This document shows, piece after piece, positions 1 through 64,000 of a stretch of DNA of 64,000 bases. Under the pieces are notes generated by a model, which saw only the letters and a program-made list of their open reading frames with translations, searched no databases and was not told where the DNA came from. The stretch covers positions 21,778-85,777 of the forward strand of contig JBKQQP010000006.1 in the NCBI GenBank assembly GCA_052144335.1, read 5' to 3'. The first letter of the stretch is position 1. The number at the start of each line of letters is the position of its first letter. This DNA is from Syntrophales bacterium. GTDB taxonomy: Bacteria; Desulfobacterota; Syntrophia; Syntrophales; UBA2185. The translations under genes were made by a program, and so were the position numbers.

Positions 1-193
1 ATACAATCTTGTATAATTTATAAAATTGAAACTTTCCGCAGCAAGCTAAGGTGTTTGCGCTCGCTACCGGATCCGACTTCTCGCCTGTGAAAATTTTTTT
101 CTCAACGGAAATGACGGGATTTTGAAGAAAGCGTTCGGTGCCATTCACCAGCTAACCTCCTCGCAGAATCGTTGAAACCTCTCATCGGCACGC

Positions 194-310
194 TCAGCAA
201 TCTACGGTCGTTTGTCCTTGACACACAATCATCCACTTCGACTTTTTCTCGTTAATGATAAAAAATGGTGTGCCGCTTATGTGCTTCTTTACGGCTAAAA
301 TTTTCCCTAA
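194..310 (-). pseudogene. Remnant of the 3-prime end of a DsbC/thioredoxin-fold gene
   Basis: The minus-strand frame reads LGKILAVKKHISGTPFFIINEKKSKWMIVCQGQTTVDC*. This matches the ...GISGTPFFIINEKKS... C-terminus of the intact gene at 1990-2700. An in-frame TAA lies just upstream and no CxxC/N-terminal part is present. Confidence 0.45.
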
Positions 311-373
311 TTACTTAAACCCATCAACCGTTTCAATTAATAGCGCTGATTGCCCGCCCGTTAAATGCAGAAA

Positions 374-1750
374 TCAGGGATTGGCAGCTTCGACCTGCGG
401 TTTTGTGAATGGCTCCGTTTGGTGGACGACCTTCTCGGCAAAGAGCGTCTTGATCTCACCGTCAGGCAATCCGATCATCTTCGAAAGAATGTCCTCGGTA
501 TCCTGCCCGATAGAGGGCGCCCCTCTCCAGACCTTCCCAGGGGTCAGCGACATCTTGGGCACGATGCCGTAAACCCGGATGGGAATACCCGATTGGTGAT
601 CCAGGACAGGCACGATCATTTCCCTGAGGTTATAATGTTCGTCCGCATACTGGTCCTTGGCACCGAAAATCCTCGAACAGCCTATCTGGGCCTTGTTAAG
701 TTCCGTCTCTACCTCAAGACCAGTGCGGGCCGCGCAGTATTCCCGTAGTCGCCTGTCAAGTTCCTTGCCCTTCTCCGAGTTTACGGCGGCGGCGTCCTTC
801 GAGCACTCATTGTAATTGTAAACTTCCGGATCTAGGCCCAGGAACTTAGGCACCCTTGGATAGATCGCCCCCCCGAAGGCTCCGATGAAAACATAGCCGT
901 CCTTGCACTTGAAGGTATCATATGGTTGGAACCCCGCGGCGCGGTTCCCCGTGTGCCCATAGCTCACGCCCTGTCCAGTATAAAGGGGCAGAACGTTTCC
1001 CTGAGTCTGGGCAACGGCCTCGAACTGGGCACAATCAATGACCTGCCCCTTTCCTGTCTTCTGAACGACCATGAGAGCCATCAGAGTGGCCGCCCAGCCC
1101 GTAAGTGATGTCAAGATGTCGCCCGTATAGGTTTTTGCCCTCTGGGGGGGACCGCTCGGGTCTCCTGTGATGCTCATCATTCCACCATATGCCTGAGCCA
1201 GCCCATCATATCCTGGACGCCCCAGGTAATCGTCCTTGCCAAACTGCCCGTAGGTGCTGACCCGTACGATTACGAGCTTGGGGTTGACCGCCAAGGCAAG
1301 CTCAGCCGTAATACCGGCCCTCTCGATTGTACCGGGCGCTGAAGACTCCATCCACACATCGGATATCTTCCAGAGTGCCATAAGGATCTCTCTGCCTTTC
1401 TTGTACTTGATGTCGAGGCCCAGGGACAATTTATTCTTGGTAATCTCCGCGGCATCACAGCTATGCTCCCTGGGCCCTTTCGTCATGAGCGGCGGAATGA
1501 TCCGGTAGGGATCTCCGCCAGGCCTCTCAACGTGTATCGTTTCAGCTCCAAAATCAGCCATCTTTGTCGCCATGAAAGGTTGAGCGGCAATGATTCCGGT
1601 GCTTGTAACACGGATGCCTTCCAAAGGTCCAAACTTAGGCGACAGAATAGGTGTCGGGGGCCTTTTAAGATTTTTTATCCAATCCGGTATCGATCTTCTG
1701 AGTTCCTCGATCTTCTCTTCATTCTTCAAAATCCTTTTATCGTGTGCCAT
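374..1750 (-). CDS. Family III acyl-CoA transferase (CaiB/BaiF/Frc type)
   Basis: 458-aa ORF. The N-terminal GIRVTS..IAAQPF..KMADFGAETIHVERPGGDPYR block and overall layout are typical of family III CoA-transferases. The substrate is not inferable. Confidence 0.85.
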   Translation of the reverse strand: MAHDKRILKNEEKIEELRRSIPDWIKNLKRPPTPILSPKFGPLEGIRVTSTGIIAAQPFMATKMADFGAETIHVERPGGDPYRIIPPLMTKGPREHSCDAAEITKNKLSLGLDIKYKKGREILMALWKISDVWMESSAPGTIERAGITAELALAVNPKLVIVRVSTYGQFGKDDYLGRPGYDGLAQAYGGMMSITGDPSGPPQRAKTYTGDILTSLTGWAATLMALMVVQKTGKGQVIDCAQFEAVAQTQGNVLPLYTGQGVSYGHTGNRAAGFQPYDTFKCKDGYVFIGAFGGAIYPRVPKFLGLDPEVYNYNECSKDAAAVNSEKGKELDRRLREYCAARTGLEVETELNKAQIGCSRIFGAKDQYADEHYNLREMIVPVLDHQSGIPIRVYGIVPKMSLTPGKVWRGAPSIGQDTEDILSKMIGLPDGEIKTLFAEKVVHQTEPFTKPQVEAANP

Positions 1751-1989
1751 CTGTACAGTCCCTCCCTTTAGTATTTTTGTGACCCTCGGGTCGATTCATG
1801 TTCAATCAGAAAATCACCCCCTCTTTTCATATGTAATATCAGATCATATTAAAGTTAGTAACAGGGCATAACAATATTAATCGTTTTGTTAGATTTTTGA
1901 GGATTATCATTCGAAAGATTGTATACTCATCAAAATTACGGGAAGGAGAGGCAATGGAAAACAAAGATGCCACGTCGGTCACACAAATT

Positions 1990-2700
1990 TCACTTCTTTA
2001 AAGCTTCTTCGATCTCGGGAATATTTGCGCCAACGACCGACTTCTTCTCGTTAATGATAAAGAACGGTGTGCCGCTTATGCCCATCTTTTGCCCTATCTG
2101 TTTGTGAATCTCTAAGAGTTTAGCTGCCTCAGGTTTTAAGCATTTTTCATATTTCTGATTATCTAACTTGCCCTGCATGACATCTTCGTAAGCTTTCGCC
2201 CGATCGGTGGCGCAAAAGATATATTTTATTTTGTTCTCAGCGTCCTCGTGCATGGGAAGAGGGAAAAAGAAAACATAGCGCGTCACGTCCTTTCTCTGTC
2301 CTAAAAAGGAGGATGCAGTCCTGCAATATGGGCAATCGGGATCGGTGAATTCTACAATAATATTTTTGCCGTTTCCTACCTTGACGGCCTTGTCCAACGG
2401 AAGTTTTTTTGCGCTTTCAGCAAAAAGCGTGTTCTTTCTCTCTTCGGTGAGGTTCCTTCCCTCCTTATCGTAGATATTCCCGACGATAAGATAGCCAGGG
2501 TCCGGAACAAAATAAATTATATCAGAACCTTTAATGACTTCGTATACGCCCTTCACATCGGTTTGTTTAATTGCATCAAAATCTGCTCCAGGAAATTCTT
2601 TTCTCAAGGTCTCTTCTACAGTTTCAGCGCGCAGGCTTCCGCAAATTACGAAGACCAAAACAAATGCAAACAAAATGGACGCTATGGTTCTCTTGTTCAT
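1990..2700 (-). CDS. Periplasmic thiol:disulfide interchange protein, DsbC/DsbG-like
   Basis: Signal peptide (MNKRTIASILFAFVLVFVICGSLRA), CPYC active-site motif and a GISGTPFF cis-Pro loop region. Confidence 0.8.
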   Translation of the reverse strand: MNKRTIASILFAFVLVFVICGSLRAETVEETLRKEFPGADFDAIKQTDVKGVYEVIKGSDIIYFVPDPGYLIVGNIYDKEGRNLTEERKNTLFAESAKKLPLDKAVKVGNGKNIIVEFTDPDCPYCRTASSFLGQRKDVTRYVFFFPLPMHEDAENKIKYIFCATDRAKAYEDVMQGKLDNQKYEKCLKPEAAKLLEIHKQIGQKMGISGTPFFIINEKKSVVGANIPEIEEALKK

Positions 2701-2877
2701 CCATCCTCCTTACCACCATACCAATAATACCATACCAATAATGTTGTTAATATAACACTATTGATGCAGGATACCTATCAAAATGATTCGCCAGACATGC
2801 AGCCAGACTCCAAAACCACTCTCAACAGCTTCGGCTATCTCAGCCAATTATAAACGCATGGCAGAAACGGCTCTCAC

Positions 2878-3198
2878 TCAATGAATGATCACCGCCTGCA
2901 AGACCCAGAGCGCCACCATGCCCACTCCGATCGTGAGCAGTACATTCCTGGTGCGCCAGGCAACAGCGGCGGCCAGCGCTCCCGCAAGCAGCCGGAGATT
3001 TCCGAAGGACAAATCGAGCGTGCCTTTCGGCATCAGCAACTCCGGAAAAATAATCGCAGACAAAACTGCCGGAGGCACGAGGCACAGGGCCCATTGAATG
3101 ATCGGTGGTAGATTGACGCGCCCGATCAGCAAGATCATTGATAGACGGATCGCGTAGGTGACTAAGCCCATACATATGAGAAGGAGCCACACATTCAT
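2878..3198 (-). CDS. azlD: AzlD-family branched-chain amino acid transport protein
   Basis: Only the last 106 codons of ORF 2878-3630 are credible (MNVWLLLICMGLVTYAIRLSMILL...). The protein is small and hydrophobic. Its ATG at 3196-3198 overlaps the azlC stop as ATGA. Confidence 0.8.
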   Translation of the reverse strand: MNVWLLLICMGLVTYAIRLSMILLIGRVNLPPIIQWALCLVPPAVLSAIIFPELLMPKGTLDLSFGNLRLLAGALAAAVAWRTRNVLLTIGVGMVALWVLQAVIIH

Positions 3199-3959
3199 CG
3201 GCTGTCCCCCCGGTCGTGACGGCGGCCGTTTGACACCTGTCTCTCTTCGACCCAAAGGCCAATTGCCATGCCGCTGATGGCCGCGATTATCAATCCCAGC
3301 TTGTAGGGCAGGCCAAAAGCCAGGACGGCGATGATGCCAGCAGAAAGCGCCGCCGCCACGCTCGGCCGATCGCGCAACGCCGGCACGACGAGCGCGATGA
3401 ACGTGAGGGCTATGGTGAAATCGAGCGACCAACTTGATGGTACCTGCGCGCCAAGGATGATACCCGCGGCGGTGCTGACTTGCCACGTGCTCCACATCGC
3501 CAGTCCCGCCCCCAGCAAATACCAGTGCCTGGTGGCAGATTTGACAGATGAGGCCGCTTCTTGATTGTAGCGAGTGATAGTGACGGCATACGCCTCGTCG
3601 GTGAGTAGATAAGCAAGCAACCACTTCCAACCGGGGTTGAGCCGGGCGAGATAAGGGGCGATGGAGGCGCTATACAGTATATGCCGCAGGTTCACGATGA
3701 ACGTGGTAAAGACGATGACCATCCCCGGGGCGCCTGCATGAATGAGTTGCACGCCCACAAACTGCGCCGACCCGGCAAAAACAATAGACGACATCCCCAT
3801 GGCCGCGCCAACCGTCAGCCCGGCACCAACGGCCAGCACGCCGTAAATCATGCCGAACGGGACCACGCCTAACAAGATCGGTATTATGGCCCTGACGCCA
3901 GCAATAAATTCAGAGCGCGGCGAATGCCTCAAATGACAATTTGTATTCACTGCCGCCAA
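3195..3959 (-). CDS. azlC: AzlC-family branched-chain amino acid permease
   Basis: 254-aa polytopic membrane protein with the AzlC-like blocks GVVPFGMIYGVLAV... and SSIVFAGSAQF. It is translationally coupled to azlD. Confidence 0.85.
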   Translation of the reverse strand: MAAVNTNCHLRHSPRSEFIAGVRAIIPILLGVVPFGMIYGVLAVGAGLTVGAAMGMSSIVFAGSAQFVGVQLIHAGAPGMVIVFTTFIVNLRHILYSASIAPYLARLNPGWKWLLAYLLTDEAYAVTITRYNQEAASSVKSATRHWYLLGAGLAMWSTWQVSTAAGIILGAQVPSSWSLDFTIALTFIALVVPALRDRPSVAAALSAGIIAVLAFGLPYKLGLIIAAISGMAIGLWVEERQVSNGRRHDRGDSR

Positions 3960-3989
3960 CCCAAAAAGCCGCTTGAATGTCAGAAATCT

Positions 3990-6236
3990 CTACAGTCCCA
4001 CCCACAGAGCAAAGTGGTAGGCAATGATGCCGCTGGAAAAAGAGACAATCAACATCAAGAGCAGAGAGGACGCAAACCATTTCGTACTTCCCATTTCTTT
4101 TTTCATCACCGTCACAGTGGCAACGCAGGGAATAAAAAGCATGAGAACAACCAGGAAAGCCAGCCCCGAGGCGTGGCTCACAACATTAGGCAAGACCGCA
4201 AGCAACCCGTGCTCGCCCACGCCGTAAAGAACTCCGAGGGTGGCAATTACATTCTCTTTCGCCACGAAGCTCGTAATCAAGGCTGTCAGCATTTTCCAGT
4301 CAAGACCCATCGGACTCCCCACCGGCTCCAGGAAGCGGCCGAACCACGCGAGAACGCTGCCCTCCATATCGCCGCTCGGAAAATAGGAGAAAATCCAAAT
4401 GACGACAGAAACAGTCAGTATGACCGTGCCCGCCCTCTTCACAAATGCTACCGTCCTTGCCCATACAACGATTCCAATCGTTCTGGGGTCGGGCTTATGA
4501 TAGAGCGGCAGCTCCATGATGAAAGGCATGGGCTCATCCTTCAAAATAAATCTATCTATGAAAATGCCTATGAGGCCCAAGACAAGTATGTTCATGGTCA
4601 GCAATGCCCAGGAAACAAGGGCTGCCTTGTCCGCAAACAGAGCGGCAGAGACAAATGTCAGGACGGCAAGCCGCGCCGTGCAGGGGACGAAGGGGATAAG
4701 AAATATCGTGAGCAACCGCTCCCTTTTGGACTCTACAATTCTCGTGCCCAGAACCGAGGGCACATTACACCCGAAACCCAAACACATGGGAATAAAGCTC
4801 TTACCATGAAGGCCCACAAGGTGCATGAATCTGTCCATGACAAAAGCCGCTCTTGCCATATATCCAACGTCTTCCAGAAAAGCCATGACCGCAAAAAATA
4901 TGAGTAATATGGGAAGCAAGGTGAGGACTGACCCCACACCCCCGATTACTCCGTCGATTAAGATTCCCCTGACCCAGGGATGAAAAGAGGCGATTGCCGC
5001 ATCCAGCCACCCGGCGAGGACAGAGACCATCCATTCAACCTGCTTTTGCAGGGGTAACCCTATCTTATATGTCATCAAGAAGACGCCTGCAAAAACTGCA
5101 AGGAGTATGGGAATGCCGAGAATGGGCCGGGTGAGAATATGGTCGATTCTGTCAGTCATGACAACCTGTCCCATTTTGAATCTCGAAACCGTGGCCCGGG
5201 TAACCTCTTCGATCCAGTCATACCTGCCGCCGACCACAGCGTGGAGAGAGTCTTCATGCTTGATGAGCAGTGTTTGTATCCTGTTCCACACATCCGCGGG
5301 CACTAGCCCCTCCATCACCTTTGATATTTCCGGATCGCCTTCCATGAGCTTCGTGGCGGTCCAGTGGACGGTGAACGGAGGTGGGACGTATTCTTTGATG
5401 AGATTCATGAGACTATCGAAAATCGCCCTGTGATCCGGGGAAACATCGGGTATTCTGGGTTTATAATCCAGTTCCCCTCTTGCCGTAGCGATGACGGTGG
5501 ATACGAGTTCCTTGATGCCCCTGTTTTTTGTAGCAACCATGGGCACGACCGGTATCCCCAGAGATTTTTGCAGTGCCTTCACATCAACATGGATCCCCTG
5601 AGCCTCAGCAACATCGATCATATTGACGGCTACAACAATCGGCGGACCCAGAAGCAGCAGTTCCGACAAGAGATAGAGGCTTCTTTCGAGTGCAGATGCA
5701 TTCACGAGATGGACAATAACATCGGGGTTCACACTGATGATAAAATCACGCGCAACCCTCTCCTCCTCGGAGAAGGCAGTCAGGCTGTAAGTGCCGGGTA
5801 AGTCTACTATCTGCAGTTCCACGTCATCCGAAACGTGGGCCCCTTCTTTCTTCTCCACCGTTTTTCCCGGCCAGTTGCCTACATGCTGTGATAATCCGGT
5901 AAGGATATTGAATACAGTTGATTTCCCCACGTTGGGCTGACCGGCAAGCGCGACGAGAAGTTTCTTTTCAACCCTTTTCTGTTCCCCTTCATCCCGGGCT
6001 GCCGCAACCTTGAATACCAGCATCTTCGATGCCTCTCCACCTCCCAGGGCCACCCTTGTATCCGCTACCTGGACAATAATCAGTCCCCCGCTCTTGCGAA
6101 GGACTTTGAGCTTAGCGCTAGTCACAATACCCATGCCTGCAAGTCTGCTCGTGAGAGACCCGCCTCCGGAGATGGCCTGAATAATCCCTTCTTCGCCCAC
6201 GCTCATTGATGTTACGGGTATCAACTCAGTGCCCAT
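3990..6236 (-). CDS. feoB: Ferrous iron transporter FeoB with an N-terminal FeoA domain (FeoA-FeoB fusion)
   Basis: The N-terminal ~80 aa are FeoA-like (LTSRLAGMGIVTSAKLKVLRKSGGLIIVQV..TRVALGGGEASKMLV). They are followed by the G-domain GQPNVGKSTVFN, DLPGTYSL and a polytopic membrane domain. Confidence 0.9.
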   Translation of the reverse strand: MGTELIPVTSMSVGEEGIIQAISGGGSLTSRLAGMGIVTSAKLKVLRKSGGLIIVQVADTRVALGGGEASKMLVFKVAAARDEGEQKRVEKKLLVALAGQPNVGKSTVFNILTGLSQHVGNWPGKTVEKKEGAHVSDDVELQIVDLPGTYSLTAFSEEERVARDFIISVNPDVIVHLVNASALERSLYLLSELLLLGPPIVVAVNMIDVAEAQGIHVDVKALQKSLGIPVVPMVATKNRGIKELVSTVIATARGELDYKPRIPDVSPDHRAIFDSLMNLIKEYVPPPFTVHWTATKLMEGDPEISKVMEGLVPADVWNRIQTLLIKHEDSLHAVVGGRYDWIEEVTRATVSRFKMGQVVMTDRIDHILTRPILGIPILLAVFAGVFLMTYKIGLPLQKQVEWMVSVLAGWLDAAIASFHPWVRGILIDGVIGGVGSVLTLLPILLIFFAVMAFLEDVGYMARAAFVMDRFMHLVGLHGKSFIPMCLGFGCNVPSVLGTRIVESKRERLLTIFLIPFVPCTARLAVLTFVSAALFADKAALVSWALLTMNILVLGLIGIFIDRFILKDEPMPFIMELPLYHKPDPRTIGIVVWARTVAFVKRAGTVILTVSVVIWIFSYFPSGDMEGSVLAWFGRFLEPVGSPMGLDWKMLTALITSFVAKENVIATLGVLYGVGEHGLLAVLPNVVSHASGLAFLVVLMLFIPCVATVTVMKKEMGSTKWFASSLLLMLIVSFSSGIIAYHFALWVGL

Positions 6237-6362
6237 GTGCCTCTTTCATAAACCAAGAAACTAACGTGCCCGCTTATACCAAAATTATGCCAGAAAATAC
6301 ATAAAAATGAGGATTCTCCCCGAGGTTCCAGCATATCGGGAGACTCACACATTTCACCATTT

Positions 6363-7046
6363 CTAAATATCCAGCGTATGTCCATTATTCTTTAGCCAGA
6401 TTCTCTGTTTCCTATAATCGGTGATGGTATTCCCCACAAGACCCCAGAAGCGCTCCGAATGATTCTTTTCTTTCATGTGCGCTAACTCATGCACGACCAG
6501 GTAGTCAATGACGGGACGCGGCGCCATTATGAGCCGCCAACTGAAATACAGATGATTATCCTGAGAACATGAACCCCAACGAGAACGCGCGTTGCTTATC
6601 CTGATGTCTCTGGGAGCGAGCTTCATGACCCGGCTGTAATGATCGGTTCTTTCTCCAATATATTCCTGCGCCTTTTTCCGATACCATTCAATGAAAAGCT
6701 GTCTTCCCTGTGAGATCTTGTCGCTCCCAAGGATAAATTGACCGCAGAAAAAGACCAGTTTATCAAACCCAGGAGCTGCCGCTTCGATATTCAACGTATG
6801 TGCTTCCCCCAGGAAAAAAAATATTTCGCCTCTTACATATTTTTTTGCCTTGACTTCTTTTCGCCTTTCCCCGTTCTCCGTAATCTTTCTCCGTAACCAA
6901 CTTTCTTTCTCCCGCACGAATTTATCTATTTCTGGAATCGGGGTTCGATGCGGAGCATTGACGACTGCTGTCCCGTCTGCTTTCACGCGCAATGAAATCG
7001 TCTTTTTTCTTTTCTTGCTCCTTACTACTACGTAATTAAGTTCCAT
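6363..7046 (-). CDS. DUF45/YgjP-type zinc metallohydrolase (HExxH)
   Basis: VVHELAHMKEKNHSERFW motif and the N-terminal KKTISLRVKADGT pattern typical of this family. The start is set at MELNY (7046). The ORF extends to 7151, but that would overlap the divergent gene start. Confidence 0.7.
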   Translation of the reverse strand: MELNYVVVRSKKRKKTISLRVKADGTAVVNAPHRTPIPEIDKFVREKESWLRRKITENGERRKEVKAKKYVRGEIFFFLGEAHTLNIEAAAPGFDKLVFFCGQFILGSDKISQGRQLFIEWYRKKAQEYIGERTDHYSRVMKLAPRDIRISNARSRWGSCSQDNHLYFSWRLIMAPRPVIDYLVVHELAHMKEKNHSERFWGLVGNTITDYRKQRIWLKNNGHTLDI

Positions 7047-7149
7047 TTCTTTGCATCCAATGAAGTCCAAGATAAATATGCTATTTATTACGGGGACAAA
7101 ATAGAGTATTATGAGAAGTGTGGCAAGCAAATAAAGGGGTGATTCAATC

Positions 7150-7608
7150 ATGAAACTAAGTCCGCTCTCATATTTTACTATTTCCTTTATCGTTGCATTT
7201 TTCCTGGGGGCAACTCCCGCTTGTGCACAGGCAGGAAAAGAACAATGGATTTTTGTAGGTTTTACGAAGTACAGAGACGCGCTCTATATGGAGAAGAATA
7301 GCGTCTCTTATCCATCCCCTGAAATTGCACGGGTATGGTCACTGATTGCCCCATCTGAAAAAAGTAAATATCGTCAGGAAATAAAAGGAGAGTTAAAGAA
7401 GTTAAAAAAGTCCGCAAAAGGATTGAAGTACACTGAGATACTAAATGAGATTGAGTGCAGAGGAAACAAGATCAGGTTCCTGCAGATTTTTTATTTCAAC
7501 GCCGAAAGATCCATAATCCACTCCGCTCCCTCTGCCGATCAAGAATGGAAAATGATTTATTCAGGAAGTCTTTGGCAAAATATGCAAAGCGCTGTCTGTA
7601 AGAACTGA
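7150..7608 (+). CDS. Secreted hypothetical protein
   Basis: AAAGGGG ribosome-binding site upstream. Signal peptide ending ATPACAQA. No recognisable family. Confidence 0.5.
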   Translation: MKLSPLSYFTISFIVAFFLGATPACAQAGKEQWIFVGFTKYRDALYMEKNSVSYPSPEIARVWSLIAPSEKSKYRQEIKGELKKLKKSAKGLKYTEILNEIECRGNKIRFLQIFYFNAERSIIHSAPSADQEWKMIYSGSLWQNMQSAVCKN

Positions 7609-7620
7609 TTCTCTCCTAAA

Positions 7621-7660
7621 AAAAACAACCGGGCATTGTTGAAATGCTCGGTTGTTTTTT
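7621..7660. terminator. Bidirectional rho-independent terminator between convergent genes
   Basis: AAAAACAACCGGGCAT-TGTTGAA-ATGCTCGGTTGTTTTTT is a long GC-containing stem flanked by an A-run and a T-run. It lies between the 7608 (+) and 7691 (-) gene ends. Confidence 0.65.
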
Positions 7661-7690
7661 CCTTATCAGATCTTAATAGTAATAGGGATA

Positions 7691-7927
7691 TTACTTGCTC
7701 GCAGGCGCTGCGGGAGCTGGCGCTGCAGGAGCTGGTGCCGGTGCCCCGGGAGCTGGTGCCCCAGGCGCTGGTGCCGGTGCCCCGGGTGCCCCAGGTGCCG
7801 GAGCCGCTGCTTCTTTCTTCGCTGGCTCTGCAGGTTTCTTTTCTGGTGCGGACGGACAGCCGACAAATACAAGCGAAAAAGCTATTAACATCAGCACCGA
7901 AAGAATGAAAGCAAACACCTTCTTCAT
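7691..7927 (-). CDS. Small Pro/Ala-rich lipoprotein
   Basis: MKKVFAFILSVLMLIAFSLVFVGC has a lipobox, followed by an (AP/GAP)n low-complexity tail. An AAGGAGG site precedes the ATG at 7927. Confidence 0.6.
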   Translation of the reverse strand: MKKVFAFILSVLMLIAFSLVFVGCPSAPEKKPAEPAKKEAAAPAPGAPGAPAPAPGAPAPGAPAPAPAAPAPAAPASK

Positions 7928-8178
7928 CAACGTAGTACCTCCTTTCAAAATTTTTCAGACGCTGGGTGTTAAACCCATTTCTTTAGGCACGCAACATACT
8001 CCCTTTTTTCCCCTTGTCAAGATAAATCTGCCAAGTATTTCCTGAAAATAATGGCACATTTTTTGCCAAATCAGCAGGCATTTCCTGGATAACGGCATAT
8101 ATAGTCAATAATCTTGGCCATATAGTGATAGGCTCTATGTGATAATGGGCGCCATCTCAGGATTTGATGCTGAAACCG

Positions 8179-8532
8179 TCAAACCCGGCCGTAGTCGTCC
8201 TCTAACCGTTCGATGTCGTCCTCTCCGAAGTAATCTCCACTTTGAACTTCAATGACAACAACACTCTCCTCCCCGCTGTTCATGATCCTATGCCATGCAC
8301 CTTGGGGAATGTCGATTGCCTGGCCGCACTCCAGTCGGATTTGGTTTTCGTCAATGGTCACGATGCCGCTTCCCTGGACAATGAACCAATGCTCACTTCT
8401 GCGACGGTGTCTCTGAAGACTCAAACGCTGCTTTGGGAACACAACAATCCGTTTTATTTTGTGGTTCGGCTCATCGGCAAGGATGCAGAAATAACCCCAC
8501 GGCCGGTGCTCTTCAGATGTTGGGGACATCAT
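8179..8532 (-). CDS. Cupin-domain protein, mannose-6-phosphate isomerase type II C-terminal-like
   Basis: RPWGYF...K.I.V.P.QRLSLQRHRRRSEHWFIVQG...G....IP.G.WHR..N matches the cupin motif set of the phosphomannose isomerase cupins. Confidence 0.75.
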   Translation of the reverse strand: MMSPTSEEHRPWGYFCILADEPNHKIKRIVVFPKQRLSLQRHRRRSEHWFIVQGSGIVTIDENQIRLECGQAIDIPQGAWHRIMNSGEESVVVIEVQSGDYFGEDDIERLEDDYGRV

Positions 8533-8988
8533 TCTCCTTTAACAAGCCTCCCGAAAAGTCCTTCGAAAATATAAACAGGCTGCCGCTGTAAGCTGCTCGC
8601 CTATGAGATTTTGCTACTTCCCCGCGAAGTACGGGGAAATATTATTATAATGTGATCTAAGGGTTATGTTTTATTCCTCGCTACTCAGTGATTTTGAGAA
8701 ATATCGCTCTTAGACACCTATATGGACACGAAAAAAGGATTAATTCTGATGGATGCAATTAGTAATTTTGTCTGAATTTCAGTTTTCATTTTATTTATGT
8801 ATTCGTTTAATACTTACTCAGCGTCAAGGCAAAGATTGACCTTAATAGCATCTAATTCCACTTCATGTCCGCCCGCACTAACAGACTGCTTGTTGAGCGT
8901 AACGACAGGTGGGATCTGTATACCAGGTTCTTCTGGATAAATCAAAGAGCAAGCACCATTCCGTGTTTTCGAATATGGTCATCAAGAA

Positions 8989-9022
8989 GCCATTCCCGGC
9001 AGGCATATTAGACGGGAATGGC
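8989..9022 (-). terminator. Probable terminator hairpin downstream of the OmpA-like gene
   Basis: GCCATTCCCG-N14-CGGGAATGGC is a 10-bp stem about 30 nt after the stop at 9051. The U-tract is weak. Confidence 0.4.
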
Positions 9023-9050
9023 TCTTGGTAAAGAATTATTAAAACCTACG

Positions 9051-10238
9051 CTAATTGCCGGCGTTCAGAACAAAGTGGTCCCGGCGATTCTTGGCCCAGG
9101 CCTCTTCCGTGTGCGCCGGGTCCAAAGGTCTTTCTTTTCCGTAGCTGATTGTTTTTATACGTGCCTCTTCAACACCCAGATTGACAAGGTACTTCTTTGC
9201 TTCTGCGGCTCTTCTTTGCCCGAGGGCCATGTTGTATTCAACTGTGCCGCGCTCGTCGCAGTTTCCTTCGATGAGGAGTGTGTAATTTTTGTTCTTCATA
9301 AGCCAATCGGCATGCTTGTCAAGTACTGCCCTGTCATTCGGCTTGATATTTGACTTGTCGAAGTCGAAGTGGATGTCTTCCAGCTCAACGGCTGCTGCCA
9401 CAGCGGCGGGCGCAGGGGCCACAGCGGCCTCGACAGTTGGTTCTGCCGCCCTCACAGCTTCTTTCTCCACTGGGGGAGGGGGAAGTTTGTAGAATACACG
9501 TTCCACGAAAGACGCCATTGCAGCCGGTGTTGCCAGTTCACTCGCACTTACGGCAAATCCACATTTGCCATCCTTGGCTATTTCCTGCGCCAGTTCTAGG
9601 CTATTAGGAGCATTTCCCACCCGAATCGTGTATATGCACAGCTTGTCGCCATACTGCTCTTTAACTTTAGCAATATTGGCCATAACGCTTGCGGGTCTGA
9701 TATCATCAACTCCTTCTATTTTGTCGAAATCGCTGATGATGATCATGGCCGAGCTGTCCGGAAGCGGCTTCAGGTCTTCGCCGGCCGCGGCGATCGTCCT
9801 TCCCATAGGCGTCCTCCCGATGCCTGATCGGTTCGCTGCCAATGACTTCAGATAAGCTTTCCTATCATTGAAGGGCGTCATACCATAAACGAGTGCCGTC
9901 TCTTCACCCCAGAAAATTCTGAGTCCCGAATTGAGCTTTATATCGGGAATGGTCATGATCATCCGTGTGAGAACATCTGTTGCCGCACTAATTCGCCGCT
10001 TCTCCGGACCCATATCAGACACGTCTAAATCATCAGGCGCGGATACAGTGGCAGCTTCTGGAGTAACCATGGATCCCGATTTATCAAAGAGCACGATAAA
10101 ATTATCCACTTTCTGCACGTATTTTCCGGATTGTAAGTCCTGGTTGACATCAACAGGCTTATACGCCTTCGGTGCACAACCGATGACCAATGAACAACAC
10201 ACCAACATTAATAAAAAACCGTAGCCAATTTTTCTCAT
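9051..10238 (-). CDS. Lipoprotein with vWA-like domain and C-terminal OmpA/Pal peptidoglycan-binding domain
   Basis: Lipobox LVIGC. MIDAS-like FDKSGSM. The C-terminal [10 protein letters not shown]...[26 protein letters not shown] is an OmpA_C/Pal signature. Confidence 0.8.
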   Translation of the reverse strand: [395 protein letters not shown]

Positions 10239-10555
10239 AACGACCTCCTCATTGAATTGATAGAATTGATAAATATTTATTCCTCAGTGTGCTGAGGCTA
10301 CCTTGCCAAACACCATTCCGCTTTTTCAAACATCACCCTATCTTTACTTCTCCGTTTGTTCTATCGTGCGAGTGGCCGCAGGGATATCCGAAGAAAGCCA
10401 GCTAAAACAAAGCTGTGAGCGGCAACAAGGGCTGCGTAGCCGCCGCCCTGCGACCGGCGCCAGCACAGCAATGAATGTAAACAATATATGGTACAGAATT
10501 TAATGATGTGCTTCATTTCTTTCCTCTATTAGTTTTATTAACCGTCAGATGTACT

Positions 10556-11119
10556 CTACTTTAAGCAGTCCCCACTGGAACCATCTTGGCATCTATTTCC
10601 ATCAGTCCACACAGCATCGGATAGGTTTGCACCTCTCAGATCTACACCCAACAGGTTTGCATTATTCAGATTTGCACCTGATAGATTTGCATTGGTAAGC
10701 TCTGCACCGGACAGGTCTGCGTGGGTAAGATTCGCGTTGGATAGGTTTGCGCCTGTCAGTATTGCATCACGAAATGTTACGAAGCTGAGGTCTGCACCGG
10801 ACAGGTTTGCACCGGATAGGTTTGCACCTCTCAGATCTATAGCCGACAGGTTTTCACCGGAAAAGTCATCATCGGACAGATCGCAGTTCCGGCACTGTCT
10901 TGTTTGCTGCAGTTTCTGAAGGTCCATGCCGCTGTCTGCAAATCCGGTTTGTCCTATGACTAATATACCAACTGCGAGGAATGAGATAATTGCGCCAGTC
11001 CGTCTGACGATTGAAGTGTTCTTCATTGTTCGTCTGAAGATACAATTTTCCCCTTTTTTCATCTGCAAGGTTGGAATTGCACTGAATATGGGATGTATGA
11101 GTTCTTTTTTTTCAGTCAT
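10556..11119 (-). CDS. Pentapeptide-repeat protein (secreted or membrane-anchored)
   Basis: Long run of A(N/D)L(S/T)GA pentapeptides ([14 protein letters not shown]...). A hydrophobic segment lies upstream. A GAGGAG site precedes the ATG. Confidence 0.85.
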
Positions 11120-11171
11120 TTAATAACTCCTCATGCGTCCTCGGTTATGTTTTGTATTTGTAATAAACTGT

Positions 11172-12305
11172 TCACTGATCACTGTTTGAGACCGCTTCTG
11201 CCTCAGTGTCACCTGAAACCCATGCCTTAAGGAGAGTGTGGGCCACTGCGAGCACAACCGGGCCGATGAAAAGCCCGATGATGCCAAAGGCTATCATGCC
11301 GCCGATGACCCCGGCAAAAATCATAACCAGCGGCAGGTCAGCCCCTTTCTTTATAAGAACAGGACGGATAAAGCTATCGAGGGTCACCGTGAGGACCGAG
11401 AACACGAGGAGGATGCTTCCCCACAGTGCCCCGTCTTTAGAATAGACCCAGATCAGTGCGGGAACAAGCACCAGGGCCGGGCCTATCTGCGCCAGGCAGA
11501 GCATACACATCACCGCTGTCAGCAAGGCTACCGCCGGTACTCCGACAACAGCCAGACCGATACCGCCGATAGCTGCCTGCATAATCGCTGTAACAACAAC
11601 ACCCAGAACCACGCCACGGATCGCTTTTCCCGCGAGAAGCATAACAGCCACCCCATGCTCTCCTGTCAGTCTGCGGGCAAAATTAAGGATCCCTGTGGAT
11701 GTTGCCTCGCCCTTGGCATATAGTATGGCTGCAATAATCACCGTCAAAAAAAACTGGAGAATCACCATCCCGACACTGCCCGCCTGGGCCAGAAACCAGC
11801 TTAAGATCTGGCTGGCATAGGGAGCCACGTACGTTAAAAGTTCTTCCGGGCCCTTTTGTGCAAACTGTCTCCAGAGACCGGCAAGCCGCGGACCGGCTAA
11901 AGGAATGCCTCCCAGCCACTCAGGTGGTGGCGGCACGGCGAAGGTTGACAGAGACTTCACCCAAATATAGGCATCATCCGCCCCATTTATGATGGCTACA
12001 ATGGCAAACAAAATGGGTACGACAACAACCAGCAGAAGCGCAGCCGTCATGATTGCCACTGCAAGCCCGCGTTTATTCTTCACCCGTGCCTGAAGGGCAA
12101 GCAGAACCGGCCACGTTGTCACAACGATCATGCCTGCCCAGATAAGCGAGGTGACGAAAGGACTGATAATCCACGCAACAGCGCTGATAAGTATGCCGAT
12201 CGAAAGAACCTGAAGGGTCGTGCGGGTTACATCGTGAGACGCTTGAACCGCTCCCTCAGTGGCGACTTTTGCGGCATTATCTGGATTTACGTCGTTACTG
12301 CACAT
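11172..12305 (-). CDS. AI-2E family (PerM/YdiK-like) transporter
   Basis: 377-aa polytopic protein with AI-2E-like C-terminal blocks (PVLIKKGADLPLVMIFAGVIGGMIAFGIIGLFIGPVVLAV). Confidence 0.85.
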   Translation of the reverse strand: MCSNDVNPDNAAKVATEGAVQASHDVTRTTLQVLSIGILISAVAWIISPFVTSLIWAGMIVVTTWPVLLALQARVKNKRGLAVAIMTAALLLVVVVPILFAIVAIINGADDAYIWVKSLSTFAVPPPPEWLGGIPLAGPRLAGLWRQFAQKGPEELLTYVAPYASQILSWFLAQAGSVGMVILQFFLTVIIAAILYAKGEATSTGILNFARRLTGEHGVAVMLLAGKAIRGVVLGVVVTAIMQAAIGGIGLAVVGVPAVALLTAVMCMLCLAQIGPALVLVPALIWVYSKDGALWGSILLVFSVLTVTLDSFIRPVLIKKGADLPLVMIFAGVIGGMIAFGIIGLFIGPVVLAVAHTLLKAWVSGDTEAEAVSNSDQ

Positions 12306-12523
12306 CGGGTCTCTCCTTTGTCAAGGACAACCACGCCGATTTCCTCATTGTACTTGAACTTGGACTGCGAGCTGAGCGCGCAATCACTCCTTGGACTTGG
12401 GTTCCCTCTTAATACCCTTGACGCCATCCATGAACGCCACAATCTTCTCGGACCAGAACTTGAAGGCTTCTTCGGCGGACTGTGCCCATTGGCGCATCAG
12501 ATTGCTTGTCTATCAGGACCTCT

Positions 12524-13342
12524 TCAGGACAATCTCCCACCCGGCTGATGTTGATACGCTCCCCATGGATCAATCTCCTGTAGCTCCACGGATACAGCCC
12601 GGCGAGACTTATCCCCTCCGGCATCGCCATACACGGCATGCGAGACACTGACAAAGGTCTTGTCTTCCTGGACTTCCGGCAGAGCATGCGGATCGACCTG
12701 GAAGAACACCTTTATCTGCCTCAAGGCATTATCGATCTCGCTGTCGACCTGATCGAAGGGGGTGATCATGATACGTGCAGAAAGATCAAACAGCAACGTC
12801 CTAAACTTCAACCGATCTTGCAGGACATGCCATATCCTCGCAATCTCGGTTATATCGGCGATGGCAGATCGGCATCAAGTGAATTTACCTTCTTGGTCTA
12901 CAACCGCTATGGTATCAATCAGAGCGTCGAAAGAACTGCCATCCCTCTTGACGAGCCTAAGTTTGCAGGCCTGTTTGTTTTTAGTTTCTATGGCTTTCCG
13001 AATATGGGATTGGAAGATGCTTAAATGCCCGGGTACTATGAAACGCTGGAAAGGATGCTTGGCAAGAGATCGCTTCTCCTTGCTGAGTAGAGAAGCACCG
13101 GTAATATTCGCCTCGATTATATGTCTCTTTTTATCGAAGGTGAAATACCCGATAGGGGCAAAGTCATAAAGATCCCCATACTTGTACTGTGATCCCACAG
13201 TCTCCATCTGAGACTTTTGCAACGCCTCATTCTGCATCTTCAGCTCTATCTGGTGAACATTTAACTCGTGAACGAGTTTCTGGTTTTCCGCGCGCTTACG
13301 GAGATCATAAGTCTTTTTTGACATGGGTACTTTTTTTGTCAT
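12524..13342 (-). pseudogene. Fragmented PAS-domain sensor gene (no kinase or output domain left)
   Basis: ORF 12875-13342 encodes a coiled-coil plus PAS block (YDFAPIGYFTFDKKRHIIEANITGASLL...). The next sensor-domain start (LLFDLSARIM..EIDNALRQIKVFFQVD) lies in a different frame (12524-12811). No HisKA/HATPase or other output follows. Confidence 0.5.
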
Positions 13343-13528
13343 GTTTGCACATTTATTTTACTGAGGCCATCAGGGATTGAAAACTACCCATAAACTTATA
13401 ATAACAGATTCCCGCCGCTCAATGTCTTTCACAGCTTTTACCTTCTAATTTGTGGAATTCTCTTTAAATTTGACAAATTATAGAGGAAAGTATTCTTTTA
13501 TGTCAATGCTATTTATATCATGTGTTAA

Positions 13529-13577
13529 TGCAATATGATTATGTCACCCCCTAACTGCAATGAGATTATGTTACCCC
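13529..13577 (+). repeat. Tandem 22-bp direct repeats upstream of the transposase fragment (possible IS end)
   Basis: TGCAATATGATTATGTCACCCC (13529-13550) and TGCAATGAGATTATGTTACCCC (13556-13577), followed by a TACCCC..GGGGTA hairpin. Confidence 0.5.
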
Positions 13578-13622
13578 TCTGTGAAATTGGGGTAGAAGAG
13601 AAGCATCGAAGGGAGGTGCTTC

Positions 13623-13946
13623 ATGAGAGGAGAGATGACATTCACGATGAGAGAGGTCACTCGTTATAGGATCGTACAACGTATGTTAGAGGGAAAGATA
13701 GTGAATAGAGAGGCGGCATCAGCCTTGGGTTTGTCCATCAGGCAGGCGAAACGGCTTAAGAGAAAGGTGGAGCATCTTGGTCCTGCAGGTGTTCGTCATG
13801 GCAACAAGGGACGTGTGCCTGCACATGCGTATTCCCCCAAAGAGAGGAGTGGGATTATCGCTGTGGCGGAAGAGCGCTATTTTGACTTCAACTTCTCCCA
13901 TTTATCAGAGATGCTGGAAGAAGCCCCAAAAAACTGGAAAAGCTGA
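13623..13946 (+). pseudogene. Transposase N-terminal HTH fragment (ISNCY-like), DDE domain missing
   Basis: REVTRYRIVQRMLEGKIVNREAASALGLSIRQAKRLKRKVEHLGPAGVRHGNKGR..., then EERYFDFNFSHLSEMLEE, is the usual N-terminal HTH part of these transposases. The ORF stops after 107 aa and no catalytic domain follows. Confidence 0.55.
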
Positions 13947-14025
13947 AAATGCCGAAACTCGTCCGGAATGTTGCATGTGTGTTTTGCAGTCCTTCGTCTA
14001 TTTGATAATGAATGCGATTAAGATG

Positions 14026-14350
14026 ACAAGCTTCCCTTCGTGGCAGAGCACATCCTTGGGAAAAAATCATTTTAAAAAGGGATTTCCTGTTTGTCAGTCA
14101 GAAAAGGCCATGGACAAGCCAAGCCATACAGCAGATGGTCAAAAAATATCTCAAGAAGCTCAATCTCTCTCAGACAGGAAAACCGGTACATGCCCCTCGT
14201 CATTCTTACGCAGTTGAACTGTATGCCAAAGCCAAAGATTTAAGAGTGGTTCAAAAACAGCTGAGGGACATCTCTATACAGTCTACTTTTGTTTACGCGG
14301 ATGCGACCGACCAAACGATCAGCGACCAGATTAAAGATCTCTGGAATTGA
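14026..14350 (+). pseudogene. Tyrosine recombinase C-terminal fragment
   Basis: The frame reads ...DFLFVSQKRPWTSQAIQQMVKKYLKKLNL..PVHAPRHSYAVELYAKAKDLRVVQKQLRDISIQSTFVYAD. The HxxR box and catalytic Tyr region are present, LGH is degraded to LRD, and the N-terminal two thirds are absent. Confidence 0.6.
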
Positions 14351-14937
14351 GTTGAAATGGGGTAAAAGTCAGGTAAAATTAAAACGACATAAAGTAAAAA
14401 GCGTGAATTGGGGACGTATGAAGAAATTGGTTCAATTAATTATCGCTAAAAAAAGAGCTTATTTTGGCCTTTTTATCAGGGCGGGATGGCTCTGAGGCAT
14501 AGTTCATCTATTTTTTGCACTTAAAAAGAGATTTTTGATCCAATGGTTTGGTACTACAAAACCAACACTAGCTTCCTGCAGTGTTGTTTTAATGATCTGA
14601 CGACTGAATGCAACTTTTCAATGGAAATCTTTGATTTGTTCTTTACATAATTCTCAGTCGTTATAAGAGAAGAAAAGCCCAAAGCGATCAAGTTGGCAAA
14701 ATCGGCTCCGGGCTTCTCTGGTAATAACTTCTCTCCAGATGGATGAAGCGTATGCTGTCGGTAGATTGAAGGAAATCGGTAAACTGCTCTGCTGACCTCT
14801 TTCTCTCAGAAAGATTAGTAATTGTAATGCCACACGATCGATATGTCGTGTCCTCTGGTGGTTCGGTATTGATCAGATCGGCGTCCTTCGTTGCTTGATC
14901 CTTCTACGTCGGTGTTGGACCGGTGTAGATTTCCACT

Positions 14938-15585
14938 CTAATTCCCCTCTTTTGTCTTTGCTCCACCTTTCTTCGCAGAACCCTTTGCCTTTGGCATTAA
15001 TGATTCCCAGAATGCGAAATATGCCTTTGTTTGTTCCGTCGCAAACGAAACCCACGCCTCCAGCAATCCCTGGGAAGACGAGAGGCAGGCTTTCCAGACT
15101 TTCTCCGGCTCAATCCCCTTTTCTCCGACTGTTTTATGAGCCTCGGAGGTCTTCTCGAGATAGCCGAGCCAGGCATCCAACAATTTCATGTAGCCTTTCT
15201 GCCAGCCCCGCGAGAATTTAATAAATTCTTCAATTCCCTCCTGAGGCGGAATTACCCCGGCGGGCATCTCTTTCAACATTTGCTGCCACGCATCCAAGGC
15301 ATCTGCGTATGGAGGTTTACCCATGAAGGGGGACATCCCAGGCAGCTTAAGTGATTTGGCGAACATCTCCGACATTTCCTTTTGGACAGCTGCCATCGAA
15401 TCCGACCATGCCTTAAAGAAATCTTCTGGTTTGCCCTTTGCGGCGCTCCCCACGTAATCCATCCAAGCCTTCGTCATTTTGTTATACATATCGGCACCTC
15501 CAAACATGAATTCGAAACTGTCCTTTGGCAAATTGGAAACGAAATCCCAGTAAGGTCCTTTTTCACTCTCTTTACTGAAAGTCAT
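14938..15585 (-). CDS. Hypothetical helical protein, possibly PHA-granule associated (context only)
   Basis: AAGGAGG site. 215 aa, W/K/E-rich and helical, with a Lys-rich tail. It lies immediately downstream of the phaE-phaC-MaoC block. Confidence 0.4.
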   Translation of the reverse strand: MTFSKESEKGPYWDFVSNLPKDSFEFMFGGADMYNKMTKAWMDYVGSAAKGKPEDFFKAWSDSMAAVQKEMSEMFAKSLKLPGMSPFMGKPPYADALDAWQQMLKEMPAGVIPPQEGIEEFIKFSRGWQKGYMKLLDAWLGYLEKTSEAHKTVGEKGIEPEKVWKACLSSSQGLLEAWVSFATEQTKAYFAFWESLMPKAKGSAKKGGAKTKEGN

Positions 15586-15631
15586 AACGACACCTCCTTT
15601 TTTAGGTCAACGTTTGTTAACTTTCTCCTTG

Positions 15632-16078
15632 TTATTTCTTCAAGTATGATGACATCACGAGTCGCGCCTCTCCGGATATGACAGCAACACCCTCCTGGTT
15701 TTTGACCTCCGTTGAGAGCGTTACACGTCCTTTAACCGGATCCCATTCAGTAACCTTGGCAATTGCTGTTACCTGATCACCCGGCCTGACGGGAGCAAGG
15801 AACCGTAACTGCTGGCTTAAGTAAATTGCCCCCGGCCCGGGAAGCCTCGTCCCGCAGACGGCGGATATCAAACCCGCCACGAGCATCCCATGGGTTATTC
15901 GGCCTTTAAACATGGTACCCTTCGCGTAGTCGTCATTCAGATGCACAGGATTGTCATCACCCGATATGCGAGCAAATGTCTTGATATCGTCATCGCTTAT
16001 TATTCTGGTCAGTGTTGCTTCCTCTCCAATGGTAAAACTTGTACGCTCCTTTATCATTTCTACAGGTACCCCCCACAT
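15632..16078 (-). CDS. MaoC-like (R)-specific enoyl-CoA hydratase (PhaJ-like)
   Basis: Hot-dog fold signature SGDDNPVHLNDDYAKGTMFKGRITHGML. Adjacent to phaC. Confidence 0.85.
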   Translation of the reverse strand: MWGVPVEMIKERTSFTIGEEATLTRIISDDDIKTFARISGDDNPVHLNDDYAKGTMFKGRITHGMLVAGLISAVCGTRLPGPGAIYLSQQLRFLAPVRPGDQVTAIAKVTEWDPVKGRVTLSTEVKNQEGVAVISGEARLVMSSYLKK

Positions 16079-16144
16079 CCAATTATCAATTTTTCACATT
16101 AACCTCGAATGCCCATGTTAACTTTATTCCCGGCTGTTGCCGGA

Positions 16145-17248
16145 TTACCTGGACGCCGATTTCTTCTGGTTGCGTCTCTTGAGAGGTTTCTTTGACCTTT
16201 CAATTAGCCAACGAGCTACAGTGGGTGCCATTTCCTTTTGCGCTCTGGAACTCACGTACATGCCTATGTGACCAACAGGATAGGGAAGTGTCGTTACGTC
16301 CTTGGAGCCGACCAGTTCTGAAAGGGGCCTGGAGCACTTTGGTGAAACAAGGTGATCTTGCTCGCCGAACATGTTGAGTACAGGCATAGTAATCTTCTTG
16401 AGGTCAACCCTTTTCCCACCCAGTTCAAACTCACCTTTGCAGAGTCTGTTTTCCTGGAACAACTCTTTCACCCATTTGCGGAATGTTTCACCGGCCTGGT
16501 CTGGAGAATCAAATATCCATTTCTCCATGCGCAGAAAGTTACGTGTAGCAACGGGATCATCGATTCGATCTAGAAGCCCTATGTATTTATCAATGATGAG
16601 CTGGAACGGTTTAAGCCAAAGGAAACCAAGGTTCAGAACTTCTCCGGGAATATTTCCCAGCACATCAACCATGAGATCTACGTCCATAAATGGCGCCCAA
16701 ACATTGAGCAAGGCATCGCCACTCGCAAAATCGACGGGAGCAACCATAGTCACAAGGTTCTTCACCTTGTCCGGGAAAATGGCCGAATAGATAATTGAGA
16801 GAGTACCTCCCTGGCATATGCCAAGGACGTTTATCTTATCGCTGCCTGTCTTTTCTCTTACAAACTCCACTACATTATCCATGTAACCCAGTATGTAATC
16901 TTCCATGGTGAGATATTTATCAATTTTGGTGGGATATCCCCAATCGATGACGTAAAGGTCAAGTCCGTGATCGAGGAGCTTGCGGAACAGGGAGAGGTCG
17001 TCCTGTATGTCCATCATATACTGACGGTTCACAAGGGCATATACAACGACAAGTGGCACCGGACAGACTCCCTTTGAACCCGGATCGTAATGGAAGAGTT
17101 GAATTTTATCTTCCTGGTATACCAGTTCTTTGGGCGTCACACCCGCTTCCACGTCTTTGATATTAATTAAATTCTCAAGACCCTTCAAGAGCTTTTGCTG
17201 GACTTTGGCCGTTTCCTTGATCATGATTTCCATTACATTTTCACTCAT
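16145..17248 (-). CDS. phaC: Class III poly(R)-hydroxyalkanoate synthase, PhaC subunit
   Basis: ~40-kDa alpha/beta-hydrolase with the lipase-like box GICQGG (catalytic Cys). The size and the adjacent PhaE partner are typical of class III synthases. Confidence 0.85.
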   Translation of the reverse strand: MSENVMEIMIKETAKVQQKLLKGLENLINIKDVEAGVTPKELVYQEDKIQLFHYDPGSKGVCPVPLVVVYALVNRQYMMDIQDDLSLFRKLLDHGLDLYVIDWGYPTKIDKYLTMEDYILGYMDNVVEFVREKTGSDKINVLGICQGGTLSIIYSAIFPDKVKNLVTMVAPVDFASGDALLNVWAPFMDVDLMVDVLGNIPGEVLNLGFLWLKPFQLIIDKYIGLLDRIDDPVATRNFLRMEKWIFDSPDQAGETFRKWVKELFQENRLCKGEFELGGKRVDLKKITMPVLNMFGEQDHLVSPKCSRPLSELVGSKDVTTLPYPVGHIGMYVSSRAQKEMAPTVARWLIERSKKPLKRRNQKKSASR

Positions 17249-17307
17249 ACTGCCAACCTCCTTTCTATATCAAATCTCCGCAATCTCTATCGTGAAGGAT
17301 TGTGCTC

Positions 17308-18420
17308 TTATTTTATGAATCCCAAGTGCTTCTCCACATTATTCATCGCACGCTTCTGAGTGCGAACTTCCTTCTTCAAATCATAGAGGCTTCGATAAAT
17401 CTCATCCATATCTTTTTTGCTGGGCAAGCTAGTAAACTTCAGGATATGTTCAAAGACATCATCAATCCACTTTCTGAACAGGAGTCCCCTACGATTGACG
17501 TCAAGGGTTAGTTTGCTAAATTCTTCGGAGCGGAAGAGTTCCTGATAAACTTCTTCGTTGACGTTCCACCAGATGCGATAAAACTCCCGGAAGGTCTCAG
17601 GTGTAACTTCTTTACCTACAAATTCCGTAAATTTATCGTATACCCTTTCTGCGGCTTTCATGCCTGTGGCATAGAAAAGCGAGTAGAAAGCTGCCTTGGA
17701 TGTGTTGAACTGAATGTATGCATATACCATGTGATTCAAGCGTTCATTGAATTCCTTGAAATAACCGACAGAAGGTGCAAGCAGGGCCTTTCCAATAGTT
17801 TCTTCATAATTCCTTACAAAGATGCCCCCCAGATCCGCAATGGCTCCCCTATCGCCTTTCGCCACTTTTCCCAACACATCCGGTAATTGAGCCATGTTGT
17901 TAAACGATGGCTCAATGAAACTCCACGCAAGATCCGAAGCTGCCACGGAAGCAGAAGATAAGGCCTTCGCTGTATCCCTAAGCTCAACAGATGGCACTCC
18001 GCCCCAGAGAGACTCCATCATCGATTGATACTGCCCAATCCATTGTTGTCGTATCTCCCTGATCTTCTCGACGGTCAATGGTTCTCCAAACGAAACATCT
18101 TTGAAAGAACCAAGCGTTTTGCTCCAGAAATCCAGAAGGTCAAGGTAGACCCGGGAAGCGCTGAAAACTCGGTTGAAAACAGTAACACCAAGGCCGTCTT
18201 GCTCTTTTTCCGCAAAGACCTTCTGGAATGAATCAAACCAATCTTGATAGAGTTTCCAGGGGGCTGCGCTTTCTTCCCCGGCAGATGCGCCCATCTTTGC
18301 CATTCCCATCGTGGATTCCATAGATTTCTCCACGAATGTCATCCACTCCTTCCAAAAGGTCTCTTGGAGCTTCATCCATTGCGACATGATGTCATTCCAG
18401 TTCTTTTGAGTTCCGTCCAT
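17308..18420 (-). CDS. phaE: Class III PHA synthase PhaE subunit
   Basis: Located directly upstream of phaC. W-rich N-terminus (WMKLQETFWKEWM). C-terminal LPSKKDMDEIYRSLYDLKKEV box as in PhaE proteins. The start is set at the ATG with a GGAGGG site (18420), although the ORF extends to 18483. Confidence 0.7.
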   Translation of the reverse strand: MDGTQKNWNDIMSQWMKLQETFWKEWMTFVEKSMESTMGMAKMGASAGEESAAPWKLYQDWFDSFQKVFAEKEQDGLGVTVFNRVFSASRVYLDLLDFWSKTLGSFKDVSFGEPLTVEKIREIRQQWIGQYQSMMESLWGGVPSVELRDTAKALSSASVAASDLAWSFIEPSFNNMAQLPDVLGKVAKGDRGAIADLGGIFVRNYEETIGKALLAPSVGYFKEFNERLNHMVYAYIQFNTSKAAFYSLFYATGMKAAERVYDKFTEFVGKEVTPETFREFYRIWWNVNEEVYQELFRSEEFSKLTLDVNRRGLLFRKWIDDVFEHILKFTSLPSKKDMDEIYRSLYDLKKEVRTQKRAMNNVEKHLGFIK

Positions 18421-18520
18421 GTTTCTTTCCCTCCTCTTCATCAGTTTCCTCCCAGTGCCTCTTGAAATCCTCAAGCCATTCACGGTGCACAGCAGTTTTT
18501 CTCTTGGCCACCTCTACCCA

Positions 18521-18880
18521 TTAATTCATCGCCGACGGTATTTGCCGAACTCCAGACAAGCCCCGAACTAGCATCTCCAGGGATTGCCTTAACTGATCAC
18601 TTTCCTCCTCCAAGGCCCCAACCTTTCTCTGTAAAACCTCAAGGTCGGATTTGGGCACAGCTCCCAGAAAGGAAATCCATTCCCTATAGAACTCATCCAT
18701 CTTATCCGATGAATAGGGAGGAGAAGAAACCGTTGGCAAATATTCGCCGAATTTCGCCCATGCAGATTTGTCCACCCCTATCACTGTTGCAAACATATCT
18801 AATGCCTCGATGTTGGAACCATATAGGCATAATGTCTCTCCCATCCATTTCAAGAAACGAGGATCCATACACGACTCCAT
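18521..18880 (-). CDS. Hypothetical small protein of the PHA locus
   Basis: 119 aa. The C-terminal VPKSDLEVLQRKVGALEEE coiled segment resembles the PhaE C-terminal box. Function is inferred from context only. Confidence 0.4.
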   Translation of the reverse strand: MESCMDPRFLKWMGETLCLYGSNIEALDMFATVIGVDKSAWAKFGEYLPTVSSPPYSSDKMDEFYREWISFLGAVPKSDLEVLQRKVGALEEESDQLRQSLEMLVRGLSGVRQIPSAMN

Positions 18881-18907
18881 GATGACAGAAACTGCTTTCT
18901 GCTGATA

Positions 18908-19073
18908 TCAGATGTCTCTTTTCCGCAACGAGGCCATTGCCGGCCCGCCTCCTACACGTAAGGACGCGCCGCCAAGCGCCAGCCCCAGTCTCTCCATTTC
19001 GTAGTACATTGTAACGATAATGCGGAGACCCGTGCTGCCCACAGGGTGTCCGAGATCAATACCCTAACTATTA
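18908..19073 (-). pseudogene. Acetyl-CoA acetyltransferase (thiolase) C-terminal remnant
   Basis: The minus strand reads GIDLGHPVGSTGLRIIVTMYYEMERLGLALGGASLRVGGGPAMASLRKRDI*. This is the thiolase C-terminal signature (GHP.G.SG.R...., C.GGG with Cys replaced by Arg). An in-frame TAG lies immediately upstream and no N-terminal 330 aa are present. Confidence 0.7.
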
Positions 19074-19801
19074 TGGTTAACTTTCTCCAGATCCTGCCCG
19101 ATGTTCACCATAAAGGACACATAAAGTCCTTTCATCTTCTGGATGATCTCCACCTTTGCATTGATATTGTGGGGAATGAACAGAAAGAGGTAAATAGAAA
19201 CAAATAACAATGAGTGGAAACACCGGAATTCTCTTCTCATGGCTCCTTCCTTAATGCCTCAAGAAATGGGTTTCTCACTAGCTGCACAAGATCGCGAACT
19301 AAATGAATCCTATGAAAAAGGCGGTACTTCCGAGTGAAATGAGAACTTTAATATAAGATCAACAAGGTTGAGTTAATGCCTCCTGAGCCATTAATGCTTT
19401 ATGGGATCTACTACCCCATTTTACTTCTTATAATACATAGAAAAATGACGACGTCAATGATTTTATGTAATTATGTGTGATATATGTCAGGCACTTTGGT
19501 CAAAAAAGTATGGTTGTGAATATGGCTAGCCGTAGTTCCCAAGTTAGTTCATGTATAATCTCGATGAGTCTTAATTATTAGCAGTCGAAATCTTCAGCAT
19601 TCGGGTAATTCTTGCGTTTGAAGACAACAGGAAGAGAGTCATTTTTACTCTGGAAATACCGTAGTGGCTAGGATTGAACACAATTGAACATACCCAGATA
19701 AAACTGAAGAGCAATTTCATCACAACTGATAATAGAAATTGGGAGATGCAATATATGGAAGATAAATTTGGTAATATCGATCAATCTTATTTTATAAAAA
19801 G

Positions 19802-22696
19802 CTATTCGGCGGCAACTCGGGCGACGGTTTCGATAGCAATTGCTGTCACGGCCGCTCCATAGTCAAGATCAATGTTGATCATCGTATCGTGGCTATCATG
19901 ATATCCCTGACGGCTGATGTCATAATTCTCCATGAAAAGAACCACCGGTATGCCTGAATCAGAGAAGATCTGGGCATCGGTATTATAAAGAGTGCTCTTG
20001 GGATCAAGAGGTAAACGAATTTCACCATCAAGTTTCAGCTGTAACGCCATCTCCGGCACCGTTTTTCCATCAGAACCTCGTTTTCCTCGAGGACATCTGC
20101 GACGGGACGGCCTCATATTCCAGATATCAGTAGAGGCGTTCCATATTTCATTAGCCATATGGGCTTGATAAGCTAACCACAATGATTCCCTTCCCATTCC
20201 TGGAGATATTTGAAATTTGTCACTTTCACTGTCATTGTTATGTGCAACCATATCAAGAATAAACACGCCTTGAATTTGTACATCTGATAGGTCTTTTTCC
20301 TTGTCCTTTGATAAGCGGAATTTCAATGCACCCTCTATAAGCTGTTGGGATAGATTACGTGCTCCGAGACAGTCTGATGGGAATTCCTCGCCGGTCAAAT
20401 GAATAAGCCAGATATCGCAACCGAGCTTACCTTCTTTGCTGAGTTCGCAAAAGATGGGAGCAGCACGCATCAGCGCTGCGGTTGCGGAGTGGTTATCATC
20501 TGCCCCGGCCGACGCAAGACGCGCGCCGGAACCGCCTTTCTCCTTGTAGTAAATGTCCTCCATGTATGCGGTGTCATAATGATCCGCCATGATAACCGCC
20601 CGACGGCGATCACGCCCTGGAATCACAATTAGGAGATTTCGTTCCTCAAGTCGCCCCAGTTGATCATTTGCCCAACCTCCCCACCAGTCGAAATCAAAAT
20701 CAGTTTGCCATCGGAAAGGCAGGTCTCCCACCAGTGCCTTTCCCTTCATTCCACATTCAGCGATGACTCGCCTATAGTAGGAAAGCAGGTAATTCCCAAG
20801 CCCTTCCAGGTCCCGATGATGATGCTTCAACATCCTTTGAGTCACAGCGTCCAGGATGCAGTCAGAATTGGCTTTGTTCTTATATTCACCGGTCGATAGA
20901 TGAAGGATGTCCCTCCAATATCGCACTTCAAAAGAACGAACAGCAGTGCGGTCAAAAGTTAGCGAGGCGGGCAGCCCTTTTCTTCCTGAAATTGGTAGAA
21001 TTCGCTTCCTGCGCTCGATCTGATCCTGTAACTGATTGGCGAGCATTTGCCCTTTTCTTTTATCGCCAGCAATCTCCGGCAAAGATTCGAGCCATGCATC
21101 AAGAGTCTTATTTTCCGGCAGCATCAATATCTGTCTTGCAAAAGTAGAAGAAAGCTTTCTCTTGCCGATGCATTCGCGCGCTCCCAACAGATTCAGTGCT
21201 CTTGTAACTGTTTTTTGCTCATGTTTCTTATCCTTAAAAAGTTCGATGACGGCCATATGCGCGTTTCGTTTGTAAATGCTTGGCCAGAGCTCGATTGGAT
21301 GATCTAAATCAGCATGCCGCTCTGCGTTATAGGCAGTAAGATATCCCATAAGAGTGTCATGTAACACGGCTGGCTTATCCGTATTGCGGGGTATGTACGC
21401 TATGAGAGGGCGATGCCAGTAGGCTTGGTATGATCCTATGCACATCGGTGGATATTGAAATCTGTATCCGAACATGCCACCTCGATTGATTGACTTGACG
21501 GCAGCGTCAATTTCGGCTCTGGTTGCGTCTGGGCCATCGAGCAATAGCTGGCAGTCCTGAGTCCAGATCTGGCTGTTACGCGCCATGGGCTTCCCGTACA
21601 GATCCAGGTCTTTTGGATTTGTGCTGAAAAGCACATTGGCGATATGATCCTGACGCCCGGGAGTAGCAAGCTCATCTTCGTAACGGTGCACCTTTGCCCA
21701 TCGATGGGTTCGCCGGAAGGTGCTTCTAATCGGTCCAAAATCTTCATTGGGCAAAGGATGGTCGGGCCGTGGTATATGCATCCAGCCGGATTGAGGCACA
21801 CGCAGTCCATAAGGAGACTCATGACGCTCCACAAGACTCAGCAAGGGAATCTGGTTGGCCATCGTTAATTCTCGCTGCATTTTGATATAACCGGGGATAC
21901 CCCAGAAAAGCAAGCTGCCCGGGAAAGGCAGTAAGTTTAGTTCCCCAGTGAAATAAGCCATTTTCAAATCCGCGGGAAGTCCTTCGAATGGTTCAAAATT
22001 CAGGAGATACTTAACATCTTTCAGTGACATTCCCCTTTGCCAGACGAAAGGCGCTGTCCATAGTGGCCGGAGATTATTGTATAGATCGTCATCCTTAACA
22101 GAAATGCGAAACCCGGCACCACGGAGATCAGATAATTTGTCGAAAGGTTCGCCATAGGCGGCATGGAGAATCATTCTAATAAAATCCATTCCCCTTTCTG
22201 ATGGGAGCTCACTACCATCGGAGGTGAAAAAACTCTTCCAGAAAGGACGGACTGGCCCCTGTTCACTGCTGCCAAAGAATGTCCACCTTCTCCTGCCCTT
22301 GTCATCATGGGTGAGGGAAAGAGCAAGTGGTAGAAGCAAAACGAAGCGTTCATGATTTAACGCTTCTGCCTGCTTGGCAAGCTCCGGAGGCCAGTAGGGG
22401 TTATTGACTAATTTGTTCTTGGCAAGGTGTCTAGTGGGTTCCCCGCAAACCAGATGAACCAGAGACTCCAGAACTTGATGGGCGATATTCTCCAGCCCCG
22501 GACGTAATTCGTAATACTCTTCATACTCTGTGATCGGAAACCCGCAAGGGTCCTTTTCAGAGAGAAATCCGTCCATCATTCCGCCATAGGGTTTACAACC
22601 TAAATAGATCGGCGGCATGAACTCGGAATAAGCCGCGATAGGGTGTTGTCCTTGTCCTCCGAATGAACAACTATCTACTAATTTTTCCCAACCCAC
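19802..22696 (-). CDS. 964-aa protein: unrecognised ~650-aa N-terminal region plus C-terminal M28-like metallopeptidase domain
   Basis: GTG start. The C-terminus has ADHYDT...GADDNHSATAALM...HLTGEEFPSDCLGAR...LDMVAHN, which gives the H/D/E/D/H metal-ligand order of M28 aminopeptidases. I cannot assign the N-terminus to any family. Confidence 0.6.
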   Translation of the reverse strand: MGWEKLVDSCSFGGQGQHPIAAYSEFMPPIYLGCKPYGGMMDGFLSEKDPCGFPITEYEEYYELRPGLENIAHQVLESLVHLVCGEPTRHLAKNKLVNNPYWPPELAKQAEALNHERFVLLLPLALSLTHDDKGRRRWTFFGSSEQGPVRPFWKSFFTSDGSELPSERGMDFIRMILHAAYGEPFDKLSDLRGAGFRISVKDDDLYNNLRPLWTAPFVWQRGMSLKDVKYLLNFEPFEGLPADLKMAYFTGELNLLPFPGSLLFWGIPGYIKMQRELTMANQIPLLSLVERHESPYGLRVPQSGWMHIPRPDHPLPNEDFGPIRSTFRRTHRWAKVHRYEDELATPGRQDHIANVLFSTNPKDLDLYGKPMARNSQIWTQDCQLLLDGPDATRAEIDAAVKSINRGGMFGYRFQYPPMCIGSYQAYWHRPLIAYIPRNTDKPAVLHDTLMGYLTAYNAERHADLDHPIELWPSIYKRNAHMAVIELFKDKKHEQKTVTRALNLLGARECIGKRKLSSTFARQILMLPENKTLDAWLESLPEIAGDKRKGQMLANQLQDQIERRKRILPISGRKGLPASLTFDRTAVRSFEVRYWRDILHLSTGEYKNKANSDCILDAVTQRMLKHHHRDLEGLGNYLLSYYRRVIAECGMKGKALVGDLPFRWQTDFDFDWWGGWANDQLGRLEERNLLIVIPGRDRRRAVIMADHYDTAYMEDIYYKEKGGSGARLASAGADDNHSATAALMRAAPIFCELSKEGKLGCDIWLIHLTGEEFPSDCLGARNLSQQLIEGALKFRLSKDKEKDLSDVQIQGVFILDMVAHNNDSESDKFQISPGMGRESLWLAYQAHMANEIWNASTDIWNMRPSRRRCPRGKRGSDGKTVPEMALQLKLDGEIRLPLDPKSTLYNTDAQIFSDSGIPVVLFMENYDISRQGYHDSHDTMINIDLDYGAAVTAIAIETVARVAAE

Positions 22697-22809
22697 GACT
22701 TTTGTGTTATTCTCCTTGTGATCTCATTTACAGGTTACTCCCAAAAAAATTGGACTCACAATTACAAGTCTGCTGAAGGTTTAGTCGAAATTGACCAAAC
22801 TCTTTGCAG

Positions 22810-22855
22810 TTGGCGCGCCCACCAGGAGTCGAACCTGGGGCCTTTGGATTCGTAG
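22810..22855 (-). repeat. Island-distal att repeat: duplicated 3-prime 45 nt of tRNA-Arg plus 1 nt
   Basis: TTGGCGCGCCCACCAGGAGTCGAACCTGGGGCCTTTGGATTCGTAG is identical over 46 bp to 38651-38696. Confidence 0.9.
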
Positions 22856-23108
22856 ACCCCCAAACTAAAAAAGGCTGAACGTGCCGAAACCCTTGCGCAG
22901 CTTCACTTTGCGCGATATTTAACATAAAAATTAGGGAGCGTCTATCATTAGTTTTATGCAGTTTTTCCGAGTTGAATCTATTAGCGTTAGTGACATAAAA
23001 GTTACAAAATGATATAGTGATTGAGGCCATAGGGCAGATCACCCGAAAAGCCATAACCGCAATGGCCTGGGCCTCATTGATAACGCGGGCTATCGTACGG
23101 GGGTAGTA

Positions 23109-23801
23109 ATGGTCGGGCAAGAGGAAGTATATATAGCGGAAAATGAGGTTTTAAAGTCCGGTATCTTCAGATTAGATCAATATGGCTTCCCTATAGGCAT
23201 CTACAAATTAACAGCAAACAAAGCACTAAGTAAAAGGGACATATTGGATGTGCACGTTCAAGAGTTGCAGAAATTCCTGCACCGCCTGGAGTACTTATAC
23301 TCCTTATACATAACAGAAAAAACAGAAAACCCGGACAGATTGAAGCGTGAGGCCATTAACACTGAACAACGATCATTTCAACAGCGATTGTATGAGTTGA
23401 TTGAAACCTATGCGCTGGACAAATCAGCACTTGAGCCACAATTAAAAAGCTTCCTTAAAAAAATCAATAAGCGGATAGAAGTGGGAATTAAGAAAAACAA
23501 GCGCCTTACTCGAATAATACAAGGCCGTCGAAGAGAATGGCGATACGCCTTCTTGATAACAATGCTGGACCATCAATTACGGAAACTACGATTGAAAGGC
23601 GATAAGGAACTTACGAAAGAAGATCGCTTTTATTATATAAGCCATTTCTTGATCGGGACTAGCATCGAAAAACAAGAAGAGCCGAACGGATATAAAAAGC
23701 TATTTAACCGTTTGTGGCGATACGATTATAGAGATAGCCATAGACGTAAAAATATTGTGACAACCTCTAATATTCCTGCCTTCCGTTCTAATCATCCATA
23801 G
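23109..23801 (+). CDS. Hypothetical protein (island)
   Basis: 230-aa basic, helical ORF with no recognisable motifs. Confidence 0.4.
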   Translation: MVGQEEVYIAENEVLKSGIFRLDQYGFPIGIYKLTANKALSKRDILDVHVQELQKFLHRLEYLYSLYITEKTENPDRLKREAINTEQRSFQQRLYELIETYALDKSALEPQLKSFLKKINKRIEVGIKKNKRLTRIIQGRRREWRYAFLITMLDHQLRKLRLKGDKELTKEDRFYYISHFLIGTSIEKQEEPNGYKKLFNRLWRYDYRDSHRRKNIVTTSNIPAFRSNHP

Positions 23802-23999
23802 TTTATTAAATCTGTCATTATGACATTTCTACTCTCCTTTTTTTGTCTTTTTTAACCCCCTTTTGTCACACTATAATTAAGCAATTACGCATACATACGC
23901 TTTACTTCTTTCTATCTTTATGTTTTACCCTGCCTTAGGTGAATTGATGATCTTCTATGCTTTTAGAGAGAATTTATAAATTTTGTGGAGGTTGAAGAA

Positions 24000-24191
24000 A
24001 TGGAAAACGCAGAGCTTCTAACCATCAGCGAAATGGCAAAGCGTCTTAAAGTGCCCCTGTCCTGGTTATATGCCCGGACGCGAATCAAGGACGTTAATAC
24101 CATCCCCCATGTACGGATTGGGAAGTATATCAGATTCAATGAAGCTGAAGTTATGACCTGGCTTAAGCATAAATACAGTGACGATGTGTGA
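24000..24191 (+). CDS. AlpA/excisionase-family HTH DNA-binding protein
   Basis: LLTISEMAKRLKVPLSWLYARTR....IPHVRIGKYIRFNEAEVMTWL is the typical excisionase-type winged helix. The ATG at 24000 follows a GTGGAGG site. Confidence 0.7.
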   Translation: MENAELLTISEMAKRLKVPLSWLYARTRIKDVNTIPHVRIGKYIRFNEAEVMTWLKHKYSDDV

Positions 24192-24231
24192 ACGAGGGAA
24201 TTCGGGATAGGATTCTTAAGAGGGGTATCTT

Positions 24232-26157
24232 GTGGGTAAATTTCTAAAGCCGATTTTTGCTAACATTCCAGAGGAACTTACAAAGCTAAATCAATGGGTG
24301 CTTTTCCGGGCAGAGATACGTGACGGCAAAGAAACAAAACCATTGCACAAACCGGGCGGGGAATATGCGAAGTCCAATAATTCTTCAACCTGGTCAACCT
24401 TTGATGCTGTTAAAAAGGCTTTAGATCGCTTCGACGGTATAGGCTTTGTGTTGACGAAAGATGATCCTTTTGTTGGTATAGACTTTGACAAGTGTTACTG
24501 CCCCGCCTTTGAGATCATTGATCCGACTGTCAAACAGCATATCAAATCAATCAACACTTACACAGAAATTAGTCCGTCCGGTAAGGGTATCCGGGCATTA
24601 CTCCGGGGCAATCTTCCTGTGGATGGCAGAAAAAACGGTCGTGTAGAGATTTATCAATCTAAGCGGTATGTGACCATTACGGGCCATCGGTTGCCCGGTT
24701 ATCCTGCCACTATCGAAGCGAGACAGGCAGAATTGGAAACCTTCTACAAGACGGCATTTCCTGAGAGATCTGAAGATGCAAAACAGACCCCAGACAATGC
24801 GCGCCAAGTTTCTCAATCTCTCACCTGTGATTGGAAGGGCAGACTACAGGCCGGTTTCGGGTCTAAGAGCGGTGATAAAATTAAAAAGCTGTATGATGGC
24901 GATTGGTCAGATCATCCGTCACAAAGTGAGGGAGACATGGCCCTTTGCGCTCATCTTGCTTATTATCTTTCCGGTGATTTCTTGGCTATCGATCAGGCTT
25001 TCCGGAGATCGGGTCTTTTTCGGTCTAAATGGGATGAAAGACGCGGGGGACAAACCTATGGTCAAATGACCATTGATAAGGCTATCCAGGGGTGCACAGA
25101 ATTTTATCAGGAATCTATTAAATCCCCTGCCCATACACAGAAAAACCCCACCAGACTTCTCACAGAGGAAGACCAGTCACATATCGAGAGCGTGAGGCCG
25201 TATGATCCGCCCAAAATCTATACCTTAGAAGATGCCATTCTGGAATCACGAGACTTTCACAAGATCGAATTACCAGAAAAACAGAGCCTTATTCATCCGA
25301 TCATCCGCGAACAACAAATAATCCTTTTGTCTGGATGGCGCGGCGTAGGCAAGACTTGGGCTGGGCTTGGCATCGCCGATGCTGTCACGCGGGGCGAATC
25401 CTTTGGACCTTGGAAAACCGAAAAAACCGTCCCCTGTTTTTACCTTGACGGAGAGATGGCCGCGCAAGATCCTCGGGAACGTCTCAATTTATTAAATCCT
25501 AACAAGGAACGAAAAGCTTTTTTTTACATTTATTCGGACGCTTATGCAAATATCCTGGGCCTTCCCCGCGCTAATCTCATGTCCGAGAGATGGCGAACGG
25601 AAATGAAACGAATCTTAAGAGCACGCAAGGTCAAGCTCTGGATCATCGACAACATAGCTTCACTCGCCGGGGGGATTGATGAAAATTCAAAGAAGGATTG
25701 GGACCCGATAAACTCGTGGCTATTAGAACTTCGCTTTGCAGGGATTACCTCTATTCTCTTGCATCACGTCAATAAAGAAGGCGGACAGCGAGGAACGTCG
25801 GCGCGAGAGGATAACATTGACAGTTCGATAATCCTTAAACACCCACCCGATTATAAGTCGGAAGATGGCGCGGATTTTATCATGTCACACACAAAGAGCC
25901 GGGTTTCTCATCCAGATCTGTCTTTGATTCAAGACGTGCGTTTCAAATTAAGGCAAACAGAAAGCGGACACCTTGAATGGACCTGGCAATACATCAAAGC
26001 GGAGATCAGGTCTTCCGTACTCGATATGCTGAACGATCGCATCCCTGGAAATGAAATTGCAGACCAGCTCGGTATTTCAAAAGGCTATGTCAGCCGGATA
26101 AAGAAAGGCGCGATTGAGAAGGGCATTATAACCAGGCAAGGAAGGTATAAAGAGTGA
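24232..26157 (+). CDS. Replication protein: AEP primase-polymerase N-terminal domain fused to a RecA-like (RepA/AAA_25-type) ATPase and a C-terminal HTH
   Basis: Prim-Pol motifs VGIDFDKC and EISPSGKGIRALL. Walker A GWRGVGKTW. Walker B LWIIDNIASL. C-terminal NEIADQLGISKGYVSRIKK. Confidence 0.75.
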   Translation: MGKFLKPIFANIPEELTKLNQWVLFRAEIRDGKETKPLHKPGGEYAKSNNSSTWSTFDAVKKALDRFDGIGFVLTKDDPFVGIDFDKCYCPAFEIIDPTVKQHIKSINTYTEISPSGKGIRALLRGNLPVDGRKNGRVEIYQSKRYVTITGHRLPGYPATIEARQAELETFYKTAFPERSEDAKQTPDNARQVSQSLTCDWKGRLQAGFGSKSGDKIKKLYDGDWSDHPSQSEGDMALCAHLAYYLSGDFLAIDQAFRRSGLFRSKWDERRGGQTYGQMTIDKAIQGCTEFYQESIKSPAHTQKNPTRLLTEEDQSHIESVRPYDPPKIYTLEDAILESRDFHKIELPEKQSLIHPIIREQQIILLSGWRGVGKTWAGLGIADAVTRGESFGPWKTEKTVPCFYLDGEMAAQDPRERLNLLNPNKERKAFFYIYSDAYANILGLPRANLMSERWRTEMKRILRARKVKLWIIDNIASLAGGIDENSKKDWDPINSWLLELRFAGITSILLHHVNKEGGQRGTSAREDNIDSSIILKHPPDYKSEDGADFIMSHTKSRVSHPDLSLIQDVRFKLRQTESGHLEWTWQYIKAEIRSSVLDMLNDRIPGNEIADQLGISKGYVSRIKKGAIEKGIITRQGRYKE

Positions 26158-26182
26158 CCGCGAAAAATAGTAGACTTTTGAA

Positions 26183-26332
26183 TAAACTGAGCGGTGAATT
26201 TTTTATATTAAACTGATTAGTAAACCAGAGTAAACTGTCTTTGCAAGTTATGGATATATTAAAGAAAAAAGTTTACACATTAGTAAACCAGACAGTTTAG
26301 TTTACTACTCCCCCCGTCAGGGGAGTAAACTG
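26183..26332 (+). repeat. AGTAAAC / TAAACTG iteron cluster with a hairpin
   Basis: TAAACTG occurs at 26183, 26209, 26231 and 26325, and inverted at 26293. ATTAGTAAACCAGA occurs twice (26216 and 26279). There is a hairpin AGTTTACT(AC)TCCCC-CCGTCA-GGGGAGTAAACT. Confidence 0.6.
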
Positions 26333-26358
26333 TAAAAAGACCGGGTTTAAAACCTCTT

Positions 26359-26559
26359 ATGGCTAAAGAAAAACCACAGATTGCAAAACGCCTTTACACT
26401 TTGAAAGACGCAGCGGCTTATTTAGGAAGGCCCGTCTATGGGGTACGCTCATTGATATGGAGCGGCAAGCTGCCAGTGATCCAAACTGGGCGCAAGCAAT
26501 ATATAGACATACGTGACCTTGAATTTTATGTCGATAGAAGCAAAATAACGATGGTCTGA
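26359..26559 (+). CDS. Second excisionase-family (MerR-like) HTH protein
   Basis: LYTLKDAAAYLGRPVYGVRSLIWSGKLPVIQTGRKQYIDIRDLEFYV matches the excisionase DNA-binding domain pattern. Confidence 0.65.
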   Translation: MAKEKPQIAKRLYTLKDAAAYLGRPVYGVRSLIWSGKLPVIQTGRKQYIDIRDLEFYVDRSKITMV

Positions 26560-26584
26560 TGGAAAAAATTGGAAACGTATAGGC

Positions 26585-27045
26585 GCAACAAATGGCAACC
26601 ATACAGCGACACAAAGCGAAACTATGAATCAAAACGCATCATATAGGTAATGAACCAAAACGAACCACAATGCGGGGCAAAACGGGTCAATATATCTTGA
26701 ATCTGTGAAGGCGAGTCAAATCGAGTCATGAAAACGCAAGGATTAAATGTATTCGCCCTACACACACAGATTGATTGAATTAAAAACACGCGGCGGGACA
26801 AATCGGGACATAGCAGAGGCGAGACGCTTGCATTGCGAATCCATTGTCCCTTCTGTGATCCTTTATTTGCAAGGGTTTCCGAGGTTGTGTAACTGTCTTG
26901 TAACCATATTTTATGTCTTTAATGCTGAAGTGAATGGGGAAAATCAGGATAGAACAAATGACGATAAGCGAATCAAACAGAGTCATAGGCTCGCGATTAT
27001 ATGCCCCGGAGCTTCAAGGATACCCCGGGCGCAACAAATCGCAAC
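26585..27045 (+). repeat. Array of 15-bp units of the form GNNNC-AAAWS-GNNNC
   Basis: Exact units: GCAACAAATGGCAAC (26585), GAACCAAAACGAACC (26652), GAGTCAAATCGAGTC (26713), GGGACAAATCGGGAC (26795) and GCAACAAATCGCAAC (27031). There are several degenerate ones. The core CAAA(A/T)CG is present 6 times. Confidence 0.55.
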
Positions 27046-27109
27046 AAGGAAGCTACCCTGAAATGCCGACTGCTTGGAGGCATTGGTTAAGCTGAAAGAA
27101 AAAGAGCCA

Positions 27110-27149
27110 GGGGGGGAGGGGGGAGAGCGGCAGAGGGGGGGGGTATGGG
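27110..27149 (+). repeat. G-rich tract (G7, G6, G9, G3 runs)
   Basis: GGGGGGGAGGGGGGAGAGCGGCAGAGGGGGGGGGTATGGG lies about 130 bp upstream of the 27276 ORF. Confidence 0.8.
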
Positions 27150-27275
27150 ACCCGCTGAAGCCATTTCCGCTCTACACACAAGGCCCCAAAAAGTAAATTA
27201 ATAATTGGTACAGCGATTAACTTAGTATAGCCTACACGGTGCTTGACCCTCTGGGGCTTTATATTGGGATGAATT

Positions 27276-27593
27276 ATGAAACTTCTAAAATATATTGCAC
27301 CTCAAAAGCTGATCGTAAACGGAGATCCTTCACCTTGCGAGTGTACCGACCTTGTCATTTGTGCTTACTGTGTCCAGGTTAATCTGTTAGGACTTGAAAA
27401 GAAATTCAAGACCGATGAAAGCGCAACAAACAACGTCATAGCCTATATCAGGAGAAACGGTATACGCAAGACAGCAAGAGACCTTGATGTGCAGGATAGC
27501 AACGTAAGGTATTGGTTAAAGACTAAGAACGTCCCCCAATTTGTGATCCAAAAATACGCGGGTGCGCAACTCAATGAGTTACCCTACACGTAG
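27276..27593 (+). CDS. Hypothetical protein (Cys cluster plus HTH-like C-terminus)
   Basis: 105 aa with CECTDLVICAYC, then IRKTARDLDVQDSNVRYWLK. No family assignment. Confidence 0.4.
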   Translation: MKLLKYIAPQKLIVNGDPSPCECTDLVICAYCVQVNLLGLEKKFKTDESATNNVIAYIRRNGIRKTARDLDVQDSNVRYWLKTKNVPQFVIQKYAGAQLNELPYT

Positions 27594-27818
27594 CCTATTT
27601 TTTGCGCACTTGATACATTGAAATCATTGAGGTTTTTTGATCGATTTTTGGGACTTTGAGATATTACCCGAAGCAGATTTTGTGTAGTGCTTTTCCGTTG
27701 ATCTTTGAAATTCAATTCAAGGTGCGATAACAACCAGCCTGAAGTCGGTTGTAAGTGACGAAAGAAAACGAATCCCACTTGGGAAAGGATGGAAACAGAG
27801 TCACCTGGCTAACAACCA

Positions 27819-27930
27819 GGTAGGGCGCCTAACCGAAAGATGGCAATTTTTAGATTATTGCTTAGCACCCACAACTGTTCAGAGGGGGGCAGTTGTCAAG
27901 ATTGAGGATTACGAATGGAAAGTGAGTAAC
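27819..27930 (-). repeat. Cassette-junction repeat, copy A
   Basis: GGTAGGGCGCCTAACCGAAAGATGGCAA ... ACAACTG/CAGTTGT hairpin ... TTGAGGATTACGAATGGAAAGTGAGTAAC. It ends 7 nt from the stop of the 27938 gene. Confidence 0.7.
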
Positions 27931-27937
27931 ATAAAAA

Positions 27938-28540
27938 TCAACCGCGAAGGCACGCTTTAGTTGCCCTAATTTCCCGTTCGAGGAATTCATCTATAGACGG
28001 TTCATCCACGGGAGGCACTTCTTTTTCATCACTCTTTTTTCGCATCTTGCCAAACAATCCCTCAAACTCGCAATATACGGGTTCTTTGTAATCCTCACGA
28101 GCTTTTGCGATTCCTTTTTCAAATATGCACCAATAATATTCGATGTTCCATGATTGCACATCCCACACGACATCTTCGGGGATTGCGTTTATCTTGACGA
28201 ATGTTCCTAGCTCTTCAAAATAATTAGCAATATGCTCACAAGCTCCATCAAATTCTCGCTTCCCCTCTTTCCACCGACTACATACGTCGCAACGGACGCG
28301 TTGCATAATTTCCGAATCCCATCGCTCTTGAATTCTACAAACCGCTTGGACAACGTGAGACATCGCTTCAGTTTCCGTCTGTTTCGTCTGAAGCTTTACC
28401 TGCTTAGCGATGGAGAACACCTGCTTAACAATAAAGATAAGTGTAAGGGCTATAGCAACAAATTGGCAAAACGACCAAAACCATTCTGAGCCTATTCCCC
28501 AGTAGTGTGTTGGCATAACTTGCGTCACCTCATTCGTCAT
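27938..28540 (-). CDS. Hypothetical protein with a single N-terminal TM helix
   Basis: 200 aa. The TM segment WFWSFCQFVAIALTLIFIVKQVF is followed by a Cys/Trp-rich soluble domain. No catalytic motif was recognised. Confidence 0.5.
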   Translation of the reverse strand: MTNEVTQVMPTHYWGIGSEWFWSFCQFVAIALTLIFIVKQVFSIAKQVKLQTKQTETEAMSHVVQAVCRIQERWDSEIMQRVRCDVCSRWKEGKREFDGACEHIANYFEELGTFVKINAIPEDVVWDVQSWNIEYYWCIFEKGIAKAREDYKEPVYCEFEGLFGKMRKKSDEKEVPPVDEPSIDEFLEREIRATKACLRG

Positions 28541-28792
28541 AAAATCCCCACAAGGAATTGTATCACACTGCCTTGTGCTCTAACAGTGTTTATATGGAAC
28601 CGCATAACATCCCAACTCATTTACTGGACTGCTAATATCTTCCATTCCAATAAAGGAGATTTATAGAGATTCATTGATGAACGCTCATGTTCAAACCTTG
28701 GTACGTTACAGATTACTATTTGAAAGTATGGATGTCCGTCAAGATTATGGAAAACTCTCTTACAGGAAGAAGCAAAATATCCGCGCAAGGGG

Positions 28793-28867
28793 TCGTAGGA
28801 AGCCAACCGAAAATGGCACTTTAAAAAAGCTGTTTTCGTCTACAACTTACGAGCATGAATGGGCCGG
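28793..28867 (-). repeat. Cassette-junction repeat, compact copy C
   Basis: CGTAGGAAGCCAACCGAAAATGGCA ... CTACAACTTACGAGCATGAATGG. It abuts the stop codon at 28868. Confidence 0.55.
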
Positions 28868-29281
28868 TTATATTATCTTGAAAAATACAATTGTAATCAT
28901 TACAAGTAGAATTATTGAAAACCAGATTATTTCTCGTGTTTTTTTTTGCAGCTCAAAATTCAAAACGTGCTGTTTTAAAAACAATATCAGTAATTGCTCG
29001 CGAATGTCCTTACTCACAAAATCTCTGATTAGTTCTTCACTTTTAGCAAGATTTTGCATCGGATCACCATGGAGATATGGTAATTTTCCCATATATTCAT
29101 TAGACAATGATTGGATATCATTTTCATCAATATTAATTCTATATAAAAAATCGCTTAAGACAGTGAGTAATTTTCTGTATTCTTCCTTAAAAGATAGCCA
29201 ACTCGGTAAATCAGTGAAATCAGCCTGCTCTTTATCTTCTTTATATTTACCAAGATAGGTATCTTTAAATCTTTTGACCAT
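28868..29281 (-). CDS. Hypothetical protein with a C-terminal TM helix
   Basis: GGGAGG site before the ATG at 29281. 137 aa, acidic and helical, ending in IIWFSIILLVMITIVFFKII. Confidence 0.45.
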   Translation of the reverse strand: MVKRFKDTYLGKYKEDKEQADFTDLPSWLSFKEEYRKLLTVLSDFLYRINIDENDIQSLSNEYMGKLPYLHGDPMQNLAKSEELIRDFVSKDIREQLLILFLKQHVLNFELQKKTREIIWFSIILLVMITIVFFKII

Positions 29282-29519
29282 AGTCCATCCTCCCGTCATT
29301 ACAAAGCACAAAACCCCGCCTCTTTTAAGAAAGAGGGTTTTGGTAAATCAGTTCATGTTACCCTCAAATAAGTGAAGGGGTTTGTAACTCTATGTATGTG
29401 ACCACGATGAATTAATCAAAGCATTTGGACAACGAACTGTTTTATTATACATATTGTTGTCATTAGTCAACAGAATATCCCTCTCGATTCTGTTAAATTT
29501 CCTCCATAAGGAGGTGAAC

Positions 29520-29789
29520 TTGACAATCGAAGAGGCTTTTGGAGAAGTAATAAGAGAACTCAGAAAGGAATATAAAATCTCCCAAGAGAAACTTGCCGAG
29601 ATAAGCAATCTCGACCGGAGCTTCATTTCACTCCTGGAATGTGGTCATAAGCAACCTTCCTTGGTCACTATTTTTCAACTCGCAAAAGCGTTCGATCTTT
29701 CTCCTTCAAAAATCATGTCATTGGTTGAAAAAAAGACGAAGCATAGATGGAACAAGAAGAAAAATATGGAACGACACAAGGAGCGGTAG
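29520..29789 (+). CDS. XRE-family HTH transcriptional regulator
   Basis: AAGGAGG site 5 nt before the TTG at 29520. FGEVIRELRKEYKISQEKLAEISNLDRSFISLLECGHKQPSLVTIFQLAKAF is a classic Cro/C1 HTH. It is divergent from the 28868 gene. Confidence 0.75.
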   Translation: MTIEEAFGEVIRELRKEYKISQEKLAEISNLDRSFISLLECGHKQPSLVTIFQLAKAFDLSPSKIMSLVEKKTKHRWNKKKNMERHKER

Positions 29790-29893
29790 GGAGCCTAACC
29801 GAAAGATGGCAAATTACAGTTGTCGAGCACACCTACAACTAAATGTTTTTGAAAATTTGAGATGTTGAGAATTACGGATTGAAAGAGTGTAAC
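29785..29893 (-). repeat. Cassette-junction repeat, copy B
   Basis: GGTAGGGAGCCTAACCGAAAGATGGCAA (27/28 identical to copy A) ... CAGTTGT/ACAACT hairpin ... TTGAGAATTACGGATTGAAAGAGTGTAAC. It ends 1 nt from the methyltransferase stop. Confidence 0.7.
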
Positions 29894-29894
29894 G

Positions 29895-31463
29895 TCACGC
29901 TTGACCGGCGCGAGCCCGCCCGGGGCGAAGCGTACGTGTGCAGGCGATTGTTCGATATTCTTGTCTAGGCTCCATCAGTAGCGACAGCTGAAGCTCCGTC
30001 GCGTCGCCCGCTGACTGAGAATGAACAAAATATTTTAGTTCATCTAGCTTGCCAAGGCTACGAGCAAGCTCCACAAAAGAAATTCTGCGAAGCACATCGA
30101 TGGTGATTGGACGTTTTGAATCTGCAAAAACCAGCGACTTCAAGAACGCCTTTGCTTCTACCGAGGACAGCAGCTCAAAAAGAAGATCGGCCTCTTTCTT
30201 GGACTGACATGGGATGGAGTAGCAAGTGTCGTCGACCATGACCGGGCGCTTATCGCAAGGCGGAACTACCACGAAGGACATATTCTTGTAGAGCCCTGAA
30301 ATGGCGACCTTCCAAGGGGCAAACGAATAGGGACCGATTCCAAATACAGAGAATCTAGGACGGTCCCTGTAAATAGAACTCTTTCTTCCGTCCAAAATGT
30401 CTTTATGGCGCATTAAGTATTCCCAGGTTTTCGGGGCTCTCTGTTCTATCTCCGTAGTATCGTCGCCAGTGTGTCTCTGTGTAACCAATACAGCCCTCCG
30501 AATAACGATTCGCCCATTGCCGAGGTCGGAAGACTTCAAAAGAGGAAAGACATAGTCCTCCTCAATTTTGACTGCTTCACCAAATCCGTTGATCAGTATC
30601 TGGCCATTACGAGTTAATTCCATAACCTTGGCAGCATCGTGCTTAACGCCCGACCGCCAAGTATATGTCGTTGATCCGCCATCCAGTCTCTTATGCGCCT
30701 GGTAAACATCGATGTCACAAACCAAATCCCCAGCAACGAATCCGAATCGCGTAGACGCGGATGCTGTATCGAGATCAGAGTAAACCATCGCAACTCGTTC
30801 ATCTGTGCGCTTGCCTGTGGCGAAGAAGAGACAAGCATCGACAGCTACATTGAAATCCGCCTTGGCATCAATGTGAAACAATCTTGAACCCTCGCGCCCT
30901 CCGTCGGTCTTCCAGAAATGTCGCAAGACCTTTCTTGCCGTCATAGTCTTGCACAGCATGGCGATAGCTCCGTTTGATGGAATAGCTTCAATCAATTGGA
31001 TCAACATCCATTCCGCGATATCGAAATTCGATTTACCAGTACGAGCGTCGAAACCGCGCAGTCCCTGAAAGTTCGATTTATGGGGGAGATTCTTGCTTCC
31101 AAGTTGACCCAAGTCGGAGTTTGTCACCCATGGTGGATTACCTATAACGAGAATCCGGTTCTTCGAGGACTGTGCTACATTGCACCTCCAATCCTCGTTG
31201 AAGAAATCTCGGTGGAGAATCTGCACTCCGAACTGCCTCAAGCTTTTGCGAGCGAGATCAACGTATGCCTTGTTGATTTCGTAGCCTATATAGTCCGAGT
31301 TTTCTCCCCAACGTTCTGCCGAAGCTTTGAGGAAAGCCCCCAGCCCGACAGTGGGTTCGATCACGATTTCCGGAGTCCCGAAAAGTTCATTCACGAGCGA
31401 TACAACCCTCGTGGCCAAGCTTTCTGGGGTTTGGAAGTCTCCGTATTCCTTCTTAGGGCTCAT
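29895..31463 (-). CDS. N6-adenine DNA methyltransferase (gamma class, Eco57I/TaqI-like)
   Basis: Motif I VIEPTVGLGAF, motif IV IGNPPW and a large C-terminal target-recognition region. Confidence 0.8.
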   Translation of the reverse strand: MSPKKEYGDFQTPESLATRVVSLVNELFGTPEIVIEPTVGLGAFLKASAERWGENSDYIGYEINKAYVDLARKSLRQFGVQILHRDFFNEDWRCNVAQSSKNRILVIGNPPWVTNSDLGQLGSKNLPHKSNFQGLRGFDARTGKSNFDIAEWMLIQLIEAIPSNGAIAMLCKTMTARKVLRHFWKTDGGREGSRLFHIDAKADFNVAVDACLFFATGKRTDERVAMVYSDLDTASASTRFGFVAGDLVCDIDVYQAHKRLDGGSTTYTWRSGVKHDAAKVMELTRNGQILINGFGEAVKIEEDYVFPLLKSSDLGNGRIVIRRAVLVTQRHTGDDTTEIEQRAPKTWEYLMRHKDILDGRKSSIYRDRPRFSVFGIGPYSFAPWKVAISGLYKNMSFVVVPPCDKRPVMVDDTCYSIPCQSKKEADLLFELLSSVEAKAFLKSLVFADSKRPITIDVLRRISFVELARSLGKLDELKYFVHSQSAGDATELQLSLLMEPRQEYRTIACTRTLRPGRARAGQA

Positions 31464-31484
31464 AGGAATTTAAGTCCTGCATCA

Positions 31485-31979
31485 TCACCAATCTATACTA
31501 TCTGGATTTTTTATGAATCTTTTGGAAAAGCGTTCATGTTTTTTGTGCTCTTTCTTTCTGTATGTCTCGTATGCCGACAGAAATCCCTTATAAAATTCTC
31601 GTTTTGTCTGATCTCTGATAATCTTCAAAGGACCAATTTTCTGAATTACACCGTAGCCCTGAGCTTCTATTGACAAACAGTCCCAGCTGATTTGTTCAAT
31701 CGGAATCAGATCGGATTCATCCAATATTTTCAAGTCATCTCCCTCTTCCTCATAATCTACAAATATGAAGCTTAGTTCATTTCGATCCTCGAAGACCCAT
31801 TTATGCATCTTCTTAATAGAAATCATGTTGGGTGAGTAATTCTGTTTAGCGACGTTGTTGCTCTTCACGTTTACAGCATGATTATCAGCCAGCATAAAAT
31901 CGCCGACTGCTTTTCTGGTCGTTGTGCTTTTCCCATATTTGTCTGCCATCAAAATTTCGATTCTACTGTATGCATCCAT
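31485..31979 (-). CDS. Putative type II restriction endonuclease (assigned by position)
   Basis: 164-aa ORF 22 bp upstream of the methyltransferase on the same strand. It has a possible PD-(D/E)xK-like GDFML...AVNVKS. No confident family match. Confidence 0.4.
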   Translation of the reverse strand: MDAYSRIEILMADKYGKSTTTRKAVGDFMLADNHAVNVKSNNVAKQNYSPNMISIKKMHKWVFEDRNELSFIFVDYEEEGDDLKILDESDLIPIEQISWDCLSIEAQGYGVIQKIGPLKIIRDQTKREFYKGFLSAYETYRKKEHKKHERFSKRFIKNPDSIDW

Positions 31980-32416
31980 AGTCAGTTATTCCAGGTGTCT
32001 TGCTGTTTATCGAACAATTAATATACGAACTTCGCTTTTCCGATGATTTGGATATCACTTTAACACAGATCATTTACATTCAAAAGAAATATATGACATA
32101 ATTACAAGAGAGTACTTATTCACATCATTTCGGATATTATGGTAATAAAGACTAAAAAAGAACTTCGTGAAACGTGGGAAATTTGTCCAATACTAAAGTC
32201 TTGGGATCGTCGCTGATGTGATCATTACGCATAGAATTCTTGTATCCATGCAACATAGGACAGCCTATTAATTTCAGGAAGGAGTGTGTGTTTTTCTTTT
32301 AGACTAACCAAGTCCGGTTGATTAGCGGGTTAGGAATCGATTTCCATTGGGGCAGCATATGCAACTTCGAATTTGAAGCATGTTATTTCTTGGTGGGTAC
32401 TGGATTAAAGTCGTTC

Positions 32417-33133
32417 CTAAGCAATTGATAGCTTTATTGGCAGACTCTTTGGGTCATATATCTTTTGCTTGCCCCATATTGAGTCTAGATAGCTTTCGTC
32501 TGCAATGGCAATAGAAACCAATTTGAATAGGCTTGCAACTTTCGAGATAAGTTCTGACTCATCGACTGGTAGAGCTGAACCGTTGTTTGACAGAGTCGCT
32601 ATCCTTGTAATAAAAACCACAATAATTGTCGGCGTGTTCTTTAGTTCAAATGCATTGAATGTAACCAACCCCTCAGGTAACTTGAACATCATGTGATCTG
32701 CAAAGCTAAACCCATTGCTGCCATACTTTTCGCGAATGTCCTCTAGGGTAGTCTTTCCGAACGCTACGCCCTCAATGCCAGATTCTGTACTTGACTCTTT
32801 GTAATTCCAATCTACTTCGGCATATAAGATTCTGTCGTCTTTGCTGTCGTAGGTTACTGATATCTCATTTCCATTTTCGCACTGCCATTTCGTAATTTTC
32901 ATCGTACCAAAACCGTTGCGAGCTAGAGGCTTCAGGTTTAGCTTCTGCGCTGATTGGATACTTGTCCCAATCCTGATGCCGTTTAAGGCCTTATCCATGA
33001 CCTGCCAGTCTGTATTGCGCGCCGAGTTCAGTTTTGCAGCGACAACCTGCCATATGAATGCAATTATTGCAATGGCTGCACTTAATATTCCGGCTATCCA
33101 CGACCACTTTTCTAACGATGCAGGTATTTCCAT
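32417..33133 (-). CDS. Membrane-anchored hypothetical protein
   Basis: 238 aa. The N-terminal TM helix WSWIAGILSAAIAIIAFIWQVVAA is followed by a mixed alpha/beta domain without recognisable motifs. Confidence 0.45.
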   Translation of the reverse strand: MEIPASLEKWSWIAGILSAAIAIIAFIWQVVAAKLNSARNTDWQVMDKALNGIRIGTSIQSAQKLNLKPLARNGFGTMKITKWQCENGNEISVTYDSKDDRILYAEVDWNYKESSTESGIEGVAFGKTTLEDIREKYGSNGFSFADHMMFKLPEGLVTFNAFELKNTPTIIVVFITRIATLSNNGSALPVDESELISKVASLFKLVSIAIADESYLDSIWGKQKIYDPKSLPIKLSIA

Positions 33134-33212
33134 TTTGGCACTAATTTAACCAACGGCAGCTAAACTGAGGGGGCAGACGTTAGGAACTGGTCTCTCTGTG
33201 ATTTGTTGCAGC

Positions 33213-33977
33213 TCATTTAGTTATCACTTCTTTAAAAATGGCTCCCATCTCTTCGGAAGCACGAATTAATATCGGGGTAAGCCATGTAATACACGCTGAT
33301 GTGTAGCGTTCTTCTATTTCGCTGTGAATACCTCTACCTCGTTCCTGTTCGCCCATCCTATAAAAGCTCATCGGAAGTGTGTGAACATGAACAGACAAAA
33401 ACCCATACATCATTCTATATTCAGCTTCTTCCAAACCAATCCGTCGGACGATCTCGTCTTTGGGCATAACATACGCTTCCTTTCCCTTAAAGTAACGCTT
33501 CTGTTGTTTCTCATCGAGGGAAGAGAAAAACGCATTAGATGTTAGTCTAGTCCTTAACTCATCAGCCTCCACATCAAATTTTTTAAGATACTCTTCATCT
33601 TCTCCCATGGTCTCAAAGATTTTCTTTCGGGAGATACAATCGTGGAGGTTGAACAGATTCCATCTACAATCCCATTCATCGTGTGGAACATTTTCGACGC
33701 AAAGATAATAAAACGCCATATAAGACTCAAATATACTTCTAGTTAGAGTTGCTACCGAAGCATAATCCCAGTGATCAAAGAAGTGTTTTGACCATCTACT
33801 ATTTGGTAGTAGCATTAATAAACTGAAAGAGGATGTGCATATTCGTGTAAAAATCACTGATGCAAAAAAATGCATTCCTGTCGGCGAAGGAATTCCTTCA
33901 CATTTCTTGGAAACACCAGCACAACGAATAACAGCAGCATCAAATTTACCTAATTCATCTGAATAACTCATCAGCAA
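33213..33977 (-). CDS. Hypothetical all-helical protein with an R-x6-H motif (possible HEPN/DUF5677-like)
   Basis: 254 aa with RWNLFNLH at residues 105-112. The assignment is weak and motif-level only. Confidence 0.4.
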   Translation of the reverse strand: MLMSYSDELGKFDAAVIRCAGVSKKCEGIPSPTGMHFFASVIFTRICTSSFSLLMLLPNSRWSKHFFDHWDYASVATLTRSIFESYMAFYYLCVENVPHDEWDCRWNLFNLHDCISRKKIFETMGEDEEYLKKFDVEADELRTRLTSNAFFSSLDEKQQKRYFKGKEAYVMPKDEIVRRIGLEEAEYRMMYGFLSVHVHTLPMSFYRMGEQERGRGIHSEIEERYTSACITWLTPILIRASEEMGAIFKEVITK

Positions 33978-34004
33978 TTTTTCTTAACTGAGTACACAAG
34001 GGGT

Positions 34005-34112
34005 GGTAGGGTCCCCAACAAACAGGAAGGTGGCTTTTAAAAGTTATTGTCAGTAGGCTCAAACTCACCTGGCACGAATGCAGGCAGCACTCCATTGCAG
34101 TGTCCTGTTCGA
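34005..34112 (-). repeat. Cassette-junction repeat, diverged copy D
   Basis: GGTAGGGTCCCCAACAAACAGGAAGGTGGC aligns with the 5-prime box of copies A and B. The distal part (GGCACGAATGCAGG) is only loosely similar. It abuts the stop at 34113. Confidence 0.4.
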
Positions 34113-35366
34113 TTACATTTCTTCCAGGCGTTTGATTGCATCGTCAACCTCGCCGACATGAGACGCGATTGTGACTCGTCCTCGAAGAGAATTTAGTAGT
34201 TCGAGGCCTCTTGCCTTCGGTTTCGTTTGGTGAAGTTCATCTCGAACTCGTGCATTATTCCTGAACATGGAAGCTACGGTCCGAATCTGATCGGTGTTGA
34301 GTCGGTCTATGAACGCTTGTAAGTGCTCATGGGCTCCGGACCGCCCCCAATAGTTCCCGCACCGTACGGCAAGAATCTCTTGATAGACCTCCTCGAAGCA
34401 TATGGATGGTACACTTGGACCTAATTGTTCGAGCGTTGTGGCAGCGGTGACTTCGGAAGCCCACCCGTAGGAAGAGTCTTTCGCCTTAGCTAGTTGTTTT
34501 GCGGCGTGTCTATAAATCGCCGCACGAGCGGCATCTGGGATGTACTGAATGCCATTGACTTGGATAAGAAAATCCAGAAGACGGACTCGGCCACCTTTGT
34601 CTGAACTCTCGTCAGCATCTGGGTTTATGCTGAGTTGATGATACTTGATTCCAGCGGTCTTTCTGAGGTCTTCCGTCGCCCGCTCCCATACCAAAGGGAA
34701 GAGGTTCTTTGTATTCTGGAGCGCCGGTTCGTTGCCCATGCAGAGCATGTCCAACATAAATCCGAAGCAGATCCGCAAATCCTGCTGACGAAGACCTCGC
34801 ACTTGATCTCTGAGTAAGTCCTGTTGTTCCTTTGACAGTTTGGCTGTCTTGACCGGATCAAACAAGGAGGACACCGAGTGTCCTGGGTCAGGCAGGGGGG
34901 CCTCAAAGAGGTTCTTTTGCAGCAGCAGGACAAGGCCTAGAACATCCTCTCTCTCAACCTTGGAGTCAGTTCCATGCGCAGGAGAAGCATGGTTCCTCAT
35001 CCAGTTGATCATCTCCAGTGCCTTTCCTGCTTTTCTTTTCAGCAATCCCAAACTGGTGGCACCAGAAATCAACGTAAGATCGTCAACATCTTGCCACCGC
35101 TCATTCAGTGTATCGCCTGACAGATCGTATCGTTTTCGGCCGGGCTCATCTTTGACTACGGACAGAAACAAGTCAACGCCGTAGGCTTCGACTCTTCGCC
35201 GAAGGTTGTGTATCGACGCATTCCAAATATCGAGCAGTGCGTGGTCATAGAACGTTGCATCGAAAAGCTTGCGGGCTTGTTGTAGGAGCCCAGTTTCCTG
35301 ACTTACGAGTACGGGAAACATTTCTTTAGAAGGTGTTACAAGGATCGCTGGAAGTGTCTCTGTCAT
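34113..35366 (-). CDS. Hypothetical protein with an N-terminal Abi_C/HEPN-like region
   Basis: 417 aa with ...ALLDIWNASIHNLRRRVE... and LEMINWMRNHASPAHG (R124-x6-H131). This resembles the conserved RN....AHG of Abi_C/DUF4145-type HEPN domains. The C-terminal 250 aa are unassigned. Confidence 0.45.
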   Translation of the reverse strand: MTETLPAILVTPSKEMFPVLVSQETGLLQQARKLFDATFYDHALLDIWNASIHNLRRRVEAYGVDLFLSVVKDEPGRKRYDLSGDTLNERWQDVDDLTLISGATSLGLLKRKAGKALEMINWMRNHASPAHGTDSKVEREDVLGLVLLLQKNLFEAPLPDPGHSVSSLFDPVKTAKLSKEQQDLLRDQVRGLRQQDLRICFGFMLDMLCMGNEPALQNTKNLFPLVWERATEDLRKTAGIKYHQLSINPDADESSDKGGRVRLLDFLIQVNGIQYIPDAARAAIYRHAAKQLAKAKDSSYGWASEVTAATTLEQLGPSVPSICFEEVYQEILAVRCGNYWGRSGAHEHLQAFIDRLNTDQIRTVASMFRNNARVRDELHQTKPKARGLELLNSLRGRVTIASHVGEVDDAIKRLEEM

Positions 35367-35415
35367 ATTGCGATAGCTCCCGTTTTTGTTGGTATGGCAT
35401 ATCAGGTTAACGGCT

Positions 35416-37098
35416 TTATTTTAATGGTTTTATCTTCCACACCTCAATAGCCAATTGAGCCAAATAATTTTGCTGCTCCTCAATTGCGTTTTTGTTCCAC
35501 TCCTTAAATTTGGCAGCTTTTTGCGTAATCAAGAGGTCGGATTTTTCAAATATCTCGCGCTTTGTAATAAAAGAACTACTCCGGATTTTAGAGTTCATTT
35601 TCTGCTTCAATAAAATCATATTACCTAATCGCTTTGTATATGCTTTTCTTTCATCTTCATTGAACTGTGTCCAAGCACCTGAAGCTGGTCGTTCTGGTAA
35701 AATGTGTTCTAAAGTAACTTCAGCGGGGTCGGGGTTGGGTATTAGCTCAGGCTGTGGCTTAGCCATTGCCTGAAGTTCAAGCGCACGTAGATAGTATCTG
35801 CTGAGATTCGCCTTAGCTACACGAGCAGTCGCGAAACTGTCTCGAAATATTGCATCGTTCGGTATAAAGGACTCAGCGCGGGTTGCAATGGCTTCAATGC
35901 TTTTCAATTCCCCAGTTCTAATAGATTTCCCTAATTCACAATAATTGTTTTCCATTGCTCCACCACCAAGACCACCTACAATAAGAAGACGAACATTCCA
36001 ACTGATTAGAAGCCTTAGAATTTCCTCTATATCTTCCAATTTCCAATATGCCAGCACTGATAACAGCATAGGGCGGTACTGTTCGAGTCCCAAAAAAGCA
36101 AGCGTTCGAATGCGTTCACGCGTTATAAGAGAGGCTTCTGACCAAAACTCATGCTCAGGGGATAGTATTGCTGCATAAAGATAACTATTCTTATCCACCT
36201 CATTTGCAAAATCCATAACATTTGTGGAAGTTGTAACGCGAGACTTTATACTGCGATAGAGTTCCTTCTCTCTGACTAATCCATACTTAGAACTCCAGAA
36301 GTGCCTAAGAAAAACCGTAAAGAGATTTTCCCCTCCATACGCTTTTAAAGAAGCCATTGCGGTAGTCCAAAGAATTAGAACTGCTTGAAGGTCATCACCA
36401 GCACGACCTAATAAATAATTCTTCAAGAGATCAGCAATCGAAAGATCAAGACCACTGTCATTCATGGTTTCAAATATCAGGAATGCGTTTGCATCATCAG
36501 CAACTACAAAAAAGATTACATAAGTGGATTCACTCAGATACTTGGTTAGTTCCGCCAGCCAATTAACCGGATCTTTCATGCCATCCAGTTTATTGGAGAG
36601 CCACTTGGATATAGATTGACGTGCATTCCAAAGGCGCCTGTGCGATTCAGGAGCTCCACCCTCCGGCTCATCAGATCCTCCTATCAAAATAGATCGGAAA
36701 TACGGATCGTCAGTTTGGTTTAGCTTAAGTTGCGGTCGCTCCACGCCCTCTGTGATGTCGAATGTTGAAAGGTATTGGCTGCGTATGGCTTGGGCTCGTT
36801 TTTTATCTCTATCTTCGAACTGATCCGCAATCCCTGCAAGCAATAAGGATATGACTGCGAGGCGTTGTTGGCCGTCCAAAACTTTGGGGCGTTCACCATC
36901 CGGAACCGAAATCATTACCAGACTACCCAAGAAGTAATCTTCCTTATTTCTGCTAAAGGCATCGCCAATGTCGTCTATCAATTCTATGACCTCTTCAGTC
37001 CACTCGAACGATCTCTGGTGTACAGGAACCTCTAATCTTGTTGTGCTTAATACTGCTGCTATCCCCTTTATTTCGATTGAGGTGTTTGATTTTGCCAT
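35416..37098 (-). CDS. GmrSD-like DUF262/DUF1524 protein (type IV modification-dependent restriction family)
   Basis: N-terminal VPVHQRSFEWT and VLDGQQRL (DUF262/ParB-like). C-terminal TLEHILPE...RLGNMILLKQKMNS (DUF1524 His-Me finger). Confidence 0.8.
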   Translation of the reverse strand: MAKSNTSIEIKGIAAVLSTTRLEVPVHQRSFEWTEEVIELIDDIGDAFSRNKEDYFLGSLVMISVPDGERPKVLDGQQRLAVISLLLAGIADQFEDRDKKRAQAIRSQYLSTFDITEGVERPQLKLNQTDDPYFRSILIGGSDEPEGGAPESHRRLWNARQSISKWLSNKLDGMKDPVNWLAELTKYLSESTYVIFFVVADDANAFLIFETMNDSGLDLSIADLLKNYLLGRAGDDLQAVLILWTTAMASLKAYGGENLFTVFLRHFWSSKYGLVREKELYRSIKSRVTTSTNVMDFANEVDKNSYLYAAILSPEHEFWSEASLITRERIRTLAFLGLEQYRPMLLSVLAYWKLEDIEEILRLLISWNVRLLIVGGLGGGAMENNYCELGKSIRTGELKSIEAIATRAESFIPNDAIFRDSFATARVAKANLSRYYLRALELQAMAKPQPELIPNPDPAEVTLEHILPERPASGAWTQFNEDERKAYTKRLGNMILLKQKMNSKIRSSSFITKREIFEKSDLLITQKAAKFKEWNKNAIEEQQNYLAQLAIEVWKIKPLK

Positions 37099-37170
37099 TT
37101 CTCAACTCCCGTCGTGAATAATCAAAGTAGTAATGCCATAATCAAACATGGCAGCCCTCTCAGATAAGGG

Positions 37171-37326
37171 TTATTTCTTGGGGGGCTTTTCGTACTTTTT
37201 TAAAAGGTCTTGGATGGCTTCTTCTATAAGCATATTGATGGGCTTCTCAGAATGCACGCCTATCAATTTAAGACTCTTTAAAAGGTCTTTATCGATTCGA
37301 GTTGCAAACATTTTCTTTTCTTTCAT
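37171..37326 (-). CDS. Small ribbon-helix-helix (CopG/Arc-like) protein, absent from the ORF track (<60 aa)
   Basis: Own translation: MKEKKMFATRIDKDLLKSLKLIGVHSEKPINMLIEEAIQDLLKKYEKPPKK*. It shows the beta-strand then two helices pattern of RHH regulators. It lies 72 bp upstream of the GmrSD-like gene on the same strand. Confidence 0.45.
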   Translation of the reverse strand: MKEKKMFATRIDKDLLKSLKLIGVHSEKPINMLIEEAIQDLLKKYEKPPKK

Positions 37327-37543
37327 GGGCTTCTTATAACACAAATGAACAGTTTGACAAATAGAATTAGAATATGTTAGATATCAAACATGCTAACATT
37401 TGAATCTCCAAAACCATAGACACATGAAAATTAAACAAAAAAATGAGCCTGAAGATACCTCATGCGGCGACGTATGGGGCGGTTAGCCTATGACCGGGAG
37501 ACATCTTCAGGTTTTATTTTACAAGAAAGTGAGGGATTAAAAA

Positions 37544-38875
37544 ATGGGGATGATATACAAGAGAAACAAAACGTACTGGATCAAGTATTATCGCAACGGA
37601 AAGCCTTACTATGAAACTGCCAGGAGCGATAAAGAAAATGACGCTAAACGTCTTTTGAAGAAGCGAGAGGGGGAGATCTCAGACGGGAAGCTGCCGGGGA
37701 TCTACTTTGACAAGGTTACTTATGACGAACTGGCAGCGGAGCTGATAACTGATTACGAATTGAACGGACGAAAGTCCCTCACGCGCGTCAAGGTTAGCAT
37801 CATGCACCTGGATCAGGAATTTAAGGGCATGAAGGTTGTCAATATCGATACGCAAAGGATCAAAAGATATATAGACAAGAGGTTAACTGAAGGTGCGACA
37901 AACGGAACAATAAACAGGGAGCTTTCGGCACTCATAAGGATGTTTTCAATAGGCACTCAATCCACTCCCCCGAAAGTTCACACTCCCCCGTTTATTGCAA
38001 AGCTGAAAGAGGCCGTGCCGCGTAAGGGCTTTGTTGAGTGGGGGGATTTTATAGCTTTGCGCGATAACCTTCCCGACTACCTGAAAGGGCTTTGCACTTT
38101 CGGCTATCGTACAGGATGGAGAGTATCTGAGATAACAAATTTAAAATGGTCTGAAGTTGACCTCAATCAAAACATAGTGACATTGAATCCAGGTGAAACA
38201 AAGAATGACGAAGGCCGCGTTGTCTATCTTGATAGTGAGTTAAAGGATATTCTTGTAAAACAATGGGAAGCAAGAAAGAAAAATGCAAGGTTACTCCCCT
38301 ATGTTTTCCTGAATGAAGAAAAGACGGATCGAATTAAGAGTTTTTATAAAGCGTGGCATACAGCGTGTAAGAAAGCCAAAATAGGCCGCCGCTTATTCCA
38401 CGATCTGAGGAGATCGGCGATTAGGAACCTTGTCAGATCAGGAGTCCCGGAAGGTGTTGCCATGCGGATAAGCGGACATAAGACAAGATCAGTTTTTGAC
38501 CGATACAACATCGTAAGCGACGCTGACTTAATGCTTGCAGCGCAAAGGCAAGAAGTCTATTTGAAGGCGCAAAAGGTTACAAAAACGGTTACAATCGAGG
38601 ATTTTCAGGATATTAAGGAAGCAACAGGGGGAGATAACCTATCGGATTCATTGGCGCGCCCACCAGGAGTCGAACCTGGGGCCTTTGGATTCGTAGTCCA
38701 ACGCTCTATCCAGCTGAGCTATGGGCGCTCCATAAAAGTATGGCGGTGCAGGAAGTCTAGGAGTAGTTTGTCTCACCATTTCCCTGCTAACAGGGAAATT
38801 TACAGGGTACTTGACCTAAACATCGCCTCAAATCTGATCATAACTTCCGTTCTACTTTGCACCACCGTAGGGTAA
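37544..38875 (+). CDS. int: Tyrosine-type site-specific integrase
   Basis: YRTGWRVSE (Arg I), HDLRRSAIRN (HxxR), GHKTRSVFDRYNI (His/Tyr). The ORF has no stop before the att repeat and reads antisense through tRNA-Arg to 38875, so the functional C-terminus is uncertain. Confidence 0.85.
   Translation: MGMIYKRNKTYWIKYYRNGKPYYETARSDKENDAKRLLKKREGEISDGKLPGIYFDKVTYDELAAELITDYELNGRKSLTRVKVSIMHLDQEFKGMKVVNIDTQRIKRYIDKRLTEGATNGTINRELSALIRMFSIGTQSTPPKVHTPPFIAKLKEAVPRKGFVEWGDFIALRDNLPDYLKGLCTFGYRTGWRVSEITNLKWSEVDLNQNIVTLNPGETKNDEGRVVYLDSELKDILVKQWEARKKNARLLPYVFLNEEKTDRIKSFYKAWHTACKKAKIGRRLFHDLRRSAIRNLVRSGVPEGVAMRISGHKTRSVFDRYNIVSDADLMLAAQRQEVYLKAQKVTKTVTIEDFQDIKEATGGDNLSDSLARPPGVEPGAFGFVVQRSIQLSYGRSIKVWRCRKSRSSLSHHFPANREIYRVLDLNIASNLIITSVLLCTTVG
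38651..38696 (-). repeat. tRNA-proximal att repeat
   Basis: 46 bp identical to 22810-22855. It covers the tRNA 3-prime end through the anticodon. Confidence 0.9.
38652..38728 (-). tRNA. tRNA-Arg (anticodon ACG), CCA encoded
   Basis: GCGCCCATAGCTCAGCTGGATAGAGCGTTGGACTACGAATCCAAAGGCCCCAGGTTCGACTCCTGGTGGGCGCGCCA folds as a cloverleaf. It has a 7-bp acceptor stem, GCTC/GAGC D stem, TTGGA/TCCAA anticodon stem with loop CTACGAA, and CCAGG/CCTGG T stem. Confidence 0.9.
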
Positions 38876-39468
38876 AGAGAAATTGATTGAATTCCGAACA
38901 GGGAACTGTCGGTGGACCCAATCGCTCATTTATCAAAAACCCTATTCTATTGAGAAACTTAGTGTCAGCCATCAGTCTGCAGTTCCCCACATAGGGTTAA
39001 ACACTTGATGAATTCTGCTCCAAGATAAAGCTGACGTTGTGATTTTCAATATCACTTTTTAGTTTTGAAAACCAGTATAAAAAGGAATATCAGGAGGAAT
39101 ATATAGATGTATGTATCAAACAAGAAACCCAATTAACGATTTTTCAAGATCGCCCAACTTGCGAAATAATAGACTGCACCTGCTTATCAATAACTTCGAT
39201 CATGTTACGATATTGCCGGCAATTTATTGAAGTCGCGATTTGCTGCTGGTGCGATCGTGTAGCAGCTTTCATCCGGTACTGCGTAAGAGCGATCAATGAA
39301 AAAATGAAATATGTCGGTTATTGCTATCATCCATACAAAGTCACACATGGCTCCATCACTGAGAATCAATGATAACCGTTCGTACTATTGAAACGCTACA
39401 CGTCCTAATATCGTGACCAGGAGTAAAGCGACGGCTGCTCCTACGACTTATATATATCCATATTAAGA

Positions 39469-39505
39469 TAAAAAAATCCCCCGGCCGCTACTGCAACCGG
39501 GGGGG
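39469..39505 (-). terminator. Rho-independent terminator of the fumarase gene
   Basis: Minus strand: CCCCCGG-TTGCAGTAGCGG-CCGGGGG followed by ATTTTTTT, starting about 12 nt after the stop. Confidence 0.7.
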
Positions 39506-39517
39506 TCGTTCTTTGTA

Positions 39518-41137
39518 TTAACAACCTAACTGTTTATAGAAATCATTTCCTTTGTCATCCACCAGGATAAATGCCGGGAAGTCCACAACCTCAATCTTCC
39601 AAACCGCCTCCATACCAAGTTCGGGGAAGTCGATGCATTCGACCTTCGTGATGTTCTCCTCGGCGAGAAGTGCAGCCGGGCCGCCGATGGAACCGAGGTA
39701 GAAGCCGCCGTACTTCTTGCAGGCGTCCGTTACCTGCTGGCTCCGGTTTCCCTTGGCAATCATGATCAGTGAGGCGCCCTTAGACTGGAGCAGATCGACG
39801 TATGAGTCCATGCGGCCGGCTGTGGTCGGGCCGAAGGAGCCAGAAGGTTTATTCGCCGGCTGCTTGGCCGGGCCGGCATAGTAGATCGGGTGTTTGAGGA
39901 GATATTCGGGGACCGGCTTGCCGGCGTCGATGAGTTCCTTGAACTTGGCGTGGGCAATGTCCCGGCCAACGACGATTGTACCGGTGAGCATCAATGATGT
40001 GGAGACCGGGTATTTGGTTAGCTCAGCCAGTATCTCCTTCATCGGCCTGTTGAGGTTGATCTTCACGCCGTGATCATGCTTGCGGCGATATGCTTCGGGG
40101 ATAAGACGACCCGGGTCGCGGTCGAGTTCCTCGAGCCAGATACCGTCTTTGTTGATCTTTGCCTTGACGTTGCGATCAGCAGCGCAGGAAACGCCCATCC
40201 CAACCGGTAAGGAAGCGCCATGGCGTTGCAGACGAATCACGCGCACATCATGTGCGAAATACTTGCCGCCGAACTGGGCGCCGATTCCAAGTTTCTGGGC
40301 TGCTTCGACGAGTTGCTTCTCCAGTTCCACGTCACGGAAAGCCTGACCGAGTTCGTTCCCTTTGGTGGGAAGGCTGTCATAATATTTGGTTGAAGCGAGC
40401 TTCACGGTCTTCAGGCATGTTTCGGCGCTTGTGCCGCCTACAACAAAGGCGATGTGGTATGGCGGGCATGCTGCGGTGCCCAGAGACTTCATCTTGTCCA
40501 CAAGATACTTGAAGAGATTCGTGGGGGTGAGGAGGGCCTTGGTCTCCTGATAGAGCATGGCTTTATTCGCGGAACCGCCGCCTTTGGCGACGAAGAGGAA
40601 CTTGTACTCCATTCCTTCGGTTGCATAAATGTCGATCTGGGCAGGCAGGTTGGTGCCGGTGTTGATCTCCTTGTACATGTCCAGCGCCACAGTCTGGGAA
40701 TAGCGAAGGTTCTCCTCGGTGTAGGTCTTGTAGACCCCTTTGGTGAGGTACTCTTCGTCCTTTACACCTGTCCATACCTGCTGTCCCTTCTTGCCGACGA
40801 TGGTGGCTGTGCCGGTGTCCTGGCAGAAGGGGAGCTCGAACTTGGCGGAAACTTCGGCATTGCGCAACATGGCGATGGCAACCCCCTTTTCGTTCATGGA
40901 TGCCTCCTTGTCGGCGAGGATCTTCGCAACCATCTCGTTATGTTCGGGACGCAAGAGGAACGAGACATCCCGCATTGCTTGGTTGGCAAGGTTGGTGAGG
41001 GCAGCCGGATTGACTTTTAATATTTCCTTCCCCTCGAAGGTAGCGACCGATATGCCTTCTTTAGTCAGGAGGCGGTATTTGGTGCTGTCCGGGCCGAGTG
41101 GGAATGGGTCCTGGTACTTGAATTCTGGTGTAGCCAT
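39518..41137 (-). CDS. Class I (Fe-S) fumarate hydratase, fused alpha/beta domains
   Basis: 539 aa. The N-terminal domain has [10 protein letters not shown] and the C-terminal beta domain has GPTTAGRMD...KGNR. This is typical of FumA/B and tartrate dehydratase type hydro-lyases. Confidence 0.85.
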
Positions 41138-41978
41138 AACATTATTCTCCTTTCATTGCCGATCTCAAGAAAAGTGCCATCTGCGGGATTGTGCCGTGAG
41201 CCGCAATACTTAAAGATTTACTCCGTATGCTCTGTACAACAGCCCTTGTACGCCTGTCATTTGGAATCTTTCCCTCATCTGCCATGTGCCTTAATAGTTA
41301 TTAAGCCTCCTCCTTTCCCTTTGATAAGACATTGTATTTGTGCTGGTGAAGTGTAGACAGGATGAATTTGTTTGTCAACGAGATAATGATCGTCAAATGC
41401 CGTTTACTAATTGACATCATCAACTTTTCCTTGCTCCGCCTGATAGTATGGTACAGGAAATCAGCGGGATTTTATACGAACAAAAAATATGCTATCGAGC
41501 TTTCGCATGTTTCAACCGCTACTGCTTAAGATCGCTTGGTGGAAATACAAAATATGCCAGCTCTCGTGGCCACCTGCCAAGTCAGTAGCTTCCAGGTTGA
41601 AATTGAAGTGATGATTGCCGCGTGATGATAATAGACAGGTAATTGCCTCCACCTCAACGTTGCTTAACGAGTCTGTATAAAAAGACGTTTTGACGATATT
41701 GATGCTTTTTTCAGGGACGCTGGATCCTTCCTTATCATGAGATCGTCGATTGTGGAGCCGTTTACGAGGTCAGCTATTTTATGCACTGCCAAGTTGTAGA
41801 ACGATACACTGCAGGCATTCTGTCCCCCACACATGGCTAAATCATGCATGTTTACTTAGAAATATTGGTGACAACTATGGTATAGAGAAGTTGCGTCATG
41901 AAAGATATGAGCAAAGTAGTATCTGATGGAATGGTGTATATCGAAAAAAAACCAATAACAGAAAGGAGAGGGTAGTCT

Positions 41979-42671
41979 ATGATGTATTCCCATGAAGTAC
42001 AAAACATGTGTTGCGTGTCAAAGGGTGCAAACCATGGCCCGGCGCCGATACCGCAGGAAGGCAAATGGACTCAGGTAAGGGAGATAAAAGATGTCTGCGG
42101 TTTTACACATGGTATCGGCTGGTGCGCCCCGCAGCAGGGTGCCTGCAAACTGAGCCTTAACGTGAAAGACGGGGTAATCCAGGAGGCCCTCATCGAAGCA
42201 ATCGGTTGCTCCGGCATGACCCATTCCGCTGCCATGTCTGCTGAGATATTACCCGGGAAAACAATCCTCGAGGCGTTAAATACAGATCTGGTCTGCGATG
42301 CAATCAATACGGCAATGCGAGAGCTGTTCCTGCAAATAGTCTACGGGAGAAGCCAGTCTGCTTTCTCGGAAGGCGGCTTGCCAATAGGGGCGGGATTGGA
42401 AGACTTAGGCAAAGGATTAAGGAGCCAGGTTGCAACTATGTACGGCACTTTGTCAAAGGGGGCCAGATATCTGGAAATGGCCGAGGGATATATAACAAAG
42501 ATTGCCCTGGATGAGAATAACGAAATCATTGGTTATGAATTCGTAAGCTTAGGCAGGATGATGGAAATGATATCAAAGGGCATGGACGCCAACGAGGCCT
42601 TGAAAAAGGCATCCGGGAAATATGGCCGTGTTGACGACGCAGTAAGATTAATCGATCCAAGGCACGAATAA
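41979..42671 (+). CDS. NifU/IscU-N-like iron-sulfur scaffold-domain protein, partner of the GGGtGRT protein
   Basis: AGGAGAGGG site. Cys-containing blocks CGFTHGIGWCAP and IEAIGCSGMTHSAAMSAEILPGKTILEAL resemble IscU/NifU N-domains. Confidence 0.65.
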   Translation: MMYSHEVQNMCCVSKGANHGPAPIPQEGKWTQVREIKDVCGFTHGIGWCAPQQGACKLSLNVKDGVIQEALIEAIGCSGMTHSAAMSAEILPGKTILEALNTDLVCDAINTAMRELFLQIVYGRSQSAFSEGGLPIGAGLEDLGKGLRSQVATMYGTLSKGARYLEMAEGYITKIALDENNEIIGYEFVSLGRMMEMISKGMDANEALKKASGKYGRVDDAVRLIDPRHE

Positions 42672-42685
42672 GGAGGGTGGACAAT

Positions 42686-43684
42686 ATGGCACTGTTTGAA
42701 AACTATGAAAGAAGGATTGAGCAGATCAACAAGACATTACATAAATATGGGATCAGTTCCATCGAAGATGCAAAGCTTATCTGTGACCGGAAAGGAATAG
42801 ACCCCTATAAAATCAGCAAGGAAATTCAGCCCATATGCTTTGAAAATGCCTGTTGGGCTTATGTTGTCGGTGCTGCACTGGCAGTTAAGAGGGGCTGTAC
42901 AAAAGCGGCAGATGCTGCAGAGGCCATCGGCGAAGGATTGCAGTCATTTTGTATTCCCGGTTCCGTTGCCGATGACAGAAAGGTTGGCCTTGGACATGGA
43001 AATTTAGCTGCCATGCTTTTGAAGGAAGAGACAAAATGCTTTGCCTTTCTGGCAGGACATGAATCGTTTGCTGCTGCTGAAGGCGCCATCGGAATTGCCA
43101 AGTCAGCAAATAAGGTCAGAAAAGAACCCCTAAAGGTCATATTAAACGGGCTCGGGAAAGACGCAGCGCAGATTATCTCAAGGATAAACGGATTCACCTA
43201 TGTGAAGACAAAGTTTGATTACTACTCGGGGAAACTCGAAGTTGCAGAAACCAAAGCCTATTCAAAAGGTGAAAAGGCGGCGGTCAGGTGTTATGGTGCC
43301 GATGATGTAAGGGAAGGCGTTGCTATCATGCATCACGAGGGGGTAGATGTTTCTATTACAGGAAACTCGACAAACCCCACACGATTCCAGCACCCCGTTG
43401 CAGGCACATATAAAAAGGAATGCAACGAGGAGAACCGGAAATATTTCTCTGTTGCATCCGGCGGCGGCACAGGCAGAACGCTGCACCCCGACAACATGGC
43501 GGCAGGCCCTGCTTCGTATGGGATGACGGATACAATGGGAAGAATGCACAGTGATGCCCAGTTTGCAGGCTCGTCTTCCGTCCCGGCCCATGTGGAGATG
43601 ATGGGATTTCTGGGCATGGGCAATAATCCCATGGTGGGTGCCACAGTTGCCGTAGCGGTTGCAATCGAGCAGGCGAGCAAATAA
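42686..43684 (+). CDS. GGGtGRT-family protein (function unknown)
   Basis: Contains the family-defining ASGGGTGRTLHPDNMAAGPASYGMTDTMGRMHSDAQFAGSSSVPAHVE. The start is set at the ATG after AAGGAGG, although the ORF opens at the GTG at 42677. Confidence 0.75.
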   Translation: MALFENYERRIEQINKTLHKYGISSIEDAKLICDRKGIDPYKISKEIQPICFENACWAYVVGAALAVKRGCTKAADAAEAIGEGLQSFCIPGSVADDRKVGLGHGNLAAMLLKEETKCFAFLAGHESFAAAEGAIGIAKSANKVRKEPLKVILNGLGKDAAQIISRINGFTYVKTKFDYYSGKLEVAETKAYSKGEKAAVRCYGADDVREGVAIMHHEGVDVSITGNSTNPTRFQHPVAGTYKKECNEENRKYFSVASGGGTGRTLHPDNMAAGPASYGMTDTMGRMHSDAQFAGSSSVPAHVEMMGFLGMGNNPMVGATVAVAVAIEQASK

Positions 43685-43969
43685 AGACAGCCGAGGCAAG
43701 AAGGACATAGTGTAAACCAAACAGGTGCCTTACCGCGATTTTACCGGGGTCGCTGTGTATTATAAAGGGTGCGGCCTATCATAGAATTATTTTACTGCGT
43801 GGGCAGATACCCTGGGAGGGGAGTGAGTATTCCTTCACGGATTGCTCTCGATTATTTTAGCTAACAGCTTATAGCCAACATATTAAGAGTTTTTACAACG
43901 CGGAGCCTACGTAAAAACGGGGTTGAACAAACCATCGTCCAATTTAAAAGTACCTAGAAGATATTTTAA

Positions 43970-44470
43970 TCAACGCATCAATACCTGAATCATGAGGACG
44001 ATGAAGAGGCTGATCAGCACGTAGGCAGCATAAACATTGACACTGCCGTTATGCATACGCCCAAGGAGCGTTGCCGTCCACTGAATTCCCTTGGCGATGG
44101 GTTGAAAGAAAAGCCGATCCACAATATGAACCTCTTTCCGGCCGTTTTTAATTGCGATGCGGAAATGTTCGGCAATCGTCTCTCTCCGGTCGTCAACTGT
44201 CGAAGGACGAAGGACGGCTTCGAATATTACCCGAACCAGATTTGAAAATCCTGTCGCTGTATAGGTCATTTCCGGCATGAGGCGTGGCAGACCGCCGTTC
44301 CAGGCCGGGGCCCTCACCAAGGTTCTTCTTCTGGTGAGGCGCCTTACGACAAAATATGAGCCCGCAAGAAGGAGAACCAGCATCACGGCTGAGTAGGATG
44401 TAGACATGGCAAACACGACGGGGTTATGCTCGCCGCCGCGGTGCATCACGACCAAGCCGCGCCCCGGCAA
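43970..44470 (-). pseudogene. C-terminal remnant of a HyfB/NuoL-like hydrogenase-4-type membrane subunit
   Basis: APAWNGGLPRLMPEMTYTATGFSNLVRVIFEAVLRP resembles the C-terminal extension of HyfB-type subunits. Only about 160 codons are present and the upstream sequence is unrelated. Confidence 0.45.
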
Positions 44471-44472
44471 GA

Positions 44473-44724
44473 CTTCCTGCCCAACTTGCGCGCCCAGTTC
44501 CAGGCAAGGCGAAGAGCATCAAAGATATTGCAGTGGCCGAAGGCGTCTCTAACTCTTATGTCAGAAAGATAATTCACAGAGCTTTTCTCGCACCGGACAT
44601 TGTCCGGGTCATCCTCAACGGAACCCAACCTCCGGAACTTAATCTCGAGTTACTCAGGAAATTCATTCCGCTACCCATAGATTAGAATGAACAACGAAGG
44701 CTTCTGGGCTTTCCAAAAGCTTAA
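44473..44724 (+). pseudogene. Serine-recombinase C-terminal fragment with an in-frame TAG
   Basis: The frame reads ...KSIKDIAVAEGVSNSYVRKIIHRAFLAPDIVRVILNGTQPPELNLELLRKFIPLPID*NEQRRLLGFPKA*. The pattern (LAFLAPDIV..IL.G.QP...PL.W.EQ) is as I recall it from recombinase-family C-termini. The TAG sits where Trp is expected. Confidence 0.45.
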
Positions 44725-44949
44725 TCGCTCCATCAACAAATTAACCCATCAGAAAATGAAGCCCTCTTGGAATAAACCTGCTTTTCCGGGGAAGGTGGAC
44801 TGAATTATTTCGCGACTGAGAATAACGACGCTACTGACGGCAAAAAGCGCCAAAGGCGGACTGAAGAGAATTTAATAAAGAGAAAACGCCGCCAAACGGC
44901 GCGACTTTCTCTCTGGATTATCTTTTCATATCAGCTACTTATAATCTGA

Positions 44950-45044
<95 letters not shown>

Positions 45045-45123
45045 GCGTGCAGCCGATCTATTATACTTTTAAATTTCCCGTGAACCCCTATTTCTCAAAG
45101 GGCAGGGATTTTCACTTCTATTC

Positions 45124-45209
45124 TGGCGGAGGGAACAGGATTCGAACCTGTGAACCTTTCGGTTAACGGTTTTCAAGACCGCCGCCATCGACCACTCGGC
45201 CACCCCTCC
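45124..45209 (-). tRNA. tRNA-Ser (anticodon UGA), long variable arm, CCA encoded
   Basis: GGAGGGG acceptor. Anticodon stem GCGGT/ACCGT with loop CTTGAAA. Variable arm TAACCGAAAGGTTC. T arm ACAGG-TTCGAAT-CCTGT. Confidence 0.85.
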
Positions 45210-45237
45210 GTGATGACATTGATTTCAGAACTGAATA

Positions 45238-46518
45238 TTAAACCCGAGCAGGAATCCTGTCAATTCCTTTCATGTAAGGCCTGAGCGCGTCGGGAACAAT
45301 AACGCTTCCATCGGCCTGCTGGAAATTTTCCAGAACAGCCACTACGGTTCTTCCAACGGCGAGCCCGGAACCGTTAAGGGTATGAACGAACTCTACCTTG
45401 CCGCTCCCTTCTCGCCTGAATCGTATCGACGCCCTGCGGGATTGAAAATCCTCGAAGTTACTGCAGGACGAAATCTCCCTGTAGGAATCCTGCCCGGGAA
45501 GCCAGACCTCGACATCATAAGTCTTGGCGGAAGAAAACCCGAGGTCTGCCGTGCAGAGGCTTACCGTCCGGAAATGAATGTTCAACTTCTTTAGGACTTC
45601 TTCAGCATTGAGGGTCAATTTTTCCAGCTCATCGTAGGATGTTTCCGGTGTGGTAAACTTGACCATTTCCACCTTGTTGAACTGGTGCTGCCTGATGAGC
45701 CCCCGCGTATCTTTTCCGTATGAACCGGCCTCAGAGCGAAAACACGGCGAATATGCCACATAGAGGGTCGGGAGATCCCGCTCATCCAAAATCTCGTCAC
45801 GGTGGATGTTGGTTACGGGTACTTCCGCCGTGGGAATGAGGTAATAGTCAAACTTCTCAATCTTAAAAAGGTCTTCGGCGAATTTCGGGAGCTGTCCCGT
45901 TCCCGTCATGCTTTCACTGTTCACCATAAAGGGCGTCAGGACCTCTGTGTAACCGTGTTCTGACGTATGCAGGTCAAGCATAAAATTTATGATGGCCCGC
46001 TCCAGCACAGCTCCCCATGACCGGTATAGGGTAAACCTCGCCCCCGTAATCTTTGCCCCTCTCGCAAAATCCAGGATCTTCAGATCCTCACCGATTTCCC
46101 AGTGCGGTTTCGGTGTGAACGCGAGCTTAGGCTTCTCTCCCCAGAAACGGATCACCGGATTATCCTCCGAGCACGTTCCGTACACGACGGATTCATGAGG
46201 CACATTGGGAATAATCATGAGAATCTTACCGAGGTCTTCCTCGATCTTCTTCAGAGATTCGTCCAGTTCTTTGATGCGATTGGAAACATCGCTCATTCGT
46301 GCGATAATTTCGGACGCGTCTTCCTTCTTCTTTTTTTTCTCGCCTATCTCCTTGGAGGCTTTGTTTCGCTCGTTCCGCAGGGTTTCCACTTCTTGAAGAA
46401 CCCTGCGTCTCTCTTCATCCAGCGCGGCAAAGGCTTCGAGATTGATCTCCTGCCCCCTTTCCAGCATTTTTCTTCTGACGAAATCGATATTCTGTCTCAG
46501 AAATTTTATGTCCAGCAT
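45238..46518 (-). CDS. serS: Seryl-tRNA synthetase
   Basis: N-terminal coiled-coil ([10 protein letters not shown]...) and class II motifs ([34 protein letters not shown]). Confidence 0.95.
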
Positions 46519-46637
46519 GATCCTACCTTCCCTTCAAGATTACCCTGCCAAAAGGAAATTCCCCCTATCACTTCAAGCCGCGGCAGTCAATACCTTTTAT
46601 CCGGTGATTAGTTTCATCTTTCTGTTTTTATTTAGAT

Positions 46638-48272
46638 TTAGCCCATCATCCTCCTCTTGATAACATCAATTATCATCGTCATTTCGGAGCACTTAGTCAA
46701 ACAGGCAGAGATGAAGAATGCGGCCATCCCCGCAAAGACAGAGACCATCAGGTGCAATAGCCTCTCGTTTAGCGGCCCCTCGGCAGTCCAGGGCAAAAAA
46801 TGTCCTATGATGATTATAACCCCGAACATCGCAAACGATGACAAAAATATGTTAAAAACAGACTTATAAAACCCCTGATCTAAGAAAACCCCGATTCTCC
46901 TCTTAAGAATAACTGTCAGCATGATGACATTGACTGCTGTCGCGATGGACGTTGCCAGTGCGAGACCGCTGTGCTTCAGTGGATACATAAGAACAACACT
47001 GCAGACAACATTGACGATGAAAGCGACAATCCCCGCTTTCATCGGAGTTTTCGAATCCTGAAGTGAATAGAAAGCGGACACAATAACCCTGATCACTGAA
47101 AATGCCCACAAGCCAAGGGCATAGCATAAGAGGGCTTGGGCCGTTAGAAATGTTGACTGGATGTCAAACGCACCTCTCTGGAAAAGCACCGAGATTATCG
47201 GCACCCGGAGCACTATGAGTGAGACAGTCGCCGGTATAGTGACAAAGAGTATTAGTCTTAGCGAAAAATTGATTGTTCCTTTTAATTCATGAAAGTCGCC
47301 TTTCGCCACCTGCTCTGAAAAACTGGGGAGCGCTGCTGTCCCCACCGCTATAGCAAATACGCCGAGGGGAAGCTCCACGACCCGGTCGGCATAGTAGAGG
47401 TAGGAGACGCTGCCGGAGGGAAGCAGAGACGCCAGTATAGTGGCTATGAAAATATTGATCTGATAGATCGACGCCCCAAAGACTGCGGGAAGCATGAGGA
47501 TCACGATTTTTTTAAGACCCGGATGTCTGAAGTTAAAATTTGGCTTCAGCTTTAAGCCAAATTTAACGAGAAAAGGCCACTGCATGGCGAGTTGCAAAAT
47601 GCCTCCTATAATGACTCCCACGGCAAGTGCCGTGATCGGTTCCGGGAAAAAGTCCATGAGCAGCAGCACCGCCACGATCATAGAGATGTTAAGGATGACG
47701 GGTGAAAGGGCGGGGGCAGCGAAGTGGCGGAGGGAATTGAGGATGCCCATGCACAGAGCCACCAGCGCGATGAAGAAGATGTAGGGGAACATCAGACGGT
47801 TGAGAAAAACCGTCAGGTGATAGTGGGTCGGACGATCAATATACCATCCGGGCGCCATGACCGTTACAATGAGCGGTGAAAAAATAATGCCTGCAATAGA
47901 TACAAGGGCAAGGATGATCGAAAGTAGTGTGAAAGCGACATTAGCCAGTTCATAGGCCTCGGCCTTCGTCTTTTTGTTCAGGTATTCCGTAAAGACGGGC
48001 ACGAAGGAAACAGTCAGCGATCCTTCACCGAGCAGGCGCCTCAGCATGTTGGGAATTCGGAAGGCAACGAAAAAGGCATCCGTTGTCAAACCGGCGCCAA
48101 AAAAAGCGGCGACAACCATATCCCGCAGAAAGCCGGATATGCGGGAAATCATTGTGGCCACACCAACCACCCCCGCTGCCCGGGCGACTCTTCTATTTTC
48201 CGTGCCTTTTATTCGATGACCTTCTTCCATAATGTAAGCAGGCAAAAAGCAGTGAGCATCGATGCCATACAC
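46638..48272 (-). CDS. murJ: Lipid II flippase MurJ (MviN)
   Basis: ISRISGFLRDMVVAAFFGAG..TDAFFVAFRIPNMLRRLLGEG is the MurJ N-terminal signature. About 14 TM segments. The start may be the internal MEEGH at 48230. Confidence 0.9.
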   Translation of the reverse strand: MYGIDAHCFLPAYIMEEGHRIKGTENRRVARAAGVVGVATMISRISGFLRDMVVAAFFGAGLTTDAFFVAFRIPNMLRRLLGEGSLTVSFVPVFTEYLNKKTKAEAYELANVAFTLLSIILALVSIAGIIFSPLIVTVMAPGWYIDRPTHYHLTVFLNRLMFPYIFFIALVALCMGILNSLRHFAAPALSPVILNISMIVAVLLLMDFFPEPITALAVGVIIGGILQLAMQWPFLVKFGLKLKPNFNFRHPGLKKIVILMLPAVFGASIYQINIFIATILASLLPSGSVSYLYYADRVVELPLGVFAIAVGTAALPSFSEQVAKGDFHELKGTINFSLRLILFVTIPATVSLIVLRVPIISVLFQRGAFDIQSTFLTAQALLCYALGLWAFSVIRVIVSAFYSLQDSKTPMKAGIVAFIVNVVCSVVLMYPLKHSGLALATSIATAVNVIMLTVILKRRIGVFLDQGFYKSVFNIFLSSFAMFGVIIIIGHFLPWTAEGPLNERLLHLMVSVFAGMAAFFISACLTKCSEMTMIIDVIKRRMMG

Positions 48273-48293
48273 AGCGACCCGTGAAAATGCGGC

Positions 48294-48602
48294 TCAGGGA
48301 ATCAGCGCCTCGATTTCTTTTCTTCCGATTCCTTCTATGGCAATAGTTTTTTTCTTCGATCGATGGCCGCTCAATATCTTCACCTGTTTTTTCTTGATCC
48401 TCAAGATATCGGATAGAAACCTGATACATTCCGCATTGGCCTGTCCCTCCACTGGCGGCGCAGTGATCTTGAGTTTGAGCGCATCACCCTGAACACCGGC
48501 AAACTCGCTTTTGGCAGACCGTGGCACGACATGAACTTGGAGGATTATGCCATCCTCCGTTTCCTTGATGCTAACCATATCGGACCAGAGATGTGTTTGC
48601 AT
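48294..48602 (-). CDS. DUF167 (YggU-like) protein
   Basis: LKLKITAPPVEGQANAECIRFLSDILRIKKKQVKILSGHRSKKK is the DUF167 signature. Confidence 0.8.
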   Translation of the reverse strand: MQTHLWSDMVSIKETEDGIILQVHVVPRSAKSEFAGVQGDALKLKITAPPVEGQANAECIRFLSDILRIKKKQVKILSGHRSKKKTIAIEGIGRKEIEALIP

Positions 48603-48608
48603 GGATCG

Positions 48609-48908
48609 TCACTTCAGGCTCACAGCCAATTCGATCATGCTCTTGATCAGAAATTCATCGAGGAAGTAGATCACCAGGATGACGATGATTGGCGATATGT
48701 CAACACCCATGCGTCCAAAAGGCAGCCATCTGCGAACCTGCGCCAAGACCGGCTCTGTCACTCGATACAAGAACTGTACGATCTGATTGTACGGATCAGG
48801 ATTCACCCACGAGATGATGGCTCTGGCAATGATAATCCACATATAGATGTTAAGTACGATGTGGATGATTTTGGCCACCGCGATGATAAAGTTCCCCAGC
48901 ACAAACAT
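48609..48908 (-). CDS. YggT-family membrane protein
   Basis: 99 aa. IIIARAIISWVNPDPYNQIVQFLYRVTEPVL is typical of YggT. Confidence 0.85.
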   Translation of the reverse strand: MFVLGNFIIAVAKIIHIVLNIYMWIIIARAIISWVNPDPYNQIVQFLYRVTEPVLAQVRRWLPFGRMGVDISPIIVILVIYFLDEFLIKSMIELAVSLK

Positions 48909-48944
48909 ATGAACTCCTTCTCACAACCAAGAACTCTAGTTTCT

Positions 48945-49736
48945 TTATTTTCTCTCCATATCAGGCAATGATAGAGCAAATGATTTGAGGACTCCGTTGA
49001 AGGCCTCTGCATTTTCCAGCATGGCCATATGACCGGCATTCTCAATCAGCGACAACTGCGCCCCGGGAATGTTATCTCTCAGTAATTGCGACAGCGCGGG
49101 CGGCGTCATCTTGTCATCAGCGCCGCAAACAACGAGGGTCGGCTTTCTGATCCGTGCTACCTCATTTTCAATGTCGAGTCTGTTACAGGCAAGGAGATCG
49201 CCATACAGTATATCAGGATTGGCGCGCGATAGTCCCTCAATGACGATTCGCGACAGGCGTTCTCTATTTTCCTTGGTAACAGAAAATTTGGCGGCCAAAG
49301 CGATAACGGAAGCGGGATCAGTTTTCAGGCCTTCGAGAATCATGGCATTCACAGGCATTCTGGCACCTCCGCCCACGGGGACAATGGCGGAGAGCATATC
49401 TCCATATTTTATCGCAAATACGAGGCTCATAGCCGCACCGAGGGAGTGGCCTATCAAAACAGGTTTTTCTAAAGCAAGCGCATCGATGAACTTCCTCACC
49501 CATTCGACATACTGCGATACATCCTGTTCGCCCCGACCTCCGGACAATCCATGACCGGGCAAATCAATTGCCGCAATATTGAACTCATCCATCAATCTCG
49601 TATACTGCTCTATCCATATCCTGTGGTCTCCGCCAGATCCGTGCACAAAGAAGAGTGTCTTCTTCCCGTGAGAAAAGTTTTTGCTGCTGACCCAACAAGC
49701 TATATTTGCACCGCTGATTTCATGAAATATTACCAT
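48945..49736 (-). CDS. Alpha/beta-fold hydrolase
   Basis: HGSGGD oxyanion region, nucleophile elbow GHSLGA and a C-terminal GH. Confidence 0.8.
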   Translation of the reverse strand: MVIFHEISGANIACWVSSKNFSHGKKTLFFVHGSGGDHRIWIEQYTRLMDEFNIAAIDLPGHGLSGGRGEQDVSQYVEWVRKFIDALALEKPVLIGHSLGAAMSLVFAIKYGDMLSAIVPVGGGARMPVNAMILEGLKTDPASVIALAAKFSVTKENRERLSRIVIEGLSRANPDILYGDLLACNRLDIENEVARIRKPTLVVCGADDKMTPPALSQLLRDNIPGAQLSLIENAGHMAMLENAEAFNGVLKSFALSLPDMERK

Positions 49737-50002
49737 TGTACTTATTTCTCTTCTAACAAAAGATAGCAGCGTGCGATAGGCCCCACTGAGAGAATCACGG
49801 AACAGGTTTTCCGTCTATCTTCGATACTCATAAATGAAAATAGAAGCGTTATCTGAACACCGCCTCCTGCCTATAGGAGTTATCCAGTGCCTATCATATA
49901 TCGTACATCTTGTACAAATAAAGATTGATAATATTGTAAAAATTCGTAAACTGGATGAGATTATTGACGGCTCTTCATAGGGCAAACACGGGGGGGAGAA
50001 AT

Positions 50003-50821
50003 ATGTTGAAAGGAAAAAAGATCAGCTTTATCGGGGGAGGCAAAATGGGCAGCGCCCTCATTAAGGGTATCCTGGCCCGCAATCTAATCGCTCCGGGCAA
50101 GGTCACCGTAGCTGACGTGGTAGAGGAACAACTGGAGTGGCTCAGAAAAACATATGGCGTCCTTGCGACCAAAGACAATAGAAAAGCTGTCCGGGATGCA
50201 GATATCATCATCCTCGCCGTTAAACCACAGAATATGACGGAAGTGCTGGAAGGAATATCTGGCATTCTTGATAAGAGCAAGCTCATCATCTCCATTGCGG
50301 CAGGTATTTCCACAGGATATATAGAGGAATACCTCAAGAAGGGTGTTCGTGTAATGAGGGTCATGCCTAATACCCCGGCGCTAATTGGTGAAGGAGCTGC
50401 GGCAATAGCCAGAGGGTCATGTGCAACGGATGAAGATTTTGTTTTTACCCGCCATATCTTTGAAGCTGTCGGGATCGCCGTCGCGGTTAAAGAAGAACTC
50501 ATGGATGCGGTAACGGGCTTGAGCGGAAGCGGACCTGCATACGCATTTGTAATAATAGACGCACTTGCCGACGCAGGAGTGAATATGGGGCTCGGGAGAG
50601 ACGTTGCCCTGAAACTTGCGGCACAGACCCTTCTCGGTGCGGCAAAACTTTGCCTCATGGGAGACAAACACCCCGCAGAGCTTAGGGATATGGTCACCTC
50701 TCCCGGAGGAACGACCATAGCCGGTTTGCAGGCCATGGAAGAAGGGAAGCTGCGGGCTACTATGATGGCAGCCGTCCAGGCGGCCACACTTCGGGCCAAG
50801 GAGCTTGGCAGGAAAAAATAA
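50003..50821 (+). CDS. proC: Pyrroline-5-carboxylate reductase
   Basis: ISFIGGGKMG Rossmann motif, RVMPNTPALIGEG and SPGGTTIAGL. The start is set at the ATG after GGGAG. Confidence 0.9.
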   Translation: MLKGKKISFIGGGKMGSALIKGILARNLIAPGKVTVADVVEEQLEWLRKTYGVLATKDNRKAVRDADIIILAVKPQNMTEVLEGISGILDKSKLIISIAAGISTGYIEEYLKKGVRVMRVMPNTPALIGEGAAAIARGSCATDEDFVFTRHIFEAVGIAVAVKEELMDAVTGLSGSGPAYAFVIIDALADAGVNMGLGRDVALKLAAQTLLGAAKLCLMGDKHPAELRDMVTSPGGTTIAGLQAMEEGKLRATMMAAVQAATLRAKELGRKK

Positions 50822-50823
50822 GC

Positions 50824-52698
50824 CTACTCCTCAATTTGTTCAAAGACCTTACGGAGCCGGCTCAAGAGATCTTGTCCTTCTCCGGTTGTTGCACTCGATG
50901 GCGCTGGCGGATTGACTGGACTGTCCTGGGCTTGTTCTATCCTCTTGAACGCCACCGGATTATCACTTCGCTCAGCCGAAGGGCGAGATAGGGGTTCAGC
51001 GGATTTATCTTCCGTCTTCTTTTTCTTGTGTCTTGATCTCCATCTCGTCTTCTTCTTGACAGGCTTCGGGCTTGTCTCCAGCGATGCATCGGATGCATGC
51101 GGGAGGGAGCTGACTTCGGCCTGTGTTAATACGCTGGCAGCAGGCTCTGCGCGCCCATTTTCCTGTTTATCGGGCGCCGAAACAGGACGGCCTTCCTCTT
51201 CCGGAGAAGCTTCCTCAGTGACCTCCCTGGCTACAGTTTCGATTTTTAACTCATCCCATGGTATGTCAGGGTTCCCGGAGACGTGAATTGATACGTCATA
51301 CGTGCTTTCAAGTTTACTGATCTCGTTTCTTTTACGGTTCAGAAGATAATCCGCAATCTCGTAAGGCAGCCTTACTTTAAGAACTGAGTAATCTCCCCTT
51401 ACCGCCTGAGATTCAATTTTTCTGAAAGCGCTCAGGGCCGTGTATTCCAGGGATGGTCTGACACCGCGCCCCTTGCAGTAAGGACAGACGTTATAACTGA
51501 TCTCCTGTATGGTCGACTGTTTCTTCTGTCTGGAAAGTTCAAGAATTCCGAACTTGGATATGCGGGACATCTGAATCCTTGCCCTGTCGACGTTAAGCGC
51601 CTTCTTGAAAGTCTTCTCCACCTCGGCTTCGTGTTTTCGATCACGCATATCAATGAAGTCTATGACAAGCAGTCCGCCCAGGTCGCGCAGGCGCAGTTGC
51701 CTGGCGATCTCCTCTGCCGCTTCCATGTTGGTCCTAAAGGCCGTTTCTTCCACATTTCTCTTGTTTGATGCCCGTCCCGAGTTGACATCTATGGTAGTCA
51801 TGGCTTCTGTGGGATTTATGATTATGTACCCGCCGGATTTCAACTCCACCCGATCCTGGTAAATCACGCGAATCTGCTCCTCCAGCCTATGTTTATCAAA
51901 AAGCGGGGTCTTTTCCTTATATAGTTTGATTAGTTTTAGAGTCCTCGGCACGACGGCTTTGGAGTATTCCCTCATCTTTCTGTACGTCTCCATATCGTCT
52001 ACGAGGATTTCTTCTATTTCCGATGTATAATAGTCGCGGAGAGAGCATACGCCAAAATTACTTTCCTGATAAATGAGCGACTGTGCAGGAGCGCTATTAG
52101 CCCGCTTCTGAATCTCCTTCCAAAGCCTCGACAGCATTTGATAATCCCGAGAAAGCTCCTGCTTTGTTCTGTGCATACCTGCTGTACGGATTATAAAACC
52201 GATGCCTTCATCAATCTTTACTTGCTCCATTAAGTTTTTTAGCCGCTTACGGTCTTCCTCATCCTCTATTTTCCGGGAAATGCCGCTGCTTTCCTTATTC
52301 GGCAAAAGAACCAAATATCTTCCAGGCAATGATACATAGGTGGTCAGAAGCGCCCCTTTACGTTCGCTTTCTTCTCTTACTATCTGAACCAGCACCTCTT
52401 GACCCGCCTTCAGATAAGGTTTCTGACTCGCGCTGCCGCCTTCTTTTCCCGCGTGCTCTGCGAAGTATTCGGGACCGACATCGTGCAGCGGCAGAAATCC
52501 ATCCCTCCTGCCCCCGTAATTTACAAAAGCTGCCTGGAGACCACGCTCCACTTTCATCACGAGGCCTTTGTAGATATTGCCCGTTATGGGTTCTTTGTCA
52601 GCCATCTGGATGTTGTATTCGATGAGTTTCCCCCCATCCACAATGGCTAGCCGCTTCTGTTCCGGATGAACAGCATTAATTAACATCACTCTCTTCAT
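50824..52698 (-). CDS. Ribonuclease E/G family endoribonuclease with a basic Pro/Ser-rich C-terminal tail
   Basis: S1 domain (GNIYKGLVMKVERGLQAAFVNYG), the catalytic-core blocks TIDVNSG and LLVIDFIDM, and the Zn-link CPYCKGRG. Confidence 0.85.
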   Translation of the reverse strand: MKRVMLINAVHPEQKRLAIVDGGKLIEYNIQMADKEPITGNIYKGLVMKVERGLQAAFVNYGGRRDGFLPLHDVGPEYFAEHAGKEGGSASQKPYLKAGQEVLVQIVREESERKGALLTTYVSLPGRYLVLLPNKESSGISRKIEDEEDRKRLKNLMEQVKIDEGIGFIIRTAGMHRTKQELSRDYQMLSRLWKEIQKRANSAPAQSLIYQESNFGVCSLRDYYTSEIEEILVDDMETYRKMREYSKAVVPRTLKLIKLYKEKTPLFDKHRLEEQIRVIYQDRVELKSGGYIIINPTEAMTTIDVNSGRASNKRNVEETAFRTNMEAAEEIARQLRLRDLGGLLVIDFIDMRDRKHEAEVEKTFKKALNVDRARIQMSRISKFGILELSRQKKQSTIQEISYNVCPYCKGRGVRPSLEYTALSAFRKIESQAVRGDYSVLKVRLPYEIADYLLNRKRNEISKLESTYDVSIHVSGNPDIPWDELKIETVAREVTEEASPEEEGRPVSAPDKQENGRAEPAASVLTQAEVSSLPHASDASLETSPKPVKKKTRWRSRHKKKKTEDKSAEPLSRPSAERSDNPVAFKRIEQAQDSPVNPPAPSSATTGEGQDLLSRLRKVFEQIEE

Positions 52699-52900
52699 AA
52701 ACATCCTTGTTCTTTAAATCTCAGCCTCGCAAAATGTGTGCAGGGGCCGCGCTGCTTTGTCCTAAACCTTGCGGCATAGGTCTTTCGCTTCCTCACCTAC
52801 CGGTGAGTCTATCCTCAGCCTGACTGCGGACGCTCCCTGCCTCCCGCGCGATTGCGATGCCGGCTAATTGCAAGCCCATTATTATATATTGACGAGATAA

Positions 52901-53512
52901 TCATCGGACAAGAGTGGATACGTCCCCCTTCCCCTCCCTGATTACCTCAATTGTATCATCGACAAGACTGATAATGCTCGATGGCTCGGAAACCAGAATG
53001 CCTCCATCGATTATCAGGTCCACAGAATGACTGAATTTATCCTTGATCTCGACCGGATTACTCAGCACCTCACCGCTCTCAGTCGACACACTAGTACTGA
53101 TAATAGGCTGCCCAAGCTCCCTGACCAGGGCCAGACAGATTTGATTATCCGGCACCCTGATGCCTGTGGCCAGTCTTTTCGGCGCGATAATCTTCGGGAC
53201 CAGCCTCGAGGCCTCGAGGACGAACGTGTACGGTCCCGGCAGGAGGCGTTTCATGGTTTTGTAGGCAAAATCCGAAACGCGGGCGTAACGACTGATGTCC
53301 TTCAGGTCGGCGCAAACAAAACTCAACGGTCGTTTCCTGCTTCTCCTTTTTATCTCATAAATCCTGTCAATTCCTCTCTTGTTGGAAAGGGCACAGCCCA
53401 GCCCATAGACGGTGTCCGTAGGATAGATGATGACGCCCCCATCCTGCAGGACATCAACTGCCTTCTTGATCAATCGCATCTGCGGATTTTGACTGTTTAT
53501 GGATAGGTACAT
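52901..53512 (-). CDS. tsaC: L-threonylcarbamoyladenylate synthase (YrdC/TsaC type)
   Basis: GGVIIYPTDTVYGLGC, KRRSRKRPLS and LPGPYTF motifs. Confidence 0.85.
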   Translation of the reverse strand: MYLSINSQNPQMRLIKKAVDVLQDGGVIIYPTDTVYGLGCALSNKRGIDRIYEIKRRSRKRPLSFVCADLKDISRYARVSDFAYKTMKRLLPGPYTFVLEASRLVPKIIAPKRLATGIRVPDNQICLALVRELGQPIISTSVSTESGEVLSNPVEIKDKFSHSVDLIIDGGILVSEPSSIISLVDDTIEVIREGKGDVSTLVR

Positions 53513-53596
53513 ATTATTTCATTATTCGATTCTATAAATTCGTCTATTTATACGATTTTGACTGTTTATCAGAAAAGGGCATCATTATCAATGAAC

Positions 53597-55204
53597 TTAT
53601 TGAATCTCTTTCAGAACACTTCCATTCCTGTTTTCTTCATCCTTGCTCAATTTATATTGTATACTATCTACGAGAGCAAGCCAGCTTGCCTCGATGATGT
53701 TTGTAGATACACCCATAGTACTCCATATATCTGCGCCATCCGTTGAATCTATAAAGACAGTCACTTTGGCCGCCGTTCCCTCGCAACCTTCGAGAATCCT
53801 CACTTTGAAATCCACGAGGTGCATCCCGTTGATCTGTGGATAAAATTTTATTAATGCCTTTCTCAAGGCATTATCCAAGGCATTGACCGGGCCATTGCCT
53901 TCCGCGGCAGTCAATTCTTCCTCACCGCCCACGGTTATCTTGATTGTTGCCTGTGATACGGGATGATTATGTCCTGTTTTTGCATTTATTACTTGAAAGC
54001 TCTCAAGAATAAATGGATCTCTGAATTCACCTTTTATTTTCTTCATCAGTACGGAAAGAGAACCATCGGCTGTATCAAAATGGTACCCCTGATCTTCCAT
54101 AATCTTTACCTGTTGAACAATACTTCTACTGACAGACGTCTCCTCACCTAAGTCGATACCGAGCTCCCTTGCTTTGTACACAATATTGCTTTTACCAGAG
54201 AGGTCTGAAACGAGCACCCTCTGCTGATTTCCTACCAGCTCCGGCCTGATGTGTTCATATGCCGCCGGATTCTTCAACACAGCGTCAACGTGGATACCTC
54301 CCTTATGGGCAAATGCGCTCCTGCCAACGAATGGCCTGGAATTGAGGGGGGGAATATTCGCGACGTCACTCACGTAGTTAGAGAGATGTGTTAATTGCCT
54401 TATGGATGCATCCGGTAAGCATCTCTTATTCATTTTCAACTGGAGATTACCGATTATGGAGATGAGGTCGGCATTTCCGCACCTTTCTCCATATCCGTTG
54501 ATCGTTCCATGAACCATTCTGACGCCATGATGGACGGCCGCGAGAGAGTTTGCCACGGCAAGGCCGCAATCATTATGTACATGAATACCGAGGAGATGGT
54601 GAGGGACGAAAGGGATGATCTCATCAATGATCCTGACTAATTCACCGGACATCGTTCCCCCATTGGTGTCGCACAACACTATCATGTCAGCCCCGGCGGA
54701 AAGGGCCGTCTCTATTACCTTGCGCGCACACAGGGGATTGTTCTTATATCCGTCGAAAAAATGCTCGGCATCAAAGATGACTTCTTTGCCCCTTGATTTC
54801 AAGAATTCAATAGAATCACGAATCATCTCCAAATTTTCATCGAGGGTTACATTAAGGATGTCCGAGAGATGAAGGTCCCAGCTCTTGCCAAAGATGGCTA
54901 TGGACGGCGTTTCCGCTTCCAAGAGTGCCTTGATGTTGGGACAAGTTGCAGCTTTCATATGCGGCTTTCTGGTGCTGCCGAATGCAGTGAGATGCGCATG
55001 CTTGAATGACATGCCCTTGGCCATCTCAAAAAAACGCATATCTTTCGGATTCGATCCCGGCCACCCGCCTTCAATGTAGTGAAACCCCATCTCATCAAGA
55101 CGCTGGGCGATGCGCAACTTTTCTTCAGCGGAAAAGTTTACCTGCTCGCCCTGCGTCCCGTCTCTCAATGTCGTATCGTAAATCAATACATCCGACGAAT
55201 CCAT
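53597..55204 (-). CDS. cimA: (R)-citramalate synthase (LeuA/CimA family)
   Basis: IYDTTLRDGTQGEQVNFS, GIHVHNDCGLAVANSLAAV and a C-terminal LeuA-dimer regulatory domain. The length and N-terminus fit CimA. The start is set at the ATG after GAGGGG. Confidence 0.8.
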   Translation of the reverse strand: MDSSDVLIYDTTLRDGTQGEQVNFSAEEKLRIAQRLDEMGFHYIEGGWPGSNPKDMRFFEMAKGMSFKHAHLTAFGSTRKPHMKAATCPNIKALLEAETPSIAIFGKSWDLHLSDILNVTLDENLEMIRDSIEFLKSRGKEVIFDAEHFFDGYKNNPLCARKVIETALSAGADMIVLCDTNGGTMSGELVRIIDEIIPFVPHHLLGIHVHNDCGLAVANSLAAVHHGVRMVHGTINGYGERCGNADLISIIGNLQLKMNKRCLPDASIRQLTHLSNYVSDVANIPPLNSRPFVGRSAFAHKGGIHVDAVLKNPAAYEHIRPELVGNQQRVLVSDLSGKSNIVYKARELGIDLGEETSVSRSIVQQVKIMEDQGYHFDTADGSLSVLMKKIKGEFRDPFILESFQVINAKTGHNHPVSQATIKITVGGEEELTAAEGNGPVNALDNALRKALIKFYPQINGMHLVDFKVRILEGCEGTAAKVTVFIDSTDGADIWSTMGVSTNIIEASWLALVDSIQYKLSKDEENRNGSVLKEIQ

Positions 55205-55580
55205 AGATCCCCCCTCTTCCAAAAAAAACCGCTACCAGATAACCTGATAACGGATTCTTGCTGCTCTATAGACATTCTCGAAACACTACACCACTACCAG
55301 GCTTCCTATGTAAACAGCCTAATTATGCCCTCAATATTAAGTGGCCTAATGGTGCACGTGCATCGCAGCATGTAAATAACTATGTCCTTTTGCATTTGAT
55401 CGATTAACTATATATAATCTTAAGATATATTATCCGATTTGTCAACAGAATAAATTTTTCATCTTGCTGCATTTCAAGCAGCCATGAATGAATGAATAAG
55501 ATTTATCCCTAAATAATAGGATTGACGTCGTTTCCACCGTGGTATACGTAAGCGGTTATATTTCCCAAAGGAGACAAACC

Positions 55581-55919
55581 ATGAACGGCACTGACGAGAA
55601 AGGGCCAGAAATCAAGATAGATCAGGACAATCTATACCATGAGGAGACCTTCACCGACCTGAAGGTCGGGTGGATACGCAGACTCACTCCCGTGACGCCC
55701 GACGGCAATAGAGATAAAAAGCGCGAATCCCTTTTCATCGGACAGTCACAACTGGTCACACCCCAGGGCCCGATACCGATTCAATGCCAGATACCGGCGA
55801 AGACGCTGCCGGAAGCCATAAAGAAATTTCCTGAAGTCATGGAGTTGACGATACAGAATATGATTGAGCGGGCCAAGGAGATACAGCGCGAGTCCACCTC
55901 ACGGATTATCACGCCTTAA
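55581..55919 (+). CDS. Conserved-looking hypothetical cytoplasmic protein
   Basis: AAAGGAG site before the ATG at 55581. 112 aa. No motif recognised. Confidence 0.45.
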   Translation: MNGTDEKGPEIKIDQDNLYHEETFTDLKVGWIRRLTPVTPDGNRDKKRESLFIGQSQLVTPQGPIPIQCQIPAKTLPEAIKKFPEVMELTIQNMIERAKEIQRESTSRIITP

Positions 55920-55943
55920 TGAAAAAGAACATTTGCCGTACTT

Positions 55944-56771
55944 TCAAATATTCTCTTTCCTGATAAAGTCGATGGCATTCCTGAAAATGGCCAGGCCCAT
56001 CCCCTCTTCAGGGAGCTTTCCCCTCGTCCAGTGGGGGTGGTTCGTGTAGTGGAGGTACGCTTCCGGATGCGGCATGAGGCCGAATATCCGTCCCGTCTCA
56101 CTGCAAATCCCGGCGATACCGTCAATGGCACCGTTCGGGTTTGCCGGATAGTCCATCGTGGCATCCTTGAAATCCTCATGGCTATATTGAACGACAACTT
56201 GATTATCTCGGTGAAGTCTTTCTAAGATATCCTTATCCTTCGCGACAAACTTTCCCTCGCCATGCCTTACGGGAAGATAAATACCGGTCACATTTCTCGT
56301 AAAAACGCAGGGGGAATCAGGGTTGACCCGCAGATGTATCCACCGGTCCTCAAATCTGCCGGAATCATTGAAGGTGAGGGTCGCCGTCTGATTCCGGTAA
56401 TTGCCGTCAAAGCCCGGCAGCATCCCAAGTTTGACAAGCAACTGAAATCCGTTGCAGACTCCGAGGATAAGCTTGCCCTTACTGATGAACCTCGCAAACT
56501 GATCGAAGAGGTTCTCTTCCTTTCCCTTGACTTTCGCATGCAGAATACGGTTAGCTCCCGCTTTTGCCGAGCCGAGATCATCGCCATCGAGGAACCCTCC
56601 TGGCAGGTTAAGGAAATGATAATCATCGAGGCTCTTGTCACCGTAAAGCAACATACTGATGTGCACAATATCGACTACATCAGAACCTGCAAGTCTACAG
56701 GCGTGGGCCATCTCCATTTCACAATTGGTTCCGTTGCCGGTAATGACGATCGTTTTGACCTCTTTCGACAT
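55944..56771 (-). CDS. purQ: Phosphoribosylformylglycinamidine synthase, glutaminase subunit (PurQ type)
   Basis: GATase-1 catalytic GVCNGFQ and MPHPE. Adjacent to purL. Confidence 0.85.
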   Translation of the reverse strand: MSKEVKTIVITGNGTNCEMEMAHACRLAGSDVVDIVHISMLLYGDKSLDDYHFLNLPGGFLDGDDLGSAKAGANRILHAKVKGKEENLFDQFARFISKGKLILGVCNGFQLLVKLGMLPGFDGNYRNQTATLTFNDSGRFEDRWIHLRVNPDSPCVFTRNVTGIYLPVRHGEGKFVAKDKDILERLHRDNQVVVQYSHEDFKDATMDYPANPNGAIDGIAGICSETGRIFGLMPHPEAYLHYTNHPHWTRGKLPEEGMGLAIFRNAIDFIRKENI

Positions 56772-56846
56772 GATACATTCCTTCACTCGAAGATGATGAC
56801 ACTTCCCCTTCTCTTTTTGCAGAAGGAGGCATACAAGTTTTTGACG

Positions 56847-59800
56847 CTAAAAATTTAATGGCCTCTGCCACGCAGCTTTCAACTCTTCGATATCTTCCTC
56901 GACGATCCTCTCGCCATCAAGTCCATCTATTTTCAATAATCCTTCCGCAAGTACTGTTCCCACCTGGCCCATGGCGATCCCCTTCATCAGGGCTTCGAAT
57001 GGCTCCTTTACCGCGGGGGAGATTGTGACAACAAATCTGCTCTGTGATTCTGAGAAGAGGAGTGCGTCGTTGCGGTCAATACCGGAAGAGGGAAACAGGG
57101 CAAGTCGGATCAGCATACCCAATCCTCCGGCAAAAGCTGTCTCAGCAAGGGCAACACCGGCGCCGCCGTCAGAGCAGTCATGACAAGAGGCCACTAACCC
57201 CGCCTTGATGGCTTTACTCAAGGCGTTATACAATGCCTTTGCCTTTTCCGCTTTGACCTTAGGCACCTGATTCCCTATGAAGCCATGCATGGCATACCAT
57301 TCAGAGCCGCCCAGTTCATGATAAGTCTCACCGAGGATATAAACTAAATCTCCCGGACGCTTCGCATCCAGAGTTACCGCCTGCCGCACATCATCAATTT
57401 TTCCCATCGTGGAAAACAGAAGCGTCGGCGGGATGGATATTTTCAAATTCCCGATGTGATAGTCATTCTTCATGCTGTCTTTTCCGGATATGCACGGCAC
57501 GCCAAAGGCTCTCGTGTAATCATACAGCGCCTTGTTCGCCCGCACAAGCTGGGCCAGTTTGTACTCACCGTCGGGAGTCTTCTCCGATTGAACAGGATCA
57601 CACCAGCAGAAGTTATCGAGCCCCGCCATGAAATCGAGGCTGCCGCCTACGGCTATGGCATTCCTTATGGCCTCATCAATCGCGCATGCGGCCATGTGGT
57701 AAGTATCAATATCGCCATACCGTGGACAGATGCCGTTGGCCACAACCACTCCCTCGAAGGAAGTTAGAATGGGCCGGATGACAGCGGCATCACTAGGGCC
57801 GTCGTTGCAAACCCCGACAAGCGGCTTAACGACGCTTCCACCCTGCACCTCATGGTCGTACTGCCTGACGACGGACTCTTTGCTGCAGATATTAAGCCGG
57901 GATAACATATCTTTCAAAGCCTGCCCCATATCGGCAGGCGCCGGAAAATCAGGCTCCGGATAAATGCGGGGTTTCCATTTCGCCTGTAACTGCATCTGGG
58001 GAACCCCATTGTGGAGGAAATCCATCTTCAGATAGGCGACGGTTGCCTCACCGTATAGGACATGGAACATGCCCGAATCCGTGTATCTGCCGACAACAGT
58101 TGCTTCCACATCCATTTTCTGGGCAAGCTCCAAAAATTCATGGACCAAATCGGGAGGCACTGCCAGCGTCATTCTTTCCTGGGACTCGGAGATAAGAATT
58201 TCCCAGGGATTCAAACCGGCATACTTTAGAGGAGCCTTCTTCAGGTCGATCTCGCAGCCACCGGACAGGCGCGCAGTCTCACCCACAGAGGAAGAAAGGC
58301 CACCCGCACCGTTATCGGTTATACACCTATAGAGGCCGCGGTCTCTCGCCATGAGAAGAAAATCGGTCATCTTCTTCTGGGTGATGGGGTCACCGATCTG
58401 CACTGCCGTCACGGGGGAGCCCTCATGGAGTTCTTCGGAAGAAAATGTCGCGCCGTGAATCCCATCCTTCCCTATCCTGCCGCCGACCATAACAACCAAA
58501 TCTCCGGCCAGAATCTCCTTAGTATGCGTGGGCTTCCCCTCTATAACGGAGGGCATGATCCCGCCTGTTCCACAATAGACCAAGGGTTTCCCGAGGAATC
58601 GTTCATCAAAGACGATGCACCCATTAATCGTGGGGATGCCGCTCTTATTCCCACCGTGTTCAACACCTTCCCGCACCCCTTCATAGATGCGTCTCGGATG
58701 GAGAACCCGTTTCGGGAGCGGTTTATCATAGGCGGGCGGCGCAAAGCAGAAGACGTCTGTATTGAAGATAAGCTTTGCCCCCCTTCCCGTGCCAAATGGG
58801 TCTCTGTTCACCCCGACAATTCCCGTGAGGGCTCCGCCGTACGGGTCAAGGGCGGAAGGTGAATTGTGGGTTTCCACTTTGAAAACTAAATTGTAGTTTT
58901 TATTGAACCTGATGATTCCGGCATTATCCACAAATACGGAGAGGCACCAGTCGCCTTTCCCGAGTCGCTCTCTGATCTCTTTTGTTGCCCTCTTGATGTA
59001 ACTATCAAAAAGGGAATTGATCTCCTCCCTCGCACCTTGTTCGTCCTCATAGACAATACGGGCATTGAAGATCTTATGTTTGCAGTGTTCAGACCACGTC
59101 TGCGCCAGGCACTCAAGTTCGGCATCGGTCATGTTCTTCCTCAGGCCTGTCCTTTCCCTCTCTTTCACAATCGCCCTATTCTTCAGATAATCTCGGAGCG
59201 CTTTCATCTCTTCTAAATTCAGCGCAAGGAGACGTTCATTGCTGATTTTCATAAGCGCCCCGTCGCTCGTGTCAAGATTGATTTCTTCAATACGCAACCG
59301 GTCTTCACCGATCACGCGGGGAACATAAGGAGATAGACCCTTCTGCCTGTCCCAGGATTTCCCATCGACAATCACATAGCGTTCAATAAGATCATTGGCC
59401 AGCAGGTTCGATGCAATCCTTTCCGCATTGTCCCTGCCGATGGGTCCTGCGATGACGTATTGCCTTGATGTATGAACACCGAAAAGACGGTCCGGTAATT
59501 TGCCTAAAAGCAGTTCGATAGCCTCTCTCGCAGTCTTTCCGACATTATCAGTGACTCCGGGCCGGAAACCCACCTCAATCATCCAGTCGAACCTGTCGGC
59601 AAGACCGCTGTTGATGGCAAACTTCTGAATGATGGGATCGGAAAGAGGGCCGGCGGCAACCATTTCCAGCTCCTTTGTGGTCAGATTTCCATTAATAGTA
59701 TGGACATCAATGGTCTTTACAGAATCAACTTTGATGTGCAGATTTTCGATAATTCTTTTCTTGATCTTCTCCCCGAGGGAATCTCTGACCCCCTCCTTGA

Positions 59801-59885
59801 ACCCTATTTCAATTCTGTCTGCCATTTTATGCGCGACCATTTTCCCTTTCTTGATAGGAGATGCCCCGAAAATATTGTTTGTCAC
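56847..59885 (-). CDS. purL: Phosphoribosylformylglycinamidine synthase PurL with N-terminal PurS-like domains (PurSL fusion)
   Basis: 1012 aa. PurS-like repeats lie at the N-terminus (RIEIGFKEGVRDSLGE..., EVGFRPGVTDNVG). AIR-synthase-like duplicated domains follow (ETHNSPSALDPYGGA, GKDSMKN). Confidence 0.85.
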   Translation of the reverse strand: MTNNIFGASPIKKGKMVAHKMADRIEIGFKEGVRDSLGEKIKKRIIENLHIKVDSVKTIDVHTINGNLTTKELEMVAAGPLSDPIIQKFAINSGLADRFDWMIEVGFRPGVTDNVGKTAREAIELLLGKLPDRLFGVHTSRQYVIAGPIGRDNAERIASNLLANDLIERYVIVDGKSWDRQKGLSPYVPRVIGEDRLRIEEINLDTSDGALMKISNERLLALNLEEMKALRDYLKNRAIVKERERTGLRKNMTDAELECLAQTWSEHCKHKIFNARIVYEDEQGAREEINSLFDSYIKRATKEIRERLGKGDWCLSVFVDNAGIIRFNKNYNLVFKVETHNSPSALDPYGGALTGIVGVNRDPFGTGRGAKLIFNTDVFCFAPPAYDKPLPKRVLHPRRIYEGVREGVEHGGNKSGIPTINGCIVFDERFLGKPLVYCGTGGIMPSVIEGKPTHTKEILAGDLVVMVGGRIGKDGIHGATFSSEELHEGSPVTAVQIGDPITQKKMTDFLLMARDRGLYRCITDNGAGGLSSSVGETARLSGGCEIDLKKAPLKYAGLNPWEILISESQERMTLAVPPDLVHEFLELAQKMDVEATVVGRYTDSGMFHVLYGEATVAYLKMDFLHNGVPQMQLQAKWKPRIYPEPDFPAPADMGQALKDMLSRLNICSKESVVRQYDHEVQGGSVVKPLVGVCNDGPSDAAVIRPILTSFEGVVVANGICPRYGDIDTYHMAACAIDEAIRNAIAVGGSLDFMAGLDNFCWCDPVQSEKTPDGEYKLAQLVRANKALYDYTRAFGVPCISGKDSMKNDYHIGNLKISIPPTLLFSTMGKIDDVRQAVTLDAKRPGDLVYILGETYHELGGSEWYAMHGFIGNQVPKVKAEKAKALYNALSKAIKAGLVASCHDCSDGGAGVALAETAFAGGLGMLIRLALFPSSGIDRNDALLFSESQSRFVVTISPAVKEPFEALMKGIAMGQVGTVLAEGLLKIDGLDGERIVEEDIEELKAAWQRPLNF

Positions 59886-60217
59886 TCCGATGGCGGGAAG
59901 CCTAACAAGGAGATGAAACAGTTGCGTCTCTATGCAAGCAACTGCGTGGGTAAAATACCAAAAGGCATCTTATAAAGCAACTTGAGATTATTTCGGCGAT
60001 GATGATTGATATGCAGAGGAAACTGTTTCATGTCGCCATTGCCCCCCGATTTTAGGGAACAATGGATTTGTGGAGCATTCGCCATTCCGAAGGAGCCGCC
60101 GCTCATGTCATTTCGAAGGAGCGCAGCGACTGAGGAATCTTTCGTTAAAAGTGCAAAAGGCTGCTCACTCCGTTCGAAACAACATGGAGGAACGATTCGA
60201 AATGACACGGAGAAATA

Positions 60218-60739
60218 TTACTTTATCACGCCGCAGGCAACCCTGGCCCCGCCGCCGCCCAGCGCCTCAGGGTAGTCGGAATAATTGTCGCCGCCTGCGT
60301 GTATCATCAATGACCTTCCCTTCAGGTCTGCAACCTTCAGGCGAGGCGCAAGCACCGGCGATATTGCCTTGCCATCTGGGCCGACATACAGGAAGGGCAA
60401 ATCTCCGAGATGTCCCTCTCCGTAAGGCCCTTCATGTTTGTTCGTCCCAAAGGGGTCAAAGTGACCTCCCGCTGCGAGCGCTGCGACATGCTTCCCGTCT
60501 TTCATGGCCTCACCGCAGGAAGACATCTGATGCACGTGGAAGCCGTGCATACCGGGAGTGAGGTCTTTCAATTCAGGAATGAGAATAAGGCCGTACCGGC
60601 TGTCCATAGCGGTGACCGTGCCTATGTTCTTTCCGATACCCTGCTCGTTCACCAGGTTCATCTGTACCGTGATTTGATCGGCAAAGGCATAACTTGTAAT
60701 AAATAAGAAAACAATTGCTGCACAAATTATTTTTTTCAT
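60218..60739 (-). CDS. sodC: Periplasmic Cu/Zn superoxide dismutase
   Basis: Signal peptide, GFHVHQ, GGHFDP, GDLP and [12 protein letters not shown]. Confidence 0.9.
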
Positions 60740-60779
60740 TTGCTCAACCTCCCAATTGATATGTTGATTCGTCTTTGGG

Positions 60780-61843
60780 CTAATCTATAAATTGGCAATT
60801 GAAAATGTACAAGGATGGTTTAACGGTAGGATAGTGGCAGGCAAATGCTCCCATCACAGAAAATTTGACAGGGCATCCATCAGTTACCGGACCGATACCT
60901 GGAGGTATTTGATCGCTGTTTCTCTTCCTTCCCATGCCTTCCAGACGAAGCTTCATGCCATCTCTAATACCTGGGGGAATACGCACCACAATGGTCTTCT
61001 TTTGATAACCGAAGGGAATGCTGATAAGCTTTTTGGCGCCTCGAGCAGCCTCTTCCAGCGTAATAGATATGACGTCATAAAGGTCCGACTCGCCTATCTG
61101 TGGCAGAGGCCGCGCCATATGCAATCTCGGCGTACTTTTTCTCACTGTAGCATCGCTTAATGTACGGGGGATACCCTGCCCAGGAAACATAAGGAATATT
61201 TTCAAGAATAGAGCTCCGAAGATAAAACCTCCAATATGTGCCCACCATGCAATGCCGCTCGCATTGACGCTTGTTAGCGCTGCGCTGATAAATTGTATGA
61301 AAAGTCATATACCCAGGAAAATCGCTGCGGGAAGTTCTACGAAGTAGGGGATGAAGATAATGGGAATAAGCGTAATAATGCGCGCCTTAGGGTAGAGGAT
61401 AAAGTATGCACCCATTACTCCTGCTATAGCGCCGCTCGCCCCAATCATAGGTATCGTGGACTCTAAGTTGAAAAATACATGGGCAACGCCCGATGAGAAC
61501 CCGCAAAGGAGATAAAAGAAGAGATACCTCAAATGCCCAAGACGGTCTTCCACATTCTCCCCGAAGATGTATAGGAACCACATATTGCCTGCCAAATGCC
61601 AGAAGCTGCCATGGAGGAGAACATGAATGAGATGAAAGAAAACACCTGCTGAGAGAAAGTGAAATGCGCCGCAAGCTGAGGCATTGAATAGCGCGCCGGA
61701 ACAAGCCCGTAGGTATATATAAAACTATTGAGTGCCTCATCATGAGACATTTCCACCATAAAGAAGAAAATATTAGCGATGATGATAACTGTATTGACAA
61801 CCGGATAATGCCTGGATGGGATGGTATCACGAATGGGTATCAT
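60780..61843 (-). pseudogene. Disrupted rhomboid-family intramembrane protease gene with a DnaJ-C-terminal-like tail
   Basis: Frame A is [15 protein letters not shown]. It shifts near 61610-61700 into frame B ([31 protein letters not shown]...[14 protein letters not shown]). An in-frame TGA at 61306-61308 sits where ...FLGI-W-LFIQF is expected. The frame then continues AWWAHIGGFIFG... into DLYDVISITLEEAARGAKK...VRIPPGIRDGMKLRLEGMG. Confidence 0.6.
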
Positions 61844-62021
61844 GGAAATTATACATCTGTTCTAAAAAAGGAATATAAGAAGTTCTGCAATCTGCCAAAG
61901 GGATACTGTAGACTTAACAACAAACGAGGTAGTTAACGGCAACACATACGAATCATCAAGCAGAACGCATCTCTAGGGGCTGAATTTTGAAACTGTATAT
62001 TCGTTATAAGTACAGCGCCCG

Positions 62022-62750
62022 CTAAGACATGCCGCCATTTACGGAAATGACCTGCCCTGTAACGTAAGAGGCGTCATCAGAACATAAAAAACGGACGACC
62101 TTAGCTACCTCCTCGGGTCTTCCGATTCTTACCATAGGAATTATTTCCTTAATCTTGCGTAGTGGCACTCCTTTGATCATTTCCGTATCGATAAGACCCG
62201 GTGCAACTACATTGACCCGGATGCCAAACCTTGCTACTTCGGATGCCAGCGCGCGGCTGGCGGCAATCAATCCCGCCTTTGCCGCAGCGTAATTGGACTG
62301 TCCCCTGCTTACCATGAGGGCTGAGACAGATGAGATAGAGACAACAGATCCCCGGTGATTTTTGGCCATCCTCCTTATCACCGGCTTAGTCACATTATAG
62401 AAGCCCTTCAGGGTTGTTTGAATCACCTTATCCCAATCTGCCTCGCGCATCGTCATAAACAGTCCGTCAGCAGTAATGCCGGCGTTATTGACGAGGACGC
62501 CAATATTCTCATGGCGGGCAACGATGTCATCCATACGTCGTGCCGCCTCCCTTGAATCAGTCACATCAAACCGGACCTTTTCTCCCACGTTGCCTTTCGC
62601 TCGGATGATGTCCAGGGTTTCCTCTGCCGAAGCATCGTCGGATTTGTAGGTGATGATGAGGTTATATCCCGCTGATGAAAGCTCAACGGCGATGGCGCGG
62701 CCAATGCCTCGACTGCCGCCCGTCACCAGGGCAACCTGCTTTTCCTGCAT
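62022..62750 (-). CDS. fabG: 3-oxoacyl-ACP reductase / SDR family (FabG-like)
   Basis: VALVTGGSRGIG, NNAG and YAAAKAG motifs. The start is set at MQEKQ. The ORF extension to 62882 lacks homology features. Confidence 0.85.
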   Translation of the reverse strand: MQEKQVALVTGGSRGIGRAIAVELSSAGYNLIITYKSDDASAEETLDIIRAKGNVGEKVRFDVTDSREAARRMDDIVARHENIGVLVNNAGITADGLFMTMREADWDKVIQTTLKGFYNVTKPVIRRMAKNHRGSVVSISSVSALMVSRGQSNYAAAKAGLIAASRALASEVARFGIRVNVVAPGLIDTEMIKGVPLRKIKEIIPMVRIGRPEEVAKVVRFLCSDDASYVTGQVISVNGGMS

Positions 62751-63039
62751 GGTTTTCTGCTCCCTGCGTCGTGTCTTTACCGGCATGGTCAAGGTGTCTC
62801 CAGCCCAGAAAATATTTATATGGGCAAGGGATAGTAAATGGGTAAATTGAATTATGTCAAGGGGAATTATTGATGGAGGCACACAGAGACACCGGCTATG
62901 ATTGATAAGCCGATTCTCTCTTTTTTCTCAGTGGCACAAAAAATCCCATAAATTGTATACCAAAATAACTTCATTCGTAGTAATAGAAGACATTAGTCTT
63001 TGGGAGTAAAGTAACTTCTAACTAGAAAGGAAGCATAAT

Positions 63040-63264
63040 ATGAAGAAATTATTTATCTTATTAATCGTCTTAATCGTATCAGGATGCGGTCATCTCGCAG
63101 AACAATCGGAATTCTGGAAGCACAAAGCGATATATGCGTCATGGGATCACGCGGGATTTTCTATCAATGGCTACAGGAATCCAACTGTTGAAGATGCTAA
63201 GACCGCGAAAGAGCAGGGTTGGTGGGGCATACCGGTGGAGGTCAAGAGCACAGATACCCGCTAA
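63040..63264 (+). CDS. Small lipoprotein, hypothetical
   Basis: AAGGAAG site. MKKLFILLIVLIVSGC lipobox. Confidence 0.5.
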   Translation: MKKLFILLIVLIVSGCGHLAEQSEFWKHKAIYASWDHAGFSINGYRNPTVEDAKTAKEQGWWGIPVEVKSTDTR

Positions 63265-63410
63265 TCAAGGCCAGATGTAATGCATCATCGAAAGAAGTAA
63301 AGCCTCGCAGGAAGTTAGGGTGGCAAATACACACCCCCCTGCAATCAGCGATTAAGCCTAAAACCGGCTCAAATCCGGACCAATTTTTCGACGAAGACTA
63401 TTAGAAGATT

Positions 63411-63809
63411 TTACGTATTGATTGCCTTCAATGCTTTGGCATCATTGGCGGTCTTAAAAACAAGGAACGTAGTCTTAACCGCTCCGGGGCTTCCATAAGC
63501 ATAGTAGATATCAACGCCCGCATCGGCGATTTTCTTTGCCAGGCTCTGCAGTTGTCCGACCTTATTCGGTACGCCAACAACGAGCACATCTTCGACCTCG
63601 ACATTGGCGCCAATCTTCGCCAGCACCTTCTTTGCCTTTGCATTGTTATCTGTGACCAGCATGAAGAAGCCCTTATCGTCCATCTCGTAAGCGCAGATTG
63701 CCTCGATATTGACCTTTGCTTGGGAGACCGTTGATGCCACTTGGGCAAGTAGCCCAACCCTGTTTGGCAGAGAAAAACTCAACTGCTTCAATTTCATCGC
63801 CTTGGCCAT
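63411..63809 (-). CDS. ACT-domain protein (tandem ACT)
   Basis: 132 aa. The pattern NRVGLLAQVASTVSQAKVNI occurs once and is repeated as NKVGQLQSLAKKIADAGVDI. Confidence 0.7.
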   Translation of the reverse strand: MAKAMKLKQLSFSLPNRVGLLAQVASTVSQAKVNIEAICAYEMDDKGFFMLVTDNNAKAKKVLAKIGANVEVEDVLVVGVPNKVGQLQSLAKKIADAGVDIYYAYGSPGAVKTTFLVFKTANDAKALKAINT

Positions 63810-63904
63810 ATCACGTCCCTCCTTATCATTCGTTATGATATACCTTTAATATAACTCACGAAGACCATCCCACGAAAAACTTTTTTTGTTTACCACATTT
63901 CAAG

Positions 63905-64000
63905 TTAGAGTTCCTCAGTATTTTCAAGTATTCTCTCAGAAAGATCCTGTACAGACGTATGAAATCTGTTCCGCATCATTGCCGGGGACGCGCCATACAT
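63905..64000 (-). CDS. 3-prime end of a gene running off the window (unidentified)
   Basis: The minus frame reads ...YGASPAMMRNRFHTSVQDLSERILENTEEL* and is open to the window edge. Confidence 0.3.
   Translation of the reverse strand: MYGASPAMMRNRFHTSVQDLSERILENTEEL

Follow-up and report, generated by a model that had tools for sequence, protein, structure and literature searches.

What are the related sequences that recur at the ends of successive minus-strand genes in a small genomic island of a Syntrophales bacterium? The window analysed here is a 64-kb stretch of assembly GCA_052144335.1 (contig JBKQQP010000006.1, positions 21,778-85,777, forward strand), and all coordinates below refer to it. 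The island lies in a tRNA-Arg gene, is bounded by 46-nt att direct repeats (22810-22855 and 38651-38696), and encloses all copies of the repeat together with their cargo; the Logan contig L142 is this island alone. A preliminary description had presented the repeats, labelled A to D with a possible fifth, E, as 3' elements of the minus-strand genes that adjoin them, the cargo being organised in discrete cassettes. The modular layout is borne out, with one copy at each module end, and comprises five modules in the window with four certain copies and one possible copy (E). The modules are functionally unrelated to one another, and their setting is as follows:

22810-38696, no strand assigned: genomic island in tRNA-Arg, 15.9 kb, with defence genes aboard
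24232-26559, plus strand: primase-helicase gene (24232-26157) and HTH_17 gene (26359-26559), from Pfam; conserved module upstream of the element
27938-28540, minus strand: module 1, DUF4760 protein of 200 aa (Pfam)
28868-29789, both strands: module 2, 147-aa gene (minus) and XRE/control-protein-like HTH gene at 29454-29789 (plus) (Pfam; PADLOC control protein)
29895-31979, minus strand: module 3, type II methyltransferase of 522 aa and 164-aa partner (PADLOC MTase_II, 510 bits)
32417-33977, minus strand: module 4, 238-aa protein and DUF5677 protein (Pfam)
34113-37098, minus strand: module 5, 417-aa protein (phrog_27609) and GmrSD/HEC-06 nuclease (profile matches)
37544-38875, plus strand: tyrosine integrase (Pfam), not an integron integrase

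Every copy stops 0-8 nt short of the stop codon of a minus-strand ORF, much as first described, and the copies are real repeat elements, but the family reaches about 130 nt further left in copy A, from 27691. Repeats A-D represent a plus-strand, structured RNA-like element of about 240 nt, once in full and otherwise in shortened form, and what had been taken for 3' elements of the minus-strand genes is instead the 3' part of this element, on the strand opposite the cargo. The full form, at 27691-27930, opens with a pseudoknotted 5' domain of about 150 nt, continues with a 26-nt box that is invariant (GGTAGG..GCCTAACCGAAA.ATGGCA), and closes with a 3' module that varies. The copies in the window are:

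27691-27930, plus strand: copy A, full-length (R1 match at 27691-27857, 137 bits, E = 8e-28)
28660-28867, plus strand: copy C, reduced/degenerate (R1 match at 28660-28830, 39.8 bits, E = 9e-7)
29691-29893, plus strand: copy B (R1 39.6 bits; 3'-module HMM at 29785-29906, E = 1e-21; pattern matches)
32268-32416, plus strand: possible copy E, box-variant short-form type (blocks collinear with the second copies in L042 and L109)
33994-34112, plus strand: copy D, degenerate (box variant GGTAGGGTCCCCAACAAACAGGAAGGTGGC; repeat-search family D3)

The 5' domain of copy A (27691-27818) comprises a P1 hairpin, a 3-bp pseudoknot, a long-range P2, P3, and a P4 hairpin; it is followed by the box (27819-27845), TTT, and an X-type 3' module (27846-27930) that terminates in GTAAC, with a 3'-module HMM match at 27819-27941 (E = 4e-22). 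Copy B has the box (29785-29811) and a full X-type 3' module to 29893; its 5' domain survives only as faint remnants, which the XRE ORF overlaps with its C-terminal tail. The two are clear homologues, and several features originally listed for them were recovered, namely a common proximal box, with a chance expectation of none in 100 shuffles, a distal box TTGAGRATTACGRATKGAAAG that is present in A and B only, and a hairpin with swapped arms (ACAACTG..CAGTTGT in A, CAGTTGT..ACAACT in B). Copy C, of the short-form type ACAGGAAGAAGCA..P4..box, is matched by nhmmer as well (E = 5e-6); it carries the version of the proximal box reported for it (GTAGGAAGCCAACCGAAAATGGCA at 28795-28818) and has a truncated 3' module, and its 5' type, the degenerate part of which extends to 28660, is identical in kind to that of L138 and L052.

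Copy D has a box (GGGTGGTAGGGTCCCCAACAAACAGGAAGGTGGC) that is identical at 28 of 34 positions (our own count, alignment A6) to a natural variant from a full-length copy in L104, both carrying the same 5-nt insertion, and the stop of the 417-aa gene falls in the terminal GATTAC of copy D; its match to the covariance model is nevertheless not significant (9.4 bits, E = 3.3). Copy E is plausible, as its blocks, which include TTCAGGAAGGAGT, AATCGATTTCC..GGGGCAG and GGATTAAAG and terminate at the stop of the 238-aa gene, are collinear with L042 and L109, but it gave no significant match with any HMM or covariance model used. In an unfiltered covariance-model scan of the whole 64 kb, every significant copy lay on the plus strand between 27.7 and 29.8 kb.

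The structure of the element is conserved by covariation. Among 44 sequences, 92.5% of cells were paired against 75.7% in shuffles, with compensatory changes in 16 of 21 pairs; with 75 sequences these values were 93.0%, 70.7%, and 17 of 18, and the covariation score was 0.479, compared with at most 0.10 for slid controls. Alignment A8 was fitted to the model, and the result was the same with a MAFFT alignment (A4). On the plus strand there are 75 G-U pairs and 14 A-C pairs. Because covariation and G-U pairs both fit the plus strand, the conserved structure is assigned to that strand, opposite the cargo genes; its pairs are kept by compensatory change and its G-U pairs are strand-specific, as in a structured RNA. 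The box is invariant in sequence and its flanking stems covary. Conservation breaks off sharply after ATGGCA(W)TTT, and behind the box lies a short U-rich tract (T frequency 0.64-0.77 at +2 to +4, background 0.32). Single-sequence folding energies of the element are unremarkable. Searches of Rfam 15 returned no match to the element at gathering thresholds over the whole window, two chance-level matches only at E <= 10 on 27550-27990, and none at E <= 1 on four canonical loci. That the element is a widespread structured RNA motif, previously uncatalogued and absent from Rfam 15, is well supported.

A scan for further copies, which had been suggested at the outset, showed that the box is present at 21 loci in genomes and at least 120 in metagenomes, and that about half of these loci score above 100 bits with the model; the element is present in more than 140 environmental contigs, mostly of Desulfobacterota. 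Gene order is constant: primase-helicase, HTH_17, element, convergent cargo, tyrosine integrase, tRNA. At other loci the primase lies 2-5 kb upstream of the element, and homologues of the island integrase (59-65% identity) are found 1.2-3.6 kb downstream. In L094 and L054 about 8 nt separate the end of the HTH_17 gene from the element, and the full-length form belongs to this upstream operon, not to the cargo. The first gene 3' of the box is convergent in 74 of 91 unique contexts (81%).

The position of every copy directly past a stop codon is what 3'-end elements of the minus-strand cargo mRNAs, acting in termination or stability, would display, and a shared terminator or RNA-stability structure had indeed been put forward. 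But covariation and G-U pairs place the structure on the opposite strand, the full-length form is part of the upstream operon, and on the gene strand a stem followed by a T-run is found after the stops only as the reverse complement of P4 in copy A, a weak match with a weak tail, and not in B, C, or D. Module 3, a two-gene restriction-modification (R-M) unit, is 88.7% identical in DNA to L145-L149 over positions 29948-32027, and near-identical copies of it exist elsewhere without the element and outside such islands. Given the missing gene-strand stem and T-run and these element-free R-M copies, we rejected a terminator of the cargo genes, and consider a 3'-end role for the cargo mRNAs very unlikely. 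Each copy might instead be a working plus-strand cis-regulatory RNA, by which antisense transcription into the convergent module is started, stopped, or modulated, or the island operon is shielded from that module; modules would then keep their copy from need. The convergent layout in 81% of contexts, the U-rich tract behind the box, and the apparent constraint on the box and 3' module of short forms (B; L006, L042, L109) are in keeping with such a function; the lack of any functional relation between the cargo of different modules, the existence of the same R-M module away from the element, the lack of enrichment of promoter and terminator consensus sequences at the copies, and the loss of the covarying 5' domain from reduced copies all argue against it, and we judge it rather improbable. 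The preliminary description had also raised a miniature mobile element and a recent local duplication taking in the ends of the genes, either of which could leave several copies within 6.3 kb. Within the 64-kb window, however, the copies are confined to the island and point in one direction, neither terminal inverted repeats nor target duplications accompany them, the proteins encoded next to them are unrelated, and the sequence beside B is derived from the methyltransferase, so that we give this origin hardly any credence. A MITE/REP-type dispersed repeat was likewise rejected, on the restricted and single-strand distribution found in the unfiltered scan of the 64 kb.

Close relatives carry different cargo beside the element, as the preliminary description had proposed to ascertain, and the change comes where the box or the 3' module ends. 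L024 and L051 are 90.8% identical over 600 nt, and this identity stops exactly at the box end; L005 and L115 have a common right arm from -41. Overall, the switch points differ in position, at 0, +27, and +42 on the right and from -41 to -147 on the left. Co-oriented multi-copy arrays, with copies separated by minus-strand genes, are found in at least eight other contigs (L022, L113/L056, L104, L008/L111, L089, L009, L053, L101), and the combination of a full copy with co-oriented reduced 3' fragments, seen here for A versus C, B, and D, also in L022, L113, L104, and L008. The 5' domain is not reduced in every case: L009 and L089 each hold two nearly full copies. In copy B the box and 3' module are intact and the 5' domain is decayed, which hints that the short form may have its own function and not be a scar. 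On the cargo side, the R-M homology ends 7-9 nt from copy B, where the ORF of its relatives runs on for 45 codons, and cargo-side ends look arbitrary.

We lean, by a modest degree, towards the interpretation that the element, a plus-strand structured element of roughly 240 nt present as one complete and several reduced copies, is a junction where cargo modules are joined and accreted; the initial suggestion of a recombination site for cassette exchange is plausible. As RNA, the element would form the 3' end of the HTH_17 transcript, and at the DNA level its box and 3' module would be the place that joins foreign DNA to the island. Each new module would bring, or duplicate, a box-3' module, and older copies would be shifted towards the integrase and lose their 5' domain. 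The resulting array, A-C-B-(E)-D, would parallel the partial tRNA copies that serial integrations leave behind. Joining may be site-specific, or may rely on short invariant homology plus illegitimate ends. Counting against this reading, the only integrase of the island has an att site of its own, in tRNA-Arg; the differing switch points, the two nearly full copies in L009 and L089, the intact short form of B, and the unremarkable folding energies weigh on the same side. A plausible role of the RNA would be the control or insulation of transcription across the variable region towards the co-oriented integrase.

Accretion might also proceed by an integron-like system, in which a recombinase cuts the invariant box and circular cassettes with a short-form copy integrate at the full-length copy, the enzyme being the island tyrosine integrase at a second site or an unrecognised one. 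As in integron arrays, the cargo units are co-oriented and each has one repeat at its 3' end, the units are transcribed away from the tyrosine integrase gene, and cargo is highly variable; moreover, the most degenerate copy is the farthest from the full-length one, and the invariance of the box between covarying stems and the abrupt end of conservation behind it would suit a cleavage site. On the gene strand, at the distal side of the repeat, the box of A and B contains GTTAGGC, which fits the integron core consensus GTTRRRY (C has GTTGGC), but the box that contains this motif is invariant for other reasons, and the copies offer no RYYYAAC partner for it. The integrase itself is not IntI: TIGR02249 (NCBIfam) gave 16.1 bits where the cutoff is 265, the models that match best describe Xer-like or generic phage integrases, and its att site in tRNA-Arg does not resemble the consensus box. 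Folded as DNA on both strands, copies A-D have z-scores of -1.2 to +0.4, their ends do not pair, and they lack the R''-L''/L'-R' imperfect hairpin; without an IntI signature and an attC fold, we rejected their identification as attC sites. Also at odds with an integron-like system are the lack of dyad symmetry in the box, the variable junction positions, and the R-M module apparently captured with an arbitrary end inside coding sequence; nor was any circular cassette seen. Unlike integrons, the conserved structure is on the strand opposite the cargo, a pseudoknotted domain of 150 nt extends the terminal copy, and cargo units have their own upstream regions and may hold several genes. We regard such a system as unlikely. 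Sites of pdif/Xer modules are 28 bp long, with two inverted 11-bp arms around a 6-bp spacer, and alternate in orientation; these modules were rejected, as the box, read directly, has no dyad symmetry and all copies are co-oriented.

Another known parallel is found in the tycheposon islands of Prochlorococcus, where serial integration at an RNA gene leaves partial tRNA/tmRNA copies (bioRxiv 10.1101/2020.12.28.424599). Both have one complete RNA gene followed by co-oriented 3' fragments that separate cargo blocks, a tyrosine recombinase with a primase/helicase module, integration at a tRNA, and newer units that push older ones along the array. In contrast to tycheposons, the RNA gene repeated here is no tRNA and lies within the island, the fragments have variable left edges, and the units between copies appear to have no integrase or integrase remnants, no integrase domain being found in any ORF there. 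P4 hotspot elements, as far as the available part of their description goes (PMC13586616), are likewise small integrative elements with a primase, an AlpA-type HTH protein, and an integrase, and have a single hotspot of fast-swapped defence genes beside the integrase; that part mentions neither a repeated junction element nor a structured RNA at the P4 hotspot, Desulfobacterota are the hosts here, and no capsid-hijacking genes were seen. The element also resembles the int-alpA RNA (RF02996), of which Rfam finds a match within the tRNA-Arg island at 23022-23089, in being a structured non-coding motif on integrative elements, but differs from it in sequence and structure.

The fast exchange of cargo in defence hotspots of satellites and small islands was addressed in a 2026 survey of P4 and P2 hotspots, which discusses transposons and homologous recombination and considers both insufficient (PMC13586616). 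An invariant sequence at every module junction, embedded in a conserved structured element, provides a concrete site to test for recombination. It is conceivable, if improbable, that it represents a second gene-capture platform independent of integrons, in which the DNA of a structured RNA gene would serve, via its invariant 26-nt box, as the attachment point for serial insertion of defence cassettes into small primase-integrase islands, by a non-IntI recombinase or the island replication machinery, with the RNA perhaps taking part or regulating. Independently of the cargo question, the new RNA motif combines a pseudoknot with long, single-stranded invariant stretches. In Desulfobacterota and other sediment bacteria the box is a cheap marker for islands of this kind and for what they carry, and the element may help explain how these islands collect and swap cargo.

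All of the repeats lie within a 15.9-kb genomic island of the window, and the unit of the preliminary description (proximal box, hairpin and distal box) is the short form of a modular element whose long form is copy A.

Features of the island in the window, with bit scores of the covariance model of the element (R1) for its copies
22810-22855 and 38651-38696: att direct repeats, 46 nt, 3' part of tRNA-Arg(ACG)
23022-23089, plus strand: int-alpA RNA (RF02996) match, 36.2 bits against a gathering score of 35.8
Between this match and the primase-helicase: first HTH_17 gene
24232-26157: primase-helicase with NrS-1-type HBD and AAA_25 domains
26359-26559: second HTH_17 gene
26582-27056: iteron-like direct repeats (GGCG.GACAAATCG.GACA and relatives), downstream of the primase-helicase and second HTH_17 gene
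27691-27857: copy A, R1 137 bits
28660-28830: copy C, R1 39.8 bits
29691-29823: copy B, R1 39.6 bits
37544-38875, plus strand: tyrosine integrase, after the cargo block

The iteron-like repeats (26582-27056) probably mark the replication origin of the island. The int-alpA RNA match, barely over its gathering score, lies just inside the left att repeat. At the other end, a 9.4-kb, almost wholly minus-strand cargo block is followed by the plus-strand tyrosine integrase, whose ORF has no stop before crossing the opposite-strand tRNA-Arg gene (38652-38728, minus strand), so that its last ~75 codons extend over attR, and excision would change them. The integrase/GmrSD intergenic region holds a palindrome, TGCCATAATCAAACATGGCA (37134-37153), which has ATGGCA in common with the end of the box, and beside it a 51-aa ribbon-helix-helix-like ORF (37177-37332, minus strand). 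The island alone, from the integrase to a 230-aa gene, forms L142, a public Logan contig (SRR31840437, 15,855 nt) that represents either the island excised as a circle or an assembly that broke off at the 46-nt att repeat. Exact-protein look-ups for variant arrays of this island returned the identical island only.

The shared boxes described initially were recovered in copies A and B, the proximal one at 27819 and 29785 and the distal one at 27902 and 29865, with none expected by chance. Copy C bears a shorter version of the box, the hairpin with swapped arms in A and B is present in the sequence, and 0-8 nt separate the end of each copy from the stop of a minus-strand ORF. On neither strand does any copy fold into a strong single-strand hairpin. 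For copy D (33994-34112), the box agrees with the variant of locus L104 (28/34 identity, by manual count on alignment A6), a variant that shares its CAAAC insertion and is part of a full-length copy; in the covariance model D scores weakly (9.4 bits, E = 3.3). The suggested fifth copy, E (32268-32416), is a candidate that shares three collinear blocks with the box-variant copies of L042 and L109 and was not significant with any model. Weak lone matches to GATTAC..GAAAG of the 3' module, at 28698-28727 (E = 0.3) and 32201-32243 (E = 1.2), may be further decayed remnants. The reverse complement of the copy A box resembles a tRNA acceptor end, which we treated as chance because only A shows the likeness and the family consensus does not.

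The repeat is by no means confined to this island. A scan of one genome per species with the pattern GTAGGNNNCC(N)AACCGAAA(N)ATGGCA gave 21 loci, mostly in Desulfobacterales and Syntrophales MAGs, and a metagenome scan with the box pattern gave at least 120; being found through an intact box, these loci are a sample biased to conserved boxes. The conserved part extends upstream of the box on the plus strand, as it does in copy A, and R1 scores exceed 100 bits in about half of the loci among the matches listed. For Archaea and Omnitrophota, the occurrence of the element is based on MAG binning; L013 (binned as Methanococcoides) and L018 (binned as Desulfobacteraceae) have 92.5% identical DNA downstream of the box, so that mis-binning is likely and the apparent archaeal occurrence doubtful. 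The element is an RNA-like family new to Rfam 15, in which no family matched it; phage, plasmid and viral collections held nothing similar, and the box sequence was not found in the searchable literature.

A MAFFT alignment of 44 sequences (A4) resolved the 5' domain and box into an ordered series of parts.

Parts of the element in alignment A4, in order
1: TG.TCTTTGAAAA
2: optional GNRA-capped hairpin
3: GGTG.GATAA
4: hairpin P1, arms ACAACC/GGTTGT swapped for ATTTCCC/GGGAAT, ACGGCC/GGCTGT and others
5: AA.TCAC
6: AGAAAAC
7: optional hairpin P3
8: GGGATGAAACAG
9: long-range helix P2, CACG/CGTG swapped for CCCGG/CCGGG
10: hairpin P4
11: invariant GGTAGGAAGCCTAACCGAAAAATGGCA

Paired cells amounted to 92.5% in A4 versus 75.7% in shuffles, with both-side changes in 16 of 21 pairs, a count that takes in a 3-bp pseudoknot (GGU with the P1 loop), and a covariation score of 0.431 versus at most 0.10 when partners were slid. 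For 75 distinct model-aligned sequences, an alignment that leans towards the model, the figures were 93.0% versus 70.7%, 17/18 compensatory pairs and a score of 0.479. On the plus strand, G-U pairs outnumber A-C pairs by 75 to 14, and the folded strand is therefore the one opposite to the cargo genes. The GNRA loops favour RNA, with single-stranded DNA a less likely alternative. A putative plus-strand RNA would start near TCTTTGAAAA and end after ATGGCAUUU or after the 3' module.

Several other readings of conserved parts were discarded. Conserved TCTTTGAAAA was considered as a promoter, but the optional hairpin, inserted in a subset, leaves no conserved distance from it to any -10 element. 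Small ORFs from the ATG of ATGGCA give differing peptides that often stop after 3-8 codons. Pairing of box GTAGG with 3'-module CCTAC is possible in many copies, with both sides almost invariant and neighbours that do not covary; 5' TCTTTG and box CGAAAGA likewise lack covariation, and pairing of the P1 3' strand with box AACCGA is lost in P1 variants.

A short T-rich stretch generally follows ATGGCA (T frequency 0.64-0.77 at +2 to +4), beyond which several alternative conserved modules are found.

Alternative 3' modules
X type (copies A and B): GCTTTC.CCTACAA, variable hairpin, TTGA.GATTAC....TGAAAG.G.GTAAC
Y type: ~125 nt, ending in TATAGCAG
Z type: third alternative 3' module

The X type also occurs in L011, L109, L128, L137, L030, L027, L001, L006, L008 and L089, and together with a diverged box it lies downstream of cargo genes in L006, L042, L109, L128, L008, L138 and L054; in many loci, unrelated DNA stands directly 3' of the box. 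Alignment-based folding found no consensus structure for the 3' module, since the position of its hairpin shifts.

The surroundings of the element are also conserved. Fourteen loci have a primase-helicase homologue 2-5 kb upstream, and in L094, L054, L042 and L120 an HTH_17 gene stops a few nucleotides short of the element. The integrase cluster is represented in 21 loci; about a dozen of these have the integrase on the same strand and 1.2-3.6 kb downstream, with 59-65% identity in the closest among the matches listed. Of 91 unique contexts, 74 have the first gene 3' of the box on the opposite strand, its stop a median of 145 nt away. This synteny indicates that the element marks a fixed border, with the island's own genes on one side and, on the other, a convergent cargo region that varies and ends at the integrase.

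Comparison of relatives bore out the expectation that the element would flank different cargo. L051 is ~90% identical to L024, L078 and L110 over 600 nt upstream, and identity ends exactly at the last box base; L096 and L097 are identical up to +42. In L005/L115, L083/L112 and others, the downstream arm is common and the loci differ upstream of -41 to -147. Arrays like that of the window were found in L022 (three copies), L113/L056, L104, L008/L111, L089, L009, L053 and L101. Their copies are always co-oriented, with at least one minus-strand gene between them; usually the first is full-length and later ones, with varying left edges, lack the 5' domain, while L009 and L089 have two nearly full copies each.

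The cargo order in the window is A, DUF4760, C, 147 aa/XRE, B, methyltransferase and 164 aa, (E), 238 aa and DUF5677, D, 417 aa and GmrSD, integrase. This cargo is largely defence-related: the methyltransferase, with its 164-aa partner, is type II (PADLOC MTase_II, 510 bits), and it is accompanied by a control-protein-like XRE, a GmrSD/HEC-06 nuclease, DUF4760, DUF5677 and unknown proteins. The 417-aa protein adjoining copy D (34113-35366, minus strand) matches phrog_27609, of unknown function, over its full length (377 bits), and nothing in Pfam, NCBIfam or PADLOC. The 164-aa and methyltransferase pair (29904-32027) is a mobile two-gene unit, present in unrelated contexts in L145-L153 (82-89% DNA identity), of which L150-L153 have it in a block with a GmrSD gene and a short integrase-domain ORF; the C-terminal tails of the methyltransferase vary in length (497, 509, 522 and 565 aa). 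The module occurs in contigs without the element at 88.7% DNA identity, and no element copy was found adjoining close methyltransferase homologues elsewhere. Its homology to a second contig group ends 7-9 nt from copy B, while the ORF of that group runs 45 codons further. The end on the cargo side thus looks arbitrary and the one on the element side (…GTAAC) is fixed, which also explains why stop codons lie so close to the copies.

One option proposed initially was that the element belongs to the cargo genes as a 3' terminator or stability structure. This reading did not hold: the structure is on the other strand, the gene strand has no terminator-like feature, and the full form lies in the upstream operon, so that the element is not part of the cargo genes. 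The overall layout is like that of an integron, but the tests that define one failed: the copies form no attC hairpin and lack an R'' box, and the integrase is of a kind other than IntI. The pattern most resembles that of tRNA-linked islands such as tycheposons, in which partial tRNA copies mark successive integrations; here, however, a putative RNA gene inside the island is involved and the units have no integrase. Fragments of the tRNA-Arg att were sought within the cargo region and none was found, the two terminal copies being the only ones. As far as we checked, no description exists of an internal RNA gene whose copies recur at the junctions between defence modules.

In our reading, it is at the box and 3' module that cargo DNA becomes joined and modules accrete; reduced copies would be leftovers of earlier joining events. 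Joining could be carried out by a dedicated recombinase, or proceed via short invariant homology with illegitimate outer ends; a clean integron-type reaction is disfavoured by the scatter of some switch points and by the arbitrary cargo end. That the box is invariant, has a sharp 3' edge and persists in copies with a decayed 5' domain argues that it is recognised by something. The element follows HTH_17 directly, is convergent with the cargo and shares its strand with the distant integrase; from this position we conjecture that the RNA helps to manage transcription through the variable region.

Follow-up and report, generated by a model that had tools for sequence, protein, structure and literature searches.

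The window analysed here, a 64,000-nt stretch of a Syntrophales bacterium contig (JBKQQP010000006.1), contains a tRNA-Arg integrative island (22810..38699) bounded by 49-nt att direct repeats that are 98% identical (22810–22858 and 38651–38699) and that set its length at about 15.8 kb. The right-hand copy is formed by the 3′ portion of tRNA-Arg(ACG) (38652–38728), and a gene for a tyrosine integrase lies beside it (37544–38875; PF00589, E = 1e-21). With an integrase next to the tRNA and that 3′ portion repeated at the opposite end, this is a tRNA-targeting integrative island, and the gene block described below lies within it, as the initial annotation had placed it. The island also carries a primase-polymerase/helicase gene (24232–26157; NrS1-1_pol-like_HBD and AAA_25). 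Its GC content is 43.2%, compared with 47.8% and 48.7% in the flanks, so that the suggested AT-richness of the block holds for the island as a whole but not for every gene in it, the one encoding a 417-aa protein reaching 50.6%. Of the restriction–modification (R-M) pair that was reported to adjoin the block, the methyltransferase is well supported (PADLOC MTase_II, E = 1.3e-153), whereas the sole basis for the 164-aa ‘endonuclease’ is a HincII match at E = 0.06.

Five minus-strand ORFs follow one another in the cargo bay of the island, encoding a ribbon-helix-helix (RHH) protein, a GmrSD-like restriction enzyme, the 417-aa protein, a DUF5677 protein and a 238-aa membrane protein, with intergenic gaps of 72, 49, 141 and 79 nt. 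These ORFs, the two R-x6-H motifs and the transmembrane helix were all found where they had been described, the third gap being 135 nt if the DUF5677 gene is read from an upstream TTG. The arrangement had led to the proposal of a single undescribed multi-gene defence system, in which either the whole set or just the three downstream genes would couple DNA sensing by GmrSD to a HEPN RNase and membrane effectors. The shared strand, gaps of only 49–141 nt and an island setting with an R-M pair as neighbour are what such a system would predict, and a search for convincing intergenic terminators within the block found none. As the genes are co-directional and closely spaced, with no convincing terminator candidate between them, all five may be co-transcribed in this strain. 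Co-directional order with short gaps is in itself not beyond chance, because most of the island cargo sits on the minus strand.

The GmrSD-like gene (35416..37098, minus strand) encodes a 560-aa polypeptide that combines an N-terminal DUF262 domain (GmrS; GmrSD_N PF03235, E = 4.1e-27, residues 21–230) with a C-terminal DUF1524 domain of the HNH type (GmrD; GmrSD_C PF07510, E = 3.1e-23, residues 413–548). The earlier assignment to this family is correct and can be sharpened: the PADLOC model of HEC-06 (PDLC04157) matches end to end (E = 4.7e-162; residues 4–556 of 560 against model positions 5–557 of 558), and the protein carries DGQQR at residue 75 and EHILP at residue 464. A HEC-06 representative has been shown experimentally to be a single-gene antiphage defence, abolished by mutation of the DGQQR (NTP-hydrolysis) and EHICP (E-H nuclease) motifs (Payne et al., bioRxiv 10.1101/2024.01.29.577857), in keeping with the remark that GmrSD homologues act alone. 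By its sequence, the gene thus encodes a type IV restriction enzyme that falls within HEC-06, a relative of GmrSD, BrxU and SspE that is known to act alone. The domain pair, DGQQR and the EHxxP HNH-type motif are the same in both, and we see materially nothing that would set the protein apart from the type, of which it appears to be a new member; the gene here lies in a tRNA island, whereas HEC-06 is embedded in a Hma system.

Upstream, the 51-aa RHH (Arc-like) protein is encoded from an ATG within a longer ORF (gene 37171..37326, minus strand; ORF 37171–37344). Its identification stands, with RHH_3 above its cut-off (23.5 versus 21.6 bits), Antitox_RHH at E = 2.8e-5 and a match to the Arc-like repressor phrog_3180 at E = 9.5e-13. 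The gene is divergent from that of the integrase, and no RHH gene precedes the GmrSD homologue in either of the two plasmid homologues examined. It most likely belongs to the regulation and integration module of the island rather than being a partner of GmrSD.

Gene-neighbourhood comparison decides against one multi-gene system. No two of the five genes are neighbours in about 70 related loci, the co-occurrence test that the initial annotation had itself laid down. At the two plasmid loci examined, GmrSD homologues have none of the other block genes nearby, and the same is true of DUF5677 relatives in about 22 loci and of relatives of the 238-aa protein on nine contigs. Around relatives of the 417-aa protein, none of the other window genes was found in 25 genomes, four viral contigs, two plasmids and eight further contigs; tblastn with all ten island proteins placed no other gene within 10 kb of a 417-aa homologue in the 25 genomes, and all-against-all clustering of 272 neighbouring ORFs yielded no conserved neighbour. 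Nucleotide homology likewise stops at gene borders. The window shares 93% identity with one related locus over 34057–35371 only, that is, the 417-aa gene, and its homology to four others is confined to 33198–33999, the DUF5677 gene. In a copy of the 417-aa gene that is 96% identical and follows a pP_pnuc_1 gene instead (P0001), DNA homology to the window ends 5 nt before the start codon and 56 nt past the stop codon. The GC3 of four adjacent genes also jumps (38, 52, 34 and 46%), which together with the breaks at gene borders points to mobility at the level of the single cassette.

The 417-aa, DUF5677 and 238-aa genes, then, each travel without the others, and we read the block not as a coupled system but as a mosaic: single-gene cassettes that entered the cargo region of the tRNA-Arg island independently of one another (probability roughly 0.7). 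The fallback suggestion, in which the downstream genes stand as further units of their own, comes nearer to this than the headline proposal did. Given also that HEC-06 works alone and that the DUF5677 protein gives no HEPN signal (see below), we consider a single multi-component system highly improbable. The proposed five-gene unit does not exist as such and offers no new multi-component mechanism; the more general lesson is that tightly spaced, co-directional island genes can be unrelated cassettes.

Two of these cassettes can be dealt with briefly. The 238-aa protein (32417..33133, minus strand) has one N-terminal transmembrane helix followed by a domain of about 200 residues, the helix proposed earlier coinciding with a hydropathy peak at residues 13–31 (best Kyte-Doolittle 19-mer, 2.39). 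It belongs to a rare orphan family of just 15 homologues, none of which has a Pfam domain, and the neighbours of these homologues vary in every context (integrase/HNH, PLDc_2/NYN, RES, Exo_endo_phos). We infer that it is membrane-anchored solo island cargo.

The second, encoded at 33213..33971 on the minus strand, is a member of Pfam DUF5677 (PF18928; E = 1.4e-17, 64.7 bits against a gathering cut-off of 27.1), as are all 33 of its aligned homologues. It had been given as 254 aa from a TTG at 33977; homologues begin at the position of the ATG at 33971. A start there, which we think probable, shortens the product to 252 aa and widens the 135-nt gap that separates it from the 417-aa gene to 141 nt. 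The HEPN-like reading proposed for it is not supported. Its R-x6-H motif, RWNLFNLH, is present (R105 and H112 in the 254-aa numbering), but a tryptophan follows the arginine and both residues lie in the middle of a helix (99–123) of an AF2 model with a pLDDT of 90.2. No HEPN-clan Pfam family matches any of the 33 family members, hhalign against DUF4145 gives noise (E = 0.32, off the motif), and neither sequence nor fold comparison found a PDB match (Foldseek, none at E < 0.1). Across the 33 homologues, R105, D113, R117, S195, P202, S204, Y206 and G214 are invariant and H112 is conserved in at least 90%; this conservation of polar residues suggests that the protein is probably an enzyme. At some loci the gene stands alone between metabolic genes; we regard it as solo mobile island cargo.

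The remaining gene (34113..35366, minus strand) encodes a 417-aa protein of a family that no annotation resource names, with a HEPN-like N-terminal domain (residues ~1–160) and a helical C-terminal domain. No Pfam, NCBIfam or PADLOC model matches it; it does match phrog_27609 (E = 1.7e-112). The sequence RNHASPAH begins at residue 124, giving R124, N125 and H131 (R-N-x5-H), a spacing that fits the HEPN definition of an Rx4-6H motif with a polar residue (N, D or H) after the arginine (Anantharaman et al. 2013, PMC3710099). R-N-x5-H is invariant in 20 close homologues, in which the 17-residue KxLEMINWMRNHASPxH is the longest invariant run. Among 77 diverse superfamily members, the arginine is kept in 64 (83%), the asparagine in 66 (86%) and the histidine in 65 (84%). 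An AF2 model of the protein is all helical (mean pLDDT 86.5) and places the motif at the end of helix 111–126 and in the loop before helix 139–154.

The earlier guess that this is a HEPN domain of the Abi_C/DUF4145 type receives some support. Similarity is weak but consistent and falls on the motif: Abi_C and DUF4145 are the only recurring Pfam families, matching four and two of the 77 superfamily members, respectively (best E for DUF4145, 0.0072), and hhalign of the family with nine aligned DUF4145 sequences places the match on the motif helix at E = 0.0066, compared with 0.28–0.32 for controls. The HEPN assignment is not statistically secure, the hhalign probability being just 5.7% and the Abi_C match of the window protein having E = 0.13. 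The protein could instead be an enzyme or scaffold of a non-HEPN fold whose functional core is the all-helical C-terminal domain, which has invariant residues of its own (W227, E305, N338 and G341), the R..H likeness being convergent. W48, W227 and E305 are invariant across the whole superfamily whereas R124 and H131 are not, and the roughly 15% of members that lack the motif still keep the C-terminal residues. Foldseek searches of the full-length model against PDB and BFVD returned no HEPN structure among the 50 matches listed, only generic helical repeats at E ≥ 0.04. Against this stand the longest invariant run of the close family, which includes the motif, and the fact that the sole recurring database similarity is to HEPN-clan families and lies on the motif helix; we regard a non-HEPN fold as distinctly unlikely.

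The family is large and mobile. We collected 441 homologues and, in a set of 50%-identity representatives, 412, and members are 50–96% identical across more than ten phyla, with 50–60% identity retained from Burkholderia to CPR bacteria and cyanobacterial prophages, which is unusually conservative for a defence gene. In Lentisphaerae WC36 an hsdM-hsdS-prrC-hsdR operon is followed, after 44 nt and on the same strand, by the homologue; elsewhere homologues adjoin type IIG R-M genes, Tmn and PDC candidates, and one island with a homologue also has TIR, Sel1, RhuM, HigBA and HsdR genes. Distant relatives on small plasmids adjoin serine recombinases and toxin–antitoxin modules. In a Cyanobium prophage the gene sits as a moron, read from the opposite strand, between the genes for portal and terminase. 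Many other neighbours are housekeeping genes, including those of EF-Tu and transporters.

Such contexts also suit cargo that has no part in phage defence. The 417-aa, DUF5677 and 238-aa genes might each be selfish or accessory, encoding an addiction toxin, an anti-defence or inter-element competition factor or a regulator, with R-N-x5-H put to a use other than RNA cleavage, for example the binding of a ligand or nucleotide known from non-catalytic HEPN domains. The housekeeping neighbourhoods of both the 417-aa and DUF5677 genes, a sequence conservation that is high for an immune gene and the lack of a PADLOC model all fit this view, and a prophage-borne family with its own PHROG may serve the phage. 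A DUF5677 ORF, picked for enrichment beside serine recombinases, had no antiphage activity in E. faecalis in a study in which five ORFs were active (PMC12632615). The 417-aa gene, however, turns up repeatedly within or next to R-M and other defence loci, and its near-invariant motif of a catalytic type argues for an enzyme. The moron position is also typical of phage-borne defence genes. On balance, we think non-defence cargo unlikely.

We favour the 417-aa protein as a fair candidate for a new stand-alone, single-gene phage defence of the abortive-infection type. As such an effector, its HEPN-like N-terminal domain would use R124, N125 and H131 as a metal-independent RNase active site, and the conserved helical domain at the C-terminus would either detect a sign of infection or hold the RNase off until one arrives; once active, the enzyme would cut host or phage RNA and so halt phage growth. 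More tentatively, the family may be a very widespread immune effector missed by current catalogues, a divergent HEPN-type RNase joined to a previously unseen helical sensor domain, its conservation arising because what it recognises is a universal feature of phages or of their hosts. The gene, only 1.25 kb long and with clear putative catalytic residues, travels as an unaccompanied cassette among islands, prophages and R-M loci. If it protects against phage, a common single-gene system would be added to the defence catalogues, and studies of how such RNases are silenced would gain a HEPN-like scaffold of unusual conservation.

Comparison with known effectors shows where the family would fit. 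Like the stand-alone HEPN Abi proteins of the DUF4145/Abi_C type (and AbiD/F, AbiJ and AbiU2; PMC3710099), it is single-gene mobile cargo that adjoins R-M operons and occurs on prophages and plasmids, and it appears to fuse a helical putative catalytic domain to a second domain. Both have Rx6H with an asparagine after the arginine, and an ‘(S)AH(P)’ core is common to it and DUF4145 (R..GND.AH), although the spacing is RN-x5-H rather than R-x2-GN-x3-H. It differs in that no HEPN-clan Pfam model matches it significantly, in that its HEPN-like domain is N-terminal and leads into a conserved helical one of about 250 aa without relatives in PDB, Pfam or BFVD, and in a conservation across phyla that far exceeds that of typical Abi genes. 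A second parallel is with the anticodon nucleases PrrC and RloC at type I R-M loci, to which the Lentisphaerae homologue, likewise appended to an R-M operon, bears a resemblance in position; the 417-aa protein lacks an ATPase domain and shows no sequence similarity to PrrC, and its family is associated with R-M genes in a minority of loci only.

All five minus-strand ORFs that the initial annotation had put forward as a candidate undescribed defence system are present in a six-frame ORF list: an RHH gene (37171–37326), a GmrSD gene (35416–37098), genes for a 417-aa protein (34113–35366) and a 254-aa protein (33213–33977), and a gene for a 238-aa protein (32417–33133) with a transmembrane helix, a single strong hydrophobic segment at residues 13–31. 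The RHH ORF spans 37171–37344 when read from a TTG codon, with the 51-aa version beginning at ATG 37326. The 254-aa ORF opens at TTG 33977; the aligned homologues start two codons downstream, making ATG 33971 the likely true start, with a product of 252 aa and a gap of 141 nt to the 417-aa gene, versus 135 nt from the TTG. The source annotation apparently calls a 168-aa product here (P0122; 100% identity over 66% of ORF 33213–33977), a start that looks wrong and too short, as homologues align across the full 252 aa.

The proposal of a single system did not survive comparison with other genomes. When ten island proteins were compared by tblastn with 25 genome loci of the 417-aa family (±10 kb), no other block gene was found, and clustering of 272 neighbouring ORFs of this family gave no neighbour common to more than three loci. 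The 254-aa protein is a DUF5677 member; its closest relative, at 76% identity, is encoded in the setting of a conjugative element, alongside MobA/TraI, ArdC and a distant DUF5677 paralogue. Elsewhere a DUF5677 gene is solitary, flanked by radical-SAM and purL or by DHDPS and hydantoinase genes, or is found beside an IS200-type transposase and ParE/Phd, and the eight copies on viral contigs likewise lack the block partners. Genes downstream of DUF5677 in different loci, encoding 382 aa (L040) and 448 aa (L026 and L028), are unrelated to each other and to the 417-aa protein. The search for relatives of the 238-aa protein yielded just 15, all lacking Pfam domains; their genes adjoin integrase/HNH, PLDc_2/NYN, RES or Exo_endo_phos genes. 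The most telling case for the block genes being separate cassettes, judged by sequence comparison, is P0001, a protein 96% identical to the 417-aa protein of the window but encoded 38 nt after a pP_pnuc_1 gene; at the DNA level its match to the window, at 93% identity, is limited to 34057–35371, a stretch that begins 5 nt upstream of the start codon and ends 56 nt downstream of the stop. DNA homology of the DUF5677 gene (83% identity) is confined to 33198–33999, and the GC3 of four adjacent block genes is 38, 52, 34 and 46%. With no co-occurrence in the loci searched, homology that ends at gene borders and uneven GC3, these comparisons show the block, at the level of sequence, to be a mosaic and the 'system' not to be real as a unit. 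Promoter-like sites across the block occur at shuffled expectation, and in the same promoter/terminator scan all minus-strand terminator-like matches fall within genes, leaving the intergenic regions empty of them. Co-transcription of the five genes in the source strain is possible; if real, it would be an accident of insertion and not evidence for functional coupling.

Two apparent links between block genes elsewhere were rejected. In L074, a weak tblastn match to the 417-aa C terminus (E = 0.001), situated 3 kb away from a DUF5677 gene, was not reproduced by the superfamily HMM. A 237-aa gene upstream of DUF5677 in L027, considered as a 238-aa homologue, is instead the distant DUF5677 paralogue (HMM E = 5e-7), which lies directly upstream of the closest DUF5677 relative (L026, 7122–7904; L027, 4009–4791). 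The gene before this paralogue has a faint AbiGi match, and the locus contains tandem DUF5677-like genes.

Two of the genes can be placed with known types. The GmrSD assignment is firm: both Pfam GmrSD domains are present and the PADLOC model for HEC-06, a single-gene GmrSD-like antiphage defence, is matched end to end (E = 4.7e-162). HEC-06 protects as a single gene and loses defence on mutation of Q79/R80 (in DGQQR) or E471/H472 (in EHICP) (bioRxiv 10.1101/2024.01.29.577857). The window protein shares the full-length profile and DGQQR (residue 75), and has EHILP (residue 464) where HEC-06 has EHICP. On this full match and both motifs, the gene is shown by its predicted product to encode a HEC-06-type enzyme, a further member of an already known system. 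The RHH call for the 51-aa protein likewise holds, with a score above the RHH_3 threshold and a match to the Arc-like repressor phrog_3180 (E = 9.5e-13). The RHH gene is divergent from the integrase gene, about 217 nt away; it is absent upstream of both plasmid GmrSD homologues examined, and its protein had no match among plasmids. We infer that it belongs to the regulatory and integration module of the island itself.

Both R-x6-H motifs described in the initial annotation as HEPN-like are there as quoted (R124/H131 in the 417-aa protein; R105/H112 in the 254-aa protein), with different outcomes. The 254-aa protein is a clear DUF5677 member (E = 1.4e-17). Across 33 homologues R105, D113, R117, S195, P202, S204, Y206 and G214 are invariant and H69-W70-D71, H112 and H199 nearly so, a pattern that looks like that of an enzyme. 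In the structural model (pLDDT 90), R105 and H112 sit mid-helix on the same long helix, and the residue after R is W. No family member matched a HEPN-clan Pfam family, hhalign against DUF4145 gave noise, and Foldseek against the PDB returned GPCR and helical-bundle noise (E of at least 0.17). Motif context and these empty comparisons leave the HEPN reading of this protein unsupported. The two papers found to mention DUF5677 give no function; the sole experimental mention found, of a DUF5677 ORF tested in E. faecalis, places it outside the five active candidates (PMC12632615). Many Pseudomonas and Rhizobiales members are about 395 aa long (P0155, P0157, P0159, P0166, P0169, P0176 and P0200 in alignment A4) and have, at the C terminus, a conserved tail of about 140 aa (…FDPxFW…NGxPAT…AFxVD…FKT) that is absent from the window protein.

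The 417-aa family is widespread and unannotated. The 417-aa protein has no match in Pfam, NCBIfam or PADLOC; it matches phrog_27609 (E = 1.7e-112), of function unknown, for which no mention was found in the literature. A word-indexed search returned 441 relatives, nearly all of 416–419 aa, all 'hypothetical' and 57–96% identical. At 43–68% identity, a genome scan placed the family in Beta- and Gammaproteobacteria, Acidobacteriota, Anaerolineae, Bacteroidota, Campylobacterales, Cloacimonetes, Lentisphaerae, Spirochaetes, Clostridia and three CPR lineages, a cross-phylum conservation that is unusual. An exhaustive profile search gave 412 representatives at 50% clustering, among them a large group of 430–495-aa proteins matching over their full length at about 20% identity; in the region of homology these distant relatives carry no Pfam domain, and none of them matches a PADLOC model. 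The longest invariant run in the close family is K-x-LEMINWMRNHASP-x-H. Among 77 diverse superfamily members the consensus reads MRNHxSAAHPN, and R is retained in 64 of them, N in 66 of them and H in 65. W48, W227 and E305 are invariant in all 77, and N338, G341, N218 and P320 nearly so, indicating that the C-terminal domain is also strongly constrained. AlphaFold2 predicts an all-helical, two-part protein (mean pLDDT 86.5).

In the N-terminal part, R-N-x5-H satisfies the published definition of a HEPN motif, Rx4-6H in which R is followed by a polar residue (PMC3710099). In a Pfam scan of the 77 superfamily members at lax thresholds, Abi_C was commonest (four members; residues 111–137 of the window protein, E = 0.13) and DUF4145 next (two members, best E = 0.0072). 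These two are HEPN-clan families; nearly all other families were matched once. In hhalign against a DUF4145 alignment of nine sequences from annotated plasmid genes, the motif helix and the next helix aligned to the IR..GND.AH helix (E = 0.0066, probability 5.7%), whereas a pair of controls aligned away from the motifs, at E = 0.28 and 0.32. In Foldseek searches of the PDB and BFVD with the full-length model, the matches listed were HEAT/ARM/TPR-like solenoid noise (E of at least 0.04), and profile searches of PDB sequences with the 417-aa alignments (A1, A2) and the DUF5677 alignment (A4) gave nothing below E = 0.3. This evidence is weakly supportive of a putative HEPN domain, and the assignment is not secure.

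Overall, the distribution of the 417-aa family is patchy, mobile and often defence-adjacent. In Lentisphaerae bacterium WC36 (CP085689.1; L016, 2849–11242), the gene begins on the same strand 44 nt beyond hsdR, the last gene of an hsdM-hsdS-prrC-hsdR operon, a natural context in which the family may act as a back-up to R-M, like PrrC. Homologues are flanked by a type IIG R-M gene and by a mad8-like gene in a Wolfebacteria MAG, adjoin a PDC-M37B/DolB-like gene in a Bacteroidales MAG and, in another lineage, follow recB/recD in an island with TIR, Sel1, RhuM, HigBA and HsdR; small plasmids of Clostridium and Acinetobacter carry distant relatives beside serine recombinases and toxin–antitoxin genes. 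In Cyanobium and related contigs (L075–L078, 7001–8254), the gene runs opposite to the phage genes on either side of it, portal (DUF4055) and sigma70_r2/terminase. Such a placement is typical of morons and is identical in several samples, which suggests a prophage moron. The family has a PHROG and occurs in four IMG/VR contigs, although tblastn of the 417-aa protein against GenBank phages gave no match. The 118 pooled neighbours from 24 loci include type I and IIG R-M, Tmn, PrrC, PDC-S01, PDC-S13, Schlafen/AlbA_2 and integrases, and also EF-Tu, ABC transporters and metabolic enzymes. In Aliamphritea spongicola (AP025283.1; L025, 10001–11251), the gene is split into three ORF fragments, a pseudogene; evidently it is not essential, and some hosts let it decay.

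Most plausibly, the family is a variation on stand-alone HEPN/Abi proteins that carries a new second domain. We tentatively propose, with a probability of roughly 0.4–0.45, that the 417-aa protein works on its own as an effector of the abortive-infection type, in which the N-terminal HEPN-like site (R124, N125, H131) would cleave RNA and the conserved helical domain at the C terminus would either detect infection or hold the nuclease in check. The gene is a good experimental candidate; the proposed mechanism leans on weak homology.

On four small plasmids (L038, L039, L054 and L058), the gene for a distant 417-aa relative, one for a DUF4145 protein and one for a GmrSD homologue each have a small serine recombinase gene as neighbour; in L054 and L058 the two genes abut directly. 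These cases fit the recent proposal that serine recombinases mark defence cargo (PMC12632615).

The island described at the tRNA-Arg gene is real, with tRNA-Arg(ACG) at 38652–38728, an adjoining tyrosine integrase (PF00589, E = 1e-21) and, as borders, a 98% identical 49-nt direct repeat (22810–22858 and 38651–38699) enclosing 15.8 kb; its GC content is 43.2%, against 47.8% and 48.7% in the flanks. In the neighbouring R-M pair the methyltransferase is firm (PADLOC MTase_II, E = 1.3e-153), but the 164-aa 'endonuclease' rests on a HincII match of E = 0.06. The 641-aa island protein (24232–26157, plus strand) combines the HBD domain of NrS-1 polymerase with an AAA_25 helicase domain and an HTH at the C terminus; these domains predict a primase-polymerase/helicase replication module, as in satellite-like or self-replicating integrative elements. 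The integrase ORF (37544–38875, plus strand) has no stop before the minus-strand tRNA gene and reads antisense through it; its Pfam domain stops near residue 329 of 443, so that the ~110 codons at the 3' end of the ORF coincide with the att/tRNA region. A 94% identical 31-nt direct repeat (27819–27849 and 29785–29815) encloses genes for DUF4760 (27938–28540), a 147-aa orphan of 30% GC (28868–29311) and HTH_3 (29454–29789), and may be the scar of an additional inserted cassette. Away from the block, coding tandem repeats occur at 10614–10856 and 7701–7808; one, with a 15-nt period and ten overlapping 48-nt copies, suggests a pentapeptide-repeat protein, and the other, GC-rich with a 15/21-nt period, codes for Gly/Ala/Pro-rich sequence.
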